A DNA stretch of 64,000 bases from an uncultured Gammaproteobacteria bacterium (GTDB taxonomy: Bacteria > Patescibacteriota > Microgenomatia > UBA10105 > UBA927): contig CAZVTT010000002.1 of the NCBI GenBank assembly GCA_964629685.1, forward strand, positions 120,039-184,038, given 5' to 3'. Shown one piece after another: positions 1-64,000 of the stretch. Positions within the stretch are counted from its first letter, which is position 1, and the number at the start of each line of letters is the position of its first letter. The translations under genes and the position numbers were made by a program. Below the pieces are notes generated by a model that ran no database searches, was not told where the DNA came from, and saw only the letters and a program-made list of their open reading frames with translations.

Positions 1-1
1 G

Positions 2-526
2 GGACCTGGATTCGCCGACAGAGTTTTGGAAATTGATATTCATGATGCATCACTCGTCATACTGGCGCCGGCGGTATTGGGTATTATTATCGGTTCACTC
101 TGGGTAGGTACGTACGGCTTGCGGTTTAACAGTAAGCGGATGATCAGTACCGGTGTATTTTCCGGAGGCGTATTCCTTATCCTTATTTCATTACTATTAC
201 GGGTTGACAATACTCCCGCATTAAGCTGGATATTTAATCAATCCGTTATAATACCGTTGGCGTTACTATTATTTTTCCTGTTGGGAGTTTCAAATAGTTT
301 TCTGGATGTACCCGCAAACAGCACCTTACAGCGGGAAGCAGACGGAAACATGCGCGGTAGGATATACGGTATACTCACGGCTGCGGTGGGAGGTATAGGA
401 GTGCTACCCGTAGTTGCCGGTGGAATATTGGCAGACGTTCTGGGCGTCGGAAGGGTTCTTTTTTTGCTCGGTGTTGTTATACTGATGTATGGAGTTTTAC
501 GGTTAAGAACATCCAAAAGAGTATAG
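2..526 (+). CDS. Membrane transporter, C-terminal portion (MFS-like), 5' end cut by window edge
   Basis: Reading frame is open to the window start. Hydrophobic multi-TM sequence with G-rich helices typical of MFS C-terminal halves. Seen in sequence, weak family assignment. Confidence 0.35.
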   Translation, partial: GPGFADRVLEIDIHDASLVILAPAVLGIIIGSLWVGTYGLRFNSKRMISTGVFSGGVFLILISLLLRVDNTPALSWIFNQSVIIPLALLLFFLLGVSNSFLDVPANSTLQREADGNMRGRIYGILTAAVGGIGVLPVVAGGILADVLGVGRVLFLLGVVILMYGVLRLRTSKRV

Positions 527-529
527 TAT

Positions 530-1387
530 ATGTTTCCTGTTTTATTATCGGTAGGACCATTAAATATATTTAGTTTTAGTATATTTCTCATCGTTGCGTG
601 GCTCACGTATTCATTTGTGTTTTGGCGGATGCTCCGGTCACAGGGCGTGGACGAAGAGAAGATTTTTGATTTAACCTTTTATAGTACTGTTGCAGGTCTG
701 ATATTTTCCCGGATCGGATTTGTCGTTCAGAACTTACAGTTATTCGATAATCTGTTAAAGGTCGCAGCCATATGGATTGTTCCGGGTTTATCCCTATATG
801 GCGGGTTCTTCGGTGCAGTAGCGGCGCTGGTATTATTCTGTCGCCGACATAAAGTAAGATTGGCGTATATCTTGGACGCGTTGGCCTTCGCACTTCCGTA
901 CGCGTTAATTTTCGGGGAAATAGGCTCCTTGTTGGATGGTACTGAAATAGGTTTACCGACATCCTTACCCTGGGGAATATCGTATATTGGGTTCTTGGAA
1001 AAAAGACATCCCGTGCAGCTCTATGAAATTATTGCACTCGTGCTCATTATCATTGTGCTGTCGCTCATGGCCAGACGTGCCAAAAAAAGGAATTGGGCGT
1101 ATGGAATTATCGGTGTCTGGTTTTTTCTTTTTTACAGTGCCGTAATGTTTTGTATTGAATCGTTTAAAGTCGGTAGTGTATACTTTGTGTCACTCTCAGT
1201 AAATCAGTGGATTATTATTGCAGTTTTTGCCGAATCGTTGGGTGCGCTCTATGTCAGAGGAGGGGGTAAACAACGTTTCGCTGCTATTGTTCGTTCGTTA
1301 CAAGGAGGATTATCTTATGCACGTCATCGATCCCGCACACATACAAACCATCCGGACAAAACTGGAGACGGACCTAAAGCGCCTTAA
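530..1387 (+). CDS. lgt: Prolipoprotein diacylglyceryl transferase (Lgt)-like polytopic membrane protein
   Basis: Multi-TM protein with Lgt-like Gly-rich segments (LSLYGGFFGAVAAL, FGEIGSLLDG) and Lgt-typical size. The 3' end overlaps the next gene by ~70 nt, so the true stop and start are uncertain. Confidence 0.5.
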   Translation: MFPVLLSVGPLNIFSFSIFLIVAWLTYSFVFWRMLRSQGVDEEKIFDLTFYSTVAGLIFSRIGFVVQNLQLFDNLLKVAAIWIVPGLSLYGGFFGAVAALVLFCRRHKVRLAYILDALAFALPYALIFGEIGSLLDGTEIGLPTSLPWGISYIGFLEKRHPVQLYEIIALVLIIIVLSLMARRAKKRNWAYGIIGVWFFLFYSAVMFCIESFKVGSVYFVSLSVNQWIIIAVFAESLGALYVRGGGKQRFAAIVRSLQGGLSYARHRSRTHTNHPDKTGDGPKAP

Positions 1388-1685
1388 AGAACGGATTTCC
1401 GAACTTCGACTGCAGGACCCTTTCATGAATTCCGATAGAGTAAATGATAATGCCGATAATGGTACCGAAGCCAGTGAGGAATCAGATCATGACCGCGTCA
1501 CCGCTTTACTATCCGAATTGGAAGACCATGAGGCGTCCGTAACCGCTGCTTTGGCAGCAATAGAAGCAGGTACCTACGGAACCTGCAAATCGTGCCAGAA
1601 ACCAATAGAAATTGACCGACTGTTGGCTAATCCCACCACCATGCTTTGTCTGTCATGTGAACAAAAACGGGAACAGCATTCATGA
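1317..1685 (+). CDS. DksA/TraR-family C4-type zinc-finger protein
   Basis: C-terminal CxxC-N17-CxxC (CKSCQKPIEIDRLLANPTTMLCLSCE) with an acidic coiled-coil N-terminus. AGGAGG sits 8 nt upstream of the ATG at 1317. Confidence 0.7.
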   Translation: MHVIDPAHIQTIRTKLETDLKRLKERISELRLQDPFMNSDRVNDNADNGTEASEESDHDRVTALLSELEDHEASVTAALAAIEAGTYGTCKSCQKPIEIDRLLANPTTMLCLSCEQKREQHS

Positions 1686-2431
1686 GTTTTGTTATCCTCT
1701 ACGAAGATACCGACGTTCTCGCGATAGATAAACCGCCGGGTGTGGTCGTGAATAATGCGGACTCCGTAAAAGTCCCGACTGTACAGGATTGGGCTGCCGA
1801 AACGTTAAAAATTAAGCCGGGTGAACAGACCAGCGAGGAAGACCGGGAGTTTTTTGAGCGGGCAGGTATAGTACACCGTATAGATAAGGAAACTTCCGGT
1901 ATATTACTCGTCGCTAAAAATCCGGCTGCGTTTCGTGAACTCCAGCGACAGTTTAAAGCCAGGGAAATAGAAAAAACATATTTGGCGGTGGCACACGGCA
2001 GGATTGTTCCTGAGAGCGGAGAAATTAACGCCCCCGTGGGCAGACTACCATGGAATAGGGAACGATTTGGTATTGTGCCGGACGGCAAAGAAGCTCAAAC
2101 ATTCTATCGGGTAATTGCGCATGTAGAGCGGATTGAAGACAAAGAATTATTGGCGATGTCACTGGTCGAATTAAAGCCAAAGACCGGAAGGACTCATCAA
2201 ATCCGCGTCCATCTGAAATATATAAATCACCCCATTGTCGGTGATTTTCTTTATGCCGGAAGGATTACCAGCCGGAATGACCGGGAATGGGCACCCCGGG
2301 TAATGTTACACGCCTGGAAGATTACTTTCGCGTCGCCGGCGGATAAGCATATGATATCTGTAACCGCTCCCATGCCTGGAGATATTGCAGAAGTTGTAGG
2401 AGACAGCAATAATAGAACCGGGGAATCTTAG
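1682..2431 (+). CDS. RluA-family pseudouridine synthase
   Basis: HRIDKETSGILL catalytic Asp motif, KTYLAVAHG, and RTHQIRVHL. ATGA overlap with the upstream stop. Confidence 0.85.
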   Translation: MSFVILYEDTDVLAIDKPPGVVVNNADSVKVPTVQDWAAETLKIKPGEQTSEEDREFFERAGIVHRIDKETSGILLVAKNPAAFRELQRQFKAREIEKTYLAVAHGRIVPESGEINAPVGRLPWNRERFGIVPDGKEAQTFYRVIAHVERIEDKELLAMSLVELKPKTGRTHQIRVHLKYINHPIVGDFLYAGRITSRNDREWAPRVMLHAWKITFASPADKHMISVTAPMPGDIAEVVGDSNNRTGES

Positions 2432-2455
2432 GTTCTGTGCCTGGTTTTAACTACC

Positions 2456-4168
2456 GTGGAGAGTATTCTCATTATTAATACGTTTGTTTTGGTTTTTTTG
2501 TCCGCAATTTTGGGCGGACTTCTGGCATATCGATTCCGTTTCCCGATGTTAATCGGATATATTGCAGCCGGAATGTTGTTCGGGAACGTATTTTTACGGT
2601 TTACCAACAGAGAATTGTTACAGATTGTTGCGGATGTGGGTGTAACCCTATTGTTGTTTACATTGGGGATAGAGTTCTCTTTTCACCGGCTGCGGCATGT
2701 GCTGAAAAATATAGGACCAGTGGCTATGCTGCAGGTGGTCGTTTCCATCATGGCATTCTCGGTTCTGTTCTTTCTGGCTGCGTTTAATTTCCCCCAGGCA
2801 CTCTTTTTGGCAACGGTGGCGTCCTTATCTTCAACTGCAGTAGCCGTAAAAATTCTTTCTGAAAAAGGGGAATTGGACTCCGTTCCCGGAGAAGTACTTA
2901 CGGGTTGGCTGATTGTGCAGGATCTGGCGGTTATTCCCATCATGGTTTTATTGCCCACCATTTCAGCAATAGGTGGTGCCACATGGTCTTGGATTATTCC
3001 ACTGCTCATGAGTTTAGCAAAGGCGGGAATATATATCGGAGCGATCATCGGCCTAGGCAGGTTTGGCGTGCCGCTGCTGCTAAATTGGATTGCGGCATTT
3101 AAAAGCCGGGAATTACTGCTGCTCACCACTGTGGGAGTAGTGTTTTTAGCGGCAGTTACCAGCTATGCCATGGGGCTTTCCGCAGGGTTGGGCGCATTTA
3201 TTGCCGGGCTACTTATCGCGGAAACCAGTCAGAATCATGCAATTTTTGCTGAAGTCAGACCGCTGCGGGATGTGTTTGCCGTAGTATTTTTTGTAACGTT
3301 AGGTATGACTATTCCGGCAGCTTTTTTTCTGAATCACGCGCTGATTTTGAGTTTAGCGGTGCTTACGGTACTCGGCATAAAGTTTATTGTGACTTATTTT
3401 TTAACCCGGAGCCGAAAATATCATCCCAAAACGTCATTTATCGTGGCGCTTGGTTTGCTACCGGTGAGCGAATTCGGTTTCTTAATTGCCAGAGAAGGTT
3501 TACAGCGCGGTATCCTGACTCAGGATGATTATTTTTTGGCCGTGGCGGTAACGTTTATTTCTTTGATTATCGGCGCACCGCTCTTAACAAACGGACAAAA
3601 TCTCTATTACCATTTATTCCGTACCGTACGGGAAAAGCTTCCGCACCTTTTTCCCGTCTCGCTTCCCAAAGTGTCAGATGATGCGGTAGCACCGCTGCAG
3701 GGGCACGTAGTTCTATTAGGATATGGTAGGGTCGGTAAGTACATCGGACGGGCATTGAGTCTCTCCGGTATTCCTTTTCTGGTAGTGGATTTTAATCACG
3801 CGACGGTAGCTAAGCTCATCCGTGAAGGGCAACAGGTTATTTATGGTGATCCTGCAGATACGGCAGTATTGGCGCATGCGAATATTCCATTAGCACGGGC
3901 GGTGGTAATTACCATTCCCGACCGGCATACCCAAGAGCTCGTAGTGACCAATGTATTGACGTTAAATCAACATATTTCCATTATCTGTCGTACTCATCAT
4001 GAAGAAGATCAGCGCCGTTTAAAGTCATTAGGCGTGACGACAATCGTTCAACCGGAATTTGAAGCGTCACTGTCGATTACGAACCGACTGCTAGCGGCCA
4101 GTGGATTGTCCGAATCAGAAATCCAGGGAAAAATCAGTCGTCTGAAAATTGAACACGGGTTGGGCTAA
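2456..4168 (+). CDS. Kef-type monovalent cation:proton antiporter (CPA2) with C-terminal RCK/TrkA-N domain
   Basis: About 12 TM N-terminal Na+/H+ exchanger-like region, then a Rossmann GxGxxG motif (VVLLGYGRVGKYIG) typical of KefB/KefC RCK domains. Confidence 0.8.
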   Translation: MESILIINTFVLVFLSAILGGLLAYRFRFPMLIGYIAAGMLFGNVFLRFTNRELLQIVADVGVTLLLFTLGIEFSFHRLRHVLKNIGPVAMLQVVVSIMAFSVLFFLAAFNFPQALFLATVASLSSTAVAVKILSEKGELDSVPGEVLTGWLIVQDLAVIPIMVLLPTISAIGGATWSWIIPLLMSLAKAGIYIGAIIGLGRFGVPLLLNWIAAFKSRELLLLTTVGVVFLAAVTSYAMGLSAGLGAFIAGLLIAETSQNHAIFAEVRPLRDVFAVVFFVTLGMTIPAAFFLNHALILSLAVLTVLGIKFIVTYFLTRSRKYHPKTSFIVALGLLPVSEFGFLIAREGLQRGILTQDDYFLAVAVTFISLIIGAPLLTNGQNLYYHLFRTVREKLPHLFPVSLPKVSDDAVAPLQGHVVLLGYGRVGKYIGRALSLSGIPFLVVDFNHATVAKLIREGQQVIYGDPADTAVLAHANIPLARAVVITIPDRHTQELVVTNVLTLNQHISIICRTHHEEDQRRLKSLGVTTIVQPEFEASLSITNRLLAASGLSESEIQGKISRLKIEHGLG

Positions 4169-5419
<1,251 letters not shown>

Positions 5420-5440
5420 GAACAGTGTGAAGGGAGGATC

Positions 5441-5590
5441 ATGGGATCATTTAGTGGATTTTACAAGGGCGAAAAGAAAAAAATGAAGAAAACGGAACTG
5501 GAGAAAAAAGCCCAAAAGCAATTGGGAAGTAGCGGCTCCTGGCAAATGCCTCAAGTGGAGATCATCAAAAAAGGGAAAAAAGAAGATTAA
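5441..5590 (+). CDS. Small Lys-rich protein (49 aa), unlisted in ORF track
   Basis: ATG at 5441 with GGGAGG 6 nt upstream. Stop TAA at 5588-5590 is followed 2 nt later by the next gene's ATG. Sequence: MGSFSGFYKGEKKKMKKTELEKKAQKQLGSSGSWQMPQVEIIKKGKKED. Confidence 0.45.
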   Translation: MGSFSGFYKGEKKKMKKTELEKKAQKQLGSSGSWQMPQVEIIKKGKKED

Positions 5591-5592
5591 TA

Positions 5593-6564
5593 ATGAGACG
5601 AACTCAGCTGCCCCGTCAACCGCGGAAAAAGTGGTACCGTGTGGTGTTTCTCGCCGGTATTATTGTACTTATTCTTGCGTTGCTGTTCCGCTGGGTGGCT
5701 CCCCGCACTGCCGATTTACCATTACGTGCCAGTATCCTGATTTTGGATTCCGATATCTTTCGGGTTATTTCCTGGGATCGGACAAACAACAGGTACATCG
5801 TCGTTTCCATTCCCGTTACAACCACAGTCTCCGGTACCCGCGGATACGGTACGTACAGTCTGGAATCGCTCTGGAAATTGGATAGACTTGACCATCACAA
5901 AGGACAGCTGGTTAAGGAATCGGTGGAAGAAACACTCGGTATTCCGGTGCAATACTACATCGTTAGCCAGACGGGTGTTCCTGCTGCCACTTCTGCCATG
6001 GATACACTCAAGTCCATCCTATCGTATGGCAAATTATTTCAGGTAGCCAGAAAAGGGGTAGAAACAGATATTCCCGTTTCTGCTTTTTCGGCTTTCGTTT
6101 TTGCGGCACGCGATATATCGTTTGGAGATGTAAAAATGTTGGAAATTCCTAAAACCAGTGTGCTTGTACCGCAGAATCGTGCCGACGGTAGTGAGCAGAT
6201 AATATTTGATGTACAAAGATTTGACGCGATAATCGGTACCTTATTCGAGTTGCTGCCGATCCGTAATGAACGGTTAACGGTAACGGTTTCCAATACTACC
6301 GGTGTTCCCGCATTGGGAACACGCGCTTCGCGTCTGCTTAGTCATTTAGGAGTATTAGTAGTCTCCGTCGGCAACGAAACTCCTTTGCTCGACCAGTGTG
6401 AACTCCGAGGAAGAGAGGAAACCTTGCAGTCAGAAACGGCAAAACTTATACAGAGGACACTTCAATGTAAACCGGTAACGGTGCCACAAATGGGTACTAC
6501 CGATTTTGACGTAAGAGTGGGGAAGTCGTATCAACGGCGGTTTGAACCTGCCGAAACAAAATAA
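5593..6564 (+). CDS. LytR-CpsA-Psr (LCP)-family cell-envelope phosphotransferase-like protein
   Basis: N-terminal TM anchor followed by an LCP-like core (ILILDSD..VVSIP..GxGxYxL...VEETLGIPVQYYIV). Assignment from pattern memory. Confidence 0.5.
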   Translation: MRRTQLPRQPRKKWYRVVFLAGIIVLILALLFRWVAPRTADLPLRASILILDSDIFRVISWDRTNNRYIVVSIPVTTTVSGTRGYGTYSLESLWKLDRLDHHKGQLVKESVEETLGIPVQYYIVSQTGVPAATSAMDTLKSILSYGKLFQVARKGVETDIPVSAFSAFVFAARDISFGDVKMLEIPKTSVLVPQNRADGSEQIIFDVQRFDAIIGTLFELLPIRNERLTVTVSNTTGVPALGTRASRLLSHLGVLVVSVGNETPLLDQCELRGREETLQSETAKLIQRTLQCKPVTVPQMGTTDFDVRVGKSYQRRFEPAETK

Positions 6565-6565
6565 G

Positions 6566-7327
6566 TTATTCTTCCGTGTGTTCCGGTTCAGCGTCTTCCG
6601 TATCTTCACCTGTGGGGGTTGTGTCCGGTTTTTCTGTGTAGCTGTCTTCTGATCGTGCGTATGGACTGTATGAAGAAATGGTAATAAACGACGGTTGGTT
6701 GGCAAAGTGTTTTCCGCGGGCTACCTCCCGGAGAAAAACTATTAATGAATTCTTTCCTACCGATTTTACAAAAGCCCGATATTGATTGCCACCCTCGATA
6801 AATTTAATGAGTTTAAACGACAAATCGTCCGGTAATGCGCCTAAATATGTATTTTTTTCGTCACGCAATTCTACGCAGTGTTTTTTAGCTTTCAGAAATA
6901 CTTCTTCGCCGCTGTAGAGAGTAGCGATAACATTTCCCGGTGCTAAATTTATACAGCCTGCTATTTTCGTTCTGCCGGGTTCTTCCAAAAACATCATGGG
7001 GGATAGCGGTCCTGATCCGGAAGAGATAAGATCCTTTTGTTTTACCGTGGATAGCTTTTTTAGATTTTTCAGTGCAATTTGGTTATACTCGTCCAGTTCC
7101 AGAACCCGCTGATACGTTTTTTTTGCCTGACTGATTTGTCCTGAGCTCATGTAGGCAAAGCCGAGACGATTTAATGCGTCTATGCTGTTATTGTCCTGCT
7201 CAAGAAGTATGAGGTTAATCCTGATAGCTTCCGGCCAGTCTTGTTTTAATGCACATGCGATTGCGTCATCGCTGGATTGCTGAGCGCTCATGACCAAAAA
7301 GTGTATCGTTTTCTTGAGAAAAGTCAA
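6566..7327 (-). CDS. TPR-repeat protein with unknown C-terminal domain and acidic tail
   Basis: The N-terminal ~100 aa are TPR-like helices. The C-terminal 25 aa are Asp/Glu/Thr-rich. The listed start is TTG and an internal ATG (MSAQQ) at 7291 is possible. Confidence 0.4.
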   Translation of the reverse strand: MTFLKKTIHFLVMSAQQSSDDAIACALKQDWPEAIRINLILLEQDNNSIDALNRLGFAYMSSGQISQAKKTYQRVLELDEYNQIALKNLKKLSTVKQKDLISSGSGPLSPMMFLEEPGRTKIAGCINLAPGNVIATLYSGEEVFLKAKKHCVELRDEKNTYLGALPDDLSFKLIKFIEGGNQYRAFVKSVGKNSLIVFLREVARGKHFANQPSFITISSYSPYARSEDSYTEKPDTTPTGEDTEDAEPEHTEE

Positions 7328-7418
7328 GAAGGGAAGTACAATAGGCGAGGAAGTAAAAATAGGATATCAGCACGTCATAAAGCCAAAAATATCCCAATTT
7401 GGAGTAAAGGAGAAATGT

Positions 7419-8141
7419 ATGTCAGGACACTCGAAATGGTCAAAAGTAAAACATCAGAAGGCAACAACCGATGTCGTAAAGGCTGCAGCATTTACGAAAG
7501 CCAGTCGTGGTATTACTTTAGCGGTCCGCGAGGGTGGTTTAGTTACTGACCCTACTATGAATTTTCGTTTGCGGCTGGCTATAGAGAAAGCCAAACAAGT
7601 AAACATGCCGAAAGAAAATATCGAGCGGGCCATTGCTAAAGCCCGCGGCGAAGGAAACGTAATTATTGAACAAATTATGTATGAAGGGTATGGTCCTCAT
7701 GGGGTTGCGTTTATGGTCGAAGCAGCGACGGATAACCGCCAGCGGACGGTTTCTGCAGTAAAAAATATATTTGATCGGCACGGTGGCACGATGGGTGGTG
7801 TGGGTGCAGTTGCATACCTGTTTAAGCGTGTCGGTATTATCGTCGTACCGAAAACATCCGAATTAACGTTTGATATGATAATGGAACGCGCTCTGACTGC
7901 AGGGGCAGACGATGTCATCGATAGGGAAGATGTGTTTGAAATTTTTACTGAGGTTAGCGCACTCATGAATGTAAAACAATCGTTAGAAATGCAGAATGTG
8001 GTAATCGACAACGCGGAAATAATTATGCATCCACTCACGCCGATGTCGGTTTCAGAAGATAACCAATCGGCAATAACAGCACTCGAGGATGCCCTGAGCG
8101 AGTTGGACGATATTCAAAGGGTGTATACAAATGCGCAATAA
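7419..8141 (+). CDS. YebC/PmpR-family transcriptional regulator
   Basis: MSGHSKWSKVKHQKA N-terminus is diagnostic of YebC. AAAGGAG sits upstream of the ATG at 7419. The listed ORF start at 7290 is an upstream in-frame extension. Confidence 0.85.
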   Translation: MSGHSKWSKVKHQKATTDVVKAAAFTKASRGITLAVREGGLVTDPTMNFRLRLAIEKAKQVNMPKENIERAIAKARGEGNVIIEQIMYEGYGPHGVAFMVEAATDNRQRTVSAVKNIFDRHGGTMGGVGAVAYLFKRVGIIVVPKTSELTFDMIMERALTAGADDVIDREDVFEIFTEVSALMNVKQSLEMQNVVIDNAEIIMHPLTPMSVSEDNQSAITALEDALSELDDIQRVYTNAQ

Positions 8142-8147
8142 TTAATT

Positions 8148-8990
8148 ATGGCTAATGGTTTTCAAATTACGCGGCCGATGCAAAAGCGTTTTCTGAAATT
8201 GGGAAAGCGGTTTTCATTAACAAAACGTCAACAATTTGTCACCGTAACCTTGTTGCTTACCATGGGGTTACTATTAACGCAGCTGGTGGCACATGAATTG
8301 CGGTATCCAATGGTAGCGTTTCTGTTCGGAATGTCGTTCTTTTTGTCGGCGTTTGCCATGAGGGATGGATTAAAGGGGATTGAGTGGATTACGTTGTTAA
8401 CCTTACCGGCTACGTTTACCGCTGCCATGGCATTGTTCTATTTTTTACTTCCGGTACGGTGGCTGACGCGGATACCGGTGGTGTTATTTTACGGTGTAGG
8501 AATGTATGCGCTGCTGCTTACGGAGAATATATACAACGTCGCAGCTGAACGCAGCATAGCACTATTACGTGCGGCTCATACCATAGGTTTTTTACTTACG
8601 CTGGTGACCTATTTTTTGCTGATTCAGACAATTCTGGCTTTTCGTTTTAACGCGTTTGTAAACGCAGGTATTATCGGTGTGTTAAGTATGGTGTTAATTT
8701 TTCAGGTGTTGTGGTCCATGGAGTTGTCGGAGAAGGTGAGTAGTAGACTTTGGACTATTGTAGCAAGCTTAACGCTTGTTTTTACCCAGATTTCCTGGGT
8801 ATTTTCGTTCTGGCCGGTTCAGCCTACCATCCAGGCTCTGTTTCTGACTACATGCTTTTATACCATTGTTGGTATGGCTCAGCAGTATCTTGTAGAACGG
8901 TTATACCGCAAAAACGTTATTGAATTCTTTGTTGTTACGCTCGTCGTATTTGTGTTGGTGATCTTCGCAACCAACTGGCGTGGAACATAA
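8148..8990 (+). CDS. Polytopic membrane protein, unknown function
   Basis: About 8 predicted hydrophobic helices. No recognisable motif. Confidence 0.4.
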   Translation: MANGFQITRPMQKRFLKLGKRFSLTKRQQFVTVTLLLTMGLLLTQLVAHELRYPMVAFLFGMSFFLSAFAMRDGLKGIEWITLLTLPATFTAAMALFYFLLPVRWLTRIPVVLFYGVGMYALLLTENIYNVAAERSIALLRAAHTIGFLLTLVTYFLLIQTILAFRFNAFVNAGIIGVLSMVLIFQVLWSMELSEKVSSRLWTIVASLTLVFTQISWVFSFWPVQPTIQALFLTTCFYTIVGMAQQYLVERLYRKNVIEFFVVTLVVFVLVIFATNWRGT

Positions 8991-10245
8991 AAAAAAGGCA
9001 TATTTGAGGCGGGGAAGAGGAATGGGTGATATAGTTTGATACAGTTACTTTTGTGGCCTATAGTAAGCCTATAGTAGATGTGGATAAAAGTTTTCACGAT
9101 ATATCCTATAGTTTTTTCACATAACGGTTTTTAGCCTCAATATTGTCTGTCTTGGTTCGCTGACGTACACTTGGTATAGTGGAGCAGAACGAGGTTAATA
9201 TTCACATGCAGACCGTTACTACGCTCTAAACCCCTACATAAGTACATACATTGGAAATTATACTTTAGCCACAAAAATATATCTATAGAGCGTATTAATG
9301 CTCTAAATACGACATTTTCAGTCTGATTTGCTAGCTTAGCAGCGCGACTGCTAATTAACTACGCTCAGAAGTCTGTGTTGCCGGTTATTTTTTACCATTT
9401 CGGCACGGGATAGCGCATAGTACGTTAGGGTAAATATCTACTAACGGTACACACCTCCTCCACAATAAGGCTATATATTATGGTAACGTAAATAGCCTCA
9501 ATAATTATAAAATATCCCGCTATTATGCTCCAAATACGCATTAATTTATGACGGTGAAATGTGTTCATTTTATGCTACAAATAGCCTCAAAAAGTGCAAA
9601 ATGGATTGATATTAGGCTCCAAATTAACTTACAAAAAAGAACCCGAAAGGCGGTTTACAGGGGTTCCGGTCTTCCCGGAGTAAGGGCATAAACCATCCGT
9701 TTTAATCACGCCGTATGGAGATGCCGGGTGATAGCACGTTTTTACAATTATTGGTGACAGTCGACTAAAACCGAGTGCCCTTATTCTCTCATCAAGTATG
9801 TACTCAATTTTTTGCTTATACGTTTCCGTAAAAAAATGAGTACCGGGTGGCTGGGGATAAAATGACTATAATGTCGCACAATAATACTTTTGCGACGTGT
9901 CTAGCCTCGGATCGGGAGAGACCCAGGCTTTTGGACATACATCCCATTGTTATCATTTGTGTCGTTATAACGGTGTTTATTTTGTATTACGTACCATTCG
10001 TTATGCTGTTACTGCTGTTCATTTACCTGCCGCTTGAACACCAGTTTTTTACGGATCAGGCCCGACTGCATTTTTGTTACGGGTACTCAGCCGGTTTTCC
10101 GCTTTATTACCAAAAACGGTAAAAAATAGGTATATTTAAAGGCACTAAAGTAAATTAGATGACTATATATAGTGTACATGGGCTTTTCAGCCGTTTTAGG
10201 GGCATTACAGGGGCTTGTAGCCACACGGTATGGGGTTGGTTTTGC
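8991..10245. repeat. 1.25-kb AT-rich non-coding island with at least 7 same-orientation copies of a ~13-nt motif (consensus approx. WKGCYCYAAATA) and a tandem GCCTATAGTA duplication
   Basis: Motif copies at about 9123, 9221, 9297, 9490, 9521, 9570 (double) and 9611. The tandem GCCTATAGTA duplication is at 9056-9078. One perfect DnaA-box complement, TGTGGATAA, lies at 9080. All seen in sequence. Confidence 0.5.
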
Positions 10246-11160
10246 TTACTGCGCAGCTTTTTCCAGTAACTGCTTCATGAGAAAGTAATTATCGGCATGG
10301 TTGGTACTTGGTTCGACCAGTGCCCAAACATCCTCGCGATGTAAAAAGGGTTTCACGAGTGCCATCATTTCAGTTTTATTCGGAACGGCCGCATCGGTGT
10401 CCAACAACGGATTATCCAGCTGGTCGTGGAAATCAGTACCGTTATATGGCGGAATAATATAATTTAAATGTAACAGTCGGGTTTGCGGGGCTAATATTTT
10501 TGTAACCGATACCAAATATTCAAGCACTTCGGTGCGGTTATTACTGATAACGGTTGCAGGTGTATGTCCGAAATCGTTAGCTACCCAAATACCTGATTGT
10601 GCCGCTCCAACGACACTATCATTCGGAAGTTCATAAATATCGGTGGGATTGTTCCTGCTTTGCGCACCTTTCCAACCGTTTGTGACGCGTGAAGGGACCG
10701 TTTCAACAGTAAAAACTACGTTTCTGTCGGCGGCATATTCATGTAAGCTTTTTGCCCGTATGATGAATAACTCGTGCGCGGTTTCCAATGCAATGGGTGC
10801 GGATTTAAGTTCAAATTTCTCCCGGGTAAAATCGATAGCCACCAATGCTCGTGATCCCGGATGGATATTCACGTACTGGAAGTTATGGTCTGCTGCAATG
10901 TCTATGGATTGTTTCATTAATTTGAGTGATTGATCCGTGACTGACGCATCGGTATGCGCTATATTTGCCCAGGTGCCGTCAGCTAAGGAACCCCAAAAAT
11001 GTAATCCCACGTCCATCCTGCGCCGTTTCAGTTCCGCAAATAACGGCTCATATTCAGCAGCTTGCGAAATGTTAAACCAAACTTCGCAGAAGGGTGCATT
11101 CGTGGCTTCCAGGTCAGCCATACTGGTAGACTGTAATCCTACTTTTATTCCGAATTTCAT
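10246..11160 (-). CDS. TIM-barrel protein, possibly sugar-phosphate isomerase/epimerase (xylose-isomerase-like fold)
   Basis: Size and an alternating beta/alpha pattern with conserved His/Asp/Glu positions (YVNIHPG, HLNYIIPPYNG). Weak assignment. Confidence 0.3.
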   Translation of the reverse strand: MKFGIKVGLQSTSMADLEATNAPFCEVWFNISQAAEYEPLFAELKRRRMDVGLHFWGSLADGTWANIAHTDASVTDQSLKLMKQSIDIAADHNFQYVNIHPGSRALVAIDFTREKFELKSAPIALETAHELFIIRAKSLHEYAADRNVVFTVETVPSRVTNGWKGAQSRNNPTDIYELPNDSVVGAAQSGIWVANDFGHTPATVISNNRTEVLEYLVSVTKILAPQTRLLHLNYIIPPYNGTDFHDQLDNPLLDTDAAVPNKTEMMALVKPFLHREDVWALVEPSTNHADNYFLMKQLLEKAAQ

Positions 11161-11274
11161 TTTCTCAGTATACCACTACCGTCTTGACAGATATATAAAC
11201 GTCGCACATTATAGTTGTATAGATATTGCATGTATTATTTCTAGATTGAATTTATTAGCATCGTAATCTGCCTT

Positions 11275-12243
11275 ATGGAATTAGAGCAGCTCATAAAAGA
11301 ATTTTTGGAATATTTAGAAATTGAAAGAAATGTCAGTCAGTTGACGATTCGGAATTATAAACACTACCTTCTTAGGTTTTTAGGCTATCTGACGGGCCAA
11401 ACCTCATCCCCCTCCCCTGCTGTAGCCTCAGCGGATACTCCGAAACGTTCGTTTACCGTTTCCGATGTTACGACGGACAAAGTCCGTGAATATCGTTTGT
11501 ATCTGTCCCGTTATGTGGATGAGCATGGCATAAGCCTGAAACGAGTGACACAGAATTATCACTTAATTGCGGTGCGTTCTATGCTCAAGTATGCCGCCAA
11601 GCGGGATCTACAAAGCATCGCACCCGATAAGATTGATTTACCTAAAGCAGAAAGTCATAGCATAAAATTTTTGGAACGCGAACAAATAGAGCGTTTACTC
11701 AATATGCCGGAAATTTCAACACCCGAGGGAATGCGTGACAAAGCTATACTTGAGATGCTTTTTTCTACAGGATTGCGCGTGTCTGAATTGGTTGGTTTAA
11801 ACCGGGAGCAAATAAATATCGACCGCCGGGAGTTCGGCGTGATCGGTAAAGGGCGTCGTGCCCGTGTGGTTTTCCTTTCCGATGCAGCAGCCGACTGGTT
11901 AGAGCGGTATGTGAAGGGCAGAGACGATCATGCGTTACCGTTATTTATCAGGTATAACGGCAAAAAACCGGACGCGAATGATCCTCAGGGCGAATCTTTG
12001 CGGCTCAGCGCCAGGAGTGTCCAGCGAATGGTAGAAAAATATGTAAAGAAAGCCCGCTTACCAATAAAAATAACGCCACATGGTCTACGTCATAGCTTTG
12101 CTACTGATTTGCTTACTGGTGGAGCGGATTTACGGGCAATCCAGGAAATGTTGGGTCATAAAAATGTTTCTACGACACAAATATATACACACGTCACTAA
12201 CCCAAAGTTGCGTGAAATTCACGGAAAGGCCCACCGACAATGA
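11275..12243 (+). CDS. Tyrosine site-specific recombinase, XerC/XerD-like
   Basis: The C-terminal catalytic signature HGLRHSFATDLL...GADLRAIQEMLGH...TQIYTHV contains the R-H-R-Y residues. The N-terminal core-binding domain is Xer-like with a 30-aa Ser/Pro insertion. Confidence 0.85.
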   Translation: MELEQLIKEFLEYLEIERNVSQLTIRNYKHYLLRFLGYLTGQTSSPSPAVASADTPKRSFTVSDVTTDKVREYRLYLSRYVDEHGISLKRVTQNYHLIAVRSMLKYAAKRDLQSIAPDKIDLPKAESHSIKFLEREQIERLLNMPEISTPEGMRDKAILEMLFSTGLRVSELVGLNREQINIDRREFGVIGKGRRARVVFLSDAAADWLERYVKGRDDHALPLFIRYNGKKPDANDPQGESLRLSARSVQRMVEKYVKKARLPIKITPHGLRHSFATDLLTGGADLRAIQEMLGHKNVSTTQIYTHVTNPKLREIHGKAHRQ

Positions 12244-13283
12244 AACGGAATATGAGACTGAAAATAGCAGTTGTATACAATCGGCCACCGCAGCAAAACG
12301 CGGCAGATACATTCATTGCCACGGAAGTAGATACGGAAGAATCCGCTTTGGAGATAGTGTCTATTTTGTGTGAGCACGGCTATCGTGCGTATGCTTTTCC
12401 GGTTACACCGGAATCAATTCAGACCATCAGCAAAATACAGGCGGATTGTATTTTTGACTTAATTGAATGGACGGGAGCAGAATTGGATTCTGGCTTGGCT
12501 GCCGTTCGGGCAATCGAGGCTACCGGTATTCCGTTTACCGGCGCCACCAGTCGGAATTATCATCTCACCTCAGATAAATCGCTCATGAAGCAGGCCTTAT
12601 TGTCAGCGGAGGTACCGGTTCCTCAGGCGCAGCTTTTTACTACAGGGGAAGAAAATCCTGATGCATCTCTTACCTTTCCGCTGATTGTAAAGCCGACATT
12701 GGAGCACTGTAGTATCGGGTTAGATCGGAGTGCCATTGTGCATACTGCGGAGTCGCTGAAATTGCGGGTACGGGAACGTATTCGCACGTTTAAGCAACCG
12801 GTACTCGCCGAAGAATTTATCGTCGGGCGCGAATTTCAGGTGACTACATTGGAAACCGAAGCAGGTATCACGGTACTACCTCCGGCAGAGATCTTGTTCA
12901 CGGCTGGCAGTGAAGATTTTTTAACGTATTCCAGCCGCTGGGATGATCAACATCCCGACTACACTGCTTCAAAAGTGATGATTACTCCGTTGGATGCTCC
13001 ACTTTTACAATCTATTGAAACAATTGCCAAGCGGACGTTTATCGGGTTAGGATTTCGTGACTATAACCGGTTGGATATCCGGGTCCGGGACGATCAGCCG
13101 TATATCCTGGAAGCAAATTCAAATCCGGGTTTAGATGATAACAATGAATATGGACTATCGTTATCATTTCGCGCAGTGGGTATGACGTATGCGGATTTTT
13201 TGCAGGCTATACTCCATTCTGCCATCCGTCGGTTTACGCGGCATGCACCGGCCGCATTACCGGTACAAAGCGTTGGGCTGTAG
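12240..13283 (+). CDS. ATP-grasp enzyme, D-alanine-D-alanine ligase family
   Basis: ATP-grasp motifs LIVKPTLEHCSIGL and EEFIVGREF, and a C-terminal EANSNPGL. ATGA overlap with the recombinase stop. Confidence 0.65.
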   Translation: MKRNMRLKIAVVYNRPPQQNAADTFIATEVDTEESALEIVSILCEHGYRAYAFPVTPESIQTISKIQADCIFDLIEWTGAELDSGLAAVRAIEATGIPFTGATSRNYHLTSDKSLMKQALLSAEVPVPQAQLFTTGEENPDASLTFPLIVKPTLEHCSIGLDRSAIVHTAESLKLRVRERIRTFKQPVLAEEFIVGREFQVTTLETEAGITVLPPAEILFTAGSEDFLTYSSRWDDQHPDYTASKVMITPLDAPLLQSIETIAKRTFIGLGFRDYNRLDIRVRDDQPYILEANSNPGLDDNNEYGLSLSFRAVGMTYADFLQAILHSAIRRFTRHAPAALPVQSVGL

Positions 13284-13857
13284 CGATACGGAATTTGGGT
13301 AAGTGTTTTTCGTCACGGGCGACCACCATCAGTAATTGCGGCTGCCATTTCCGTACTAGTTTAAACCCGTCACTCGTTTTACGGCGTTTCAAATCGAAGT
13401 CAATCCATCGTTTACGGAAATCATTCCAGGCATACGATTTCTTTTTTGCATTTACGCTATCCAGAATCACAATACGGCTTTTACTGGCAAGATAGCTGGA
13501 AACTACTGCCCAATGACCTGATTCTGGTAAGGGTTCCAGATCGTCATCCAGGTCATAAAGATAAGAAACGAGAATGGCCCTATCCTGATTAACTCTATAT
13601 TTCAGTGCGCTTTGTAAATGGTGCAATGTTGCATATTGGACGATCAGTACGGAGTATCCCAGCTTGTTTAATGCTGTGATCATATTATGCGTAGATGTAC
13701 CGTTGCGGTTGGTTTTACACAGGCGCATGAGACTTACGAGTGATTTCTTTTTTCCAAGTATATGTAACGCCAGTTTTACCGCTGCAGGACCGCAGGTGGT
13801 ATCGTCAGGTTGTTGGATGGGTGTTATTTTAGTTCTTCCCATAGGCAGACTCCTCAA
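13234..13857 (-). CDS. Stand-alone papain-like cysteine peptidase, C39-like domain
   Basis: QQPDDTTCGPAAVKLAL places a Gln six residues before the Cys, as in C39 bacteriocin-processing peptidases. A downstream SGHWAVV matches the GHFVV catalytic His motif. No ABC transporter domain is attached. Confidence 0.6.
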   Translation of the reverse strand: MRSLPMGRTKITPIQQPDDTTCGPAAVKLALHILGKKKSLVSLMRLCKTNRNGTSTHNMITALNKLGYSVLIVQYATLHHLQSALKYRVNQDRAILVSYLYDLDDDLEPLPESGHWAVVSSYLASKSRIVILDSVNAKKKSYAWNDFRKRWIDFDLKRRKTSDGFKLVRKWQPQLLMVVARDEKHLPKFRIATAQRFVPVMRPVHAA

Positions 13858-13931
13858 TACTAAGTAAGGGCTTTGGAATAGGACAATTCTACTCTACCCT
13901 CTTAAGGCAATCAAGACCTATAGTAGTAATT

Positions 13932-14678
13932 CTACAATATTTCGTACTGCAGTGTTACCGAAATATTAATTTCGTTGGAGCCTGGCTCGAGCGTAGTCTG
14001 CGTTGCTGCTTTTTCGGCTCCTGCGTCTCTGGCATACATCATTGGCACCGGGCTGAGTAGGCCGCCGAAAGATTCGGAATAGTTTATTATTTTCCCGAGC
14101 TTAAAACCGGCAATTTGTGCTGCCTGTTCCGCTTTGGTTTTGGCCTCAGCCACGGCTTTGTCTCTGGCCTCATTTTCAGCTTTTGTACGGTCATCGACAC
14201 TAAAGGTGACACCGCCTACCTGGTTGGCTCCATTAGCGGTGGCTGCATCAATAACGTCATTCGCCTTGTCCAGGTCCCGTACTTTGATTGTGAGTGATGT
14301 GGAGGCTTGATAGCCGTTTATTTTTTGGGATCCATTGGTATAGTCATAGTTTGGATAAATGGAATATCCGCTGGTCTGAATGTCTTTTGCGTCTATTCCC
14401 AGTTTCTTTATAGCTTCAGATACTGCGCTAATTTTGGTATTAAGCTCGTTTTGAACTTGCTTTACATTGGTTCCGTTTACCTGGACACCGGTGTTTACCA
14501 CCGCTATATCCGGAACGACCGTACTTTTCCCTTCTCCTGAAACCGCAAAAATATCATTTTTCTGCGTTACGGTGCTGGTTACGGCAATAGGCAATGGCCC
14601 TGCTACTTTGGTGTAGAGAAATAAGAGGCCAAAAAAAAGAACAACCGCGGTAGCGGCGGCAGCAACTGATGATTTCAT
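13932..14678 (-). CDS. SIMPL/DUF541-family secreted protein (Omp28-like)
   Basis: Signal/TM N-terminus and the SIMPL-type pattern (YSIYPNYDY...GYQASTSLTIKVRDLDK...). Confidence 0.65.
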   Translation of the reverse strand: MKSSVAAAATAVVLFFGLLFLYTKVAGPLPIAVTSTVTQKNDIFAVSGEGKSTVVPDIAVVNTGVQVNGTNVKQVQNELNTKISAVSEAIKKLGIDAKDIQTSGYSIYPNYDYTNGSQKINGYQASTSLTIKVRDLDKANDVIDAATANGANQVGGVTFSVDDRTKAENEARDKAVAEAKTKAEQAAQIAGFKLGKIINYSESFGGLLSPVPMMYARDAGAEKAATQTTLEPGSNEINISVTLQYEIL

Positions 14679-15544
14679 GGTTTACCTCCCTGTTGTTTGA
14701 TACAAGCCTGTATGACGTTTTCAATTAAACATGCAACGTTAACTGGTCCTACGCCGCCCGGAGTGGGGGTATAGAAGCCGGTTAATGGTCCTACCGACGC
14801 TTCGTTAAAATCACCGTGTAGTTTACCCATTGTATCACGCCAGAGGCCGACGCCAATAATAATGGTCCCCGGTCTAAAATCCGTGGGTTTTATTATGTCC
14901 GCCTTGCCAGCACAGCTGATAATTATGTCCGAGGCATGAAGTATTTCTGCGGTATTGGAGGTACTGCTGTGAATAACGGAAACATCGACTCCCAGCTTCC
15001 TGAAAAGCTGCGCAATGGGTTTTCCGGCAGTTTCACCTCTACCGATTACTGCAATTCGCTGCTGCGTTATCCAGGAGGTAAATGATTTGGATGAAGACAG
15101 GAAATGCGTGTACCCGTATTCCAGTATCTTTACGGTCGCGGCAGCAACGGGAACCGGAAATGCTGAAGCGGGGTTGAATCCGTCTACGTCTTTTTCTGTT
15201 ATGACAGTATCCAAAATAGTGCTGACATCTCCTATTTGTCTGGGTATTGGACGCTGAACAATGACACCATGGACGGTCGGGTCGTGATTAAAGTCGTAAA
15301 TAACATGAGAGATGTTCTCAGGAGTTGCCGTATCAGCTAAGGTGATGAGTCGGAGCTGTGCACCGATAGCCTGTGCGGCTTTTTGTTTTTGTCGGATGTA
15401 TGATACTGAACCCGGATCATCACCCACCAAGAGCACTCCCAGGGTAGGATGAATGTTGTTTGTTGATAGTTTTTGTACGTCTGTGCGTAACGTATCCAGT
15501 ATTGATGCAGCCAGAAGTTTACCGTCGATCATCTGCCCGTTCAT
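14675..15544 (-). CDS. folD: Bifunctional methylenetetrahydrofolate dehydrogenase/methenyl-THF cyclohydrolase
   Basis: The YIRQK, GRGETAGKP and PGGVGPVNVACL motifs. ATGA overlap with the downstream gene. Confidence 0.9.
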   Translation of the reverse strand: MNGQMIDGKLLAASILDTLRTDVQKLSTNNIHPTLGVLLVGDDPGSVSYIRQKQKAAQAIGAQLRLITLADTATPENISHVIYDFNHDPTVHGVIVQRPIPRQIGDVSTILDTVITEKDVDGFNPASAFPVPVAAATVKILEYGYTHFLSSSKSFTSWITQQRIAVIGRGETAGKPIAQLFRKLGVDVSVIHSSTSNTAEILHASDIIISCAGKADIIKPTDFRPGTIIIGVGLWRDTMGKLHGDFNEASVGPLTGFYTPTPGGVGPVNVACLIENVIQACIKQQGGKP

Positions 15545-15582
15545 CCGGTAATCATACCGGTTTTCGCCATACCTGTCGAATG

Positions 15583-16368
15583 TCAGAACAGTGTTGTTAG
15601 CCTGTAAATGAGGTACCCGGCGATATCGCCAATCCGCTTCACCTGACTATCGAATACTTGAAACGGGTTGGTGTTTTCCACAAATGCCTGTGTGGGCGGC
15701 ATATCCGTTTGTATTGTAGTTGTCGGAGAGTCGGCAAACAGTAGAAGTCGTACGTCCGGTATAGTAATACCCGATTGGTAGCTTTTCGCTATATTTGATT
15801 GCGTTCCGACTTTTATTCTATACTCGCCAGTGCTTTCCCTGGGATCGTATACGATGAGAAAATACGGTGTGCCGGCAGTAACCGGTATGGAAGCAGATGA
15901 TCCGGAGAATATAAGTTGTAGTCCCCAAAAATCAAAATAGGCGGTCCGTCGTCCTTTCGGTGAGAGCAGTACGTATTGATCGTAGCCTAACGGAATAGCT
16001 GCAGGCGTCTCCAGCGCTTCTTGTGGAGGGAGATTTTGGCCTACAATAATGACAGTCGGCTTAAAGCTGCCCATGCGGGTTTTTGCCGGTACTACCAATT
16101 CTATGGGTAACGTTTCATCCTGAGCGGGAACAAATGAAAATACATCTACCTCTCCGCTTTCGGATAGCTGACCATACAGCGTAATTCCGGTAACCGTCGG
16201 ATCTCCCAACGGTTGATTTGTCGCATATAACTCAGAAGATGAAAGGGTAAAACTGGCTGTGGTCGTGTGGTTTTCGATGACTGGTTGATTTGCAGATACC
16301 GGTGTCGGGAAAAAGTAAAGTAAGACCAGCAGGCTGGTAATATAAACTAGATTTGAACGCATACGCAT
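15583..16368 (-). CDS. Secreted protein of unknown function
   Basis: Cleavable signal peptide (…PVSA|NQP). No recognisable domain. Confidence 0.45.
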   Translation of the reverse strand: MRMRSNLVYITSLLVLLYFFPTPVSANQPVIENHTTTASFTLSSSELYATNQPLGDPTVTGITLYGQLSESGEVDVFSFVPAQDETLPIELVVPAKTRMGSFKPTVIIVGQNLPPQEALETPAAIPLGYDQYVLLSPKGRRTAYFDFWGLQLIFSGSSASIPVTAGTPYFLIVYDPRESTGEYRIKVGTQSNIAKSYQSGITIPDVRLLLFADSPTTTIQTDMPPTQAFVENTNPFQVFDSQVKRIGDIAGYLIYRLTTLF

Positions 16369-16380
16369 ACCGTTGTTATA

Positions 16381-16854
16381 TCACGTTTTGTTGCGGTAGT
16401 TGTTTTTGAACGATAATATATCCAGTAGTATATCCTGAGCCTGTGACTCCAGTTTCATGCCTTCGTACACGTGTTGAATATATCCCTCGGGGTTTACCAA
16501 ATATGTTTTTCGTAATACTCCCATAAACATTTTCCCCATGAATGTTTTAGGGCCCAGAGCCCCGTAGGCAGCGATGGTGGCTTTATCGGGATCGCTGAGA
16601 AGCGGAAAGTTTAGGGAAAATTTTTCCTTAAATTTCAAATGGGATTTGACGCTGTCCTTGGATATCCCGAGTACGACGACGCCGTTTTCCGTAAGCAGGT
16701 GTATATTGTCCCGGAAGTTGCATGCTTCTATGGTACAGCCCGGTGTGTCATCTTTTGGGTAAAAATATACCACCACCCATTTTCCCGATAGTTCAGATAG
16801 TGTATGCATTGTTCCGGTTTGGTCCGGTAATGAAAAATCCGGTGCTTTTTTCAT
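16381..16854 (-). CDS. bcp: Peroxiredoxin Bcp (thiol peroxidase, AhpC/TSA family)
   Basis: FYPKDDTPGCTIEAC peroxidatic and resolving Cys pair. Confidence 0.9.
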   Translation of the reverse strand: MKKAPDFSLPDQTGTMHTLSELSGKWVVVYFYPKDDTPGCTIEACNFRDNIHLLTENGVVVLGISKDSVKSHLKFKEKFSLNFPLLSDPDKATIAAYGALGPKTFMGKMFMGVLRKTYLVNPEGYIQHVYEGMKLESQAQDILLDILSFKNNYRNKT

Positions 16855-17633
16855 GTTTTTTTACCGGAAAACCAGGGAATGAATACGCTGGTGTGTCGTC
16901 GGTAATCGGAATATGCGGAGTTTCCGTGATATTTTTTTTCAAGCAGCGAGATACCGGATACTTTCAGGAGAAGAATCGTAATTGTAAGCGGTCCGATTAT
17001 TGTGATGAACGGTGCGCCGCCTGACCAGGAGATAAAGAATATGCTCCACCACTGGAGCGTTTCACCGAAATAGTTTGGGTGTCTGGAATATTTCCATAAT
17101 CCGGATGTAAGTACGCTGTCCGGTTTCTTCCGGTGTTGTCTGAATTGCTGTAATTGGTAATCGCTAACGGTTTCAAAAAAGAATCCGATGCACCAAGTGA
17201 TAACGAAAAGTATGTCAATGACGCCGATTGGCGATGGCGGTGTGGTGGCTAATACGATTACCGGTGAAAAAATTATCACCAATAGCAGTGATTGGAATAA
17301 AAAAATCTGGAAGAAACTCCGGAGTATAACTTGTTTTCCCCATTTGTTGCGCAGTGCTTTGTATCGATAATCCTCCCCATGTCCCCGATGTCTGAAGTAA
17401 AGATGAAAACTTAGCCGTAATCCCCATATAAACACCAATCCTCCCGTAAGCAGGAATCTGGGAGTTAATCCCGCAATTGTCGCATAGAGTACTGAATACA
17501 CTACGATATATGCCAGGCCCCATGCTATATCAAAAATGGTATTATCGTCTTTGAGCGTTGCCAGAATAAAGACCAGACTGAGAAAAGTTGTGGAAGCGGT
17601 AAATGCCAGAATAAATGGAGCGATGACGTCCAT
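16851..17633 (-). CDS. DUF1295 / steroid-5-alpha-reductase-like membrane protein
   Basis: RHPNYFGE signature, multi-TM. ATGA overlap with bcp. Confidence 0.7.
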   Translation of the reverse strand: MDVIAPFILAFTASTTFLSLVFILATLKDDNTIFDIAWGLAYIVVYSVLYATIAGLTPRFLLTGGLVFIWGLRLSFHLYFRHRGHGEDYRYKALRNKWGKQVILRSFFQIFLFQSLLLVIIFSPVIVLATTPPSPIGVIDILFVITWCIGFFFETVSDYQLQQFRQHRKKPDSVLTSGLWKYSRHPNYFGETLQWWSIFFISWSGGAPFITIIGPLTITILLLKVSGISLLEKKYHGNSAYSDYRRHTSVFIPWFSGKKT

Positions 17634-17651
17634 GTATTCAGTATACCCTGT

Positions 17652-18503
17652 TTAACTGATGAGCAGGAGTCCGATAAAGGTGAGTATGGCCGCTGTGATC
17701 TTTTTCGGCAAATCCGTCCGTTCATGTAGAAATACAGCAGAAAATAACACAATTAAAATAACGCTACTCACATTAACGGCAGCTACCTGTGATGAGTTTG
17801 GTGCGCTTTGAAGTGCGGAAAAGAAAGCCAGGGAAGATCCGGTATAGAATAGGCACAAAAGCAGTAATTTGGGTAGTAATTTGGCGGTAAAAAGTGACGG
17901 TACTTGCTTGGCATCGTGCGGGCGGAGTACGGCGACTACTATTGTCGGAATCAGGAAAGCCAAAAATACATAAGTAAAAACATTTAGGTGACCGAGTATT
18001 ATTCTGTCATTTGTATTTGCTAACCCAAAACAGGCGGCTGCGCAGATGGCCATCAGTTCCCGGGGGTGAAACGAAAATTTAACCGCTCGCGAATGAACCA
18101 GTATAATTCCCAGAAAAATGCAGGCTGCACCGGTAATTTGCACCAATGTCAGTCCTTCATGTAAAAAAAGTGACGATGCAATAATGGTAAATATGCTGCG
18201 GCTGGCAAACAGAATGGTGAAGCGGGATGCTTCGAGCTGCTTTAATGAACGGAAAATAAATATATTTCCCAGCCCATACAATAATCCCATGACGGCAAGT
18301 TGTAGTACTATAGGTCTTAAGTCGGGAATATGAATTTGTCCTAACGCTGTCCCTATTAGGGCGATGATAACGGCAGTGACTCCCTGAAAAAAAAGCGAGA
18401 CGGCAACAGCGTTTGTATCATTATTGCGCAGCAGGTACCGCTGGAGCAGGGTTGAACAGGAATACAGTACAAGACTGATTATAATTGCGACGTGCCACGG
18501 CAT
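17652..18503 (-). CDS. EamA/DMT-family transporter
   Basis: About 10 TM in a two-repeat organisation typical of EamA. Confidence 0.6.
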   Translation of the reverse strand: MPWHVAIIISLVLYSCSTLLQRYLLRNNDTNAVAVSLFFQGVTAVIIALIGTALGQIHIPDLRPIVLQLAVMGLLYGLGNIFIFRSLKQLEASRFTILFASRSIFTIIASSLFLHEGLTLVQITGAACIFLGIILVHSRAVKFSFHPRELMAICAAACFGLANTNDRIILGHLNVFTYVFLAFLIPTIVVAVLRPHDAKQVPSLFTAKLLPKLLLLCLFYTGSSLAFFSALQSAPNSSQVAAVNVSSVILIVLFSAVFLHERTDLPKKITAAILTFIGLLLIS

Positions 18504-18527
18504 TAGTGGATTATAATGTACCGCAGA

Positions 18528-21044
18528 TTATTTGGAAAGGAAAGTCGCTGCGGCTACAGTATCGCTTTTATCCGCGAACCGCATCAGGATTACACCGCTG
18601 GTGGCTCTCCCTAATCGGGGTACGGAAACTACCGGGAGTTTCACGACCTGTCCTTTGTTTGAAGTCAGGATAACGCTGTCGCAATCGGCCGGGATAATTT
18701 GACTGACCACTACTTTTCCGGTTTTATCTTTTACCTCTGCTACTTTTACTCCCTGGCCGCCGCGTCGTTGCTTTGGGAAATCCTTAATAGCCGTTTTTTT
18801 ACCCAGGCCCTTTTCCATGACGGTGAGGAATTCCGTTTTTTGAGTTTCCGGATTTATCATATCCATGCCGACAATATAATCTTCTTTTCCAAGCAATATA
18901 CCTCTAACTCCCATGGTATCTCTTGCCGTCGGACGTACTTCCCCTTCGCTGAAGCGAATGGATTTACCATCATGTGTTACGAGCAGAATATCGTCGTCAC
19001 CGCTGCTAAGCTTCGCCCAGGATAACTCATCTCCGGCTTCAAGCTTAATGGCGACCAGACCGCTGCGGCGAATGTTTTCATACTCAATTAATTTTGTTTT
19101 CTTTACCGTACCGCGTTTGGTCACCATAATCATGAACATGGTGCCGTGATCCTTTTGTTCTGCGCGTTTCAGACTATACGTAAGCACCGACGTAACACGT
19201 TCTCCCGATTCAATGTTTATCAGATTTACCACCGCTTGGCCTTTGGCCTGTCTGCTCGATTCGGGTATATCCCAAACTCGGACTTGATACACCTTACCGC
19301 GGTCGGTTATGAAGAGCATGTTGTCATGCGTATTGGCGGTAATTATTTTATCTATTCCGTCTTCGTCTTTGGTGGTCATCCCAATGACCCCTTTTCCGCC
19401 GCGTTCCTGCATTTTAAATGTCGTCCGGGGAACACGTTTAATATAGCCCGACTGGCTCATCGTAATAATTATTTCTTCGTTAGGTATGAGTTCTTCGTCG
19501 GAGAATTCTCCTACTTTGCTTTTGAAAACGCGGGTTTTTCGTTGGTCACCGTACTTTTCTTTGAGTTTTACGAGTTCGTCCTGAATTACCTTTAATACTT
19601 TTTCAGGATGAGCTAACAGGTCTTCCAAATACGCGATGGTTTCCCTGATCATTGCCAATTCATCTTCTATTTTTTGTCGTTCCAGTGCCGCTAACCGCCG
19701 TAGCTGCATGTCCAGAATAGCGGTAGATTGGATATCGGAAAGTCCGAACCGGCTCATTAATTTTTTCTTGGCCTCGTCGGCGTCTTTGCTTTTTTTTATG
19801 ATGGCGATGACTTCATCAATGTGGTCAACTGCGATTTTCAGACCTTCTAAAATGTGTTCTCTGGCCTTGGCTTGTTTTAATTCAAACTCGCTCCGTCGGC
19901 GGACAACTTCATGACGGTGTTTGATATATTCTTCCAGTATTGTTTTTAGTCCCAGTGTTTGGGGTGTATCGTCGACCAACGCGACAATATTTACCGGAAA
20001 AGTAGTTTGGAGTGACGTGTGCTTATATAAATTGTTTAATACTTGTTTTGGCCTGGCATCGCGTTTCAGTTCAACCACTACCCGAATGCCGTGACGGTCA
20101 GATTCATCACGCAAATCGGAAATGCCGTCAATTTTCTTTTCCTTAACCAAGTCGGCAATTTTTGTAACCAGTATGGCTTTATTTACCTGGTAGGGTAATT
20201 CCGTAATGATGATGGCTGACTTGCCGGAGCCTATCTCTTCAATTTCCGCTTTCCCGCGCATGACGATTTTACCTTTTCCGGTCGCGTATGCCGTTTTGAT
20301 TTCTTCTTTGTCGTAAATTGCCCCTGCAGTGGGAAAATCCGGCCCTTGGACGCAGGTCATGAGGTCATCCAGCGTTACATCAAAGGTAAATGTAGGTTTG
20401 AGCAGAACGGTTTCCCCTTTTGCTGCTTTTTCTGGCATAACAATCTTTGCCTTGGTAATCATGAGTTGAATGGCATCAATGACTTCCGAAAGATTGTGCG
20501 GGGGAATTTTGGTTGCCATACCTACGGCAATACCCTCCGAGCCCATCAGTAATAAATTGGGTAACTTAGCAGGAAGGTATGTCGGTTCGTCTATTGCGCC
20601 GTCAAAGTTAGGGATAAAGTTAACCGTTTCTTTTTCAATATCCAGTAACATTTCGGCCGCTATTGCCGACAGGCGACATTCCGTATACCGCATGGCGGCG
20701 GGTGGATCACCATCGATAGATCCGTAATTTCCCTGTCCGTCTACCAACTGATAGCGCATGGTAAATTCCTGAGCAAGACGAACAAGTGCTTCGTACACGG
20801 GGCTATCTCCGTGCGGATGGTATTTCCCCAATACTTCTCCGACTACCGATGCGCTTTTTTTATATTTGGCGCTATGGTTAAGTCCCATCTGATGCATGGC
20901 ATAAAGAATCCGGCGGTGTACCGGTTTCATACCGTCCCGGACGTCCGGCAATGCACGGGCTACGATAACCGACATGGCATAGTCCAGATAGGACTTCTGC
21001 ATTTCGGTAACAATTTCGGATGGTTGGATTTTTCCAATATGCAT
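18528..21044 (-). CDS. gyrA: DNA gyrase subunit A
   Basis: [24 protein letters not shown], the active-site AAMRYTE, and C-terminal beta-pinwheel repeats. Confidence 0.95.
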
Positions 21045-21077
21045 ATATCTCGAGTTAGACTGTTGTAGTAGTCTGAT

Positions 21078-21584
21078 TTACTTTACCATCGCTTTGGTTA
21101 TATCTGCCATGGCATCCGCTTTGCCTTTCCAATTTTTGATTTTTACCCATTTGCCTGGTTCCAATTCTTTGTAATGTTCAAAGAAATGTTTTATTTTGTC
21201 TTTTAGGGATTGCGGCAAATCGGAAATATCCTGCCATACGCCGTAGTACGGGTCAATTTTTTTGGTAGGTACGGCGATAATCTTCGTATCAATCCCCTCT
21301 TCATCTTCCATTTCCAACATACCAATCGGTTGGCAAGGAATGACTGTCCCGGGAGCTACCGATTTACTGGAAGCCACTAAAACATCTACAGGGTCACCGT
21401 CTTCGGCTTTGGTATTGGGTACAAATCCATAATTAAAGGGATAGGAAAAGGCGGTATATAAAAATCTGTCCACGAAAATAACACCGCTTTCTTTATCGAG
21501 TTCGTATTTAATGCTGCTGTCTTGCGGTATTTCGACAAAAACATTTATCTGTTCCGGCGGGTTTTTCCCTGCTGAAAGATTCAT
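21078..21584 (-). CDS. ppa: Inorganic pyrophosphatase (family I)
   Basis: [16 protein letters not shown] and the correct size. Confidence 0.9.
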
Positions 21585-21644
21585 GTTCCTCCTTTCGGAC
21601 GATACACTCGTCCGTACGAAAATATAATTATATTTTTTTTACCG

Positions 21645-23588
<1,944 letters not shown>

Positions 23589-23613
23589 CTACTTGAGCTC
23601 ACAAATGATCATT

Positions 23614-24318
23614 CTACACTATGAATTCTTGGTTGTCTACACTTTCATTTTGCGTCAGGAAAATACTATCCAAAACGAGCCGCGGAGTAACGTTTGCCTG
23701 CAGGTATGTATACGCCTTCAGTAATTTCTTACCGATGTCGGCAATATGAAACGGGGAAACGGTTGACTGTCTGGTTTGATGCACGCCGTATGCTGACAGC
23801 AGTGCGGAATGGATATCGTGTTGTGCCGCTTCCATCCAGGTAGTTACCTCTTGTTTCGATTGTCCTATGTTTTCGGTGGCTGCCAGTCGTTCACCAACGG
23901 AAAGCGGTAGCAGGCTCAGAATATTTGGTTCGCTTGTTACGGTTTCCGATACAGAGGTAGAGGTAGTGTCCGTAATTATCTGGCAGCGTGATAAAACCGT
24001 AGGAAGTAAAGCGGTAACCGTGGAAGTTTCCAGCACAATAATAACTCTTGGTGGTGGTTCTTCCAGCGATTTTAGGAGTGCGTTCTGTGCTTCGGGTGTT
24101 AATGTCTGTGCGGACCGAATTACCCCCAACCGAATCTGGCCGGCAGTTGGAGAGAGGCGGAGCTGGTCTATAAATGAACGGATTTCGTTTACGCCTATAC
24201 TGCTATCGGTGAGCAGCAATTCTATACTGTCGGAAATTGCCGCACCGCTAATATTAAGCACAGCGGTTAAGTTCTTTAACTCCGTCGGTGCTGTCGTAAT
24301 CAGAATGTAGGCCTGCAT
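23614..24318 (-). CDS. holB: DNA polymerase III delta'-subunit-like protein (short, degenerate P-loop)
   Basis: QNALLKSLEEPP and LSRCQ motifs. The Walker A position reads ITTAPTELKNL with no GKT. Start chosen at the internal ATG (MQAYIL) to leave a divergent intergenic space; the listed ORF start is 24435. Confidence 0.55.
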   Translation of the reverse strand: MQAYILITTAPTELKNLTAVLNISGAAISDSIELLLTDSSIGVNEIRSFIDQLRLSPTAGQIRLGVIRSAQTLTPEAQNALLKSLEEPPPRVIIVLETSTVTALLPTVLSRCQIITDTTSTSVSETVTSEPNILSLLPLSVGERLAATENIGQSKQEVTTWMEAAQHDIHSALLSAYGVHQTRQSTVSPFHIADIGKKLLKAYTYLQANVTPRLVLDSIFLTQNESVDNQEFIV

Positions 24319-24404
24319 AGTTTGCCCGTCTTGCTTTCCTTGCGGTAAATATGAATAATAAGTATATCGCATCTCGTGTATGCAGTACATGAGTGTGGGT
24401 CTGT

Positions 24405-26126
24405 ATGCCTGCCACAGATCAGGAAATATTATCACTTTTAGTTGAAGACAAACGGCTCACTGCTGAACAGGCAGAGGCCGTAAGCACCGAATCACTCAAT
24501 ACGGCACTTCCGATAGAGCAAATTTTGTTGCGCAAACGTTTGGTAAATGAAAATGATTATGCCAAAGCGCGTGCGAGAAGTTTGGGAATTCCGTTCATTA
24601 CCCTGGCAGGCCGCGCTATCTCCGCTGACGCCATAAATTATATCCCTGAGCCGGTCGCCAGACGGTATACCCTTATTCCCTTCCAGTATGACGGGCCAGC
24701 GAATGAGCTTTCGGTGGCAATGCTCGATCCGTTGGATTTTCAGGTTATAGAATTTTTGGAAAAGAAATCCGGAAAGGTAATCAAAACATACATGGCTATG
24801 AGAGACGATATCATGGCCATGATCGAGGAATCGTATAAACAGAATTTGGGTGCAGATGTTACCGCTGCGCTGAAAGAAACGGCACCATCACAAATTAAAA
24901 CGTATGAAGCCGGTAAATTGGGAGAAGTTATCCGGGAAGCACCTATTGCCCAAATAGTGTCAGCAATTTTGGAACAATCTATCAGAATTAGGGCTTCGGA
25001 CGTCCATATTGAACCGCAAATAGGAGATACCCGTGTCAGGTACCGTGTTGACGGAATCCTGCAGGAACGGCTTGCATTGCCACGCGGTCTGCACGAGGCT
25101 GTCGTTTCCCGTATAAAAATTTTGTCCGATATGAAAATTGATGAAAAGCGGGTTCCCCAGGACGGCCGGTTTAATTTTAAAATGGGAGAATCCGAGGTTG
25201 ACCTGCGTGTCTCTACACTACCGACGGTTCACGGTGAAAAGGTCGTGATGCGGTTACTGAAAAAATCCGGAGGTATACCGACGTTAAATGACCTGGGATT
25301 ACGTGGTCTCGCGTTAAAGAATCTTGAACAGAGTATTACCAGGCCGCACGGTATTATTCTTGTAACCGGACCTACGGGTTCAGGAAAAACGACGACACTG
25401 TACGCATTGCTATCCAAATTAAATAACGCCCGCGTAAACATCGTGACACTGGAAGATCCTGTTGAATACGAAATTCCGGGAGTTAACCAGGTCCAGATTA
25501 ATCCACAGGCAGGATTAAATTTTGCAACCGGACTGCGTTCGTTTCTCCGTCAGGATCCCAATATTATTCTGGTAGGAGAAATCCGAGATTCGGAAACCAC
25601 TGATCTAGCTGTCCAAGCAGCATTAACCGGTCATTTAGTATTCTCTACACTTCATACGAATAATTCTGCCGGAGCTATTCCCCGGTTACTGGACTTGGGT
25701 GCTGAACCGTTCCTGGTAGCATCGGCGCTTAATACCGTTATGGCTCAACGTATAGTACGGAAAATTTGTCCGGCCTGTAAAATGGAATTTGAACCGGATG
25801 CGAAAGTAGCGGAAGATATCCGAAAGGTGTTGGGTCCCCTCCTCCCTACCGATAAACCGATTAAACTGTATAAAGGAAAAGGAACGGTGAATGATGTCCC
25901 CTGCAGTACGTGTGCCGGGACTACGTACATCGGACGGGTCGGAGTATTTGAAGTATTTCCCGTTACGAATGCGATCAGTAGACTAATATTATCACGTGCG
26001 CCGATGAAAGATATTGAAAATCAGGCGGTAGCGGAGCATATGATTGCGATGAAACAGGATGGCTATATGAAAGCGCTCGAAGGAATTACGACATTGGAAG
26101 AAGTATTGCGGGTGGCTCAGGATTAG
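24405..26126 (+). CDS. pilB: Type IV pilus assembly ATPase PilB (GspE family)
   Basis: N-terminal GSPII_E_N domain, Walker A LVTGPTGSGKTTT, the tetracysteine CPAC...CSTC, Asp and His boxes. Confidence 0.9.
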   Translation: MPATDQEILSLLVEDKRLTAEQAEAVSTESLNTALPIEQILLRKRLVNENDYAKARARSLGIPFITLAGRAISADAINYIPEPVARRYTLIPFQYDGPANELSVAMLDPLDFQVIEFLEKKSGKVIKTYMAMRDDIMAMIEESYKQNLGADVTAALKETAPSQIKTYEAGKLGEVIREAPIAQIVSAILEQSIRIRASDVHIEPQIGDTRVRYRVDGILQERLALPRGLHEAVVSRIKILSDMKIDEKRVPQDGRFNFKMGESEVDLRVSTLPTVHGEKVVMRLLKKSGGIPTLNDLGLRGLALKNLEQSITRPHGIILVTGPTGSGKTTTLYALLSKLNNARVNIVTLEDPVEYEIPGVNQVQINPQAGLNFATGLRSFLRQDPNIILVGEIRDSETTDLAVQAALTGHLVFSTLHTNNSAGAIPRLLDLGAEPFLVASALNTVMAQRIVRKICPACKMEFEPDAKVAEDIRKVLGPLLPTDKPIKLYKGKGTVNDVPCSTCAGTTYIGRVGVFEVFPVTNAISRLILSRAPMKDIENQAVAEHMIAMKQDGYMKALEGITTLEEVLRVAQD

Positions 26127-26146
26127 GATCGAAAGGATTATTACAT

Positions 26147-27202
26147 ATGGATATTCAACAGCTTTTTACGGAAACGGTTAGGGTTTCAGCTTCAGACCTC
26201 CATCTCCTGGTAGGTTTCCCCCCTATGCTGCGGGTAGCGGGACGATTGGGGTCAATTCCTAATCTTTCTCCTTTAACGCCCGGAGATGCCGAACAACTGA
26301 TTTTTGCTATTTTTACGCCGGAACAGAAAGATTTGTTTTTAACTAACCGGGAAATAGACTTTTCCGTGGCTGCACCTGCAGGTAGATTCCGTGCAAATGT
26401 GTACTACCAGAAAGGGACAATCGCAGCGACGTTCAGGTTGGTAAATTCAAAAATTAAAGGTATAGATGAATTGGGTTTACCGACTATATGTCATGAATTT
26501 GTAAAATTGCGGCAAGGGTTTGTATTAGTAACCGGCCCCACTGGCCATGGAAAATCTACCACGCTCGCGGCAATGATTCAGGAAATAAATCAGAATTTCG
26601 CACATCACGTAATTACTATCGAAGATCCCATCGAGTATATTTATCCGCCCGGTATGTCCATTATTTCCCAACGGGAAATGCATGCGGATACGCATTCCTG
26701 GAATGTCGCACTGCGAAGCGTGTTGCGCGAGGATCCGGATGTTGTGCTGGTTGGAGAAATGCGTGATTTTGAAACGATAGAAGCCGCGCTAACCGTAGCA
26801 GAAACGGGACATTTGGTTTTTGCTACGCTCCATACAAATTCAGCCAGTCAAACGATAGACCGTATTGTCGGTGTGTTTCCGGAAAATCAGCAGCCACAGA
26901 TACGGTTGCAACTTGCAGCAGTTCTGGAATCGGTTGTTTCCCAGAGATTGGTTCCTGCCGTGGGTGGTGGCCGGGTGGCTATTGCAGAAGTCATGACGGG
27001 TACTCCCGCGATCCGGTCAACAATCCGGGACGGACGTACGCATCTCATAGATAACATTATGCAAACGTCTGCGGAATTAGGAATGATAACGCTGGAAACG
27101 TCGCTTGCCAACGAAGTAAAAGCAGGCAGAATTAGTGCCGATACGGCAATGTCATATGCAGTTCGGCCGGATGATTTGGGTCGATTATTAAAGGGAATAT
27201 AA
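26147..27202 (+). CDS. pilT: Type IV pilus retraction ATPase PilT
   Basis: ASDLHL, Walker A VTGPTGHGKSTT and the PilT-type C-terminus. Confidence 0.9.
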   Translation: MDIQQLFTETVRVSASDLHLLVGFPPMLRVAGRLGSIPNLSPLTPGDAEQLIFAIFTPEQKDLFLTNREIDFSVAAPAGRFRANVYYQKGTIAATFRLVNSKIKGIDELGLPTICHEFVKLRQGFVLVTGPTGHGKSTTLAAMIQEINQNFAHHVITIEDPIEYIYPPGMSIISQREMHADTHSWNVALRSVLREDPDVVLVGEMRDFETIEAALTVAETGHLVFATLHTNSASQTIDRIVGVFPENQQPQIRLQLAAVLESVVSQRLVPAVGGGRVAIAEVMTGTPAIRSTIRDGRTHLIDNIMQTSAELGMITLETSLANEVKAGRISADTAMSYAVRPDDLGRLLKGI

Positions 27203-27205
27203 CGT

Positions 27206-28417
27206 ATGGCTTTTTTTAATTATAAGGCACGCGACGAAACGGGACGGGTGGTCACCGGTTTGGTAGAAGCTCCTTCTGAACAGGGTGCCGCGCGGCTACT
27301 GCGTGAAAAACAGCTTTTTGTGGTCGGATTGTCGCAAACGAAGCAGCGGATGTCATTTGAAAACGTGCTGATGCGCTTTAAACGTGTGGGTTTTTCCGAT
27401 GTGGTTAATTTTACCCGTCAATTGGCTACCATGGTAACTGCTGGACTATCGTTACCGGAATCCCTCACCATACTCCGGGCTCAGACGACGAATCCTGTTT
27501 TTGCACAGGTTCTCCTGGACGTGGAACATCAGATAATAGGTGGTGGGAATTTGGCTGATTCGCTGGCTAAATTTCCCAAGGTTTTTTCCACAATTTATAT
27601 AGCGTTGGTTCGGGCTGGGGAATCTTCGGGCACGTTAGATAAAGTACTGAATCGGATGGCTGAAACGCTGGAGTCACAACGGGAATTCCGAAGTAAGGTC
27701 CGCGGCGCTATGATTTATCCGGTGATTATTCTGTTGGGTATGGTTGGAGTTATTTTCGTGATGATGACGGTCGTAATCCCTAAGCTGACGGATTTATACA
27801 AGGATTTCGGGGTGGAACTGCCGTTTACCACACAATTACTTATAACCGTCTCTCAATTTTTCGTACATTTTTGGTGGCTGATGATTGGCGTTGCCGTTTT
27901 TGGAGCCTGGGCGTTTGATAAGTGGCGCCGCACACCGGTGGGAGAACTTGCGGTAGATTCTTTAACGTTAAAAATTCCGGTACTGGGAGAGCTTACGAAA
28001 AAAGTTATTTTAGTGGATTTCACCAGAACACTGGGAATGTTGATTTCTTCAGGTATTCATATCCTTGACGGACTTAATATCCTGAAAGATTCATTGGGAA
28101 ATGTATTATTCCGAAATGCTATCGGAGATATTGCTAAAAAAGTTGAAAAAGGTTTTCCGCTTGGTACCACGTTCTCCCAATACGATGTGTTCCCCCCTAT
28201 TGTCTCCCAAATGGTTAAAGTGGGCGAAGAAACCGGAAAAATGGACGAAACACTCGTAAAGGTGTCCAAATATTTTGAAACCGAATCGGAGCATTTGGTT
28301 AAAGGACTGACGACGGCTATTGAGCCGATTATCATGGTAGTGCTTGGTGTTGGTGTTGGTTTTATCGTCGTGTCAGTGGTCACACCGATATATAACCTAA
28401 CAAACCAGATCAAATAA
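27206..28417 (+). CDS. pilC: Type IV pilus platform protein PilC (GspF family)
   Basis: Two T2SS-F repeats with three TM segments. Confidence 0.9.
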   Translation: MAFFNYKARDETGRVVTGLVEAPSEQGAARLLREKQLFVVGLSQTKQRMSFENVLMRFKRVGFSDVVNFTRQLATMVTAGLSLPESLTILRAQTTNPVFAQVLLDVEHQIIGGGNLADSLAKFPKVFSTIYIALVRAGESSGTLDKVLNRMAETLESQREFRSKVRGAMIYPVIILLGMVGVIFVMMTVVIPKLTDLYKDFGVELPFTTQLLITVSQFFVHFWWLMIGVAVFGAWAFDKWRRTPVGELAVDSLTLKIPVLGELTKKVILVDFTRTLGMLISSGIHILDGLNILKDSLGNVLFRNAIGDIAKKVEKGFPLGTTFSQYDVFPPIVSQMVKVGEETGKMDETLVKVSKYFETESEHLVKGLTTAIEPIIMVVLGVGVGFIVVSVVTPIYNLTNQIK

Positions 28418-28480
28418 GCATTTAGTATTGACAAGTAATTTTAGCCTGTGATACACAGGTATATAAGGAGTAATTATATT

Positions 28481-28999
28481 ATGAATCAGCATACTGCCCG
28501 TACTGTGAAAGGTTTTACACTCATCGAGTTGCTTATCGTTATCGCGTTGCTCGGTGCTTTGGCTATCGGTCTGTTAGCCACTATCGATCCTTTTGAACAA
28601 TTAAAGAAGGGTCGCGATACGTCTACCCGTAACACGGTAGCAGAAATTTATAATTCCGAATTACGGTACTATGCTACCAAAGGTCAGTTTACCTGGGGAA
28701 CGGGTACTACTCTGACATCCGTCAGTATTTCCAATATAGGTTCGGATATCACCTCGTTAATCAATTCGGGTGAATTGAAGAATAGGTTTGAAGAACTGGC
28801 CGGAACCGCAAATCTAGCTAAAATTCTGGTCACTTCGACAGCACCGGAACATCTGGCGGTCTGTTTCAGACCGGAATCAAAGTCTTTCCAGGCAGATCCG
28901 GTAACACAATTCCAATCGGACGCGCAAACAGCAGCCGCAGGTACGTGTAAGTCTCAGACTTCGGTCGGCGGGACTGACTGCTATCTCTGTATTCAATAA
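28481..28999 (+). CDS. Type IV prepilin, candidate major pilin
   Basis: Leader MNQHTARTVKG then FTLIELLIVIA (class III signal with Glu at +5). C-terminal Cys pair (CKSQ…DCYLC). AAGGAG sits 11 nt upstream of the ATG at 28481. First pilin after pilBTC. Confidence 0.8.
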   Translation: MNQHTARTVKGFTLIELLIVIALLGALAIGLLATIDPFEQLKKGRDTSTRNTVAEIYNSELRYYATKGQFTWGTGTTLTSVSISNIGSDITSLINSGELKNRFEELAGTANLAKILVTSTAPEHLAVCFRPESKSFQADPVTQFQSDAQTAAAGTCKSQTSVGGTDCYLCIQ

Positions 29000-29001
29000 T
29001 A

Positions 29002-31020
29002 ATGACTCGTTCAGTATTTCGAATCATCGTCGCTGCAAGTGCCGCGACGATGTTTTCGTTTATCTTGTTTCTGTGGTACCAAACGTTAGGTATTACCGGT
29101 GGTGACAGCGGTGATTTGGTCGCAGCTGCAGCGTTGTTCGGTGTCCCCCATCCTCCCGGGTATCCACTTTATACCGCGCTGGCGGGACTGCTCATTCGGA
29201 TTCCGGGAATGACCGCATCGTGGAAATCTGCATTCATGTCTTCTGTACCAAGCGCTCTGACAATCGGTTGTTTGTTTATTTTGAGTTACCAGTTAACCAA
29301 AAGGTATATTCCCGGTATATTTGCCGCGTTAATCCTTGCCGGAAATTATGTATTTTTCCTGTATAGTATTAGCCCTGAAGTTTTTGCCTTACTTAATTTT
29401 TTCCTAGTTCTTACGACCGGCTTTTTCTTATTGTGGTTGCAAACAGGCAGAAAAAGGTATTTGTATTGGTTAGCCTTCTCATTGGGTTTGGGAATGACAC
29501 ATCATCATCTTTTGCTCTTTATTCTTCCTGCTATGGTAGTCGTGGGGTGGCGTATTCGGGAGCGGCGTGAAGTTGTCCTGCACAATCTGCCCAAGTTAAT
29601 CTGCTTTGGCGTGATCGGGTTCCTTCCCTATCTCTATGTCCTATTTGCCGGTAACAGCAGCGCGATTGTGAATTGGGATCGACCGATTACCGTGAATAAT
29701 GTTATCCGTTTAATTTCGCGTTCGGATTACGGAACATTTCAGTCCGGGGCATTTTATTTGGGACAAATGGGGCAAAGAATATTGCAGGTGAAAATGTATG
29801 CGCAACTCGTACTGTTGGATATCCGATTCATTGGAGTGCTGTCTGCCCTGGTCGGTTGGTGGTGGTTAAGACGTCGGGATAAGCGGATCTGGATGTTTGT
29901 CACTATCGCAATTATTTCCTTAGGTCCATGGTTCTTTTTCTATGCGGGTTTTCCCCTCCTTAATCGTTTTACGCTGGGAACGTATGAACGGTTTCTGTTG
30001 CCTTCATATGTGTTTTTATCATGGCTGATCGGTATCGGTATGTGGCAAATTGCCGTATGGATAAGTACTCGGATAGGGACAGTTGTTCGTCTTCCAAAAC
30101 CGTGGTTAACCGCGTTAACCATGCTGGCATTGGCGATATATCCGGTTACGATGGTGTCGACAACACTTTGGCGTTTTAACGGGATGAAAACGGACTTTAC
30201 CGCAGATAGATTAGGTATGGATATACTGCAAACGGTATCTCAGAACGGAATAGTGCTACTGGGCAGAGATACGCCGCTTTTTATCGCGCAATATGTGCGG
30301 TATGCAACAAATTACCGAAGTGATGTTATCCTACTGCACGGCACGTTGTTCGAATCGGATTATTATCCGGCAGTCATCCGACATGCATATCCACAACTAC
30401 GCATTCCGGAAACGACGCCTTCACAATTTACGAAAGAATTCATTGCGCAGAATCGCGCACAACACGAAATATATTCCAATATTAAACTCTCGGTTGATCC
30501 GGATTCAGTCTGGGTTCCCCATGGTCTGTTGTACCGTTTGGAGTTGTTGGCGGAGCTTCCGAGTCTTGACGAACTTATAGCTGAAAATGACCGGGTCTGG
30601 AAAACATATGGTAATCCCCGTGCAGGAATTTTGTCCAGATATAATCATCTGATGTTATCCGACGTACTGGATGTCTATGGTGCCAGCAGGAATGAATTCG
30701 GCAATGTATTATTAAAGGCCCAGAAGTATGAGAAAGCAAAGGAATATTCTCAAGCCGGAATAGATTTAGCCGGTGATTCCCAATTACCGCAGGCCTATGT
30801 AAATTTAGGACTGGCGGAAATGGGACTGAAGAACTGTCAGGCCGCGTTTGCGGCGTTTGATACCGCTGAGCAATTTCATTTAGCTCCGCATGTCGAATTA
30901 AAAGTATATCGGGCGATTACGTATCGCGACTGTGTCGGTGATGCCGTCAAGGCGCAGGAATATTTTTCGCAGTACGATGCCGCCAGGAAAGAAACCCAAA
31001 CAAAACTACAACCCCAATAG
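29002..31020 (+). CDS. DUF2723-family GT-C-type membrane glycosyltransferase-like protein with C-terminal TPR repeats
   Basis: N-terminal GVPHPPGYPLY motif characteristic of DUF2723/TMEM260-like proteins. About 11 TM, then soluble TPR-like helices (YEKAKEYSQAGIDLA…). Family call from motif memory. Confidence 0.55.
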   Translation: MTRSVFRIIVAASAATMFSFILFLWYQTLGITGGDSGDLVAAAALFGVPHPPGYPLYTALAGLLIRIPGMTASWKSAFMSSVPSALTIGCLFILSYQLTKRYIPGIFAALILAGNYVFFLYSISPEVFALLNFFLVLTTGFFLLWLQTGRKRYLYWLAFSLGLGMTHHHLLLFILPAMVVVGWRIRERREVVLHNLPKLICFGVIGFLPYLYVLFAGNSSAIVNWDRPITVNNVIRLISRSDYGTFQSGAFYLGQMGQRILQVKMYAQLVLLDIRFIGVLSALVGWWWLRRRDKRIWMFVTIAIISLGPWFFFYAGFPLLNRFTLGTYERFLLPSYVFLSWLIGIGMWQIAVWISTRIGTVVRLPKPWLTALTMLALAIYPVTMVSTTLWRFNGMKTDFTADRLGMDILQTVSQNGIVLLGRDTPLFIAQYVRYATNYRSDVILLHGTLFESDYYPAVIRHAYPQLRIPETTPSQFTKEFIAQNRAQHEIYSNIKLSVDPDSVWVPHGLLYRLELLAELPSLDELIAENDRVWKTYGNPRAGILSRYNHLMLSDVLDVYGASRNEFGNVLLKAQKYEKAKEYSQAGIDLAGDSQLPQAYVNLGLAEMGLKNCQAAFAAFDTAEQFHLAPHVELKVYRAITYRDCVGDAVKAQEYFSQYDAARKETQTKLQPQ

Positions 31021-33163
31021 CGCAATGGAGAATAAGGGAAATTAAGGCTCCGATATAAAACATTCTGGGCCGGTATGCAACCGCCACTTCATGATCTCCG
31101 GGTGGGATTATAATTCCCTGTTGGCGGATATTTGCCGGAATGATCTCAGCGTTAATTCCGTCGATTTTTGCCTCCCAACCCGGATAATACGTTTGATCTA
31201 CAATCAGCATACCTTCGCGGTAATTATTCGTAATAGTAAACTGTTTCCGCAATGGCTGATCTTGTACCTGTTCTACTAATCCGGCACTACCCGAGCCGGA
31301 AAGCGTGAGCGCTTTTTCCAGTATTACCGTTTGGCCGGGAATAAAAGCCTGAGAGGCAAACACTTCTTTTGCATCTTCTGCAGTATTTGCCAGTGCAGTT
31401 TGTGTGGCTATATACGCCCGAGGTAAAGCCGTAGGGTTTTCAAACACATCAAGTGTATACGAATCTGCGAAAGTGAGTTGTTTGGGTCCCGGAAGTAGTG
31501 TCGTTTTGATTGGTAATGCGGAAATTATGGTGCCTATGCTATAGGTATCAAGCATTTTTTTACCGGTGGCACTGATCGTTGCATCCGTGGTATTCATCCG
31601 GATTTCTTCCTGGAACAACGAATCAAGAACGGATTGTCTGTGCAAAAATCTACCTGCGTATACCGAGTTGGTCGTGATCCCCCATAACGTGGTTGAAGAT
31701 GGGTCGAGTGAGTTTCTTAGCCATCTGTATGGTTCCATAGATGTCCAACCTGTTTTGAGAAAAAACTTATTATGTAGTGAACCTATTCCCAATGAATACG
31801 TAACTTCCTGATTTTTAACGTGCATGGCAGATTCAGGGGCTGCTATCCACGCATTGGCTGACTCATACGGATGATATCCCCACCAGTACCACCACATGAG
31901 TCCCAGATTAAGGAAAAGGACAATGGCGGTTATCCAGGTAACTGCCCGAAACCGTTTAGTATATTCCAGAAAAATGTGGGCACCACCCATGCTGACAGTA
32001 ACCAGTGCAAACAAAAATACCCAGAGGAATCTTGAGGGGGCCCGGAATAAGTTAAACGGCCAGATAGAAAAAATAAAGTAAAACGGTGAATGACTTCCGA
32101 ACATTAAAAAGGCTGCCCCGATCAGAAGATACGCAACTATCCGCAGATATTTTTTTTGTTTTACTGACAGTCGTTGGCGTTCCTTCAGGAGAAATAACAA
32201 CAAGGCCAATGGTAGGTATCCGATATACGCAGTGTTTTCCCAGAATATACTGCCGTCAAATTCGTTAAAGGGAGGATACGTTCCCATTCTGGGATTACCG
32301 AACGTATATGGTGCAATCAGCGAAACCAGGTGTAAGGGCGGTAAGGAAAAGTAGGTAGACGTTTGGCCGCTAAAACCACCGGCAGCGCCCGTCTGCTGCA
32401 AAAATTCGTAGGACGGTAAGAGTTGTGCCATTGATAGTCCCAGCCCCAAAATTCCAACTAAACTGAATCGGAAAAAAGTACTCAACAAATGAAGCTTTGA
32501 GGGTGAATTATATACCGTAAAGACTGCGGCACAAAGTAAAGTAATAAATGTGGCTTGCGGAAATCCGGCGAATATCTGTTGAGATATAAATACTGCCAAA
32601 AGTATTCCCCACCATTTACTGGGATGTTCCGCGAAACGCACGGTAGTCAACAATATCCATGGCATAAGGCTAAAAGCCTGGAGCAACGTGATGTGCGGAA
32701 TCTGCACAATGGGCAGCCCTCCGAAAATAAAAAACACTCCTCCGAAAAATGCAGCCAGCGGATGGTATTTTAAATGGGACAGAAAAAAATACATTCCGGT
32801 TCCCAAAGTGATAAATACGAAAATTAATGCCAGGTTATATGCCAATACGGGGGAAAACATTTTGAACAATAACAGATTGGGAAGGAAGAAAATACCTGTT
32901 TGGCCCTCTCCCAAAAGCGGGAATCCCGTCCCCATGTACGGTGACCAGAGCGGTAACGAGTTATTCTGAAGTGCTTCACTGAGGGCATACTTAGTGGGAA
33001 AGCTAAAATTCCAGACGTCACTTCTGCCGAAATCAGGAGTAATGATTAACGATTGCGTTGGCCAAAAAAGTCTAAAAAAGAATAGTATGCTAAGGATGCT
33101 TATTCCGAAAAATGCGAGTAATGATGTGCGATTCATGCAGCCAGTGTACTGATCCTGAGCCAT
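30947..33163 (-). CDS. YfhO-family membrane protein (GT-C-like glycosyltransferase family)
   Basis: Large polytopic N-terminus plus the diagnostic YfhO C-terminus (YYPGWEAKIDG…IPANIRQQGIIIPPGDHEVAVAYRP…final TM). Convergent with the DUF2723 gene, overlapping by ~74 nt. Confidence 0.65.
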   Translation of the reverse strand: MAQDQYTGCMNRTSLLAFFGISILSILFFFRLFWPTQSLIITPDFGRSDVWNFSFPTKYALSEALQNNSLPLWSPYMGTGFPLLGEGQTGIFFLPNLLLFKMFSPVLAYNLALIFVFITLGTGMYFFLSHLKYHPLAAFFGGVFFIFGGLPIVQIPHITLLQAFSLMPWILLTTVRFAEHPSKWWGILLAVFISQQIFAGFPQATFITLLCAAVFTVYNSPSKLHLLSTFFRFSLVGILGLGLSMAQLLPSYEFLQQTGAAGGFSGQTSTYFSLPPLHLVSLIAPYTFGNPRMGTYPPFNEFDGSIFWENTAYIGYLPLALLLFLLKERQRLSVKQKKYLRIVAYLLIGAAFLMFGSHSPFYFIFSIWPFNLFRAPSRFLWVFLFALVTVSMGGAHIFLEYTKRFRAVTWITAIVLFLNLGLMWWYWWGYHPYESANAWIAAPESAMHVKNQEVTYSLGIGSLHNKFFLKTGWTSMEPYRWLRNSLDPSSTTLWGITTNSVYAGRFLHRQSVLDSLFQEEIRMNTTDATISATGKKMLDTYSIGTIISALPIKTTLLPGPKQLTFADSYTLDVFENPTALPRAYIATQTALANTAEDAKEVFASQAFIPGQTVILEKALTLSGSGSAGLVEQVQDQPLRKQFTITNNYREGMLIVDQTYYPGWEAKIDGINAEIIPANIRQQGIIIPPGDHEVAVAYRPRMFYIGALISLILHCAIGVVVLFGFLSWRHRTAKNIPAP

Positions 33164-33226
33164 TGCCGCAAGTCAGGAGTCAAGTCAGCCCTTGATCTCT
33201 ACTGCCGGTTCATTAATACTCAGGAT

Positions 33227-33976
33227 ATGCTTGCGATGCTTTCGGGACTATTCGGGCTGTTTTTTGGCTCATTTATAAATGTGCTGATAGACAGACTGCC
33301 TCAAGGAAAAGATGTTATTGCGGGTCGTTCCGTATGTGATTATTGCGGTAAAACGCTTCGCTGGTATGAGTTAATTCCGGTTATATCGTTTTTACTTCAG
33401 GGAGCCAAATGTCGACGTTGCCACAAAAATTTGTCCTGGCAATATCCGGCTGTAGAAGTTACCACTGCTCTTATTTTTTTCTTAATCGGGCAGCGTGTAA
33501 TGGATATTCATTTACTCATCCCCCTGTTCATTGTCGCGGGTGTTTTTATTGTCGTGATGGGAGCGGATTTTAAATATCAGATTATTCCGGACAGCATGGT
33601 GGTGGCACTGACTATCGGATCGGTGTGGCTTACCGTTGCGACATCAGGTGTGTCTGTGCTACCGGCACATGCATTTGCCGGATTTGGCGCATTCCTCTTC
33701 TTTTTCCTGTTATGGTTCGGTACGAAAGGGAAAGGAATGGGGTTCGGAGACGTAAAACTTGCCTTCCCCCTGGGTCTGTTGCTCGGGTTTCCTTCTATAG
33801 TCTTTGCGGTATATGTGGCGTTTTTGACCGGGGCAACCGTAGGTATAATTTTGCTTGTAAGTAAGAACAAAACGTTAAAAAGCAGGATTGCGTTCGGACC
33901 GTTCTTGATTATTGGAGCATCACTCGTTCTGATGTTTCCCGGTATATTTACCTCTATTCTTCACGCGTTATTCTGA
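33227..33976 (+). CDS. pilD: Prepilin peptidase (A24 family)
   Basis: The N-terminal Zn-binding CDYCGK…CRRCH and the polytopic A24 core. Confidence 0.85.
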   Translation: MLAMLSGLFGLFFGSFINVLIDRLPQGKDVIAGRSVCDYCGKTLRWYELIPVISFLLQGAKCRRCHKNLSWQYPAVEVTTALIFFLIGQRVMDIHLLIPLFIVAGVFIVVMGADFKYQIIPDSMVVALTIGSVWLTVATSGVSVLPAHAFAGFGAFLFFFLLWFGTKGKGMGFGDVKLAFPLGLLLGFPSIVFAVYVAFLTGATVGIILLVSKNKTLKSRIAFGPFLIIGASLVLMFPGIFTSILHALF

Positions 33977-34017
33977 TTTGCATACTACTCTTGCACCGTA
34001 GTTATGGGTATGTCATT

Positions 34018-34467
34018 ATGAATACTAGTATGGATATACAAAAAACTATTGTTAAACGATTTCGGACATATTCGCATGGATTTACCATGCTGGAATTATT
34101 AATTGTTATTGCCATAATAGGCATTTTGGTATCTATGGGTACGGTTGCCTATTCTTCAGCACAGAAAAAAGCCCGGGATAGTAAACGGATTAACGATATG
34201 AAAGCGATCCAAAGTGGACTGGAACAGTATTATTCCGATAATAATGCATATCCCGCAGCAGGTTCAAACTGTAATCCCGGAGTAGCATATCTACCGGCAG
34301 GGGTTCCGACAGATCCTAAGCCGTCGCAGTCATATGCTCCGTCAAGTTGTACAACTACATCGTACTGTTATTGTGCCACGCTAGAAGGTACATCGGGCGG
34401 TAACGCGACAAATGCTACCTGTACATTCGGAACGGGAGCGTTTTTCTGTGTAAGACAATTGCAGTAA
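34018..34467 (+). CDS. Type IV prepilin-like protein (minor pilin)
   Basis: …RTYSHG then FTMLELLIVIAIIG. The listed ORF begins at a TTG (33991) and the first ATG is 34018. Start uncertain. Confidence 0.7.
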   Translation: MNTSMDIQKTIVKRFRTYSHGFTMLELLIVIAIIGILVSMGTVAYSSAQKKARDSKRINDMKAIQSGLEQYYSDNNAYPAAGSNCNPGVAYLPAGVPTDPKPSQSYAPSSCTTTSYCYCATLEGTSGGNATNATCTFGTGAFFCVRQLQ

Positions 34468-34471
34468 AATT

Positions 34472-34975
34472 ATGGACGTATTCCCTACCCTATCACAGCA
34501 GACCGAGTATAAACGGGGATTTTCCTTAGTAGAGTTGCTGGTAGTGGCAACAGTTATGGCGGTGCTGTCGATTGTAGGAGTGGTTTCTTATACCAATTTG
34601 AACAAGAAATCCCGTGATTCCAAGCGAAATAGTGACCTGGAACAATTGAGGTCGGCACTGGAAATGTTTCGGGCGGATAAAGGGTTTTATCCAGAGGTTA
34701 ATACGTCCAGTTTCGATTCGGCCAGTAGCCTGGATACCGGCGATGCAAACACCGGTTTAGTCCCGACATATTTACCGGCAATTCCGACGGATCCGAAAAC
34801 ACCTACACAGGATTATTATTATTACCCGACAAATGTTTCAGGTGGAAATTATTACGGATACTGCATTTGCGGTTTACGGGAATCACAAACCGGAACGACA
34901 AGTACCTGTGTTGGGGCGACGTTGCCTGGCGGTACGCTTCCAGCAAATTGCAACTACGGATTAAAAAATCCATAG
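34472..34975 (+). CDS. Type IV prepilin-like protein (minor pilin)
   Basis: Leader MDVFPTLSQQTEYKRG then FSLVELLVVA. Confidence 0.75.
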   Translation: MDVFPTLSQQTEYKRGFSLVELLVVATVMAVLSIVGVVSYTNLNKKSRDSKRNSDLEQLRSALEMFRADKGFYPEVNTSSFDSASSLDTGDANTGLVPTYLPAIPTDPKTPTQDYYYYPTNVSGGNYYGYCICGLRESQTGTTSTCVGATLPGGTLPANCNYGLKNP

Positions 34976-34993
34976 TAGTGAGCTTTAGCATCT

Positions 34994-35479
34994 GTGATGT
35001 CCATGAGATTACCTGCCAACAATGACCGTGGATTTTCTCTTCTGGAGATGCTTGTGGTGGTTACTATTTCAATGGGGGTAATAGGAGCTATTGTGGTGAA
35101 TTACAATTCGTTTAACGAAGGTCAGAAACTCCGACAGGCTGCGTTATCGTTGAAGTCAAATTTTCGGTTAGCGCAATCCCGGGCTATTTCGGGACTAAAA
35201 CCAAGCTCGGGTTGTACCAGTTTGCGTGGATATACCGTCACGTTTAATCAGAATGGATACTCGATACAGGCATCTTGTACGGAAGGACTGGTAGGGCAAT
35301 CAGTAGACGTGACACTTCCCTCCTCTGTTACGTTCTCCCCAGTCCCTGCTGCCTTAACATTTGCGGTATTAAACGGTACGGCTTCTTCTGCAACCTCAAT
35401 TACCCTTAGCGGGGTAAGCAATACATTTGAATTACAAGTAAGTACAAGCGGTGACGTAAATGATACCGGAATAGAATAG
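34994..35479 (+). CDS. Type IV prepilin-like protein (minor pilin, FimT/GspH-like)
   Basis: …NNDRG then FSLLEMLVVV. Confidence 0.7.
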   Translation: MMSMRLPANNDRGFSLLEMLVVVTISMGVIGAIVVNYNSFNEGQKLRQAALSLKSNFRLAQSRAISGLKPSSGCTSLRGYTVTFNQNGYSIQASCTEGLVGQSVDVTLPSSVTFSPVPAALTFAVLNGTASSATSITLSGVSNTFELQVSTSGDVNDTGIE

Positions 35480-35480
35480 T

Positions 35481-35936
35481 ATGATTAGTTTGTTACGGTC
35501 TAAATCAGGACAAAGTCTGGTGGAAATTGTGGTTGTTGTCGGTACTGTTGTGTTGCTGGTTTCCGGTTTGATTGTGGCCACTACCACCTCTCTGAAAACT
35601 ACGCGTTTGAGTACTACGCGTTCTCCGGCAATAAAATATGCACAAGAAGGGATAGAACAGGCACGGAAATTGCGTGATACCAGCTGGTCTAGTTTTTTGG
35701 CACAGAAAGATGCACCGGGTGGGTTGTGGTGTCTGGGCATTCAAAATACCTGGACTATGGCTCAGGGAGACGAAGAAAATTGCCAGTCAAACATAGATGC
35801 GGTGTTTTCCAGAGTAATTCAATTTACCTGGGATGCGCCCAACAATCGGATGCTGGTGGAAAGTACCGTTTCGTGGAACGATGGTGGTGTGATCCGGCAA
35901 AGTGATGTATCAACATACTTTACCGATTGGCGATAA
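35481..35936 (+). CDS. Type IV prepilin-like protein (minor pilin, PilV-like; Gln at +1)
   Basis: Leader MISLLRSKSG then QSLVEIVVVVG. Confidence 0.65.
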   Translation: MISLLRSKSGQSLVEIVVVVGTVVLLVSGLIVATTTSLKTTRLSTTRSPAIKYAQEGIEQARKLRDTSWSSFLAQKDAPGGLWCLGIQNTWTMAQGDEENCQSNIDAVFSRVIQFTWDAPNNRMLVESTVSWNDGGVIRQSDVSTYFTDWR

Positions 35937-35939
35937 TAT

Positions 35940-36497
35940 ATGGTACCGAATAGACACATAATTAGAGTACGTTTGGCAGGTTTTACTCTTCTTGAGGTCC
36001 TTATTTCCGTAGCCGTTATGTCAGTTATCGGTACCATCATTGCGCAATCGTTTTTTACGACTACCAGAAGTAGCGCTAAGGTAGAAATCCTGAAGGATAC
36101 AAAGCAGAGTGGTGATTTTGCCATGAGCGTCATGGAGCGTATGATCCGCAGTGCATCGGATATAACCACGTCCTGTGCCAGCACCGGAACAACCGTGGAA
36201 GCACTTAGTGTCCGTGCGGCGGATGGAGGGATAACTACTTTTGAGTGTGACTTAAATGGCGGTGTGACCCGTATTGCGTCTACAAGTGCAAACGGAACCG
36301 TGTATTTGTCTGCTACCAACGTCACGTTGGGTGGTACGGTTTGTGAGGAATCTTCACTGGAATTCGTGTGCGCGTCAAATCCCAGTACCGGAAAAAGTGT
36401 CAAAATACAGTTTACGTTGTCGCAAAAAGGTACGGGAGGTAATCAATCGGAACGTGCGAATACTTCCTTTCAGACGACAATTAATGTTAGGAACTGA
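35940..36497 (+). CDS. Type IV prepilin-like protein (minor pilin, PilW/GspJ-like)
   Basis: …RVRLAG then FTLLEVLISVAV. Confidence 0.7.
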   Translation: MVPNRHIIRVRLAGFTLLEVLISVAVMSVIGTIIAQSFFTTTRSSAKVEILKDTKQSGDFAMSVMERMIRSASDITTSCASTGTTVEALSVRAADGGITTFECDLNGGVTRIASTSANGTVYLSATNVTLGGTVCEESSLEFVCASNPSTGKSVKIQFTLSQKGTGGNQSERANTSFQTTINVRN

Positions 36498-36536
36498 AAC
36501 GTTGTCAAATAGTCCGAATCACTTTACAATAAACGT

Positions 36537-37367
36537 ATGACGTCATCATCGAAGTCAGGTCAGGTTTTATTAATCACGTTATTGGTATTAGCCATTGCCA
36601 CTACAATAGGGTTATCACTGATCGCCCGCTCCACTACAGATTTAACCATTAGCCGGGAGGCCGAAGAGTCTGCTCGCGCATTTAGTGCTGCCGAAGCAGG
36701 AATAGAAGAGTCTTTGTTAAGCGGACAATCTACGGGGGTTAAAACGTTATCTGCGGGACAAGTGACGTATACGGCGTCAGTTACGGCCATCGGGGGGGCA
36801 GTGGGCGCGTATACATTACCGCAACGGTCTGTTGTCGGGGAAACCGATACCGTATGGTTAGTAAATCATTTGGCGGACGGATCTCTTGATGAATCTACCT
36901 ATTACACCAGTCCGACTCTGGATGTGTGCTGGGCACCTCAAACGACAACCCCTGCTTTGATTGTTACCATTCCCTATATTTCCGGAGGCGTATATCAGGT
37001 TGCCAAGCTAGCGCTCGATCCTGATGCAGGCAGCCGTTCCCCTGCCAACGGTTTTACTGCAGCCGGGGCAAGCGGAAACGGTTGCGGTCAAAGTGATGTT
37101 TACCGTTATCCTATTACATTTGCTACTTTAGGCATTGATCCTGCTACGGATACGCTATTAGCTTTAAGAGTACGGCCGGTATACAGCGATACGCAGGTAT
37201 ATGTAAATGCTCCCAGTCTGGCGTTACCACAACAAGGCAAAAGAATAGAATCGGTCGGTACCACGCCTTCAGGATTAACCCGAAGAATTGTTGTACAACA
37301 GCCTTATTTGGCACCAAGTAGTATTTTTGACGCAGTTGTAGTCAGTCAGTCCGGATTTCAACATTAA
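36537..37367 (+). CDS. PilX-like minor pilin (PilX N-terminal domain)
   Basis: KSGQVLLITLLVLAIATTIGLSLI…S…AFSAAEAG matches the PilX_N pattern. Confidence 0.6.
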   Translation: MTSSSKSGQVLLITLLVLAIATTIGLSLIARSTTDLTISREAEESARAFSAAEAGIEESLLSGQSTGVKTLSAGQVTYTASVTAIGGAVGAYTLPQRSVVGETDTVWLVNHLADGSLDESTYYTSPTLDVCWAPQTTTPALIVTIPYISGGVYQVAKLALDPDAGSRSPANGFTAAGASGNGCGQSDVYRYPITFATLGIDPATDTLLALRVRPVYSDTQVYVNAPSLALPQQGKRIESVGTTPSGLTRRIVVQQPYLAPSSIFDAVVVSQSGFQH

Positions 37368-37424
37368 GTTGTGGACAGACGACACCGGCTACGATAAGCT
37401 AAAAAGAAGGAGTTAAGCTGCCCT

Positions 37425-38444
37425 ATGTCATCAGTTATTGGACTTGATATCGGTTCACATAGTATTAAACTTATTGAAGTCAGCAAAGAGCGTGATGTTG
37501 CTACACTTTTGACTGCCGGGAGTATCCCCACGCCTCCGAAAGCGCTTATATCCAATCTCCAGGCAGATGCAGAAGCAATTGCGGTTGCACTAAAAAAATT
37601 ACTGCACGATACGGGCAGTAAATCCCGGAACGTAAATGTGGCATTGCCGGAATCCCAGGTATTTACCCGGGTTATAGAAGTTCCTCCTCTGTCCCAGCGG
37701 GAATTAACTTCCGCCATAAAATGGGAAGCAGAACAATATATTCCTTTACCACTGGATCAGGTAAATATTGATTTCAGTATTTTACGCGAAGCGAAAGAAA
37801 CTACCAGCGGTAAAATGGAAGTATTGTTAGTGGCTGCTCCAAAAGCGTTATTGGACAAGTATGTAAATATATTAGATCTAGCCGATGTAAATATTCAGGG
37901 TGTGGAAACGGAAATAATTTCTGCGTCCCGTTCTTTAGTCAGGTCTGCCGCCAACCTGAAAACGGTAATGATTGTCTCCTTGGGTAATCAAACCACGGAT
38001 TTAGCCATCCTCAGAGGCGGTGTCCTGGGTTTTACCAGATCCATTAGTGCGGGTGGTGAAGCGTTGTCGAGGGCACTCGTGCAGGGATTGGGGTTTGAAA
38101 AAAATCAGGCAGAAGAATTTAAAAAAGCTTACGGTTTAGAGCGGAATAAACTTGAAGGAAAGATAGTTACGGCAGTAAAACCGATAATGGATACCATTAT
38201 CGGTGAAATGAAACGTGCAGTGGCGTATTATCAGGAAAAATACAAAGATGACAGACTTGAAGCGATCATTTTGTCCGGAGGTACAGCCCGTATTCCGGGT
38301 ATGGTGGTGTATATAGCAGAAGCTATGGGCATAGAAGCGCAACTTGCAAACCCTTGGGTTGGTATACGTCGGGATCCTCGCTTTGCGGTACTGGATAATG
38401 AAGGCCCGACATTTTCGGTAGCGGTGGGATTGGCGCTCCGCTAG
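37425..38444 (+). CDS. pilM: Type IV pilus assembly protein PilM (actin-like ATPase)
   Basis: N-terminal VIGLDIGSHSIKLIEV, size ~340 aa, AAGGAG RBS. Confidence 0.85.
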   Translation: MSSVIGLDIGSHSIKLIEVSKERDVATLLTAGSIPTPPKALISNLQADAEAIAVALKKLLHDTGSKSRNVNVALPESQVFTRVIEVPPLSQRELTSAIKWEAEQYIPLPLDQVNIDFSILREAKETTSGKMEVLLVAAPKALLDKYVNILDLADVNIQGVETEIISASRSLVRSAANLKTVMIVSLGNQTTDLAILRGGVLGFTRSISAGGEALSRALVQGLGFEKNQAEEFKKAYGLERNKLEGKIVTAVKPIMDTIIGEMKRAVAYYQEKYKDDRLEAIILSGGTARIPGMVVYIAEAMGIEAQLANPWVGIRRDPRFAVLDNEGPTFSVAVGLALR

Positions 38445-38468
38445 TCATCACCGACGGATAAGGATATT

Positions 38469-39011
38469 ATGGCAGCCGGTGATATAAACTTACTTAAATC
38501 CCGATCATCACTTTCTCCACAATTATTAGCGATTCAGGAGCAGGTCCGTTGGGTCGGATTGGGTTCACTTGCTTTGGTTATTCTGGTAGCTGTAGGGCTG
38601 GGAGCGACGTATATGATTTTTCTGCAACAACGTCAGGCGTTGGAAGCCAGAAGAAAGCAAGTCCTGTCGGCCATTGCCAATGAATCCATAAAGGAAGGAT
38701 TATATTTTTCCATTCGCCAGCGGCTTCCGGTCGTGGAAAAGGCCTTCGGAGTTCAGAAGCCATGGGGAACTATTCTGGACGATGTATACACCATTGCCAG
38801 ACCACCGGATCTGGCATCTGTAGTTGTTGATGATCAGAATGTGGTGGTTTTGTCCGTAAAAACGACATCAGTAGAGCAAACGGCAGTAGTGGTAAACGCA
38901 GTAGTTCGGTTAGTACAGGAAAAACGGATTAAGAGTCCGCAGTTATTGGGACTACAGTTAACAAAAGACGGAACGGTACAGGTAAATTTATCTTATATTC
39001 CGACACTGTAA
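38469..39011 (+). CDS. pilN: Type IV pilus assembly protein PilN
   Basis: INLL motif, single TM, ~180 aa. Confidence 0.75.
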   Translation: MAAGDINLLKSRSSLSPQLLAIQEQVRWVGLGSLALVILVAVGLGATYMIFLQQRQALEARRKQVLSAIANESIKEGLYFSIRQRLPVVEKAFGVQKPWGTILDDVYTIARPPDLASVVVDDQNVVVLSVKTTSVEQTAVVVNAVVRLVQEKRIKSPQLLGLQLTKDGTVQVNLSYIPTL

Positions 39012-39012
39012 T

Positions 39013-39750
39013 ATGCGTGCATTCAGAAAATTTTTACGGTTAAACCAGGGTATTATTATTCCGGCAGTCATGTTGCTGTTTAGTGTTTTTGTATCCATAC
39101 TTGTTCTGTATCCTGTAAGTCAGCAGACGTGGGATTTGATTCAGGACGTAAATACGGAGCGTACTGAAATAGTTGGTTTACAGACAAAACTAAATCAATT
39201 GCAGGCATTGGATGAAGAAACGCTGCGTCAGCAATTACGATTGCTTACTTCGGCTATCCCTACTGAAAAATCGTTGGCTACGTTGCTTTCCACAGCAGAA
39301 GTTGTGAGTGCCAACACCGGGGCTACGTTATCGGATTTAAGTCTTATAAACCCGGGATCATTAGCCACGGATTCAGCTAAACGGCAGACATCCGAAGAAA
39401 AAACATTCGGTGCCGCATTATTACCGTTTTCGGTTGTACTAACCGGTTCGGAACAGCAGATACGCAATTATTTATCTACCAGTATAAATGTCCGCCGGCT
39501 ATTACGGATAAAACAGTTTACTGTTGTGTTCTCCGGAGACGGAAACGCCAGATCGAACGTAAGCCTGGATGCATTATACGCCGGTTTGCCGACGAATTTG
39601 GGAGATGTAAAACAACCTATCGTCCCGTTGACGGAGAAAGACGAACAACTCTTGGATAAGCTAGCAGCTCAACCAAATTATAGCCAGGAATTACTGGCAC
39701 CGCCAGCAGCGGCAGAACAACCATTTAAGGCTGATCCGTTTTCGCCTTAA
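39013..39750 (+). CDS. pilO: Type IV pilus assembly protein PilO
   Basis: Single N-terminal TM then a coiled-coil, in the position after pilN. Confidence 0.65.
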   Translation: MRAFRKFLRLNQGIIIPAVMLLFSVFVSILVLYPVSQQTWDLIQDVNTERTEIVGLQTKLNQLQALDEETLRQQLRLLTSAIPTEKSLATLLSTAEVVSANTGATLSDLSLINPGSLATDSAKRQTSEEKTFGAALLPFSVVLTGSEQQIRNYLSTSINVRRLLRIKQFTVVFSGDGNARSNVSLDALYAGLPTNLGDVKQPIVPLTEKDEQLLDKLAAQPNYSQELLAPPAAAEQPFKADPFSP

Positions 39751-40471
39751 GTAAATCGGGTCTGCGGGCTATTGTCCTCTGCATCTCCTGTTCCGCCCTC
39801 CACATTTCAATATCACGGTGGTTTCCGGAGAGCAATACATCCGGAACGTTCATGCCTCTGTATTCTGCCGGTCTGGTATATTGGGGAAATTCCAGTAATT
39901 CATTACCAGATAGGTCTGTATGGAACGTTTCGTTAATCGGTGCATCGGGTTTTGGTAATACTCCCGGGAGTAACCTGGTTATGCTGTCAACTATCGCCAT
40001 CGCCGGTATTTCGCCGCCGGTAAGAATATAGTCACCTATGGATATTTCTTCGTCGACGAGGGCACGTATGCGTTCGTCAAAACCCTCGTAATGCCCACAG
40101 ATAAGCACCAGATGATTTAACGTACTTAATCTTGTGGCTACGGGTTGTCGGTAAGGAATACCCTGAGGGTCGAGTAATATAACGCGGGTGCCTGGATCCG
40201 TTGTCTGTGTGGAAATGTCCGTTTTTCGGGGAGTCCGTTCATATCCGAGTGCGGCTGTTAGGGCTCTATCAAGTACATCAATCCGCAGGATCATGCCAGT
40301 GCCACCGCCATAAGGCCGGTCATCTACGCTTTTATATGCGTCTGAACTGTACGTGCGGATGTCTATAATGCGTAATTCTATGTGCTCACGGGAAATTGCC
40401 CTCTTCACGATGGAAAAATCGAATGGTCCACGAAACATGTCGGGGAAAAGCGTGAGTATGCTTATCCGCAT
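39725..40471 (-). CDS. trmD: tRNA (guanine37-N1)-methyltransferase
   Basis: ILTLFPDMF, PYGGGTGM, ICGHYEGFDER and the SPOUT knot motifs. Confidence 0.9.
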   Translation of the reverse strand: MRISILTLFPDMFRGPFDFSIVKRAISREHIELRIIDIRTYSSDAYKSVDDRPYGGGTGMILRIDVLDRALTAALGYERTPRKTDISTQTTDPGTRVILLDPQGIPYRQPVATRLSTLNHLVLICGHYEGFDERIRALVDEEISIGDYILTGGEIPAMAIVDSITRLLPGVLPKPDAPINETFHTDLSGNELLEFPQYTRPAEYRGMNVPDVLLSGNHRDIEMWRAEQEMQRTIARRPDLLKAKTDQP

Positions 40472-40494
40472 AGGAGGTAAAAGAATGCTTCAGT

Positions 40495-40725
40495 TTATTC
40501 TGCTAATACCACATCAACGTATACGTTATGTTTAGTTGCCATGAGTTTTACGAGGTCCCGAATAGCCCGGATAATACGGCCGTTTTTTCCGATTACTTTA
40601 CCAATATCTTCCTGATTTGCGTGAATTTTGTAGACGGTCCGGGTTTCTTCCGTAGTTTCTTCAACGGTAACTTCATCGGGATGGTCGACTAATTGCTGTA
40701 AAATGAATAGGAGTGTCTCTTTCAT
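40495..40725 (-). CDS. KH-domain RNA-binding protein (KhpA/UPF0109)
   Basis: VIGKNGRIIRAIRDL (GxxG KH motif). Conserved position between rpsP and trmD. Confidence 0.8.
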   Translation of the reverse strand: MKETLLFILQQLVDHPDEVTVEETTEETRTVYKIHANQEDIGKVIGKNGRIIRAIRDLVKLMATKHNVYVDVVLAE

Positions 40726-40727
40726 GG

Positions 40728-40958
40728 TTATTTGGTGGCCAGAAGCTTGCTGACGCTTTCCGTAAGTTGGGCTCCATGAGAGACCCAGTGTTCAACTCGG
40801 TCGCGTTTGATTTCGAGCATTGCCGGTTTTACCAAGGGATTGTAATAGCCCAATATTTCGAGCGCTTTACCGTCCCGGCGGTCGCTTTCATCGATAGCGA
40901 TAATCCGGTACATTCTGCGGTTTTTTGTGCCTGTTTGTGTTAAGCGAATTTTAACCAT
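40728..40958 (-). CDS. rpsP: 30S ribosomal protein bS16
   Basis: MVKIRLTQTGTKNRRMYRIIA…GYYNP. Confidence 0.9.
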   Translation of the reverse strand: MVKIRLTQTGTKNRRMYRIIAIDESDRRDGKALEILGYYNPLVKPAMLEIKRDRVEHWVSHGAQLTESVSKLLATK

Positions 40959-40970
40959 AGCGGTATAATA

Positions 40971-41657
40971 TCATTTCTTGCCTCGTTTCTCAAGCGCCTG
41001 TGCTGCTGCAGCCTGCTGAGCCTCCTGTTTGGATTTGCCCATACCCTGCCCCAGCACAGTATTGCCGACGAGAACTTCGACCCAAAATGTTTTTGCATGA
41101 TCCGGTCCTTCTGTCTTAATTACGTTATATGTAGGTGAAATACGTGATTCTTCCTGTACGATTTCCTGCAATAAGCTTTTAAAGTCTATGTATGTTTTAT
41201 TCTCCACAATATTCGTAACTTTAGGAAAAAGTACCCTTTCCAGAAATACTCTGGCAGCTTCAATCCCCTGATCTAAATACAAGGCTCCAAGCAATGCTTC
41301 AAATGTGTCCGCTAAAAGTGAAGCGTTATTTCTGCCGCCGGAATCTTCTTCTCCTCTACTCAAAAACAGTAATTCACCCAGACCGAGTTCTTTGGATGTT
41401 TCACTTAGGCTTTTCGTTTTGACCAGGCCGGAACGGATGTTGGTTAACGTACCTTCGGGGTATTCGGGATATTTTTTATACAAGTAGTCGGATGACAGGA
41501 AAGAAAGAATGGCGTCTCCCAAGAATTCCAGCCGTTCGTTTGATTCGCGTTGTTCTTTCACTTCGTTTAGATACGAACGGTGTACGAACGCCGCGTGCAT
41601 TAATTTTTCATCTTTAAAATGAATGTTAAGATTGGTTTGCAGTTCATCGAACGTCAT
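40971..41657 (-). CDS. rnc: Ribonuclease III
   Basis: HRSYLNE…ERLEFLGDAIL catalytic signature and a C-terminal dsRBD. Confidence 0.9.
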   Translation of the reverse strand: MTFDELQTNLNIHFKDEKLMHAAFVHRSYLNEVKEQRESNERLEFLGDAILSFLSSDYLYKKYPEYPEGTLTNIRSGLVKTKSLSETSKELGLGELLFLSRGEEDSGGRNNASLLADTFEALLGALYLDQGIEAARVFLERVLFPKVTNIVENKTYIDFKSLLQEIVQEESRISPTYNVIKTEGPDHAKTFWVEVLVGNTVLGQGMGKSKQEAQQAAAAQALEKRGKK

Positions 41658-41659
41658 AG

Positions 41660-42022
41660 TTATGTAGAAATGTCTAAATCTTTAATAATTGTACCTAATA
41701 CTCCATTTATAAACGATGGACTGGCGGGGTTTCCATAGGACTTTGCCAATTCAACAGCTTCATCAATTATGACTTTTGGCGGTTCGCTTTTTTGTACCGT
41801 GAGTTCAAAAAGTGCGAGTCTCAGGATGGCCAGATCGATTTTGGATATTTTATCCAAGGGCCATTCGGGGGCGGCTTTCTGAATTTGCAAATCAATATCG
41901 GGTCGAACCGGCAGAAACGTATCCAAATCGGCATCGTTTAAGTCAGGTTGAAAACTTAATGTGAAGATTTTTTGCATCAAGGCAATCCGTCGTTGATGCC
42001 GTGGGTCTGCAGCCGTTTTCAT
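41660..42022 (-). CDS. nusB: Transcription antitermination factor NusB
   Basis: RRIALMQKIF…LAILRLALFEL…SFINGVLG. Confidence 0.8.
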   Translation of the reverse strand: MKTAADPRHQRRIALMQKIFTLSFQPDLNDADLDTFLPVRPDIDLQIQKAAPEWPLDKISKIDLAILRLALFELTVQKSEPPKVIIDEAVELAKSYGNPASPSFINGVLGTIIKDLDIST

Positions 42023-42031
42023 GTTCAGAGC

Positions 42032-42211
42032 TTACGCTTTGGCAATTTTTTTGCCGTTGTAGACGTAGTATCCGTTTTCGATGTGAGCACGGTGTGGTTG
42101 ACGTAATGCTCCACCCTCCGTTACCGTCAAAGTCGGTAGTTTCATTTTGATGGACGCTGTGCGTTTGCCGCCGCGTCGTGTACTATGTCGTCGTTTTGGT
42201 AGTGGTGCCAT
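42032..42211 (-). CDS. rpmF: 50S ribosomal protein bL32, cysteine-less (zinc-free) form; unlisted in ORF track
   Basis: Revcomp translates to MAPLPKRRHSTRRGGKRTASIKMKLPTLTVTEGGALRQPHRAHIENGYYVYNGKKIAKA (59 aa). MAxPKRRxSxxRRxxRR is the bL32 N-terminal signature. GGAGG sits 8 nt upstream. Confidence 0.75.
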   Translation of the reverse strand: MAPLPKRRHSTRRGGKRTASIKMKLPTLTVTEGGALRQPHRAHIENGYYVYNGKKIAKA

Positions 42212-42227
42212 AAAATTAACCTCCAGG

Positions 42228-44321
42228 TTAATCCTGGGTTACGTGTATTGTACTCTTTTTTACCTGTTCCCTCAAGAGGGGAAAGCCTGTCAGGTCAGGA
42301 TCACTCAAGGTGAGCTGTTCGAGTGCCTGCCTGGTTTGGGTTATAAGTTGCGTATCCGAAAGTCTGGCGATACGCAAATCCGGAAGGCCGTGTTGTCGGG
42401 TGCCGAACAATTCTCCGGGACCCCGCATTTGTAAATCCACATCCGCCAGTTTGGGTCCGCTATGAATTGTTTCCATAGCTTTCAGCCTTTGTAGCGTGTG
42501 ATCGTCTTCCTGTTCGGTAAAAAGCAGGCAAAACGAGGCTAGTTTTCCTCTTCCTACCCGACCACGTAACTGGTGTAGCTGTCCCAATCCGAATCGCTCA
42601 GCCCCTTCAATCATCATAATGATCGCGTTAGGAATGTCTATTCCTACTTCTACCACGGGCGTAGTAACTAAAATATGATATTTTTTGGTTCTAAAGTTTT
42701 CGAGTACTTCTGTTTTCTCCTTTGGTTTCATTCTTCCGTGCAGGAGTCCTAACGAAAGCTTTGGGAATACGCTCATAAGCCGCTTATACTCAGTGGTAAC
42801 GGCTTTTACGTTCTGTAAGGCGTCAGCTTCCGACGTATCTATAAGTGGGCAGATAATAAAAACCTGTCCACCTGTGGTGGCCACCTGTTCCGTTATCCAG
42901 GCATATGCGTTATCCCGTTTTATTTTCGGTACAACCCAGGTTTTTACGGCTTTTCGGCCACTGGGTAGTGTCTCGAGTACTGATAGGTCCAGATTTCCGA
43001 ATATCGTTTTCGCCATCGTCCGAGGAATGGGTGTGGCGGTCATGGTTAGCAAATGCGGTGTACGTCCGTGTTTCGCTTTCCGTAGTAGTTTTCCCCGTTG
43101 TTCTACTCCGAATCGGTGCTGCTCGTCTACAACAACTAGTCCTAAGTTATCTACCGGTAGCGAATCTGATAGCAACGCGTGTGTGCCGATAATGACGGAC
43201 TTTTTATCGTCGTCTACCATTTTTGTTTGGCCTATTCCCAACGATTCCGGCATTGTTTTATTGTCTCCCGTAACGATATCTACCCGTATTCCGAATGGGG
43301 TCAGTAAATTTTTGATGCTGGTATAGTGCTGTTCCGCTAATATTTGAGTTGGCGCCATCAGCACTGATTGAAAGCCGGATACGGAAGCCGTATACATCGC
43401 CGCTGCAGCAACTACAGTTTTTCCTGATCCGACATCACCTTCAAGAAGTCTGTTCATCGGAATAGTTTGAGTCATATCCATAAGAATTTCTTTAATAGAT
43501 TGGTTCTGATCTGCCGTTAAGGTAAACGGAAGTGATGTGTAAAATTTTTGCAGTAATAGATCAGGTATGGTACACGGATGCGCTTTCTGGGTAGTTTGCC
43601 AAAGTCGGCGTTGTTGGTGTGATGCAATTTGAATCAGAAATAGTTCATCAAACGCTAACCGTCTCCGGGCTTCGTGCGACTGTCCCGGAGATTCCGGGTA
43701 ATGTATACACTGTAACGCCCTGGCCAGCGGTAAAAGCGCGTACTTTTCCTGAATGGACTGAGGTAAATAATCAGTAACAGCCGGTACCATTTCCGTTAAC
43801 AACGCTGCGATTTTTGTGCGTAGCCACTTGGATGTTAATCCTTCAGTTTCAGGATAGATGGGGACGAGGCGACCGGTGTGTAATGAGGGGATGGTATTTT
43901 CTTCATCTACAATTTCAAATTGCGGACTATATTGCACTATTTTTTTCCCGAACCAGTTTACCTCTCCCGCCAATCGAACGGTATCTCCTTCGTGTATGGT
44001 CCGCAACAAGTATGTTTGATTAAACCAAACGGCAGTAATTTTTCCGGTTTCGTCATATATTTGCGCTTCAATTATTTTTTTGCCGTTTTTTGTAACAAAA
44101 AATTTAATGCTTTCTACCAATCCTTGTATGGTTACGGTTTCTCCTGGTCTGACCGTTCTAATGGAAGCTGTTTGTGAAAAATCATTATACCGTGAAGGTA
44201 TGTGATACAAAAAATCTTTAACGGAATAAATCGCAAGTCTGTGGAGACGTTCCGACAGAGCCGGACCGATACCCGGTAAATCCCGGATGCTCGTGTCTAA
44301 CGAATAGTGCATAATCATCAC
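42228..44321 (-). CDS. recG: ATP-dependent DNA helicase RecG
   Basis: N-terminal wedge domain, then helicase motifs I LLEGDVGSGKT and II VVDEQHRFG, and the TRG motif. GTG start. Confidence 0.9.
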   Translation of the reverse strand: MMIMHYSLDTSIRDLPGIGPALSERLHRLAIYSVKDFLYHIPSRYNDFSQTASIRTVRPGETVTIQGLVESIKFFVTKNGKKIIEAQIYDETGKITAVWFNQTYLLRTIHEGDTVRLAGEVNWFGKKIVQYSPQFEIVDEENTIPSLHTGRLVPIYPETEGLTSKWLRTKIAALLTEMVPAVTDYLPQSIQEKYALLPLARALQCIHYPESPGQSHEARRRLAFDELFLIQIASHQQRRLWQTTQKAHPCTIPDLLLQKFYTSLPFTLTADQNQSIKEILMDMTQTIPMNRLLEGDVGSGKTVVAAAAMYTASVSGFQSVLMAPTQILAEQHYTSIKNLLTPFGIRVDIVTGDNKTMPESLGIGQTKMVDDDKKSVIIGTHALLSDSLPVDNLGLVVVDEQHRFGVEQRGKLLRKAKHGRTPHLLTMTATPIPRTMAKTIFGNLDLSVLETLPSGRKAVKTWVVPKIKRDNAYAWITEQVATTGGQVFIICPLIDTSEADALQNVKAVTTEYKRLMSVFPKLSLGLLHGRMKPKEKTEVLENFRTKKYHILVTTPVVEVGIDIPNAIIMMIEGAERFGLGQLHQLRGRVGRGKLASFCLLFTEQEDDHTLQRLKAMETIHSGPKLADVDLQMRGPGELFGTRQHGLPDLRIARLSDTQLITQTRQALEQLTLSDPDLTGFPLLREQVKKSTIHVTQD

Positions 44322-44322
44322 G

Positions 44323-44427
44323 CTACCGCAATGTAAACAGAGGAATGATCGAAGACGCGACCAGCGCTAGGGATGAAACGACAATAACAATTTTCCACAA
44401 TTTTTCGTGTTTTCGGAAAGCGTTCAT
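44323..44427 (-). CDS. Small hydrophobic peptide (34 aa), unlisted; ATG overlaps tyrS stop (ATGA)
   Basis: Sequence MNAFRKHEKLWKIVIVVSSLALVASSIIPLFTLR. The start codon shares A-TGA with the tyrS stop. Its own stop lies 1 nt before the recG GTG. Confidence 0.4.
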   Translation of the reverse strand: MNAFRKHEKLWKIVIVVSSLALVASSIIPLFTLR

Positions 44428-45620
44428 ATAAGTTTAAGAAATGTTTTTTTACCGATTTTTATTATATCACCTGTTTCGAAACTGATAACATCATCCGATG
44501 CTATTACGTTTCCGTTTATATCTACCGCATGTTGTTGGATTAGCCTGCGGGCTTCCGATCTGCTTTTTGCCAATCCGGTAACCACCAGAACGTCTATAAG
44601 CGATGCACCGTCAGGTATATTTGTACGAGGTGTCGTCGGTATATCGACAATATTAAGTGAGCGTTCCTGAAATGTGTGTTCAAAGGCTGCTTGCGCATTA
44701 TCCGCATCCTCTCCACTATGCAGTTCAGCAGTAAGTGTGTGGGCAAGCTGTTTTTTAAACTGCATGGGGTTGGTGCCTTCCTGCATGGCTGTTTCTATTT
44801 TGGTTAAGTCAGCATCGCTAATGTCCGTGAGTAAACGGAAACACGGGAAAATGGCATCATCTCCTAAAGCCATAATTTTGGCGAACAAGTCGGTCGGTTT
44901 ATCGGTAATGCCTATTACGTTCCCTTCGCTTTTACCTATTTTTACACCTTTTGAGTCAGTTAATAGCGGCACGGTCATTACAAATTTTTCTTTGTTTAGC
45001 ATTGCCCGTACAAGTGTACGTCCGGCGAGCATGTTAAATGTCTGATCGGTTCCGCCCAATTCCAGGTCTACCTCCATGGCCACGGAGTCGTATCCCTGCA
45101 ACAACGGGTAGAGAAATTCCCGCAAATTTATAGATTCATTTTTCTTTAACCGTTCCTGAAACATATCGCGTTCAATAAGTTGTTGTACGGAAAAATTTTG
45201 AGCCAGATTCAGAATATCTACCAGGGATAAAGCATTAAGCCAATCGCCGTTGTAGCGTATTTCGACGGGGTTTTCTCCGGTGAAGCGGACAATTTTACCC
45301 GCCTGGTTTACGTAATCCAGTGCATTTTGCCGCAATTCTTCCCGGGTAAAAAATTTTTCCCGGGTTTTTTTCTTTCCTGAAGGGTCACCTGCTTGTCCGG
45401 TGCCGTCTCCGATTAAAAATATTACCTGATGTCCTAAATCCTGAAATTGCCGCAGTTTCCGTAACGCCACCATGTGTCCGATATGTAACTGTGTCCCTGT
45501 GGGGTCAAACCCCTGGTACAGCTTAAGTTTCTTGCCCGATCTCAGCACTTTCTCAAATGCTTCTTTCGAAGGGTATATTGTATCGACTCCACGATGTAGT
45601 AATGTGTGAATTGCGTCCAT
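44424..45620 (-). CDS. tyrS: Tyrosyl-tRNA synthetase
   Basis: HIGH motif (TQLHIGHMV), KMSKS-type KIGKS and a C-terminal S4 domain. Confidence 0.9.
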   Translation of the reverse strand: MDAIHTLLHRGVDTIYPSKEAFEKVLRSGKKLKLYQGFDPTGTQLHIGHMVALRKLRQFQDLGHQVIFLIGDGTGQAGDPSGKKKTREKFFTREELRQNALDYVNQAGKIVRFTGENPVEIRYNGDWLNALSLVDILNLAQNFSVQQLIERDMFQERLKKNESINLREFLYPLLQGYDSVAMEVDLELGGTDQTFNMLAGRTLVRAMLNKEKFVMTVPLLTDSKGVKIGKSEGNVIGITDKPTDLFAKIMALGDDAIFPCFRLLTDISDADLTKIETAMQEGTNPMQFKKQLAHTLTAELHSGEDADNAQAAFEHTFQERSLNIVDIPTTPRTNIPDGASLIDVLVVTGLAKSRSEARRLIQQHAVDINGNVIASDDVISFETGDIIKIGKKTFLKLI

Positions 45621-45634
45621 ATTTTTCTCCTTTA

Positions 45635-46159
45635 CTATACCATAGACCGTTTTGTATGCGCGAGCGACATCGCTCGTCTTACTGCCGTGACTGCAGTATC
45701 AGCTCTGATAATCTTTTGAGCTTTGCGTTCATCCAAGTGTGTTCCCATCAACCTATTACTCCAACCGCCACTTCCCTGTATGGCGATAACCGGGATTCGT
45801 GCCTGATACGCCATGGCTATTTCCATCAGCGTTCCCGATCCGCCACCGATGCTGATTATTGCGTCGCAGCTGCGGATAAATATAAATTCCCTGCCGCCAC
45901 CCCGTTCCATTCCGGTCTGAATGCTCATCCCCCAGGGCGATTTTATTCCTTCGGACCGGAGAAATGCTAAGACAATTCCGTTTGCATTATGGGCAGCTTC
46001 CGCAGCTATTCCCGGGAGCGAAGGTCCATCGTCTTCAAATCCGAAACATAATACCGCATGCTGCCTCGCAATTTGTTTCCCAATCTCACTGGCCATTTTT
46101 TTATTTGTATTCGTTGGCTGTTTGGTCATTGAACCAATGACCCCTATTTGTATGATCAT
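45635..46159 (-). CDS. LOG-family / TIGR00725-type Rossmann protein
   Basis: GGGSGTLMEIAMA and PVIAIQGSGGW motifs, as in the GGGxGTxxE/PxxxxN signature. Confidence 0.6.
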   Translation of the reverse strand: MIIQIGVIGSMTKQPTNTNKKMASEIGKQIARQHAVLCFGFEDDGPSLPGIAAEAAHNANGIVLAFLRSEGIKSPWGMSIQTGMERGGGREFIFIRSCDAIISIGGGSGTLMEIAMAYQARIPVIAIQGSGGWSNRLMGTHLDERKAQKIIRADTAVTAVRRAMSLAHTKRSMV

Positions 46160-46161
46160 GA

Positions 46162-46611
46162 TTATCCCCTTTCTTTACTCCCGCGCACGCCTCGGGCGCT
46201 AATTTCCTGCAATATTTCCGCTCGTACTTCATTGTTTAGGTGTATCTGCCGTAATCGTCGAAGCACGTCTCTGATTTGGTGTTGATTGGCAAGTAATTGT
46301 TCAGCTTTAACCCGTTTTGACCATGATGGCATGAGCCAATTGGGTGGGTTTGTGTCAAAAAATCCCTGTTTGGGAATTCCACCGGGTACGTGTGCCCGGC
46401 CTAGCGAAACAAGTTGTCTCAACTCTAAGGCATGGATGGCATTCGGAAAAAATTGTTGCCGAAATATATTCAATCGGGTTTCAATCTCTTCTGAATGTTC
46501 CCGTCCGGTACTCGCCTGTTCACGTAATTGTTGAATCATGGCTATTTCCTTAAATACCGGTTCTTCCAGGAGACGGGGATTATGCATAAAGTCGATAAAG
46601 ATGGAAACCAT
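46162..46611 (-). CDS. Hypothetical protein
   Basis: ORF only. The start is uncertain because it overlaps the upstream gene by ~30 nt if read from the first ATG. Confidence 0.35.
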   Translation of the reverse strand: MVSIFIDFMHNPRLLEEPVFKEIAMIQQLREQASTGREHSEEIETRLNIFRQQFFPNAIHALELRQLVSLGRAHVPGGIPKQGFFDTNPPNWLMPSWSKRVKAEQLLANQHQIRDVLRRLRQIHLNNEVRAEILQEISARGVRGSKERG

Positions 46612-47200
46612 CGTCTGCCGGTGTCCGTACCTCCATTCCGCTTAATACGTTTACACCCATACGGGTTAGTTGTGCATGTGCTCCCTGTTTGCCTTCTCCG
46701 AACGTGCCTGTGTTTACTGCCAGAAATCCCACCGTAGTATGTGCGGGGTCTAACGTAAATAGATGCATTGTTTCGACAATGGTTTTTCCTGACCATCCCA
46801 CATCGTCCAGAATAAGTGGTCGGGAAAAGTCAAAATGAGACTTACGGGAAGTTATTTCGTCTTCATTGAGACTTACAAGATGTCCGAAACCGTCGAGCCG
46901 GCCGGATGATACTTTCCGCAGTCTGCTGATATGAAAATCCGCCACAACCGGAATATTTGCTTCAGGTTGGATATGCGTATGTACTGCTTGAGTTAGGTCA
47001 ATAATGACACTGAAATCCCGTAATTCGAGTTGTTGTATAAGTCTATCCAGGCACGGAAAAGGATCCACTACTTCATGTTGAAAAGTACTATGTCCGGAAG
47101 CAGCAATGAGCTCCTTTGTCGTTTCGGCTAACTCGGGTAGCCGTCCCGGTGCAGTGGTTAATGCTGCGCTATCAAGAAACCAAAGAATACGTTGTTCCAT
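46580..47200 (-). CDS. Phosphoribosyltransferase (type I PRTase fold)-domain protein
   Basis: PRPP-binding loop LILDDVGWSGKTIVE. Start set to the ATG at 47200 (MEQRILW), which has AGGAGG 6 nt upstream. The listed start at 47299 would read through a terminator-like hairpin. Confidence 0.5.
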   Translation of the reverse strand: MEQRILWFLDSAALTTAPGRLPELAETTKELIAASGHSTFQHEVVDPFPCLDRLIQQLELRDFSVIIDLTQAVHTHIQPEANIPVVADFHISRLRKVSSGRLDGFGHLVSLNEDEITSRKSHFDFSRPLILDDVGWSGKTIVETMHLFTLDPAHTTVGFLAVNTGTFGEGKQGAHAQLTRMGVNVLSGMEVRTPADDGFHLYRLYA

Positions 47201-47240
47201 ATACCTCCTAATAAATGAATAAATATAACGAAAATACCAC

Positions 47241-47265
47241 AAAAAAACCTCCCGTCCCGGGAGGT
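47241..47265 (-). promoter_or_regulatory. GC hairpin plus U-tract (terminator-like) in the 5' leader of the PRTase-like gene
   Basis: Minus-strand RNA would read CCUCCCG-GGA-CGGGAGG followed by UUUUUUU, ending 35 nt upstream of the RBS. Confidence 0.45.
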
Positions 47266-47416
47266 CCTGGTAGTACGTTTCCGTTAGTTTACTTAACAAC
47301 AGAGCACGTTACCGACCGCCCGTAAACGGGATAGGTATAGGTATAATACGCTCGGTTGCTTGCAATCATACGATAGCGATTATATCATACGTGAACAGGC
47401 GTGCAAGGTATTTACT

Positions 47417-49978
47417 ATGGCTTTAGCAGATCTTTTTCAGGAACGACAAATGCGGCGACGCTCCGGAGTCAACAAATCCAGGCTAAAACTCCTCACCACA
47501 GCAGTAACGGTGATATTCGTTGGATTTATTGTAATTCTGATTGGGTTTGGACTGCTTTTCGCTTGGTACGCGAAAGATTTACCTAGGCCGGATAAGGTCC
47601 GTCGGGTTGATGGTTTATCTACTGTTATATCCGACAGGAATGGCGAAGGGTTGTACGAAATTTTTGAAGGTGCAAACAGAATCCCCGTTCAGTTTGAAGA
47701 AATCCCCGAGCATTTGCGTAATGCCACGGTTGCCGTTGAAGATAAAAGCTTTTACCAACATCAGGGGTTATCCACAGCCGGAATTATGCGCGCCATGATT
47801 AATATTGTGGTATTCCGCAACATGCAGGGAGGTTCAACCTTAACCCAACAATTAGTCAAAAATGTACTGCTAACCAATGAGCAGACGGTTGCCAGAAAAA
47901 TTAAAGAAGCCGTATTGGCAATACAAATAGAACGGAAGTACACCAAAAACGAAATACTTCAGATGTATCTGAACGAAGCGCCGTATGGTGGTACCGCCGT
48001 AGGCGTAGAATCAGCCAGTCAGTTGTATTTCAGTAAGCATGTCAAAGATCTTAATCTGGTAGAAAGTATTATTCTCGCCGGTTTACCTCAATCTCCGACC
48101 GGGTATTCCCCATTCGGTAACAACCCGGAAGCGTATATTCCCCGGGCACAGGCGGTAGCCAGACGGATGAGGGAAGACGGGTATATTACCGCAATTCAGG
48201 AAACGGAGGTTCGGGATCAACTGGATAAAGTGGAATTTTCAAAAGGTGAAATCGGATTACGGGCATCGCATTTTGTGGAATATGTCAGAGCTCAGCTACT
48301 GGAAAAATTCGGCGAGAAGATGGTAGAAAGCGGAGGTTTAAACGTTACCACGTCTTTAGATTGGGGCCTGCAGGAAAAAACGGAGAATATCGTAAAGGAA
48401 GAAATTGCTAAACTTAAACCGTTACGGGTAACAAATGGCGCAGCAGTGGTGTTGGATCCGACTACCGGTGAAATATTGGCGATGGTGGGTTCAAAAGATT
48501 ATAACGCTTCGGAAAGCGGCGGGTATAAATTTAATGTTGTCACACAGGGATTACGGCAGCCCGGCTCGGCTATCAAGCCGATCGCATACGCAGCGGCATT
48601 AAAAAAGGGCTATACCGCGGCAACAGTGTTAATGGATGTAGAGACAAAATATCCATCCGGAGAAGCCGATAAACCGGAATATAATCCAAAAAATTATGAC
48701 GGGAAATATCGCGGTCCGGTGTTACTTCGGAATGCTCTGGGAAATTCCATAAATACCATAGCTGTTAAAATTACGGCTTTGGTAGGTATTCGTGACGTGC
48801 TCCGTTTAGCCTATGATATGGGTCTCCCTACGCTTGAGCCCACTGATGAAAATTTAAAGCGTTTCGGTCTTTCCATTGCATTGGGGGGTGGTGAGGTTCA
48901 CATGTTGGAATTGGCGAACGCATATGGGGTACTGGCCACCGGAGGTTTTCGCCATGAACCGGTTTCCATTTTGAAAGTTGTGGATGCCAAAGGTAAAGTT
49001 ATCTATGAGCACAAAACACCGACGCCAAAGCGTGTACTTGAACCGGAAATAGCCTTCATCATTTCCAGTATGTTATCGGACAACAATGCCCGTAAGGACG
49101 TTTTCGGTGAACGATCTTTGCTGGTTATCCCAGGTAAAACAGTGGCGGTAAAAACCGGTACTACTGACGATAAACGGGATAACTGGACTGTGGGATATAC
49201 GAAACACGTGGTGGTAGCAACCTGGGTAGGAAACAATGATAATTCTCCAATGCATCCCTCGCTATCTTCAGGTATAACCGGAGCGGCACCGCTCTGGAAT
49301 AAGATTATAAAAGAGGCGCTGAAAGATAAAAAGGATGAACCATTTGATCGTCCGGATGGCATCGTGGAAATGGATATAGATGCTTATGCCGGTGGGCTTC
49401 CTGTCGACGGCGGACAAGTCCGTAAGGAAGTGTTCATAAAAGGAACCGAGCCTACACAGAAAGCATCCGTATATCAGGATCTTCGGCTGTCAAAAAAAGA
49501 TAACAATAAACTTGCCAACTCCGTTGAAATTACCAAAGGTGAGTACGATTCCAAATCGTTCCTGGTCTTTACGGAACTCGACCCGGTTTCCAGCGACGGT
49601 AAAAATCGTTGGCAGGAAGGTATAGATGCTTGGGCTCAATCTCAGTCGGATAACAAATTTAAACCGCCGAAAGAAGTAAATCAGTCTACCGACCAAATCT
49701 CAGTCAGTATAAAGGAGCCGAATAACGGGAGCCGGATTGACTCCAATACCGTTCACATTCGGGCTGAATCCGCGAGTTTAAACGATGTATCCAAAATTGA
49801 AATATATGTAGACGGCGTTCTGGTTGCGGATAAAAATGACCGGTTAATTTCCCAGGATATTACGTTGGAAAATGGTCAGAGGACAATTAAGGCCAAAGCC
49901 ACGGATAGTAAAGGAAACACAGCTGAAGCGGAAGTTAAAGTAGCGATAAACGAGCCGTTTCCTACTCCGAAGCCCTAA
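47417..49978 (+). CDS. Class A penicillin-binding protein (GT51 transglycosylase + transpeptidase) with C-terminal Ig-like extension
   Basis: GT51 motifs (EDKSFYQHQG, GGSTLTQQLVKN); transpeptidase motifs SAIKP, SIN and KTGTTDD. A ~220-aa C-terminal tail. The start could instead be the ATG at 47360. Confidence 0.85.
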   Translation: MALADLFQERQMRRRSGVNKSRLKLLTTAVTVIFVGFIVILIGFGLLFAWYAKDLPRPDKVRRVDGLSTVISDRNGEGLYEIFEGANRIPVQFEEIPEHLRNATVAVEDKSFYQHQGLSTAGIMRAMINIVVFRNMQGGSTLTQQLVKNVLLTNEQTVARKIKEAVLAIQIERKYTKNEILQMYLNEAPYGGTAVGVESASQLYFSKHVKDLNLVESIILAGLPQSPTGYSPFGNNPEAYIPRAQAVARRMREDGYITAIQETEVRDQLDKVEFSKGEIGLRASHFVEYVRAQLLEKFGEKMVESGGLNVTTSLDWGLQEKTENIVKEEIAKLKPLRVTNGAAVVLDPTTGEILAMVGSKDYNASESGGYKFNVVTQGLRQPGSAIKPIAYAAALKKGYTAATVLMDVETKYPSGEADKPEYNPKNYDGKYRGPVLLRNALGNSINTIAVKITALVGIRDVLRLAYDMGLPTLEPTDENLKRFGLSIALGGGEVHMLELANAYGVLATGGFRHEPVSILKVVDAKGKVIYEHKTPTPKRVLEPEIAFIISSMLSDNNARKDVFGERSLLVIPGKTVAVKTGTTDDKRDNWTVGYTKHVVVATWVGNNDNSPMHPSLSSGITGAAPLWNKIIKEALKDKKDEPFDRPDGIVEMDIDAYAGGLPVDGGQVRKEVFIKGTEPTQKASVYQDLRLSKKDNNKLANSVEITKGEYDSKSFLVFTELDPVSSDGKNRWQEGIDAWAQSQSDNKFKPPKEVNQSTDQISVSIKEPNNGSRIDSNTVHIRAESASLNDVSKIEIYVDGVLVADKNDRLISQDITLENGQRTIKAKATDSKGNTAEAEVKVAINEPFPTPKP

Positions 49979-49980
49979 TA

Positions 49981-52002
49981 CTACTGAGTCTTAAGTTCCA
50001 ACCCGATTTCTGTGGCCGCGTTCAGAACCTTTGCACGCAAAGTTTTTATATTTTCCGTCGTTAATGTTTTTGTGGTGTCTAAATATTCAATTCGGATAGT
50101 GCGTATATTCTGATAACTATCTATTAGCAATACGCGACGAATGGTGGGATCAATGGATGTGAATGTCTTGATTAAGGTACCCACCCTGAATCCCGGCGGA
50201 ACAATGAAAGAAAAATCTTCCCGGACTGCCGGATATTTAGGAATGGGGATATACCTTCGTTGCGGATGGGCATGTGCTGCCATTTCATCGAGGTAAAGGT
50301 GTAGTACCGTTAGCGGTTTATTAATATGCATCTCCGTCAGGAGTTGCTGATGTATTTCTCCGAATGATCCGTATCTTCCCAACGAATAGGAATGATGCGG
50401 TTGAAGGTACGGATACGTCGATGCTTCCGGTTCATCCGGGAAAGGAATACCCATACTATCGAATAATGCCTGAGCAAGTCCTTTGGCATGGGCGAATTGT
50501 TCTCCGGTCCAGCAGACGAGGAGTGTCGGGCGTTCGTGCGGCAGTTCCGCCTTCCGGAAATGATATTCCATAGAAAGTTCAAAAAGATTAAACGTGCTGC
50601 GGTGGTGAAGGTTTTCTTCTACTGTTTTTAGCATACTCGGAAGCAGCAGTGGCCTCATGTATACCCATTCTGTCGAAAGCGGGTTAGTTATTTTATAGGC
50701 AGCACCCGTGTCCAGTCCGAACGTTTTCATGAGTTCTTCTGAGATCATTGAATACGTATATGTTTCGGTATATCCCCAATCCCTAAGTTTGGTTTTTATG
50801 ATTTCCTCCCAATTGAGGATAGGATCGGGTTGAACAACCGGTGGCTCGGTGTCCGGTAATCTGGTTTTCAGATTGTGATATCCGTATAATCTGGCAATTT
50901 CTTCAATAATGTCTACGTCGCGCGTAACATCACGTCTGAAGCTGGGGATTTTTGCCGTGACGGTGGTTTTGTTTAGCGTGGGAATAAATCCGAGCGGTGA
51001 GAGTATAGTCTGAATTTCTTTATCTTTGAGATCAACGCCCATATATGCCGATAATTTTTGACGGGTAACGGATACCGAGGAGGGTTTATACGCTTTGGGA
51101 TGTATGTCATATACGCTACTGGCGACTTGGGCACCAGCTAATGTAGTAGCCATTTCTACCCCACGGATAAACGCCGGAAGAACGAGTTCAGTATCCGTTC
51201 CTTTTTCAAAAAGTCCGGCTGCCTCCGTTCGGTGTGCCAGCTTCATGGATGTGCGTCGAATCCGTACAGGATCGTATGTCTGTAAAAATAGAATAACGGT
51301 AGTGGTTTTTTCGGTGATGGAGGAATTTTCCGCTCCCATTATGCCGCACAGATCAATGAGTCTGCCTGATTCGTCTTCGATCACGATGTCACCCCCGGGG
51401 AGGATATGGGTTTTCCCGTCTAACGTCGTAATTTTTTCATGTTTGCGGGATTCACGCAGCTTCATGGTAGGTATTCCGTTTTTGGATGCTATACGGTCAT
51501 AGTCAAATGCATGTGCCGGTTGCCCATAGCAGCGCATCAGGTAATTGGTAATATCAACAACAATATTCAATGAGCGAATACCGGTTTTTTCTAATTTTTG
51601 TTGCAACCATTTCGGCGATGGCCCTACGGTAACATGTTCCAACACAATAGACGTCCAGCGGGGATTTAAGCGAGGGTCGGTAAATATTTTCAGTTTTTTT
51701 GTCCCCGCTCTTTTGTATTTTCGGATAAATGCAGCGGTATCGGTAGCATACGGATCCTGCAGCAGCTTGGCTTTAATGCCAAATCGCGGGAGTATGGCAG
51801 CGGCTTCTCTGGCAACACCGGATACGGACATGGAATCCGGTCTATTCGTCGTAATTTCTATGTCATATACCACTTCGCCATTCACGGTGTTTATCCGTTC
51901 AATAGACGGACCGCAAAGGGAAAGATATTCTTTCAATTGTGCCGGGCTTGCTTTTGTCTGCAAAAATTCCCTTAACCACGAATCAGGTATGAGTATATTC
52001 AT
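49981..52002 (-). CDS. pheT: Phenylalanyl-tRNA synthetase beta subunit (short form, apparently lacking B2 tRNA-binding OB domain)
   Basis: B1 N-terminus (WLREFL), then directly the B3/B4 motif EITTNRPDSMSVSGVAREAAA, a B5 and the C-terminal catalytic-like domain. 673 aa against the usual ~800. Confidence 0.85.
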   Translation of the reverse strand: MNILIPDSWLREFLQTKASPAQLKEYLSLCGPSIERINTVNGEVVYDIEITTNRPDSMSVSGVAREAAAILPRFGIKAKLLQDPYATDTAAFIRKYKRAGTKKLKIFTDPRLNPRWTSIVLEHVTVGPSPKWLQQKLEKTGIRSLNIVVDITNYLMRCYGQPAHAFDYDRIASKNGIPTMKLRESRKHEKITTLDGKTHILPGGDIVIEDESGRLIDLCGIMGAENSSITEKTTTVILFLQTYDPVRIRRTSMKLAHRTEAAGLFEKGTDTELVLPAFIRGVEMATTLAGAQVASSVYDIHPKAYKPSSVSVTRQKLSAYMGVDLKDKEIQTILSPLGFIPTLNKTTVTAKIPSFRRDVTRDVDIIEEIARLYGYHNLKTRLPDTEPPVVQPDPILNWEEIIKTKLRDWGYTETYTYSMISEELMKTFGLDTGAAYKITNPLSTEWVYMRPLLLPSMLKTVEENLHHRSTFNLFELSMEYHFRKAELPHERPTLLVCWTGEQFAHAKGLAQALFDSMGIPFPDEPEASTYPYLQPHHSYSLGRYGSFGEIHQQLLTEMHINKPLTVLHLYLDEMAAHAHPQRRYIPIPKYPAVREDFSFIVPPGFRVGTLIKTFTSIDPTIRRVLLIDSYQNIRTIRIEYLDTTKTLTTENIKTLRAKVLNAATEIGLELKTQ

Positions 52003-52010
52003 AAATGCAT

Positions 52011-53786
52011 TTAGAATTGTTCCAAAAATCTTATGTCATTACTGTACAGTAATCGGATATCATCAAGTTTAGTTCCGGATTTCATCATGTATGTGCGCTC
52101 TACTCCCCATCCAAAGGCAAAGCCGTTGTATATTTGCGTATCCACGTTCCCATTCGCGAGTACTACGGGATGGACCATCCCTGCTCCGCCCAATTCGAGC
52201 CAACCTTCTTTGCAAAGTCTGCACCCGTTGCCGTTACATACATCACAACTTATATCTACTTCAAATGACGGTTCGGTAAATTGAAAATGAAATGGGCGGA
52301 TTCTGGCTTTTCTTTCCGGTCCGAAGAATTGTTTTACGAAATAATCCAGTACTCCTTTTAGATGTCCGATTGAGACATTTTTGTCTACGTATAACCCCTC
52401 AAACTGGTGAAACATAGGCACATGGGAAATGTCCGATTGCCGGCGGTAACACTTGGCTATATTTATCATTCTGATCGGCAAATTCTTTTTTAGCATTTCT
52501 CTGACTTGTCCGTTTGACGTATGTGGTGTCAGAACCATTTTCGAAAATTTTTCATTTTTTGGTTTGCTGTCCACAAAGAACGTTTCCCACTCGTCTCTGG
52601 CCGGATGATCCGGGGGCATGTTTAGCGATTCGAAGGGGTACCAATCCCAATCTACCTCTGGATGTCTTACCCTCGTGAAGCCTATCCGTTCGAATATTTT
52701 GGTAATTTCGGTTATTGCCTGACTTACTATATGCAGGTGTCCCTGAGGCGGCAGGATCCCCGGCACGGAGGTATCAAACGTATCCTGCTCTGTACTTATG
52801 GCATGTTTCCGTTCATATTCCTGTAATGCCACTTCTACCGATGATTTTACTTCATTAATAAGTGTCCCTATGCGTTGCCGTTGCTCTTGCGGTACGAATC
52901 TAAGCTGTCTGGTGAGATTGGCAAACTCACTTTTGCTTCCGAGCATTTTCAATCGGACTTCATTTGGTGGGTCTTCCGATTGGTGAATGGTTGTGAGTGC
53001 AGTCTGTTGTATTTCCAAAATAAGTGAGGTAAGTGCTGAAGGTGATAAGAGTTGTTGTTCGTCAGTTTGTTTTGGAGTTATAACCGGAACACTATAATAT
53101 ACTTTCACCGTGTCTTGGTTGTGGACAATTGCTGTTACGTGAATTTGCCCTACCTCATCCGTAGTTTTTACCTGTGTGCCGCCGTCCGGAATTGGTGTAT
53201 AACCGGCAATATTTACTATACGGAGCGGTTTATGTTTTGGTAAATATTCGGGCACATGCGATACCAGTTGCGCTAATTCCTGAAGTGAAACAAAACGGGT
53301 TGATATTACCAGTTTTCTGCTGATAATTTGATTTGCTGTGTGTTCTATGGGTTTCTGCATTTCTTCCGATATGCTGCCCGAATATTCGATGAAAGACTGG
53401 TCCCCGTGTTCACCCTTTAGCGGTTTTAGTGATGGCACATGGTGCATAACGGCTTCATGCAAAATATGTCCGGCACTATGTACCTGCATATGCCTGTATC
53501 GCAGATTCCAGTTTATGGTTGTTTCAACGATTTCTTCCGGTGAGATTACGCCGTTAAGTTTCCCTTCATGAATAACCGTGCCTTGTTGAAGCCGTACATG
53601 TGTGACGGAAAGCGTTCCGTTTTTCCCGGTGATTTGCCCTTTATCTGAAGGTTGTCCGCCGCCTTGCGGGTAAAATATCGTTTTATCCAGAACGATTTCG
53701 GTTATATCTCCATGTTTGGCCACGGAGATAACTCTCGCGGAGAGTGACTTTTTATAACTGTCGGTTAAATACATGCATTCGGTCAT
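52011..53786 (-). CDS. pheS: Phenylalanyl-tRNA synthetase alpha subunit fused to an N-terminal AlaX-like (tRNA_SAD / editing-type) domain
   Basis: C-terminal 340 aa are canonical PheS class II motifs: DHPARDEW, TPHTSNGQ, FHQFEGL, FQFTEPSFEVD, GFAFGWGVER. N-terminal ~250 aa read MTECMYLTDSY…FYPQGGGQPSDKGQI…HSAGHILH, as in AlaX-M. Start chosen at the ATG at 53786; the listed start at 53828 is a TTG. Confidence 0.8.
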   Translation of the reverse strand: MTECMYLTDSYKKSLSARVISVAKHGDITEIVLDKTIFYPQGGGQPSDKGQITGKNGTLSVTHVRLQQGTVIHEGKLNGVISPEEIVETTINWNLRYRHMQVHSAGHILHEAVMHHVPSLKPLKGEHGDQSFIEYSGSISEEMQKPIEHTANQIISRKLVISTRFVSLQELAQLVSHVPEYLPKHKPLRIVNIAGYTPIPDGGTQVKTTDEVGQIHVTAIVHNQDTVKVYYSVPVITPKQTDEQQLLSPSALTSLILEIQQTALTTIHQSEDPPNEVRLKMLGSKSEFANLTRQLRFVPQEQRQRIGTLINEVKSSVEVALQEYERKHAISTEQDTFDTSVPGILPPQGHLHIVSQAITEITKIFERIGFTRVRHPEVDWDWYPFESLNMPPDHPARDEWETFFVDSKPKNEKFSKMVLTPHTSNGQVREMLKKNLPIRMINIAKCYRRQSDISHVPMFHQFEGLYVDKNVSIGHLKGVLDYFVKQFFGPERKARIRPFHFQFTEPSFEVDISCDVCNGNGCRLCKEGWLELGGAGMVHPVVLANGNVDTQIYNGFAFGWGVERTYMMKSGTKLDDIRLLYSNDIRFLEQF

Positions 53787-53840
53787 ACGTGTGTATGTAT
53801 TGTACGGTGATAGTAACACCGGCTTCAAGCATACGGCAAT

Positions 53841-53864
53841 AAAAAACCTCCTTATCGGAGGTTA
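53841..53864 (-). terminator. Rho-independent terminator/attenuator between rplT and pheS
   Basis: Minus-strand RNA reads AACCUCC-GAUAA-GGAGGUU followed by UUUUUU. The mirror A-tract and T-rich flank make it bidirectional. Confidence 0.7.
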
Positions 53865-53904
53865 CTTTGGGTTTTTCTTGTTTTGCACTATCCCCAAGTA
53901 CCTC

Positions 53905-53952
53905 CTAAAGAAGGCTAAAGTAAAATTCAAAAAAAAGCACGTTTGCTGACAT
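53905..53952 (-). CDS. pheM: pheM-like Phe-rich leader peptide (15 aa), unlisted
   Basis: ATG lies 4 nt after the rplT stop. It encodes MSANVLFFEFYFSLL with 4 Phe and 1 Tyr (E. coli PheM is [15 protein letters not shown]). Its stop abuts a GGAGGUAC segment able to pair with the terminator 5' arm. Confidence 0.6.
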   Translation of the reverse strand: MSANVLFFEFYFSLL

Positions 53953-53956
53953 ACCG

Positions 53957-54307
53957 TTAATTAATGGATTTGGCTTTTTCAACAATTGCAGCAAAGGCTG
54001 CAGGGTTTTCCAATACCAGGTTTGCCAAAATTTTCCGGTCAATTTCGATATTAGCCGCTTTAAGCTGGCTGATAAACCGACTGTAAGACAAGCCATTTTG
54101 TTTTACTGCTTCGGATATCCTGGTAATCCAGAGGCTGCGAAAATCACGTTTGCGAAGTTTTCGGCCGGCATACGCGTATTCGCCGGAAGCGTTGTATACC
54201 TGTTTGGCAACTTTTACCAGCCTGCGCTTTGTCATGCGATAGCCTTTGTTCGCTACCAATAACTTTTTGTGTTTTGCGTGTGTTGTAACTCCTCGTTTGA
54301 CTCTCAT
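53957..54307 (-). CDS. rplT: 50S ribosomal protein bL20
   Basis: MRVKRGVTTHAKHKK… Start moved to the ATG at 54307 with GGAG upstream. Confidence 0.9.
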   Translation of the reverse strand: MRVKRGVTTHAKHKKLLVANKGYRMTKRRLVKVAKQVYNASGEYAYAGRKLRKRDFRSLWITRISEAVKQNGLSYSRFISQLKAANIEIDRKILANLVLENPAAFAAIVEKAKSIN

Positions 54308-54358
54308 AGTCGCTTTCTCCTGTCTTTGCTGCAGCACTTTCTTCTGCTGTGCAAATGA

Positions 54359-54556
54359 TTATGTGTTTAAATATCCTTTTATAACATTAATAATTTTTGT
54401 GGTAGTTAATGTTTTGGGTTTATCCTGACGTCGTTGTTGTGCTTTGCTTTTACGTCGACGTATATGTCGGGCACCTTGTGTCCGGTGAATAACTTTGCCG
54501 TTTTTGGTTAACTTAAACCGTTTGGATACAATTTTTTTCGTTTTAACTTTTGGCAT
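54359..54556 (-). CDS. rpmI: 50S ribosomal protein bL35
   Basis: MPKVKTKKIVSKRFKLTKNGKV…. AGGAG upstream of the ATG at 54556. Confidence 0.9.
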   Translation of the reverse strand: MPKVKTKKIVSKRFKLTKNGKVIHRTQGARHIRRRKSKAQQRRQDKPKTLTTTKIINVIKGYLNT

Positions 54557-54557
54557 A

Positions 54558-55064
54558 TTACTCCTGTTTATCTTTTTTATCGGAAACAACCATAGCGGAA
54601 AGAATTCTTCCTTCCATATGCGGTTCCCGTACTATTCTGGTGTTTTCGGCCACTCCGGCCAGAAAACGCTTTATTATATCAAATCCGAACTCTTTTCGCG
54701 TTATTTCGCGTCCTTTAAAGAAAACATTCAGTTTTACCTGGTTTCCTTCGGCTAAGAAATCCTTAGCTTGTTCGACGCGGGTATCAAAATCATGTTGTCC
54801 CATAAATGGGCGCAGTCTGATTTCTTTTACCCCTACATTTTTTTGTTTTTTCTTACTTTCCCGCTCTTTTTTAGATTCCTGATACTTAAATTTTTTATAA
54901 TCAATGAGCTTCGCTACCGGAGGCCTTGCATTGGGAGCTATTTCGACAACGTCGATATTTAGCTCTTTAGCGCGTTGTAATGCCTCAATCTTATTTACTA
55001 TCCCAATCTGTTTCCCCTCTTCATCAAGCAGACGAAGTGTAGGGCTGGCGATTTGATAGTTAAT
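54558..55064 (-). CDS. infC: Translation initiation factor IF-3, probable non-AUG (AUU) start
   Basis: IF3 N- and C-domain motifs (RLLDEEGKQIGIV…, IRLRPFMGQHDFD…). The first in-frame ATG (55124) would overlap thrS by 50 nt. An in-frame ATT lies 8 nt after the thrS stop. Confidence 0.75.
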   Translation of the reverse strand: MNYQIASPTLRLLDEEGKQIGIVNKIEALQRAKELNIDVVEIAPNARPPVAKLIDYKKFKYQESKKERESKKKQKNVGVKEIRLRPFMGQHDFDTRVEQAKDFLAEGNQVKLNVFFKGREITRKEFGFDIIKRFLAGVAENTRIVREPHMEGRILSAMVVSDKKDKQE

Positions 55065-55074
55065 TCGGTAATGT

Positions 55075-56847
55075 CTAAAGTTTATGCTCAATCTCGTTTT
55101 GAATCCGTTTGGTAAAGTCTGCAAGACTCATTGTCTTGAGGTCTTCTCCCCTGCGATTCCGTACCGAAAGGCCACCCGAGGCCAATTCTCGATCCCCTAT
55201 TATACCCATGTAGGGTACTTTTTGTAAAGTATAGGCGCGTATTTTAGCTTGCATAGACTCGCTCCTATCATCCAGCTCAGCCCGAATACCCCCGGCTTTG
55301 AGTTGTTTTTCCAGCTCACGGGCACCCTCAATATGTCGTTCTGCAATGGGAATTAGCCCCACTTGTACCGGTGCCAGCCATACGGGGAATGCTCCGGCAA
55401 AGTGTTCTATGAGGAAAGCCATAGTACGTTCTATAGCTCCAATAGATGACCGGTGGATCACAATCGGTTCCGTTTCGGAACCTGAGGAGTCTACGTACCG
55501 TAGTTTAAACCGTTTCGGCATGACAAAATCATATTGAACGGTAAATGCCGTTTCTTCTTTCCCCGAAATGTTTTTCATTTGGACATCAATTTTAGGACCA
55601 TAAAAAGCCGCCTCATTTTCGGCTTCATAATACGTAGCCTTCCGGTCCGACAATACCGTACGTAAGACGCTTTCCGCTTCGTCCCACGCAGCATCGTCTT
55701 TATAGTATTTTTTGTCATCGTTCCGGTTGCCCAAAGACAAGCGGTACCGGTAATTTTCTCCAGGGTTTAAACCAAACACCTGTGCCACAGCGTCTATCAA
55801 ATCCAGAACGCCGTTAATTTCCGAGGCTGCCTGATCTTTGGTGGCGATAATGTGTGCATCAGCCAGACAGAACCCTCGGACACGCATAAGTCCGGTGAGT
55901 TCTCCGGATTTTTCATACCGGTAGAGTTTAGCCAGTTCCGCATAACGAACAGGTAACTCTTTATAGCTCCTTGGCCGGGATTTGAATAGTTCAAAATGAT
56001 GCGGACAGGTCATGGGGCGCAGCATATATTCTTCATCGTCTATGGTTATCGGTGCGTACATTGTGTCTTTATAATATGGATAATGTCCTGACGTTTTGTA
56101 TAATTCCAGATTGGCGATGTCCGGCGTGTATACATGCAGGTAGCCACGTTTTAACTCTTCGTCCACGATAAAGCGTTCAAGTTCTCTCCGTACCGTAGCT
56201 CCTTTTGGTGTCCAAAGCGGTAGTCCTTTGCCGACCAGATCGGAAAATACAAACAAGTCCAGGTCCGCACCAAGTTTCCGGTGATCCCGCTTTCTGGCTT
56301 CTTCCTGCATCGTTAAGAACGCTTCCAATTCCGCACGTGTCGGAAAACAGGTACCGTATATTCTGGTTAACATTTTGTTTTTTTCGCTTCCGCGCCAGTA
56401 TGCTCCGGCCACGCTAAGCAATTTAAAATGCTTTAGTTCCTTATCTGGATGCTGGCAGTGTCCACCGCGGCATAGATCCCAATACGAACCGGATTTATAG
56501 AAGGTAAGCGTTTGTCCTTCTCCGGAAAACTCATCAATCAATTCATGTTTATATACGTTGTCGGGATATTCCTGTTTAGCTGATTCAGGTGATAGCTCAT
56601 GTCGTTCAAACGATTTCCATTGTGGCAGAAGTTCTTTCATTTTTTCTTCTATAGCCGGAAAGTCGTCTTCGGATACTTTTATGTCACCGAAGTCAAAATC
56701 AAAATAAAAACCGGTTTCAATTGCCGGGCCTATGGTGCGTTTGGCATTCGGCCATAGTTCCATTACCGCTGCGGCCAATAGGTGTGCGCAAGAATGACGC
56801 AGGTGTTCTAGTTTTTCTCTATCGTGACTATCCATATTTCCTCCCAT
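55075..56847 (-). CDS. thrS: Threonyl-tRNA synthetase (lacking N-terminal TGS domain; editing HxxxH/CxxxH present)
   Basis: HSCAHLL and DLCRGGHC editing motifs, then class II catalytic motifs and an anticodon-binding domain. Confidence 0.9.
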   Translation of the reverse strand: MGGNMDSHDREKLEHLRHSCAHLLAAAVMELWPNAKRTIGPAIETGFYFDFDFGDIKVSEDDFPAIEEKMKELLPQWKSFERHELSPESAKQEYPDNVYKHELIDEFSGEGQTLTFYKSGSYWDLCRGGHCQHPDKELKHFKLLSVAGAYWRGSEKNKMLTRIYGTCFPTRAELEAFLTMQEEARKRDHRKLGADLDLFVFSDLVGKGLPLWTPKGATVRRELERFIVDEELKRGYLHVYTPDIANLELYKTSGHYPYYKDTMYAPITIDDEEYMLRPMTCPHHFELFKSRPRSYKELPVRYAELAKLYRYEKSGELTGLMRVRGFCLADAHIIATKDQAASEINGVLDLIDAVAQVFGLNPGENYRYRLSLGNRNDDKKYYKDDAAWDEAESVLRTVLSDRKATYYEAENEAAFYGPKIDVQMKNISGKEETAFTVQYDFVMPKRFKLRYVDSSGSETEPIVIHRSSIGAIERTMAFLIEHFAGAFPVWLAPVQVGLIPIAERHIEGARELEKQLKAGGIRAELDDRSESMQAKIRAYTLQKVPYMGIIGDRELASGGLSVRNRRGEDLKTMSLADFTKRIQNEIEHKL

Positions 56848-56913
56848 AAAAAAAACCGTTCTTTTTTGCGAACCCCACGAAAGCGGGATGGTTCCATCGC
56901 AAGTAAAAAACGG
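56848..56913 (-). promoter_or_regulatory. Compound hairpin plus U8 tract immediately upstream of the thrS RBS (attenuator-like leader)
   Basis: Minus-strand RNA reads CCGUUUUUUACUUGC…inner GAACC/GGUUC hairpin…GCAAAAAAGAACGG then UUUUUUUU, AUGGGAGG and AUG. The whole leader is 171 nt. Confidence 0.45.
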
Positions 56914-57018
56914 TACTTAATTTCCGTCATTTCGCTGACTTCTGCGATACACTTTGAGGTTGGTGAAGTCTCATGCGGACGTGTATGGCCAGATGGTACG
57001 ACACCTTGAAAGGTTCTG

Positions 57019-57558
57019 TCAAGCAGTTTTGTGTACTTTTGTTGCGGGTACGCGAAACGCATACACATGTAAATCCTTGTCTTCGGACAGAATTTTCCAA
57101 TCGGGAAAAATAAAGCTATTGGAAATTACCCGCGTCCCGGGCTTAAGGTCCCGCATGAGTTTTTCCTGTAGTGCCTTCATTCTCCATGGGAGAAGATATA
57201 CAAACACCGCGTCCGCATCCTTAATCTCAGCAGTCCAGAAGTTGGACCATTTGGTTTTTGCCTTTTTACGATAGGGAGTAAACCAGGATCTGATAGTTGA
57301 GTACCATACCAAAAAAAGATTAATTTCATATCCGGTTGCTACTACTCCCCGTGCTGCAGCTGCGAACAGCAGTCGTCCGTCACCGGATCCCAGGTCATAT
57401 ATTTTTTCACCCGGTTGCAGTTTTGCTAACTCAATCATTTTTTGTGTTGTAGACGGTGTAGACGGTACAAAGGGAGCGCCCGTTACAAACGCCAAACATA
57501 AAAAAATAAAGAGACACAGAAACAGAAATTGAAACACGATAAATAGTACGTCGATCAT
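57019..57558 (-). CDS. Class I SAM-dependent methyltransferase with N-terminal membrane anchor
   Basis: DLGSGDGRL motif I after a hydrophobic N-terminus. Confidence 0.6.
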   Translation of the reverse strand: MIDVLFIVFQFLFLCLFIFLCLAFVTGAPFVPSTPSTTQKMIELAKLQPGEKIYDLGSGDGRLLFAAAARGVVATGYEINLFLVWYSTIRSWFTPYRKKAKTKWSNFWTAEIKDADAVFVYLLPWRMKALQEKLMRDLKPGTRVISNSFIFPDWKILSEDKDLHVYAFRVPATKVHKTA

Positions 57559-57806
57559 AGTGATGATTTTAGATAGTGAGTATCAGTTTGATTTATATTG
57601 TTCAGCTTGACTGGGCATGCAATAGTATTTTACTATTGGTCACATCTGTGAGTGGCAATAATTAATGTTGCGTAAATTACAGTGTGATTGTACTAACTTT
57701 ATGAGTCAACCTGCCTTGACCATTATAGCGCGTTTTTCTATTTTTTCTTCACTACCTACGCTATCTTCGCATATTCATAACCTTATACGAAGGGAGGTGA
57801 AAAATA

Positions 57807-58412
57807 ATGGAATTTAAACGAATCAGTGCAGGAATCGCATCTGCATCCCTTATTGCTACCCTACTGGCTCCTGCGGCTTTTGCAGAGACCACGGTAACGG
57901 TTGAAGGAAACGGTGCCGATTCTCATAATGTGGTTGAATTAACCACAGCAAACACTACTACCGTGGATGTTATAACGGAAACAAATGTCAGTAATAAAGT
58001 AAAAACTACAGCCAATTCCGGCAATAACAAAGCCAGTGGTAACACCGGCGACGGAAACGTGACGGTAGGTTCCGGAGATGCAACCGCAACCACAACTGTT
58101 ACTACGCTGGTAGGCGGTACATCTGTAACCGTCGAAGGCAATTGCGGCTGCGAGAAAGATACAGACGTAACCGTAAAAGGTAATGGTGTAGATTCTTACT
58201 CAAAAGTAAAACTGAATAATACTAACGCCAAAGCTGTTGGTGTTGCTGCGTCCGCTAAGGTTAAATCCAAAGTTAAGACAAAAGCGAAATCAGGTAAGAA
58301 TATTGCCAAGAACAACACTGGCGTGGGAGACACCGATGTTTCATCAGGTGACGCAACCAGTGATACAACTATTGATACTGTTGTTGAACCAACAACCGTA
58401 TCGGTAAAGTAA
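57807..58412 (+). CDS. Secreted repeat protein (paralog family A; 2 repeat units, no anchor)
   Basis: Signal peptide (…APAAFA|ETT), two units of a GNGxDSxNxVxL…NSGNNxAxGNTGxGxVxVGSGDAxA repeat and an NCGCE Cys pair. GGGAGGTGAAAAATAATG RBS context. Confidence 0.75.
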   Translation: MEFKRISAGIASASLIATLLAPAAFAETTVTVEGNGADSHNVVELTTANTTTVDVITETNVSNKVKTTANSGNNKASGNTGDGNVTVGSGDATATTTVTTLVGGTSVTVEGNCGCEKDTDVTVKGNGVDSYSKVKLNNTNAKAVGVAASAKVKSKVKTKAKSGKNIAKNNTGVGDTDVSSGDATSDTTIDTVVEPTTVSVK

Positions 58413-58429
58413 GTTTGATTGTAGTATTA

Positions 58430-58468
58430 AAAAAGCCCTGCCTATATCGTTATCGGGTAGGGCTTTTT
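58430..58468. terminator. Bidirectional rho-independent terminator
   Basis: AAAAA-GCCCTGCC-loop-GGGTAGGGC-TTTTT between convergent genes. Confidence 0.7.
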
Positions 58469-58474
58469 CGTGGA

Positions 58475-59200
58475 TTAAGGCCGATAGGGTTTTGCAGATA
58501 CTATTAACCGTTTGCTGTCCAAAAATCCGCTACAGGTGAACAGCGTTAACGTTTCTTCTTTGGTAGGAGCAATTACCATAACATCGTTCGGATTTACCAG
58601 TTTAGTCGTGGTTACCTGATATCGGTGCCAACTGTCTTTTGTCAAAATATACACCAGCGCATCTGATTTAATATTGCGGAGAGGGAGAAACAATTTTTCC
58701 CTGGCATGCGCAAAAATAACGATGTTTCCGTTTTGTCCCGGGTTTGCGGTACCGGCCCCATGTGATGCCGTTGTTTCGGAGAGTTCCCAGAAACCGTTTA
58801 TAATTTTTGCTTCTTTTATAGAAATATCTATTTCCAGGGAAGGAATAATGATTCTGAGCGGAGCCTGAACGGACGTGCCGGTTGTAAGTAATTTTTGATC
58901 AATCCTAAATCCTGATAATGCAGGGCTTACGGAAGCTGAATCGCTCGCAGCCGGAGCCTCCCGTACAGATCCGCTTGCCCGGCTTTCCGTAAAATTCCGA
59001 TACGCAGTGGGAAAAAGGATAAAAAGAATGGCTGCCAGCACCAATATAAGCACCGCGTATTTACTCAGAAGTGTCGGAAATCCGCGTACGGTCTTACTAT
59101 CCGGTGGCAGAGCGGTTGGGCTGGGTTTATCTTTGCGACGTTTCGGTTTTATCCGTGAAGTGCGCGCTGTCGCGCTAACCGAGCGGCGAGGCCGAGGCAT
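58475..59200 (-). CDS. Sortase-family transpeptidase
   Basis: Basic N-terminus, a TM anchor, the catalytic His context GNIVIFAHAREK, the TLxTC motif (ETLTLFTCSGF) and a downstream Arg. Confidence 0.75.
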   Translation of the reverse strand: MPRPRRSVSATARTSRIKPKRRKDKPSPTALPPDSKTVRGFPTLLSKYAVLILVLAAILFILFPTAYRNFTESRASGSVREAPAASDSASVSPALSGFRIDQKLLTTGTSVQAPLRIIIPSLEIDISIKEAKIINGFWELSETTASHGAGTANPGQNGNIVIFAHAREKLFLPLRNIKSDALVYILTKDSWHRYQVTTTKLVNPNDVMVIAPTKEETLTLFTCSGFLDSKRLIVSAKPYRP

Positions 59201-59760
59201 AGGGTTCCTGCAATATAAAAGAGTGTATCGGTAATAGGAGTTCCGCTGGTTGCCGCTAATCCGAGTATCTCCGGACCTGCCGATCCGCCGCCGATACCTC
59301 CGGAATTATTGTTTGAACCGCCATTACCGGAATTTGAGTTATTATTGGTTGGATTATTTCCCGATCCGGATGTGGGGGTCGGAGTGCCGGATGTTTGCGT
59401 CGGGGTTGGTGTAAGCGGTTTTTTGCTGGGCGTTGGTGTACCACAGCATCCTACGGTGGCGGAATTTTGATTTACGGTATTGGTAACGTTTATATTTACT
59501 TCAGAATCACCTGTTTTAATTGTGGTATTCCCTTTATTTCCGTTGGCTGAATTTCCGCCCGTATTTGCGTTTGCATCGACGGTAGTTTTAATAGTAGCCG
59601 TATTGTGCTGCTGGACCGAATTGTTACTGGTGGAATTTAACTGAATGGAGTTCTGTGTACCCTGACCATTTCCTTCTATACTGAGTGATTCCGCAAATAC
59701 GGATTGAACGGTAATCAGTGTAAAACTCAGTATCAGTCCTGCAAACAACCAGTTACGCAT
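59149..59760 (-). CDS. Cell-surface repeat protein (family A, 1 unit) with Pro/Thr linker and C-terminal sorting signal
   Basis: Signal peptide from the ATG at 59760 (MRNWLFAGLILSFTLITVQSVFA). One repeat unit, a GCCGT Cys pair and a TPTPS linker. C-terminal LGLAATSG, then hydrophobic helix, then RLARQR. Confidence 0.65.
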   Translation of the reverse strand: MRNWLFAGLILSFTLITVQSVFAESLSIEGNGQGTQNSIQLNSTSNNSVQQHNTATIKTTVDANANTGGNSANGNKGNTTIKTGDSEVNINVTNTVNQNSATVGCCGTPTPSKKPLTPTPTQTSGTPTPTSGSGNNPTNNNSNSGNGGSNNNSGGIGGGSAGPEILGLAATSGTPITDTLFYIAGTLCLGLAARLARQRALHG

Positions 59761-59788
59761 AGGTAATTTACGTTGAGCAGGTACGTGC

Positions 59789-62062
59789 TTATGAGGCAGT
59801 GGACAGCAGTCGTCGTTTGATTCGCAGAATTGCAAATCTGACAGCGACCAGAAGTATACCACAGGGGATTGCCAGAATCAACCAAGCCAGGTTTATCTGT
59901 ACTACCCGTTTGCCGGCTACAGTGGGTTCCGGCGTGATTACGGCGTTACTCGTGGTATCACCTGTGGTGAAAGCAGCTACTTCACCTTCTGTCTGACTTG
60001 TTTTAGTCGAACCAGCTACTGTTTTACCGGTACCTCCTACCTTGACCGATTTGGGTGTCGGGGTAGGTGTAATACCCACTTTTGTTGTGGCAGTGGTTTC
60101 GTTTGACGAACTGTTGGGTGTGGGTGTCGGTGTAGGCGTATTTGTCGCTTGTACCTGAACGTTTGTTCCACTGATTGCCTGTGTGTTTTCCGGTGCAGCT
60201 GCGACTGATTTGGTTTCTTTATGAGCTCCCGGCGTCACGAAGTCTCCCAGCCAGCTGCCGAACACGTTTACTACGGTTACTACCAGTTTCCCGTTCCCGA
60301 CAATATTATTGTTTACGAAGTTCACCATGTTGGCAATGATGTTGGCGTCGCCCGTTTTAATGGATGAATTGCCGCCCGTGTTATTGCTGCTGTCATTTCC
60401 GCCTGAATTGGCCGACAAATCAAGGTTGTTTACTATATTAGCGGTGTTCGTTTGTACGGTAGTGTTTGAATTTGTATTCGTGACCGAACCGGTATTGGTG
60501 GAATTTGAGCCGTTTCCGTTATTTGAAGCGGTAATTTCACCTGCGGGAGATACATTAAACTCGGTTCCGGCTGAACCAGCCAGATTGTCTGCGCCTGATT
60601 CTCCGCCGATGATCCGCCCGACCCAGTTTCCGGCTTCATTTACCAACACTAACCACCAGTTTCCGCCGTCGACGTTGTTATTGGCAACGTTTAGTACGTT
60701 GGCATCAATTGTGGTATTGCCGGTGTCTATTTTAGTGTCCCCTCCGGTATTTCCTCCGGCCGTGTTATTCCCGGTTTGGGTGTCTAATGTCAGGACATTT
60801 TCGATAGTTGCATCGTTGTATTGAAAGGTAGAGTCGCTGTTAGATGTGCTTACGGCTGCGTTATTTTCTGATCCGGATCCGTTTCCGGTATTGGCGACTC
60901 CGGTTGATCCGGTTCCGCAGCAGGAATTTGCTAACAGTTCTTCAGGAAACAGGATGTCTCCTACCAGGTCGCCGTAAATATTTACGACTCCATAGAGTAC
61001 ATTCCCCGCAATGTTGTTGTTGGCGAAGGTTAACACGTTTGCGGATACATTGGCGTCTCCGGTTTTTATAGTTGAATCCCCACCGGTATTTCCGCTGGCT
61101 GAGTTATCTCCGGAATTTGAATCCAGTACTAATGTATTCCCGATCGTAGCGTCATTGTTTTGGAAAGTGGCTTTATCCGAACTGGTATCTATGTTTGCCG
61201 TATTATCCGAACCTGTGCCGTTTTTTTGATTTGTCGCTTCTAGAGATCCATTGTCGCATCCCGTGAGACAACCTGCTCCGAAATCAAGCACAATGTCACC
61301 GGTGTGATCGTCATTAACGTTAAATTCAGAAACCATTACGCCGTCTACGTTTGTATTGACTGCAGTAATAATTGTACCCGATGTGTTGGCGTCTCCGGTG
61401 GAAATGGCAGAAGAACCTACATTGTTATCCGCATTATTTTTTCCGGTGGTAGTGTTTTGTTCTAGGTCATTGTTTACACTGGCAGAGTTATCCTGAACGG
61501 TTGTTGATGAATCGCTGATTTGTGCTGAACTATCGTTGTCTGAATTTGATCCGTTTCCGGTATTGGAAACACCGATACTTCCGTCTTCTCCTCCGACGGG
61601 AACTACTGCGCTATTGTTGTTTCCGGTAGTAATAATGGCGGCATCGTTTGTGGCGTCTCCGGTTTTAATTTCGGTATCTCCGGTCGTACCGCTTTGTGTC
61701 TGCCCGTCAGTTGTTGCCGTTTGAGTCTGTTCCGGTGTCGGAGTAGTCGTAGGCGACGGTGTGGACGTTGTGTTTTGTTGTGTGCTGGGTGTTTCCGGCG
61801 CTTCGGTCGGTCGCGGTCTTCTGGTTGGAGTTGGTGATGGTTCATTTGCAGGCGTCGGTTCTGTTGTGGGTTCTGCCGGATGGGACGGTGATGAAGGTAC
61901 TTCCGGTGTCGATGGAGCTGTCGGAGCTGTCGGCGCATCCGGAGTAGTCGGAACAACAGGGACATCAGGTACGTCAATAGCACCTACTATGCTGACATTT
62001 TGGCTGAGTAACAGTACGACTATTACGAAGCTCGCCAGTAATTTTTTGAATGATTGTTTCAT
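59789..62062 (-). CDS. Large cell-surface repeat protein (family A, ~5 units) with mucin-like Pro/Thr linkers and C-terminal sorting signal
   Basis: Signal peptide and a PT-rich N-terminal linker (PTAPTAPSTP…). Repeated NTGNGSxSxN…TGxNxAxGNTGGDxxIKTGDANxxANVL…NNNI units. Cys pairs (GCLTGCD, SCCGT). C-terminus TPEPTVAGKR then TM then RIKRR. Start set at ATG 62062; the listed start is a TTG. Confidence 0.7.
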   Translation of the reverse strand: MKQSFKKLLASFVIVVLLLSQNVSIVGAIDVPDVPVVPTTPDAPTAPTAPSTPEVPSSPSHPAEPTTEPTPANEPSPTPTRRPRPTEAPETPSTQQNTTSTPSPTTTPTPEQTQTATTDGQTQSGTTGDTEIKTGDATNDAAIITTGNNNSAVVPVGGEDGSIGVSNTGNGSNSDNDSSAQISDSSTTVQDNSASVNNDLEQNTTTGKNNADNNVGSSAISTGDANTSGTIITAVNTNVDGVMVSEFNVNDDHTGDIVLDFGAGCLTGCDNGSLEATNQKNGTGSDNTANIDTSSDKATFQNNDATIGNTLVLDSNSGDNSASGNTGGDSTIKTGDANVSANVLTFANNNIAGNVLYGVVNIYGDLVGDILFPEELLANSCCGTGSTGVANTGNGSGSENNAAVSTSNSDSTFQYNDATIENVLTLDTQTGNNTAGGNTGGDTKIDTGNTTIDANVLNVANNNVDGGNWWLVLVNEAGNWVGRIIGGESGADNLAGSAGTEFNVSPAGEITASNNGNGSNSTNTGSVTNTNSNTTVQTNTANIVNNLDLSANSGGNDSSNNTGGNSSIKTGDANIIANMVNFVNNNIVGNGKLVVTVVNVFGSWLGDFVTPGAHKETKSVAAAPENTQAISGTNVQVQATNTPTPTPTPNSSSNETTATTKVGITPTPTPKSVKVGGTGKTVAGSTKTSQTEGEVAAFTTGDTTSNAVITPEPTVAGKRVVQINLAWLILAIPCGILLVAVRFAILRIKRRLLSTAS

Positions 62063-62186
62063 AGTGTCCTGTCTCAATCCCGCACCACTATTGTGTGGGA
62101 TCGATACAAAGCCCTATATATTTATCTCTTTGTTCGTAGGGTGTCCCGCCGAAGTGAAGCGAGACTACCCTACGAACCTCTAGAGA

Positions 62187-63431
62187 TTAGTTACCTAGTA
62201 AAGCCATCAATTGACTCAAGCTCAACGAAACGTTGAAATTGAAATCAAATTCAGGTACTTCCCAGCCGCCTACGTCACCGTAGACGTTAACATTTCCGGA
62301 ATTTCCGATTTCTGTTGTGGAAGTGGCACTACCGGTATCGATGGAAGGATCTCCACCGTATACTGATCCGGTATTGTCATCTGCATCGTTTTTGCCAGTT
62401 GTGGCATCTGCGTCAGCGTCGTTGTAAAGTCTGGCTTCGTTTCCTGCGCCTTCTTTACCACCTTGGAAGACTTCAACAGCGTCGTCAAAGTAACCTTTGA
62501 TTTCGTTGTCTGAGTCGGTTCCGTTTCCGCCTACCTTTGCAGAGATATCCAGCAAGCATCCGCAGTCAACTTCGGCTGCGTTGAAATTGACCATGTTGTC
62601 GATAGTTACATCAGCGGTCGCGTCACCCGTATCTACTGATACTTCTCCACCGGTGTTGTCATCGGCTTCGTTGTATCCTGTATCTGCGCCTGCATCTACG
62701 TGATTTTTCACTGATGCAAAGTTATCCTGCACTACTGCAGTTTCGTGATCGAGATCCAATTTGATTTCATTATCGCTGTATGATCCGTTTCCGAGAATTT
62801 TGGCAGAGACTTCGCCACTCTGGTCTCCGGCACCACCACCTACTTGTGCTTTGTTAGCATTCGCGGTTGTGGATACGGTTACCGTTGTATCGGCATCTCC
62901 GGTATTGATTTCTACATCACCACCGGTATTGTCATCTGCATCATTCTTTCCGGTCTTTGCATCTGCGTCGATTTTGTTTTCGACTTTAGCTGCATTGTCT
63001 TGGAAGACGCTAGTCTTGTTGTCCTGATCAAGTTCAACTTTATTGTCGGACTTGGTTCCGTTTCCACTGATGAGAACATCAGTATCGCCGGCTTGGCAAC
63101 ATTCGACTTTAGCCTCGTTGGTGTTCAGGTTGTTGGATACGGAGACGTCTGTCTTAGCATCACCTGTGTCAACCTTTACATCTCCACCGGTATTATCACT
63201 GGCGCTGTTGTTTCCTGTATCAGCGTTTGCGCTGACTTTGTTGGTTACAACTGCGCTGTTGTTCTGAACAACTGTTGTCGTGTTGTCACGATCTAACTTG
63301 ATTTCGCTGTCAGAGTTGGATCCGTTTCCACTAACTTCGAGAGTTGTAGAAGCGGCAACCGGAGTGACCAAGTTCAAGACCAGTGATCCCGTTGCAAGGA
63401 CGGAAAGTACTTGTCGTTTGAAGTGTGTCAT
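62187..63431 (-). CDS. Secreted repeat protein (family A, 4 tandem ~85-aa units, no anchor)
   Basis: Signal peptide, then four units: GNGxxSDNxIxLDxDxxTxVxQxNxAxVxNxVxAxADTGxNxADDNTGGxVxVDTGDAxxDV. ECCQ and DCGC Cys pairs. AAGGAGGTGAAAAATAATTATG RBS context. Confidence 0.75.
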   Translation of the reverse strand: MTHFKRQVLSVLATGSLVLNLVTPVAASTTLEVSGNGSNSDSEIKLDRDNTTTVVQNNSAVVTNKVSANADTGNNSASDNTGGDVKVDTGDAKTDVSVSNNLNTNEAKVECCQAGDTDVLISGNGTKSDNKVELDQDNKTSVFQDNAAKVENKIDADAKTGKNDADDNTGGDVEINTGDADTTVTVSTTANANKAQVGGGAGDQSGEVSAKILGNGSYSDNEIKLDLDHETAVVQDNFASVKNHVDAGADTGYNEADDNTGGEVSVDTGDATADVTIDNMVNFNAAEVDCGCLLDISAKVGGNGTDSDNEIKGYFDDAVEVFQGGKEGAGNEARLYNDADADATTGKNDADDNTGSVYGGDPSIDTGSATSTTEIGNSGNVNVYGDVGGWEVPEFDFNFNVSLSLSQLMALLGN

Positions 63432-63542
63432 AATTATTTTTCACCTCCTTTCGTTAATAAGATATCCTGACCTAAGTCAGAATCACTTCTTTTCGCCGTT
63501 AACCGATTTATGGCCTGCCCTTTCGGGTACATAAATACGGAA

Positions 63543-63600
63543 AAACGGAGGCTCCTCAACCCTGACAGTATCTGTTCAAGGTGGAGAAGCCTCCGTTCGC
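63543..63600 (-). promoter_or_regulatory. Long imperfect hairpin in the 5' leader of the repeat-protein gene
   Basis: CGGAGGCTCCTCAACC…GGTGGAGAAGCCTCCG, about 15 bp of stem with a ~25-nt loop, lying 110-170 nt upstream of the ATG at 63431. Confidence 0.3.
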
Positions 63601-64000
63601 GGTCAGCTTCGATTTATATTGCGATCAACCACTAACTCAGGGAAGATCGGGGCAGAAGATGATTTGTATACGTTCTATCGACTTTGTTATGGTTAAGAAA
63701 ATATTGTTCTATTTTTATATCTTTGTCAATACCCCAACTGGTGCTATTCGGCAAATATAGTTATCGTACTTGTCCGTTTATATTTTTCCTATTTTGTCTA
63801 TCATCGCTGATGGTTTTTTTTATATTTCTGATCGTGATTTGGGTTACTGTGTTATCCTGGACGTATATTTCCACACTCCCGTACGGGCTAACGTTTTTTA
63901 AGGCTTGTGTTAGCTCTTCGAGTAATCTGGTCGATATAGTTTGCGTCGAGTATGTATTTATCATGCTTGTAGTTTCAAACTACACCGGACATTATTGAAG

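Follow-up and report, generated by a model that had tools for sequence, protein, structure and literature searches.

An AlaX-M-like module carrying a conserved Asp/Gln variant of the CxGxH motif is fused to the phenylalanyl-tRNA synthetase alpha subunit in Patescibacteria

The pheS gene in the window, by which we mean the whole 64,000-nucleotide stretch of patescibacterial DNA that was analysed, raises the question of what a module related to AlaX-M editing proteins does at the N-terminus of the alpha subunit of phenylalanyl-tRNA synthetase (PheRS). The accuracy with which PheRS selects Phe over Tyr and m-Tyr is a classic example of post-transfer editing; the known editing site is located in the B3/B4 domain of the beta subunit, is unrelated to the AlaX fold and is, to our knowledge, the only site to which PheRS editing has been attributed. 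No description of an AlaX–PheRS fusion was found in the literature searched.

The ORF listing of the window contained a single ORF for this gene (52011..53828, minus strand; 605 aa from a TTG), within which the ATG at 53786 is the start used in the identical database protein (P0001) and in all homologues. The resulting pheS (52011..53786, minus strand) encodes 591 aa, begins MTECMYLTDSY, as an earlier sequence-only reading of this DNA had it, and ends in a TAA stop (52011-52013). From the N-terminus, the protein comprises the AlaX-M-type module (residues 1-233), a variable linker of low pLDDT whose length differs among homologues (residues 234-248; 53043..53087), the helical, coiled-coil region of PheS (residues 249-335; 52782..53042), and the class II catalytic core (residues 336-591; 52014..52781), all on the minus strand. 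The same reading had taken the C-terminal ~340 aa for a normal PheS, which the profile searches bear out: the NCBIfam pheS model TIGR00468 aligned to residues 291-591 with 246.5 bits, above its curated cut-off of 237.45, Pfam PF01409 covered residues 337-591 (E 2.7e-78), and PF02912 covered residues 275-325 of the coiled coil, where the model has helices over 249-333. Foldseek also matched the model to PheRS alpha chains. The gene thus annotated is a genuine PheRS alpha subunit of Gottesmanbacteria-like Patescibacteria (CPR), located in the order thrS-infC-rpmI-rplT-pheS-pheT that is also found in E. coli. Relative to canonical (alpha-beta)2 PheRS (E. coli 3PCO, T. thermophilus 2IY5), the window's enzyme retains the core and coiled coil of alpha together with beta domains B3/4, B5, CLM and FDX-ACB; it is set apart by ~250 extra N-terminal alpha residues, a beta subunit without B2, and a Phe at the position of beta-Glu334. 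Proteins of the family carry a plain PheS annotation, and UniRef calls at least one member 'alanine--tRNA ligase'.

The likeness of the N-terminus to AlaX-M, proposed from the letters of the sequence, was recovered by profile, sequence and structure comparison. The NCBIfam AlaXM model NF040865 matched residues 2-220 (E 3.9e-42) over model positions 1-219 of 234, at 144.6 bits, which is below the curated equivalog cut-off of 300 bits. A phmmer search against PDB returned the AlaX-M structures 9IUW (1.2e-18) and 2E1B (7.4e-16) together with the editing region of an archaeal AlaRS, 2ZZE (1.7e-16). The AF2 model exhibits the two-subdomain fold of AlaX-M with pLDDT >90 over residues 1-230, and Foldseek placed the module on 9IUW (TM 0.87), 3KEW (TM 0.85) and 2ZZE (rmsd 2.2 A over 248 columns); the pTM of the whole model is 0.45, so that inter-domain geometry, including the reach of the AlaX pocket to A76, is of low confidence. 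The first subdomain is a beta-barrel (residues 1-92; 53511..53786, minus strand) matched over residues 21-94 by PF01411, the beta-barrel part of AlaRS, and predicted with pLDDT >90; its Gly-rich motif, anticipated in the sequence-only reading, is FYPQGGGQPSD, in which GGGQ (53652-53663, minus strand) is invariant, as are D48 and G50. The second is the editing core (residues 93-233; 53088..53510, minus strand), delimited by the AlaXM model, the PDB alignments and Foldseek. A Pfam match of the N-terminus had been expected to tRNA_SAD as well as to AlaX; the AlaXM and PF01411 matches were obtained, and tRNA_SAD (PF07973) was not matched at E<=0.01, a threshold at which it was detected in 9 of the 120 closest relatives. 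The substrates of AlaX-M are Ser- and Gly-tRNA-Ala. With the Pyrococcus proteins (2E1B, 9IUW; NF040865) the module shares the beta-barrel and editing core, the FYPxGGGQxxD loop, HxxxH, the xGGTxV loop, and the conserved Arg and Tyr. It differs in being the N-terminal part of a 591-aa PheS where AlaX-M is free-standing (~210-250 aa), in carrying DxGxQ in place of CxGxH, and in a genomic and fusion context that points to tRNA-Phe instead of tRNA-Ala.

A survey of domain architectures in related lineages revealed more than 120 distinct protein clusters sharing the AlaX-M and PheS arrangement at 50-80% identity and 100% coverage, distributed over Gottesmanbacteria, Woesebacteria, Dojkabacteria and other Patescibacteria and obtained from many samples and assemblers. 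Examples of such proteins are KKS40345.1 and KKS84191.1 from Gottesmanbacteria and QQG41363.1 from a complete Woesebacteria genome. Mean pairwise identity within the family is 77% in the PheS catalytic core, 30% in the coiled coil, 13% in the linker and 52-53% in the AlaX-like parts. Because the fusion is shared by so many clusters, and because its AlaX-like parts are conserved so far above the linker, the fusion is real and under selection. An artefact in which frameshift, misassembly or read-through joined a separate alaX gene to pheS, a hazard that the sequence-only reading had itself raised and that a relative encoding the two parts in distinct ORFs, separated by 205 nt on a 2-kb contig (P0134, L091), might recall, deserves practically no credence and was rejected, given a frame open throughout 591 codons, an identical protein on two independent contigs, the same fused frame in those >120 clusters, and a linker that is variable yet in frame in 60 aligned sequences.

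The conservation of the active-site motifs bears most directly on function. The first zinc/catalytic motif, HxxxH, is retained as HSAGH (residues 103-107; 53466..53480, minus strand), as had been read from the sequence, and both of its His residues are invariant in the PheS-fused family. At the second motif, PIPDGGTQV of PheS aligns column for column with IPCGGTHV of AlaX-M and AlaRS, and DGGTQ (residues 201-205; 53172..53186, minus strand) pairs with CGGTH in 2E1B, 9IUW and 2ZZE, Cys being replaced by Asp and His by Gln. The earlier observation of DGGTQV (residues 201-206) in place of CxxxH stands; its description as degenerate does not, since D201 does not vary within the family and Q205 reaches at least 90% conservation there. 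An inference of inactivity from motif decay is unsafe because DGGTQ is a conserved variant. The D..Q pair replaces C..H in ~112 of 120 relatives, and in the wider clade the Cys and His of CxGxH give way to a conserved Asp and to Gln (or His, Leu or Ile). When representatives of the 150 closest 50%-identity clusters were compared with canonical AlaX-M, only C201D, H205Q and P128G emerged as systematic differences; the residues held in common with 117 canonical C..H relatives are T36, F38, P40, GGGQ, D48, G50, H73, R96, H103, H107, R189, G202, G203 and Y231. R96, K186 and R189 are the invariant basic residues of the module. We considered H127 as a compensating fourth ligand and rejected it, as a His is equally conserved there in canonical C..H relatives (93 of 151). 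CxGxH has been described as universally conserved and its Cys as crucial for proofreading (PMC12003907), a description to which DGGTQ is an exception. The C666A variant of E. coli AlaRS serves as an editing-dead enzyme (PMC12003907), and Asp may be unable to replace the catalytic Cys. In AlaX-type domains, zinc is dispensable for activity and shields the catalytic Cys from oxidation (PMC12003907).

Homologous editing folds on class II synthetases are known from AlaRS, which edits in cis (P. horikoshii 2ZZE, A. fulgidus 3WQY), and from the N2 domain of ThrRS, and AARS Online lists the AlaX-type editing superfamily for these two enzymes only (PMC11580382). Here the same fold is located on PheRS, without the Cys reported as crucial and invariant (PMC12003907). 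The closest precedent is the non-catalytic AlaX-like domain (AXD) of Plasmodium TrpRS; the apicomplexan TrpRS domain likewise belongs to the AlaX family and is attached N-terminally through a linker to a synthetase other than AlaRS or ThrRS (PMC3680381). The TrpRS AXD is AlaX-S-like, lacks the beta-barrel, has lost its four ligands (to D, S, N and V) and functions in tRNA binding (PMC3680381), whereas the PheS module is AlaX-M-like and keeps HxxxH and the whole pocket signature together with a conserved Asp/Gln.

We then asked how widely the clade is associated with PheRS. In sister lineages the domain occurs as a C-terminal PheT::AlaX fusion (P0127, P0137, P0139, P0143 and P0144), one of which, in L088, belongs to an operon of the same type as that in the window; in P0144 a relocated tRNA_bind OB-fold adjoins the AlaX-like domain. 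An independent fusion joins a canonical C..H AlaX-M to PheS (P0201), P0134 is the AlaX part split off as a gene 205 nt upstream of pheS, and a free copy (P0126, L083) lies 8 nt upstream of a tRNA-Phe(GAA) gene, ~3 kb from pheST. Fusion of the module to a synthetase other than PheRS was found in a single case (P0249) among the 150 nearest cluster representatives. An NJ tree groups the D-variants into a single clade, whether they are fused to alpha, fused to beta or free, and the AlaX-M-related clade to which the module belongs is repeatedly coupled to PheRS and tRNA-Phe. A PheRS-specific role gains weight from the fusions to PheT, the split gene and the copy beside tRNA-Phe, but these do not separate catalysis from binding. 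Free-standing D-variant genes are not consistently linked to pheST: two of the six examined are, and the other four show no linkage to Phe genes. One free D..Q member adjoins radical SAM and tyrosine decarboxylase genes, and another is located among acetyltransferase and S66 peptidase genes.

The partner PheT (49981..52002, minus strand) starts 8 nt after the pheS stop and keeps B3/4, B5, CLM and FDX-ACB. The sequence-only reading had called it short and devoid of B2, rightly so: it has 673 aa, and TIGR00472 aligns residues 44-669 to model positions 159-796, which leaves B2 missing. B2 is absent in all 120 PheT proteins of the clade, with at most 19 residues aligning to the B2 region in any of them, and every beta-fused PheT likewise lacks it at the N-terminus. 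By the title of a 2006 paper of Roy and Ibba, the B2 domain reportedly contributes to PheRS editing. An obligate coupling between the fusion and B2 loss was rejected, as both fusion and B2 occur together in Dojkabacteria (L008) and in L089 and B2 loss is common across CPR (PMC5370408); the short PheT is no specific partner of the fusion either. The accompanying ThrRS (590 aa) gave no TGS match, in line with what had been noted before, begins directly at the N2 domain and retains canonical HSCAH and CRGGH.

The B3/B4 site itself is altered at one position. Phe239 of PheT (51286..51288, minus strand) corresponds to E. coli beta-Glu334, which recognises the Tyr hydroxyl (PMC8599791), and Phe is found at this position in 119 of 120 clade PheT proteins. 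The window PheT retains R244, T253, N254, H265, G318, T354 and A356 (E. coli numbering); in the 120 relatives T253, N254, H265 and G318 are invariant, A356 is present in 119, and position 354 carries Thr in 102 proteins and Ser in the other 18. Glu334 is kept in all five beta-fused PheT proteins, in the partner of P0201, and in the PheT near the free copy P0126, which led us to reject an obligate coupling between the AlaX module and the loss of Glu334. Because of these cases, the module is not simply a substitute for a dead B3/B4 site.

This combination is best read as a candidate deacylase that lacks the cysteine and is tethered to PheRS, or as a PheRS module that would handle aminoacyl-tRNA-Phe. 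As to mechanism, the most likely single candidate, a tentative one at somewhat less than even chances, is a trans-editing factor that would still be hydrolytic, dedicated to PheRS and tethered to the enzyme. The module would then offer PheRS a pocket of its own in which the 3' end of aminoacyl-tRNA binds, and act as a hydrolase; tRNA-Phe, either released from the (alpha-beta)2 enzyme or still on it, would be captured and, if mischarged, deacylated, with Tyr or m-Tyr as the obvious substrate candidates. AlaX pockets are built for Ser and Gly, which counts against Tyr. Asp201 would stand in for the catalytic Cys, and the site would then neither be vulnerable to thiol oxidation nor depend on a protective zinc. 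In the window's lineage, the canonical pathway would have been remodelled alongside, with a beta subunit devoid of B2 and carrying Phe for Glu334 while its hydrolytic residues are kept.

The strongest competing explanation, possible yet on balance unlikely, is that hydrolysis was lost and the module is a non-catalytic domain that binds or positions tRNA-Phe and may make up for the B2 OB-fold that PheT lacks. A precedent is Plasmodium TrpRS, whose AlaX-like domain is needed for tRNA binding and aminoacylation and not for editing (PMC3680381), and the replacement of the Cys reported as crucial for catalysis, the invariant basic residues R96, K186 and R189, the lack of B2 in the partner PheT of the window's clade and at the N-terminus of beta-fused PheT, and the OB-fold relocated beside the AlaX-like domain of P0144 would all fit such a role. 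The pocket argues otherwise: no variation is seen in the HxxxH His pair, the Gly-rich loop, the xGGTx loop or the Asp at the Cys position, and this pattern counts against pure surface binding because such a role does not require it. Compensation for B2 is further weakened by the fusions that coexist with B2 in L008 and L089 and by the widespread B2 loss in CPR irrespective of the module (PMC5370408).

Two other explanations are improbable to a similar degree. In one, the module would retain the ordinary AlaX function, clearing Ser- or Gly-tRNA-Ala in trans, and its fusion would serve only co-expression or stability in a reduced genome. In favour are hallmark residues shared with AlaX-M, best scores against AlaXM and the AlaRS editing region, free-standing clade members that have no link to Phe genes, and the UniRef name of one family member. 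Co-expression alone is nevertheless an insufficient explanation because the fusions are specific to PheRS: at least three arose separately (the main alpha-fused clade, P0201 and the beta fusions), P0249 is the single fusion to another synthetase among those 150 representatives, the split gene and the tRNA-Phe adjacency add to the pattern, and the change in catalytic residues is specific to the PheRS-coupled clade. In the other, the same fold would serve a different chemistry or role, such as protection or sequestration of Phe-tRNA-Phe, hydrolysis of another acyl-tRNA or a small-molecule ester, or regulation and sensing; a catalytic motif unlike that of every characterised member (PMC12003907) and the neighbourhoods of the two free members described above speak for it, whereas a tRNA substrate is the best fit for a module that retains the entire aminoacyl-A76 pocket signature and is coupled to PheRS and tRNA-Phe. 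A further candidate, the clearing of Ala-tRNA-Phe made by AlaRS on a tRNA-Phe with G3:U70 or G4:U69, found no support; the sole tRNA-Phe retrieved (L083) has G3-C70 and U4-A69 and comes from a genome that is not alpha-fused, which makes it a weak test.

Returning to the tethered deacylase, the fusion pattern points to an undescribed accessory function of PheRS, most likely in the form of extra proofreading. What can be stated is that a bacterial radiation builds the AlaX fold into PheRS, on either subunit and more than once, with a fixed Asp/Gln replacing the catalytic Cys/His, and that in one lineage this accompanies a remodelled B3/B4 pocket. A bolder version, which we regard as conceivable but doubtful, would make the module a third route of PheRS quality control: a cysteine-free, probably zinc-independent derivative of AlaX-M that proofreads mischarged tRNA-Phe through a functional DxGxQ and has freed B3/B4 from Glu334. 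If true, an editing domain of the AlaX/ThrRS-N2 type would for the first time be seen to serve an aromatic-amino-acid synthetase, the B3/B4 site of Microgenomates-type CPR could give up the Glu334 that reads the Tyr hydroxyl, and the 'universally conserved' CxGxH would be replaceable by DxGxQ with function retained. The family also provides a natural experiment on the gain and exchange of editing sites between synthetases, on whether the AlaX mechanism needs cysteine and zinc, and on the accuracy of Phe codons in minimal-genome organisms that scavenge amino acids.

As for the surroundings of the gene, neither alaS nor a free alaX was present among the large ORFs of the window, which contains no tRNA genes, and an Rfam scan of the window, the described Phe leaders included, gave no match. 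The rplT-pheS spacer harbors a candidate pheM-like leader peptide ORF, MSANVLFFEFYFSLL* (53905..53952, minus strand), which is not part of the protein. Between this ORF and pheS, a terminator-like hairpin, AACCUCC-GAUAA-GGAGGUU (53845..53863, minus strand), is followed by UUUUUAUU.

A single open frame spans 52011-53828 on the reverse strand, and translation from the ATG at 53786, which matches the start of all homologues (MT-x-L-I-Y-L), gives a 591-residue product identical to the database protein P0001. The sequence-only reading of this gene had placed an AlaX-M-like N-terminus on an otherwise normal PheS, and both halves of that proposal were upheld. Residues 291-591 scored as PheS proper (TIGR00468, 246.5 bits, cut-off 237.45), the PheS core was matched by PF01409 (E 2.7e-78) and the PheS coiled coil (PF02912) was located at residues 275-325. 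In the N-terminal part, residues 2-220 matched the NCBIfam AlaXM profile (E 3.9e-42) and residues 21-94 the barrel portion of the Pfam AlaRS model, and the top PDB sequence matches were AlaX-M (9IUW, 2E1B) and the archaeal AlaRS editing region (2ZZE, 3WQY); in this comparison PIPDGGTQV of the fused PheS aligned exactly with IPCGGTHV. The predicted fold agreed with these matches: an AlphaFold2 model derived from 60 family members reached pLDDT >90 over residues 1-230 and resembled 2ZZE (2.2 A over 248 columns) and AlaX-M 9IUW (TM 0.87), its inter-domain geometry being unreliable (pTM 0.45). Together, these analyses showed that the AlaX-M fold is complete, keeps a conserved pocket signature and is flexibly tethered to PheRS.

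The same architecture recurred in at least 120 clusters among the matches listed from a search of 5.8 billion proteins, which rules out reading the fusion as an artefact. Almost all of the 120 listed clusters aligned to the query over its full length (100% coverage), were 50-80% identical to it and showed its Pfam architecture, and their named sources included Candidatus Gottesmanbacteria, Woesebacteria and 'Patescibacteria group'; KKS40345.1, KKS84191.1, QQG41363.1 and MBI5449712.1 are examples of the fused proteins. Further fused forms, including one from a Dojkabacteria MAG, were found among the matches listed from GTDB species genomes (loci L003-L009). Mean pairwise identity within the family was 52-53% in both AlaX-like subdomains, 13% in the linker, 30% in the coiled coil and 77% in the PheS core; judged from these aligned sequences, the AlaX-like part is a module kept by selection and joined through a variable tether. 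KKS84191.1 (P0096, UniRef100_A0A0G1EMD1) is named 'alanine--tRNA ligase' in UniRef and PheRS alpha in NCBI, a conflict that evidently arises from the AlaX-like N-domain.

The first zinc motif, HSAGH or a near variant, was present in 119 of the 120 listed relatives, and about 112 of the 120 carried D-G-G-T-Q. Across the 60-sequence alignment H103, H107, D201, G203 and T204 were invariant and Q205 was conserved at ≥90%, so that the second motif, initially regarded as degenerate, proved instead to be a fixed D..Q variant. Searching 1.84 billion cluster representatives with a profile recovered 15,330 relatives. When the best 150 of these were aligned to that profile, 93 had H,H / C,H in the ligand columns, 22 had H,H / D,Q and a few had D,H, D,I or D,L. 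When 32 Asp-type sequences were compared with 117 Cys/His-type sequences, both types had T36, F38, P40, GGGQ, D48, G50, H73, R96, H103, H107, R189, G202, G203 and Y231 in common, and the sole systematic differences were C201D, H205Q and P128G. H127 was rejected as a substitute ligand, being conserved equally in the canonical C..H group. The HXXXH/CXGXH motifs have been called universally conserved in this editing family and the Cys of CXGXH crucial for proofreading, zinc being dispensable for activity and shielding the Cys from oxidation (PMC12003907). Since CXGXH is reported to be invariant and Asp/Gln is fixed here, the Asp/Gln site of the fused PheS is, on sequence grounds, an exception to the motif reported as universal. 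Many of the archaeal AlaX-M-like proteins that stand alone likewise had Asp at the Cys position (QADGGTHV) among the matches listed, and these free Asp-type proteins are natural exceptions to the universality of CXGXH. Free AlaX-M-like proteins of ~235 aa with (Q/L)(A/L)DGGTHV were seen in loci L014, L015, L017, L021, L023, L026, L028-L030, L035, L041, L052, L053, L056 and L076, mostly from archaea (Micrarchaeota, Woesearchaeota, Thermoplasmatota, Bathyarchaeia), and one free protein from Nanoarchaeota carried DGGTQV. Within the window, ThrRS (55075-56847, reverse strand, 590 aa) begins at its N2 editing domain without TGS, as had been noted, and keeps canonical HSCAH and CRGGH in N2; replacement of Cys by Asp is thus a feature of the PheS module specifically, not a genome-wide trend.

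Among the best 150 of the 15,330 relatives, P0127, P0137, P0139, P0143 and P0144 carried the AlaX-like domain at the C-terminus of PheT. In P0144 (1089 aa) a tRNA_bind OB-fold of the B2 type has moved to a place after FDX-ACB and ahead of the AlaX-like domain, and the P0143 locus (L088, pheT::AlaX at 3406-5970) reads infC-rpmI-rplT-pheS(327 aa)-...-pheT::AlaX-...-PBP1-RecG, an order that mirrors that of the window. The AlaX part of P0201, fused to PheS, is of the canonical C..H type and groups with ordinary free AlaX-M proteins, which marks the fusion as an independent one. P0134, of D..Q type and 246 aa long, is encoded separately, 205 nt upstream of an unfused pheS; P0126, a free 243-aa D..H gene with the motif DGGVHV, stops 8 nt short of a tRNA-Phe(GAA) gene (L083, 4821-5635), and ~3 kb downstream come a normal pheS (345 aa) and a pheT of 787 aa that has B2 and Glu334. 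This tRNA-Phe(GAA), a single tRNA-Phe from a genome with a free-standing homologue, has discriminator G73, G3-C70 and U4-A69. Linkage to Phe genes was absent at four other free D-variant members. In L084 (8001-12236) and L085 (2816-7049) the free D..Q gene P0131 has a radical SAM gene on one side and a gene of tyrosine decarboxylase type (PF00282 + PF21391) on the other, a tie to aromatic amino acids that may be coincidental. In a neighbor-joining tree without bootstrap, the two fusion geometries and almost all Asp variants shared one clade, with the C..H PheS fusion P0124 at its base. The only fusion to another synthetase in the best 150 of 15,330 was P0249 (762 aa), a class IIb core (PF00152, Asp/Lys/Asn type) with a canonical C..H AlaX domain at its C-terminus. 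This repeated and specific coupling to PheRS argues that the module would function together with PheRS or tRNA-Phe rather than as a passenger.

The partner PheT of the window (49981-52002) is short, at 673 aa, and devoid of B2, as the sequence-only reading had it, and bears Phe239 at the position of Glu334 in E. coli PheT. Among 120 PheT relatives of its clade, T253, N254, H265 and G318 (E. coli numbering) were invariant, A356 was kept in 119 of 120, position 334 was Phe in 119 of 120 and B2 was absent throughout; position 334 is Trp, Gln or Asp where other lineages have the alpha fusion. B2 is reported, in the title of a 2006 paper by Roy and Ibba, to contribute to editing and to be dispensable for aminoacylation. 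Many CPR PheT proteins without B2 have been noted before (PMC5370408). In the editing site, recognition of the Tyr hydroxyl falls to Glu334 and placement of the catalytic waters to Asn254 and Thr354, with His265 stacked against the substrate (PMC8599791). Glu334 was kept in all five beta-fused PheT proteins, in the partner of P0201, which has B2, and in the PheT near P0126 (L083), so that neither Phe334 nor B2 loss necessarily accompanies the AlaX module. In the PheT that pairs with the basal C..H fusion P0124, Phe334 is already present and B2 missing. We infer that the likeliest order is acquisition of the module first, with the B3/B4 remodelling in the window's lineage later or independent.

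As to function, we tentatively propose that the module could bind the aminoacylated 3' end and hydrolyse mischarged tRNA-Phe as a tethered trans-editing site. Asp201 would stand in for the catalytic Cys, the protective zinc would be unneeded without that Cys, and in the window's lineage the module would complement or replace a B3/B4 pocket unable to read the Tyr hydroxyl. The main rival, a non-catalytic tRNA-binding role, would follow the precedent of the AlaX-like domain of Plasmodium TrpRS (PMC3680381); all four ligands are lost in that domain, whereas the pocket of the PheS module is conserved, and we consider such a role somewhat less likely than the tethered editing site. Some other chemistry on the AlaX-M fold is possible. 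Plain tRNA-Ala editing, which leaves the repeated PheRS-specific fusions unexplained, is quite improbable. The PheS module shares the fold of AlaX-M but falls short of its curated score, lacks the CxGxH motif and is not free-standing. AARS Online lists the AlaX-type editing superfamily for AlaRS and ThrRS only (PMC11580382), and no account of a fusion between AlaX and PheRS was found in full-text literature searches; the fused sequences have been publicly available for years under the annotation PheS. Appended editing-type domains on synthetases are known already, and the unusual features here are the enzyme that carries the domain, its two fusion geometries and its altered catalytic motif.

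The rplT-pheS spacer (53787-53956, reverse strand) contains a Phe-rich mini-ORF of 15 codons (MSANVLFFEFYFSLL*, 53905-53952, reverse strand) followed by a terminator-like hairpin with a U-tract (53845-53863, reverse strand); as a control, E. coli PheM (14 residues) was found by the same script. As an alternative pairing, the 5' arm of the hairpin could bind GGAGGU, which lies at the stop codon of the leader, and the spacer folded better than its shuffles (z = -2.5). Phe-rich mini-ORFs were also present upstream of pheS in L005, L003 and L088 and were not found there in six other loci; the spacer had no Rfam match. It looks like a candidate pheM-type attenuator in a CPR bacterium.

Neither a tRNA gene nor an Rfam family at the gathering threshold was found in the whole 64-kb window (1-64000), and two large ORFs on the reverse strand (59789-62077, 762 aa; 62187-63431, 414 aa) had no Pfam match at E<=1e-5. 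Around pheST lie gyrB/gyrA, recG, tyrS (bacterial type, S4 domain), a PBP1-type protein of 872 aa and a type II/IV secretion ATPase. A Thr/Val/Lys-rich protein of 201 aa (57807-58412, forward strand) has a hydrophobic N-terminal segment resembling a signal sequence and, by eye, two similar internal halves (VTVEGNG...GDATATTTV and VTVKGNG...GDATSDTTI).

Follow-up and report, generated by a model that had tools for sequence, protein, structure and literature searches.

A Predicted Phenylalanine-Sensing Transcription Attenuator Upstream of pheST in a CPR Bacterium and Its Relatives

Attenuation of the pheST operon is known from gammaproteobacteria, similar attenuators of aminoacyl-tRNA synthetase (aaRS) genes are found in Streptomyces, and T-boxes are the corresponding device of Firmicutes (PMC1262725). 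T-box control of pheST in Firmicutes follows the same logic as the element described here and acts on the same genes, in that the charging of tRNA-Phe decides between a terminator and an antiterminator. A T-box senses the uncharged tRNA directly, however, and does so without a leader ORF, whereas the present element includes a leader ORF and gives no T-box match.

The CPR/Patescibacteria have tiny genomes with few recognisable regulators. To our knowledge, there are no cultured models, and almost nothing is known of how gene expression is controlled in these bacteria. A literature search found no paper combining CPR/Patescibacteria with transcription attenuation, and pheS is not mentioned in PMC2965389 or PMC4833913. 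A previous sequence-only reading of the DNA analyzed here had called the occurrence of a Phe attenuator in this lineage noteworthy, which the CPR host and the outcome of the literature search bear out.

The DNA in question, hereafter the window, is the whole 64-kb stretch that was analyzed. Comparison of its PheS and L20 proteins with those of related loci indicates that the host is a Microgenomates-type CPR bacterium (Patescibacteria), Gottesmanbacteria-like. With the PheS protein as the query, 80 related loci were gathered from the genome collection. The nearest relatives, with PheS identities of 55 to 61% and L20 identities of up to 78%, are MAGs named Candidatus Gottesmanbacteria, Amesbacteria, Woesebacteria, Pacebacteria, or “Patescibacteria group.”

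The minus strand of the window carries the gene order thrS-infC-rpmI-rplT-leader-pheS-pheT, with thrS at 55075-56847, infC at 54558-55124, and rpmI at 54359-54589. The gene for ribosomal protein L20, rplT (Pfam Ribosomal_L20, E = 3e-37), occupies 53957-54307 of an ORF that spans 53957-54337, and its likely start is the ATG at residue 11 of that ORF (MRVKRGV). The genes presumed to be regulated, pheS (52011-53786, minus strand; Pfam tRNA-synt_2d, E = 2.8e-78, with Phe_tRNA-synt_N, and tRNA-synt_2c at residues 34-108) and pheT (49981-52002, minus strand; Pfam B3_4, B5, tRNA_synthFbeta, and FDX-ACB), lie downstream of the Phe-rich leader and are functionally tied to the amino acid that it would sense. 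The N terminus of PheS carries an unusual fusion of ~240 aa that resembles the AlaX/AlaRS editing domain. A hairpin followed by U8 upstream of thrS was considered as a further attenuator and was rejected, as it is not accompanied by a Thr-rich ORF and folds no better than shuffled sequences (z = -1.0).

Between rplT and pheS, the rplT stop codon TAA (53959-53957) is followed by CGGT and then by the ATG of the leader (53952-53950, minus strand). The leader ORF (53905-53952, minus strand) encodes MSANVLFFEFYFSLL in 15 codons followed by TAG (ATG TCA GCA AAC GTG CTT TTT TTT GAA TTT TAC TTT AGC CTT CTT TAG). Its four Phe residues all fall inside six codons and are accompanied by one Tyr; the regulatory codon cluster UUU UUU GAA UUU UAC UUU (Phe7, Phe8, Phe10, Tyr11, and Phe12) spans 53917-53934 on the minus strand. 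The leader stop codon, at 53907-53905, is embedded in UAGGAGGUAC. In all of this, the sequence agrees with the sequence-only reading, which had described a 15-codon ORF with 4 Phe and 1 Tyr beginning 4 nt after the rplT stop and ending within that segment. A generic scan for a short ORF rich in one amino acid and followed by a terminator (an ATG ORF of 8 to 35 codons in which one residue occurs at least 4 times in 8, then a terminator) returned only 4 candidates in the window.

The leader ATG of the window lacks a Shine-Dalgarno sequence, and no recognisable promoter of its own was detected for the leader. Its translation would therefore rest on stop-start coupling with rplT, in which the leader would probably be translated by ribosomes that have just finished rplT.

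Downstream of the Phe codons, the RNA has three alternative helices, all encoded on the minus strand. Region 1 (GCCUUC, 53910-53915) forms a small hairpin with region 2 around a UUUA loop; this 1:2 hairpin (GCCUUC with GGAGGU) is weak, at -6.6 kcal/mol, and its columns co-vary in the family. Region 2 (GGAGGUACUUGGG, 53893-53905), whose first base is the G of the leader stop codon, is the 5' strand of the antiterminator, and region 3 (CCCAAAGUAACCUCC, 53857-53871) is its 3' strand. Folded alone, GGAGGUACUUGGG and CCCAAAGUAACCUCC form 13 bp at -17.5 kcal/mol (z = -3.9). The last 7 nt of region 3 are at the same time the 5' arm of an intrinsic terminator (53838-53863), which was identified by a consensus scan and by folding and consists of the arm AACCUCC (53863-53857), the loop GAUAA, the arm GGAGGUU (53851-53845), and the U-tract UUUUAUU (53844-53838). 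Folded alone, the terminator has an energy of -10.8 kcal/mol (z = -4.1).

The terminator hairpin is the one that had been read from the letters alone. Its tail had been given as U6; once the AA/UU pairs of the stem are counted, however, only UUUU-A-UU is left. The distance of ~50 nt that had been stated between the terminator and pheS holds roughly, since pheS probably starts at the ATG at 53786 or at 53774, that is, 53 to 65 nt past the U-tract. The antiterminator overlaps the 5' arm of the terminator, so that the two pairings are mutually exclusive. This had likewise been proposed, with folding named as the check; both structures fold, at -10.8 and -17.5 kcal/mol, and both co-vary. In a model that contains no ribosome, the minimum free energy structure of the whole region is the antiterminator and not the terminator (-41.3 kcal/mol, z = -3.2).

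The spacing of these regions relative to the leader codons may permit ribosome-mediated switching. Region 2 opens on the last base of the leader stop codon, so that a ribosome terminating there would have to cover region 2. Because region 2 starts 12 nt downstream of the last Phe codon, a ribosome stalled on that codon would cover region 1 and not region 2.

Among the 80 related loci, 57 have rplT upstream of pheS, and the same element was found upstream of pheS in 39. With a gap of at least ~165 nt between rplT and pheS, there is nearly always a short Phe-rich ORF that begins 2 to 14 nt past the rplT stop or, in some loci, a few hundred nt past it. Examples of the leader ORFs of relatives are MNGKFVFSFFFLPA, MNRVYQKFFFFSFSS, MASQRAFFAFFFASKQGGSLGVVR, and MNTNVNSYFAFFTS. 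The presence of the Phe-rich ORF in relatives had been set beforehand as a check on the sequence-only reading, and orthologous ORFs are indeed kept upstream of pheS in 38 other loci. An ORF scan detected a Phe-rich short ORF with a terminator 90 to 138 nt past its ATG in 34 relatives. Every member has a strong hairpin with a T-tract (a GC-rich stem, then U6-8), and none of the 39 relatives lacks the terminator. Where the rplT-pheS spacer is short (<130 nt), both ORF and terminator are absent, the exceptions being L032 and L054, and the fetched loci without rplT upstream of pheS are also without the element, with L015 and L018 as exceptions.

A covariance model built from 35 sequences (R1) was used to search 732 kb of relatives. 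It found 40 sites at E < 0.01, all of them upstream of pheS and on its strand; five of the 40 lie outside the seed, one of these being from Amesbacteria (MKTATRKVFFAFFFTS) and another from Pacebacteria (MVNIKFFSSYFFNFQK). When the model was rebuilt from relatives only, with the window left out (R2), the element in the window scored 48.4 bits (E = 7.4e-6) and was the top match in the 64 kb, with filters off. Some relatives have genes inserted between the attenuator and pheS, encoding a shikimate kinase, a class I/II aminotransferase, a GNAT protein, an M20 peptidase, a methyltransferase, or a NUDIX protein. A tie between the attenuator and aromatic amino acid genes was considered and rejected, the inserted genes being a mixed set.

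The leaders are constrained at the level of their codons. Phe makes up 20.7% of the 759 residues across 39 leaders, and the in-frame codons include 114 TTT and 43 TTC versus 2 CTT and 6 TCT. Of 38 internal C's in pyrimidine runs, 32 occupy the third codon position and 6 the second, and none occupies the first. The N terminus and the length of the leader vary freely in the family. Applied to 730 kb of relatives, the generic scan returned 23 Phe-rich matches versus at most 4 for any other amino acid.

The pairing regions change together. As judged by eye, region 1 of the family directly follows the last Phe codon (e.g., CCUCGC), region 2 reads GCGGGG..CUUUGGGU, region 3 reads ACCCAAG..CCCCGC, and region 4 reads GCGGGG followed by U6. 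Regions 1 to 4 switch jointly among CCUCC/GGAGG, CCCCGC/GCGGGG, GCUCCC/GGGAGC, and CUCUCC/GGAGAG types. The window has a terminator of the CCUCC/GGAGG type, as do L004, L010, L016, L017, L031, L057, and L060, and regions 1 and 2 change alongside; they likewise follow in L013, which has the GCUCCC/GGGAGC type, and in L054, which has the CUCUCC/GGAGAG type.

In the covariance model (CM) alignment, 88.8% of the cells are paired in the terminator state, with a covariation score of 0.439 versus 0.222 for shuffles (0 of 500 reaching it) and at most 0.154 for slid controls. In 40 sequences, 95% of the terminator helix is paired, and 6 of its 8 pairs show changes in both partners. For the antiterminator, 71.5% of the cells are paired and the score is 0.213 versus 0.134 (0 of 500), a count that is diluted by register errors. 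Register shifts in regions 1, 2, and 3b affect both alignments, the one made with plain MAFFT (A1) and that from the CM (A3). Because these shifts dilute the antiterminator counts, an alignment-free duplex test was used instead. The pairing of each locus's own region 2 with its own region 3 has a mean of -18.5 kcal/mol versus -13.4 kcal/mol with foreign partners, and none of 10,000 permutations reached the observed value. What the analysis shows in silico is thus an ORF with three alternative helices, features that are conserved and co-vary in the family.

On this in silico support, we put the probability that the element is a functional, ribosome-mediated, Phe-sensing transcription attenuator in front of pheST at about 0.8. 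Attenuation by ribosome stalling at Phe codons is also what the sequence-only reading had put forward, and it is well supported in silico by the conservation of the ORF and by the covarying pairings. From these we infer that the leader is translated, that termination takes place in vivo, and that the switch responds to Phe. By sensing charged tRNA-Phe, the attenuator would govern how often transcription of the thrS-infC-rpmI-rplT unit continues into pheST. If charged tRNA-Phe is abundant, the ribosome would reach the UAG and occlude region 2; region 3 would then pair with region 4, and RNA polymerase would terminate at the U-tract (53844-53838). Under a shortage of charged tRNA-Phe, the ribosome would stall on the UUU codons at positions 7 to 12 and cover region 1, leaving region 2 free. 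The 13-bp 2:3 antiterminator would form in that case, the terminator would not, and transcription would enter pheST.

Partition-function folding with a ribosome mask gives a terminator probability of 1.00 in the window with the ribosome at the stop codon versus 0.00 to 0.26 with the ribosome at the Phe codons. In the validated E. coli pheM control, however, the calculation shows no switch, with a terminator probability of 0.87 to 0.99 in every state. The result for the window agrees with attenuation, and in view of this control we take it as only indicative.

None of the leaders in the family has a Shine-Dalgarno sequence. Of the 39 loci, 19 have a full TTGnnn-N16-18-TAnnnT promoter within the end of rplT, compared with 0.84% of control ATGs (p ~2e-29). 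The -10 box of this rplT-embedded promoter often contains the rplT stop codon (TAAAAT) and ends 5 to 10 nt before the leader ATG, an arrangement that, in about half of the relatives, implies a leaderless mRNA for the putative leader peptide. The window belongs to another group, together with L003, L008, L009, L013, L020, and L026, in which the rplT stop and the ATG are 2 to 5 nt apart and there is no -10 box. In this subgroup, the leader is probably cotranscribed with rplT and translated by stop-start coupling, and the terminator of the attenuator is the sole terminator of the upstream ribosomal protein operon.

Between the terminator and pheS, the window has a promoter-like element, TTGAAG-N18-TACAAT (53799-53828, minus strand), with 9 of 12 matches to the consensus. 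The arrangement TTGnnn-N17/18-TACAAT followed by 12 to 17 nt and ATG is also found in L008, L020, L026, and L030; TACAAT precedes the pheS ATG in L028 and L032 too, but without that -35 spacing. This element probably gives basal transcription of pheST that is independent of the attenuator, to which the attenuator would add an inducible part. The expression of pheST may, as a consequence of the element, be largely independent of the attenuator. In most relatives, an ATG or GTG follows region 4 by 7 to 9 nt, after the U-tract and at Shine-Dalgarno distance (e.g., GGAGGUUUUUUGAUGG), and region 4 may thus double as a ribosome-binding site on read-through transcripts.

These last features bear on other explanations of the locus. 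The hairpin might be the plain intrinsic terminator of the infC-rpmI-rplT operon, with pheST transcribed only from the promoter at 53828-53799 and with an ORF and a complementarity that are incidental in a T-rich spacer. Such spacers easily encode Phe, there is no other terminator between rplT and pheS, and the TTGnnn-N17/18-TACAAT element 3' of the terminator is conserved. An incidental ORF is, however, difficult to reconcile with the retention of the ORF, its frame, and its Phe run in 38 other loci, with 32 of 38 C's at the third codon position and none at the first, or with the 23 Phe-rich matches of the generic scan against at most 4 for any other amino acid; nor does a plain terminator account for a region 2 that co-varies with regions 3 and 4. 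Moreover, gaps of <130 nt (save in L032 and L054) have neither ORF nor terminator, and a terminator after rplT is therefore not obligatory. We consider this explanation very unlikely.

The switch could also be mainly translational, an explanation to which we give a low probability. Region 4 (GGAGG) would then be the Shine-Dalgarno sequence of a start just past the U-tract, and the pairings would set ribosome loading instead of, or besides, termination. The ATG or GTG that is conserved 7 to 9 nt after region 4 in most relatives fits this idea, as do the real ORFs of 70 and 94 aa that it opens in L003 and L021 and the GGAGG-N7-UUG of the window. The UUG in the window, however, opens an ORF of 4 codons only (UUG CCG UAU GCU UGA), and in L002 as well as L034 the ORF has just 3 codons. 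Variants of region 4 that read GCGGGG make poor Shine-Dalgarno sequences, and the GC-rich stem and U6-8 that are kept in every member are the signature of intrinsic termination. That the structure is itself the sensor, bound by a protein or a tRNA (L20 or PheRS autoregulation, or a T-box-like riboswitch), with an untranslated ORF, appears extremely unlikely. Ribosomal protein operons and aaRS genes are often so controlled in other phyla, and a site adjoining rplT would suit the binding of L20; yet what is conserved is a Phe codon run with third-position wobble and not a structured binding site, the leader N terminus and length vary freely, and no T-box, L20_leader, or other Rfam match except Phe_leader was obtained at E <= 1 in 49500-58000. 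An analogous element with a run of Tyr codons before tyrS also speaks against a bound RNA.

This Tyr-rich leader element (47369-47241, minus strand) precedes the tyrS operon of the window and is indicated by a match to the models, by an ORF, and by folding. Both R1 and R2 give a match at 47240-47372, minus strand (27.5 bits, E = 0.024). The sequence has TATAAT (47384-47379), then 9 nt, and then the ATG of the leader ORF MIASNRAYYTYTYPVYGRSVTCSVVK (47369-47289, minus strand, ending in a stop codon), with 5 Tyr in 9 residues. Its antiterminator folds at -27.8 kcal/mol, and its terminator, ACCUCCCG-GGA-CGGGAGGU followed by U6, folds at -16.1 kcal/mol. Genes for a 206-aa phosphoribosyltransferase-like protein, a 149-aa protein, and an SLOG/LDcluster4 protein follow on the 3' side, and then tyrS (44424-45620). 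A metagenome scan for relatives of the 206-aa gene that follows the Tyr leader gave none, and homologous operons were found by a protein search and contig look-ups; these likewise end in tyrS. The nearest of them, L086 (58% protein identity), has TATAAT, 9 nt, and an ATG that opens MIASNRPQTTSAYYYTPASGRMVACRMG, together with a terminator. A Tyr codon run before tyrS is what codon-based sensing predicts and thus supports attenuation as the reading of the Phe element. The presence of two codon-matched synthetase operons suggests that the mechanism may be used more generally in the lineage.

What is new here is a Phe attenuator that appears to be conserved in CPR, is without Shine-Dalgarno sequences, and is possibly leaderless or coupled; the mechanism itself is textbook, and we found no earlier description of it in this group. 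Presumed amino acid auxotrophs appear to monitor tRNA charging and to adjust the supply of synthetases, and CPR appear to use intrinsic termination and to keep ribosome and polymerase closely coupled. Classical aaRS attenuation would extend beyond gammaproteobacteria and actinobacteria. The element is compact (~115 nt) and testable, and its covariance model can serve for annotating CPR genomes.

It is tempting to go further and to propose that Microgenomates-type CPR bacteria have a lineage-specific set of leader-peptide attenuators on aaRS operons (pheST and tyrS) that lack Shine-Dalgarno sequences, are translated by stop-start coupling or from leaderless mRNAs (with a promoter -10 box overlapping the rplT stop), and arose independently of the proteobacterial pheM/pheL attenuators. 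We hold this proposal tentatively, at a little less than even odds. If it is true, the set would be the first cis-regulatory RNA mechanism described for CPR, as far as the searched literature shows, and would point to tight transcription-translation coupling in ultra-small cells.

Searches with known RNA families place the element near Phe leaders. At gathering thresholds, Rfam gave no match in the whole 64-kb window. At E <= 1, the sole match in 49500-58000 was Phe_leader (RF01859), over the full model, with 34.5 bits (E = 0.0078) against a gathering score of 55. Identity with a T-box (RF00230) or an L20 leader was rejected, as neither was matched at E <= 1 in 49500-58000. Among E. coli leader regions, R1 scored pheL at 42.9 bits and pheM at 34.1 bits, and thrL, hisL, and trpL were not matched (at most 12.7 bits).

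The sequence-only reading had stressed a strong likeness to E. coli PheM. E. coli pheM (pheST-ihfA operon, b1715; locus L001) does lie in the same neighborhood, thrS-infC-rpmI-rplT-leader-pheS-pheT. Both leaders have 14 to 15 codons with clustered Phe codons and share the identical stretch TTTTACTTTAGC (FYFS); both have a GGAGG-type region 2 near the leader stop and a terminator of the form ..CCUCC-loop-GGAGG.. followed by a U run. R1 matches E. coli pheM over its full length, and the 34.1 bits are the best match in the 4.5-kb E. coli locus. There are, however, several differences. The leader of pheM begins 122 nt after rplT, which leaves room for a separate terminator and promoter, whereas that of the window begins after 4 nt, without Shine-Dalgarno sequence or promoter. 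Unlike E. coli pheM, the window has no rplT terminator upstream of the leader and has the conserved promoter-like element 3' of the attenuator terminator. The hosts differ as well, a gammaproteobacterium in one case and a CPR bacterium in the other. The likeness is not specific to pheM, since pheL scores higher; and the PheM sequence quoted in the sequence-only reading was in error, as actual PheM has 14 aa and no terminal P, which belongs to PheL.

E. coli pheL, the leader of pheA (RF01859), encodes a Phe-run leader ending in ...FFF-T-F/S, with codons UUC UUU UUU ACC U.C like the CPR consensus, and has a 1:2 hairpin and a terminator, as does the window element. It controls the biosynthetic gene pheA in another genomic context, whereas the window element precedes an aaRS operon. 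In this last respect, the trpS and leuS leaders of Streptomyces (PMC1262725), likened here by their description, are comparable: they likewise place an attenuator upstream of an aaRS gene in a phylum without classical T-boxes, although they concern other amino acids and another phylum. Specific homology to pheM is not claimed, as R1 prefers pheL (42.9 versus 34.1 bits) and the spacing from rplT is unlike too. Common descent with pheM is thus not demonstrable, and the likeness of the window element appears to be to Phe-leader attenuators in general.

A second leader-peptide attenuator is located at 47241-47384 on the minus strand, upstream of a four-gene operon that encodes a 206-aa phosphoribosyltransferase-like protein, a 149-aa protein, a SLOG/LDcluster4 protein and, as its last gene, tyrS (44424-45620, minus strand). 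A TATAAT hexamer lies 9 nt before the ATG of the leader ORF, which reads MIASNRAYYTYTYPVYGRSVTCSVVK followed by a stop codon and has 5 Tyr within 9 residues. The alternative folds of this Tyr leader are an antiterminator of -27.8 kcal/mol and a terminator of -16.1 kcal/mol, and the Tyr-run leader is kept in the ortholog locus L086. In L088/L089, a distantly homologous tyrS operon is preceded, at ~1180-1500, by two tandem elements with terminators; the second element carries a UAU UAU UAC UAU run in frame, but an in-frame TAA is not followed by any canonical start codon.

Directly upstream of the thrS start, a long hairpin (ACCGUUUUUUACUUGCG...CGCAAAAAAGAACGGU) is followed by U8 (56848-56935, minus strand) and preceded by a TTGACA-N18-TACCAT promoter (57022-56993, minus strand). 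No Thr-rich ORF is present, and the hairpin folds no better than shuffled sequences (z = -1.0).

Among the 39 related loci that carry the Phe attenuator upstream of pheS, 19 possess a canonical promoter of the type TTGACA-N17-TAAAAT inside the 3' end of rplT (last ~40 nt of rplT to the leader ATG), compared with 0.84% of control ATGs. Loci with this promoter include L034, L019, L004, L005, L012, L030, L064, and L018; it is absent from the window. Its -10 box often contains the rplT stop codon, and the leader ATG follows 7-9 nt further downstream, an arrangement from which the leader-peptide mRNA of these loci is predicted to be leaderless. Another promoter-like element, TTGnnn-N17/18-TACAAT (53799-53828, minus strand), follows the terminator of the attenuator, ahead of the pheS ATG, and is conserved just upstream of pheS in the window, L008, L020, L026, and L030, while L028 and L032 match in the TACAAT part alone. 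Since this element is only 12-17 nt from the pheS ATG and no Shine-Dalgarno sequence intervenes, very short 5' UTRs are suggested for the window's lineage.

In most of the relatives, a conserved ATGG or GTGG stands right after the attenuator U-tract, at Shine-Dalgarno distance from the 3' arm of the terminator (region 4), for example at 3710 in L003, 3680 in L021, and ~1690 in L002. This start opens real ORFs of 70-94 aa in L003 and L021, but only 3-5 codon ORFs (MVG and a stop) in L002, L034, and L009; the window has one of 4 codons. In L002, L017, L060, and L081, the stretch from the attenuator to pheS holds small ORFs of 70-99 aa that are rich in Cys (MTEC.. or MKEC..GSCxGC). The pheS ORF of the window starts MTEC-MYLTD (53775-53786), and its MTEC start is possibly a remnant of such a small ORF. 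Other genes occupy this stretch in L025 (shikimate kinase and NUDIX, 3053-3989), L006 (class I/II aminotransferase, 2529-3947), L016 (GNAT, M20 peptidase, and DUF2000, 1279-3982), and L010 (methyltransferase, 2515-3231).

Many metagenome-assembled TPA records (binchicken_/SRP..._co), among them those of L003, L005-L008, and L012, are titled “uncultured Gammaproteobacteria.” These loci have Gottesmanbacteria-like PheS and L20 as well as the CPR attenuator, and the titles appear to be wrong.

The PheS protein of the window (52011-53786, minus strand) is 587-605 aa long because an AlaX/AlaRS-editing-like domain is fused at its N terminus (the first ~240 aa; Pfam tRNA-synt_2c at 34-108). Only some of the related loci (L002-L018, L025, and L034) share this fusion; the others are without it.

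Follow-up and report, generated by a model that had tools for sequence, protein, structure and literature searches.

A cassette of four paralogous genes, A to D, and an intact sortase gene that lies within the cluster and adjoins gene B is carried by the 64-kb stretch of DNA analysed here (the window), as an initial annotation of the sequence had proposed. The cassette is conserved across the lineage of the Microgenomates, a group for which, to our knowledge, neither a cultured representative nor any envelope protein has been described. We judge the chances about even that it is a cell-envelope cassette, building a surface protein structure from paralogs that share one beta-solenoid-like repeat. 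All five open reading frames (ORFs) were found at the positions first assigned to them, and a sixth gene lies upstream of D:

57807-58412, plus strand: gene A, ORF of 201 aa; secreted, without anchor, two units; convergent with the operon
58475-59200, minus strand: sortase gene, ORF of 241 aa with a Pfam Sortase match
59149-59760, minus strand: gene B, ORF of 203 aa from the ATG; signal peptide, one unit, stalk and sorting signal
59789-62062, minus strand: gene C, ORF of 757 aa; signal peptide, four long units and a half unit, TM helix
62187-63431, minus strand: gene D, ORF of 414 aa; secreted, without anchor, four units
63761-63964, minus strand: gene of a DUF2292-family small protein of 67 aa (Pfam E 1.5e-6), upstream of D

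The gene order D, C, B, sortase and then convergent A is kept in 72 loci/genomes from MAGs of Gottesman-, Woese-, Levy-, Davies-, Ames- and Chisholmbacteria, and a homolog of the DUF2292-family neighbour upstream of D is conserved in 59 of the 72. The orthologs have four units in D, four to five in C, one to three in B and two in A. Co-occurrence of the sortase with the repeat family, which the initial annotation had raised as a question, was seen in 37 of the 42 related loci with full flanks, where the sortase usually directly follows B; in the other five, D and C are present and no sortase is nearby. The repeat unit was found in about 3,345 representative protein clusters, and every named match belongs to a Microgenomates-type CPR bacterium. 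The sortase family is reported to be near-ubiquitous in Microgenomates, its substrate not being named (Meheust et al. 2019, PMC6744442). A cassette with a wall-anchoring sortase would explain this near-universal retention.

The repeat unit comprises ~88 aa, is rich in Asn, Thr, Gly and Asp, and is present in two copies in A, one in B, 4.5 in C and four in D, consistent with the one to about five copies per gene counted before. A unit profile matches A, B, C and D with E-values of 1e-27 to 1e-121 and no other ORF of the window, which bears out the common repeat of the four paralogs. Their units can be aligned at 33-55% identity. Units are 84-97 aa long in A, B and D; those of C carry an extra Trp/Gly-rich insert and therefore reach 112-124 aa. 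The computed consensus, GNGxxSDNxxxLxxxNxxxVxQxNxAxVxNxxxxxAxTGxNxAxxNTGGDxxIxTGDA..., agrees with the one initially derived. The units were placed as follows:

63090-63353, 62817-63089, 62553-62816 and 62262-62552, minus strand: units of D, from the unit profile
61583-61708, minus strand: half unit of C, followed by the four long units
61247-61582, 60911-61246, 60539-60910 and 60173-60538, minus strand: long units of C, from the unit profile
59437-59694, minus strand: unit of B, from the unit profile
57885-58157 and 58158-58409, plus strand: units of A, from the unit profile; the second is Lys-rich

Cys pairs had been reported at the unit boundaries and are indeed located there, at residues 113/115 of A, 105/106 of B, 265/269 and 381/382 of C, and 111/112 and 290/292 of D. 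Those of D are invariant or at least 90% conserved in 32 ortholog sequences, and its CGC pair is invariant among 108 sequences. A harbors a CGC pair between its two units, and in nearly all A orthologs the unit boundary is marked by a CxC or CC(C) pair. A role of these pairs as disulfides or metal sites in A-D is plausible. The invariant residues of the unit (Asn, Gly, Thr, Ala, Gln and Cys) occupy alternating or turn positions, which points to a structural repeat pattern rather than an active site.

The five proteins were scanned against Pfam and NCBIfam, and the repeat unit gave no match at E<=1. PDB sequence searches with the D protein and with the unit profile returned no match either. The repeat is thus, as first thought, not a named domain in these resources, and our literature searches brought up no publication on these proteins. 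No Pfam match was obtained for SLH or CWB2 wall-binding domains on A-D, nor for pilin domains or Curlin_rpt in the cassette proteins. RTX beta-roll repeats were likewise not detected: there is no HemolysinCabind/PF00353 match at E<=1, and the GGxGxDxUx nonapeptide is absent from the unit consensus. The suggestion of an adhesin or S-layer-like module is plausible.

The predicted model of D, of moderate confidence only (pLDDT 72, 71.6 before rounding), is all-beta, as expected for the beta-rich repeat anticipated earlier, and resembles beta-solenoids only, and weakly. A Foldseek search of this model against the PDB yielded no match of significance (best E 0.019, TM about 0.05), so "solenoid" denotes a local resemblance; the curli and Fap matches, with E-values of 0.019 and 0.056, were not significant. 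Prediction of a two-unit fragment, an approach proposed at the outset, yielded a model from a 108-sequence alignment, but with a pLDDT of 62.5 it was worse than full-length D. No sequence relation to CsgA was seen: alignment of the unit profile with an approximate sequence of E. coli CsgA gave an hhalign probability of 0.1%.

The sortase matches Pfam PF04203 (peptidase C60) with 77.1 bits against a cut-off of 26.6 (E 1.3e-21) over profile positions 2-124 of 125, and TIGR01076 with 47.1 against a cut-off of 39.35. Its N-terminus comprises a basic tail and then a TM helix from about residue 48. Two catalytic residues were assigned by alignment:

58703-58723, minus strand: IVIFAHA, with sortase His 165
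58532-58546, minus strand: TLFTC, with sortase Cys 223

Together with Arg 231 in SKRLIV, they fall in register with the catalytic positions of class A sortases of known structure. The full-length domain, with the TLxTC and IVIFAHA motifs in register, indicates a genuine sortase and not a frameshift artefact, which had been a concern. The class-specific models suggested for its assignment did not place it: none of the NCBIfam class models passed its cut-off, the best scores being below it (SrtD 50.6/140, class E 49.3/160, class D 47.4/165, class C 46.2/160), and the enzyme is therefore an unclassified sortase. The gene starts inside the 3' end of B, with an overlap of 52 nt here and of 43-55 nt across the subclade. 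The sortase appears to be dedicated to one small cassette and not to many substrates.

B is built from a signal peptide, one unit, a Cys-Cys pair, a Pro/Thr/Gly/Asn-rich stalk and a sorting signal, which is located as follows:

59152-59259, minus strand: B sorting signal with a C-terminal tripartite pattern of L-A-A-T-S-G, hydrophobic helix and RLARQR

The tail reads LAATSG-TPITDT-LFYIAGTLCLGLAA-RLARQRALHG, with the motif, ~20 hydrophobic residues and a basic tail, and the motif peptide, the predicted sortase target, contains EILGLAATSGTP. B is the sole ORF in the 64 kb with this combination. Its pentapeptide, L-A-A-T-S, departs from the canonical L-P-x-T-G: it has no Pro, and Ser stands where canonical signals have Gly. 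B orthologs of most lineages have LPxTG (LPATG, LPVTG, LPITG) at the same place, in keeping with the sorting-signal-like C-terminus perceived earlier. In the window and its relatives the motif reads L-[SA]-x-[TA]-[SAG]-[GS], and some orthologs have Ala instead of Thr (LSAASG, LSAAAG). Neither LPXTG-anchor HMM (Gram_pos_anchor, TIGR01167) matched B or its LPATG orthologs; since even the latter are missed, HMM confirmation of the signal failed. In 44 of 46 pairs, the type of motif agrees with the sortase subfamily (9:1 versus 1:35, Fisher p = 9e-8). This covariation indirectly supports the predicted cleavage of B and its linkage to peptidoglycan, and the proposed anchoring is, on the whole, well supported.

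The C-terminus of B might instead be an ordinary membrane anchor, the sortase serving substrates elsewhere and neighbouring B by chance or co-regulation. The non-canonical motif and the silence of the anchor HMMs would fit such an arrangement, as would our view of the genome, which spans 64 kb only. Yet the adjacency of B and sortase is conserved, with its 43-55 nt overlap in the subclade, canonical LPxTG occurs at the same position in B orthologs, and the motif changes in step with the sortase subfamily; we hold this explanation to be highly improbable. Nor do we give much credence to a sortase acting as a class C-like ligase or polymerase that couples the B signal either to B itself or to a Lys in a second protein of the cassette, yielding covalent fibres in the manner of class C sortases and pilins. 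Sortases of the LPxTG lineages do score highest on the class C (pilus) model, at 59-70 bits, and D contains one near-invariant Lys, K299 (within LAKIAGNG, just past the CGC pair). These scores, however, are all far below the 160-bit cut-off, the window sortase scores highest for classes D and E, the cassette proteins contain no pilin motif, and the sorting signal is on B only, though each subunit of a sortase-built pilus needs one. The sortase most likely fixes B to the cell wall.

The initial annotation had grouped the tails of B and C. Both indeed have a hydrophobic helix and a basic tail, but a sortase-type motif is present in B only. C begins with a signal peptide and a Pro/Thr-rich region, and its end is organized as follows:

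59792-59896, minus strand: terminal part of C, with INLAW motif, TM helix and RIKRR tail, preceded by a linker after the units

The motif (K/R)-x-x-x-I-N-L-A-W is found at the start of the C-terminal TM helix in all ~65 C orthologs, none of which has an LPxTG-like motif at this helix. TPEPTVAG was considered as a sorting motif of C and rejected, as it is not conserved among these orthologs. A second sortase substrate of B's kind is thus not supported for C, which probably ends in an ordinary C-terminal TM helix; judging from the sequences, B alone looks like a sortase substrate in the cassette.

The outer paralogs A and D have no anchor at either C-terminus, as previously described. D (pI 4.05, net charge -48) ends in a conserved FDFxFN..SLSLSxL helix and has more than 790 full-length homologs of 45-60% identity, all annotated "hypothetical". 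It is a candidate major subunit. The paralogs could also be independent surface or secreted proteins, such as host adhesins or substrate binders, with the sortase anchoring only B, C separate, D and A soluble, and the repeat shared by common descent. The fold matches of D include many monomeric beta-helix adhesins, namely FHA, Hap, UpaB, TibA, PfbA and Bacteroides putative adhesins, and A evolves much faster than D (36-48% versus 50-60% identity), as host-facing proteins do. Moreover, CPR bacteria are thought to be episymbionts, which would need attachment factors (PMC6744442). D is nevertheless unusually conserved for an exposed adhesin (median 49%, up to 60% across candidate phyla), and gene order and anchor types do not vary between lineages, which fits a multi-part machine better than unrelated adhesins. 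Independent proteins seem to us possible but rather unlikely.

Exactly two copies of a 16-mer, GGAGGTGAAAAATAAT, are present in the window (0.01 expected), one before A and one before D, with a register to the ATG that differs by 3 nt between them. The ribosome-binding context described as common to both genes is thus present, with this small shift. The Shine-Dalgarno (SD) sequence is perfect for D and A, whereas C is preceded by AGGA only, no such site stands before B, and the AGGA of the sortase lies inside B. From these signals, and from the stable hairpin conserved between D and C, we infer that D and A are expressed above C, B and the sortase.

In the model that we favor, A, B, C and D would all be exported via Sec, B being made at low level. 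The membrane sortase, adjacent to and translationally coupled with B, would cleave it within L-A-A-T-S-G, probably after Thr, and would then link it covalently to peptidoglycan, so that the Pro/Thr/Gly-rich stalk would hold one repeat unit outside the wall. The C-terminal helix of C would keep it in the membrane. The two paralogs without anchor, the acidic D with its four units and the neutral to basic A with its two, would be made in excess and would dock on one another and on the units of B and C; the Cys pairs at the unit boundaries may stabilise the resulting coat or fibre. Homotypic co-assembly is proposed here by analogy and from the shared units, and the stoichiometry is putative too.

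The D gene is flanked by conserved RNA elements:

62127-62182, minus strand: RNA hairpin directly 3' of the D stop codon, between D and C, supported by covariance
63433-63607, minus strand: conserved 5' leader of D
63589-63607, minus strand: conserved 19-mer GCUGACCGCGAACGGAGGC in the leader
to about 63541, minus strand: conserved terminator-like hairpin and U-tract in the leader
about 63483-63489, minus strand: GAAGUGA in the leader, complementary to the 3' hairpin loop
63464-63482, minus strand: small hairpin in the leader, between GAAGUGA and the SD
63433-63448, minus strand: SD of D, GGAGGUGA, a perfect Shine-Dalgarno

The 3' hairpin is conserved and stable, with an outer stem GUAGGGU/ACCCUAC and a covarying inner stem of 7 bp. 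Its loop harbors an invariant CACUU(C), whose GCACUUC form is complementary to the conserved GAAGUGC of the D 5' leader; the predicted accessibility of the latter is only mildly higher than the leader average (0.62 versus 0.54). Rfam 15 gave no match at E<=1 over 57000-64000. A general terminator type was rejected for the hairpin: searched across the window and 1.09 Mb of related loci, its covariance model detected no further copy. The complementarity may alternatively reflect two inverted protein-binding sites in the DNA. In hok mRNA, the 5' and 3' ends pair in a fold-back (fbi/tac) structure. Likewise, the D mRNA has a 3'-terminal element complementary to an element of its own 5' leader, but here a 7-nt hairpin loop would pair with a single-stranded 5' motif. 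A further possibility, which we consider rather unlikely, is that D is the long-sought major envelope protein of OP11/Microgenomates cells, a new beta-solenoid, amyloid-like module that self-assembles as a coat or fibre nucleated on a sortase-anchored paralog, with an mRNA under the control of a new pair of RNA elements, a leader attenuator and a 3' hairpin with a loop kissing the 5' leader.

The cassette is reminiscent of the chaplins of Streptomyces, of which the long ChpA-C, with LAxTG signals, are wall-anchored and the short ChpD-H are secreted and polymerise on them, with class E sortases. In both systems, paralogs share one domain and some carry a sortase signal while others are free, Cys pairs are conserved, and Ala replaces Pro in the signal (LAATS in B). 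However, the cassette proteins have no sequence relation to chaplins and no Pfam chaplin match, their unit is ~88 aa, hydrophilic, acidic and Asn-rich whereas the chaplin domain is 40 aa and hydrophobic, they add the membrane-anchored paralog C, and the window sortase is under the class E cut-off (49 vs 160 bits). Unlike curli, with CsgA as major subunit and CsgB as nucleator, the cassette has no CsgG-type outer-membrane secretion, and anchoring would be by sortase. Gram-positive LPXTG proteins share with B the signal peptide, repeats, Pro/Thr-rich stalk, motif, hydrophobic helix and basic tail, and Gram-positive housekeeping systems share the adjacent membrane sortase with a His-Cys-Arg triad; the differences are the L-[SA]-x-[TA]-[SAG]-[GS] motif of this lineage and a sortase that fits no defined class. 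In contrast to RTX/beta-roll S-layer proteins such as Caulobacter RsaA, the cassette proteins have a Sec signal peptide and not type I secretion, and anchoring would not be through LPS. Sortase-assembled pili differ in that the cassette has a sorting signal on B only.

With about 3,300 clusters, the repeat represents a protein domain family that neither Pfam nor NCBIfam contains, and the cassette gives the near-universal Microgenomates sortase a specific candidate substrate, with two motif variants that switch with the enzyme. The sortase/motif pairs (LPxTG vs LSxTSG) could serve as orthogonal ligation tools. We know of almost no RNA regulators in Microgenomates, and the elements flanking D represent a candidate new cis-regulatory motif. 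The cassette also offers a candidate for a major surface component, at which cryo-ET, metaproteomics and cell sorting with antibodies or FISH could be aimed. If the above reading of D as the major envelope protein is true, D would be the Gram-positive-type equivalent of chaplins and curli, and a trait central to an entire CPR superphylum.

All five open reading frames proposed in the initial annotation are present in the window, and the initial observation is confirmed. Four of them (A, B, C and D) encode secreted paralogs built from a unit of about 88 residues rich in Asn, Thr, Gly and Asp, and the fifth encodes a sortase. These genes and the elements that accompany them are arranged as follows, where L073 is the Logan contig of the window's own genome.

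57807-58412, plus strand: gene A, 201 aa, 2 units
58475-59200, minus strand: sortase gene, 241 aa
59149-59760, minus strand: gene B, 203 aa counted from the ATG, 1 unit
59789-62062, minus strand: gene C, 757 aa, 4 units and a C-terminal half unit
62127-62182, minus strand: very stable hairpin immediately after the D stop codon
62187-63431, minus strand: gene D, 414 aa, 4 units
about 63483-63489, minus strand: D leader motif, able to pair with the hairpin loop at about 62150-62157 (minus strand)
63541-63607, minus strand: nearly invariant leader element AGCUGACCGC(A/G)AACGGAGGC (AGCUGACCGCRAACGGAGGC), leading into a hairpin of terminator type that has a U-tract; upstream of D
63761-63964, minus strand: gene for a 67-aa DUF2292-family protein (Pfam E 1.5e-6), directly upstream of D; in 59 of 72 related loci
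L073:825-1541: single-pass membrane protein of roughly 240 aa with a beta-rich ectodomain; in 69 of 72 loci
L073:186-680: Pro/Thr-rich secreted protein of roughly 165 aa; in 39 loci

On direct reading, each of the four repeat proteins starts with a plausible Sec-type signal peptide (...AFA/E, ...VFA/E, ...VGA/I and ...VAA/S). When the proteins were cut into units and aligned, the units of A, B, C and D shared 33-55% identity, and the computed consensus agrees with the one written out initially. A profile of the unit matches only A, B, C and D in the 64-kb window (E 1e-27 to 1e-121). An extra Gly/Trp/Val-rich insert in each unit of C makes these units longer than the rest, at 112-124 aa. The Cys pairs noticed earlier at the unit boundaries are real. 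Those of D are CC at 111/112 and CGC at 290/292; the latter is invariant among 108 sequences, and in a set of 32 sequences each of the four Cys is either invariant or conserved in at least 90%. An inter-unit boundary pair, CxC or CC(C), was found in nearly all A orthologs. Comparison of orthologs shows Asn, Gly, Thr, Ala, Gln and Cys as the invariant residues; they occupy alternating or turn positions, a sequence pattern that has the look of a stacked structural repeat.

The unit had been described as no named domain, and this is borne out. Searches of A, B, C and D against Pfam and NCBIfam returned nothing at E<=1, PDB sequences gave no match to D or to the unit profile, and a literature search found no paper describing these repeat proteins. 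When 1.84 billion representative proteins were searched exhaustively with the profile, 3,345 clusters with the unit were retrieved at E<=1e-3; 2,279 pass E<=1e-10, and 809 pass E<=1e-30. Almost all fall into one of two architectures, D-type (400-510 aa, 4-5 units) or C-type (700-840 aa, 5 units). Named homologs are all "hypothetical protein" from Patescibacteria or Microgenomates MAGs (Gottesman-, Ames-, Woese-, Levy-, Davies- and Chisholmbacteria). Many records bearing the cassette (among them loci L001, L003 and L019), which come from binchicken and SRP co-assembly TPA entries, have the title "uncultured Gammaproteobacteria bacterium"; from their gene content these are probably mislabelled bins. 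The AlphaFold2 model of D, computed with 32 orthologs, is all-beta and moderately confident (pLDDT 71.6, pTM 0.56), and a two-unit fragment gave a poorer model than full-length D. The highest Foldseek ranks for the D model were CsgA (E 0.019) and FapC (E 0.056), which are not significant (TM about 0.05); FHA, autotransporter passengers and RTX blocks are also listed in the fold comparison. An hhalign comparison of the unit with a manually entered E. coli CsgA sequence showed no relation. Because the all-beta model is moderate, the Foldseek ranks non-significant and hhalign negative, the unit is described as beta-solenoid-like and placed in no known family.

Scanning a single genome for each GTDB species with a pattern derived from D yielded 72 loci. 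Their gene order, determined from ORFs in all six frames with the unit profile and the sortase of the window as queries, is fixed. First comes D, with 4 units in about 415 aa, then C, with 4-5 units in about 750 aa, and B, which has 1 unit in about 200 aa or 3 units in about 385 aa; a sortase (about 185-250 aa) and a convergent A-type gene (2 units in about 200 aa) follow. D is up to 60% identical across candidate phyla (median 49%), A and B about 36%. After an iterated sortase search, the enzyme was present in 57 of 72 loci, and in 37 of the 42 with full 8-kb flanks. Some loci that lack the B-sortase pair downstream of C have a sortase upstream instead; in one of them, L015, it adjoins a 1-unit protein ending in LAVTG. 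A sortase family near-ubiquitous in Microgenomates has been reported, its substrate unnamed (Meheust et al. 2019, PMC6744442). In this genome the membrane protein and the Pro/Thr-rich secreted protein, neither with a Pfam match, lie just past the window end, upstream of D. The neighbour of A at 57019-57558 (minus strand) encodes a DOT1-like SAM methyltransferase (Pfam DOT1 E 2.4e-6) that starts with a membrane helix; it is probably outside the cassette, since homologs occur in only 5 related loci.

The sortase reported initially is intact, with an N-terminal membrane helix and a His/Cys/Arg triad in register with solved sortases. It passes general sortase models and reaches no class cut-off among class-specific models, so that by sequence it fits no defined class; sister-lineage sortases lean weakly to class C. 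We compared C-termini across all orthologs. B orthologs of most lineages carry a canonical sorting signal (LPATG 19, LPVTG 8, LPITG 4, and a few LPMTG, LPETG and LPTTG), followed by a hydrophobic helix and an LRLRSGRSP-like tail. At the LPxTG position, the window and its relatives have G-L-[SA]-x-[TA]-[SAG]-[GS], with LSAASG, LSATSG, LAATSS and LSDTSG as variants and LAATSG in the window's B. Sortases at least 41% identical to the window's enzyme pair with the variant motif and those 23-37% identical with LPxTG (9:1 against 1:35; Fisher p = 9e-8, which overstates independence because the loci are phylogenetically related). A chance neighbourhood of sortase and repeat genes is a rival reading, considered improbable. 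B is the only ORF in the window with a sorting-signal tail. The initial interpretation is supported in part: it stands for B, a likely sortase substrate, and for the unnamed domain, and it does not stand for C. All C orthologs run from (K/R)-x-x-x-[IV]-N-L-A-W straight into a transmembrane helix and basic tail, with no LPxTG-like motif; TPEPTVAG, put forward as the hydrophilic motif at the end of C, was rejected as it is not conserved among them. The outer paralogs do lack anchors: D orthologs end in a conserved P-x-FDF-x-FN-x-SLSLS-x-LL helix without a basic tail, and A has no C-terminal extension.

That these genes form a surface system which depends on the sortase and has B as its substrate is, in our judgment, highly probable. 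A rival reading makes the enzyme a ligase or polymerase that uses Lys 299 of D, possibly the nucleophile if the sortase ligates proteins. This single, nearly invariant Lys (window 62553-62561, minus strand; consensus LAKIAGNG) directly follows the second conserved Cys pair; the sorting signal lies in B. The sortase start codon falls 52 nt inside the 3' end of B (59149-59200, minus strand), and an overlap of 43-55 nt recurs in the subclade, which suggests that the two genes are translationally coupled. The automatic gene call on L073 skipped B altogether.

The transcript of D appears to carry further conserved elements. The 124-nt D-C spacer containing the hairpin folds at -56 kcal/mol (z = -6.5), and the hairpin is found behind D in 55 of the 56 loci inspected. 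Compensatory changes occur at every one of its 15 pairs in an alignment of 51 sequences, with 85.6% of cells paired vs 38-44% with slid partners and a covariation score of 0.564 vs about 0.12 in slid controls; 0 of 500 shuffles reached the observed values. Its loop is invariant CACUU(C) (consensus AGCACUUC), and no U-tract follows the hairpin at the D-C junction. The covariance model has one match in the 64-kb window (50.7 bits, E 1e-11) and, on the plus strand of 64 related loci, a single match per locus, in every case directly behind D, with none elsewhere in 1.09 Mb of related loci. Neither the hairpin nor the leader element matched Rfam.

The loop GCACUUC has an exact complement, GAAGUG(C), in the D 5' leader 50-75 nt before the ATG (52 of 69 loci, about 3 expected). 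Among 64 loci, 53 have both motifs, 6 neither, 5 the 3' motif only and none the 5' motif only. The flanking seventh position is pairable in 51 of 53 (C:G 37, U:G 8, U:A 4, A:U 1, which is the window, and G:U 1); where the loop has A, the 5' partner is U in every case (4/4), and seventh-position pairing exceeds that of shuffles. The duplex would have an energy of -9 to -10 kcal/mol, with modest accessibility of the 5' motif. The two motifs could be inverted 7-bp DNA sites for one protein. We favour an RNA 5'-3' kissing contact, for stability or translational control, because the 3' copy sits in the loop of a covarying stem and G-U pairs occur; this reading is unproven.

Within the leader element, 46 of 72 GTDB loci contain a single copy of the 16-mer GACCGCRAACGGAGGC, placed 145-200 nt ahead of D, and the 19-mer GCTGACCGCRAACGGAGGC, with up to 3 mismatches allowed, has one copy in the window. 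Locus L072 has a second copy (2678-2693) before an A-type gene without a preceding DUF2292 ORF, and the spacing between the U-tract and GAAGUG is only about 12-25 nt in several loci. For these reasons the element looks like part of the D leader, a candidate attenuator or riboregulator, and not only the terminator of the upstream gene. That the DUF2292 protein regulates this leader is speculation.

The near-identical ribosome-binding context of A and D was also noted correctly: the window has two copies of the 16-mer GGAGGTGAAAAATAAT, one ahead of A and the other ahead of D (0.01 expected by chance). Both genes have the perfect 8-nt Shine-Dalgarno sequence GGAGGUGA; C has only AGGA, B none, and the sortase AGGA inside B. 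D is strongly acidic (pI 4.05, net charge -48), as is C (pI 4.1); A is near neutral in the window and most of its orthologs are basic (pI 8.5-10). Together with conservation, these features, all read from sequence, hint at stoichiometry. In the mechanism we propose, B would be the wall-anchored, low-copy paralog, which the sortase would cleave and link to peptidoglycan; the likeliest cleavage site, judged from LPxT|G, follows the Thr of LAATS. C would be membrane-anchored. D and A would be abundant free subunits that dock via the common unit into a coat or fibre, which the conserved boundary Cys pairs would lock; its geometry could be that of a filament or of a lattice. Such homotypic co-assembly is tentative, and we lean slightly away from it; the rival is that the paralogs are independent adhesins. 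For the mechanism as a whole we consider the chances even. An S-layer has reportedly been seen in cryo-TEM of groundwater ultra-small cells, OP11 included. S-layers occur in some members of the phylum (review, PMC13293708).

In its proposed mode of working the cassette resembles three known kinds of machinery. Chaplins likewise comprise paralogs anchored by a sortase alongside free ones, curli pair a major subunit with a paralog bound to the cell, and the third kind is ordinary LPXTG surface proteins. By sequence, the proteins do not qualify as curlin-repeat, chaplin, RTX-repeat, pilin or SLH proteins, and among known families the cassette belongs to the sortase family only. Sortase anchoring of a surface repeat protein is familiar logic. 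Here it is joined by an uncatalogued domain family, a lineage-specific switch of motif and enzyme, undescribed RNA elements, and a fixed multi-paralog cassette as a core trait of a large uncultivated group.
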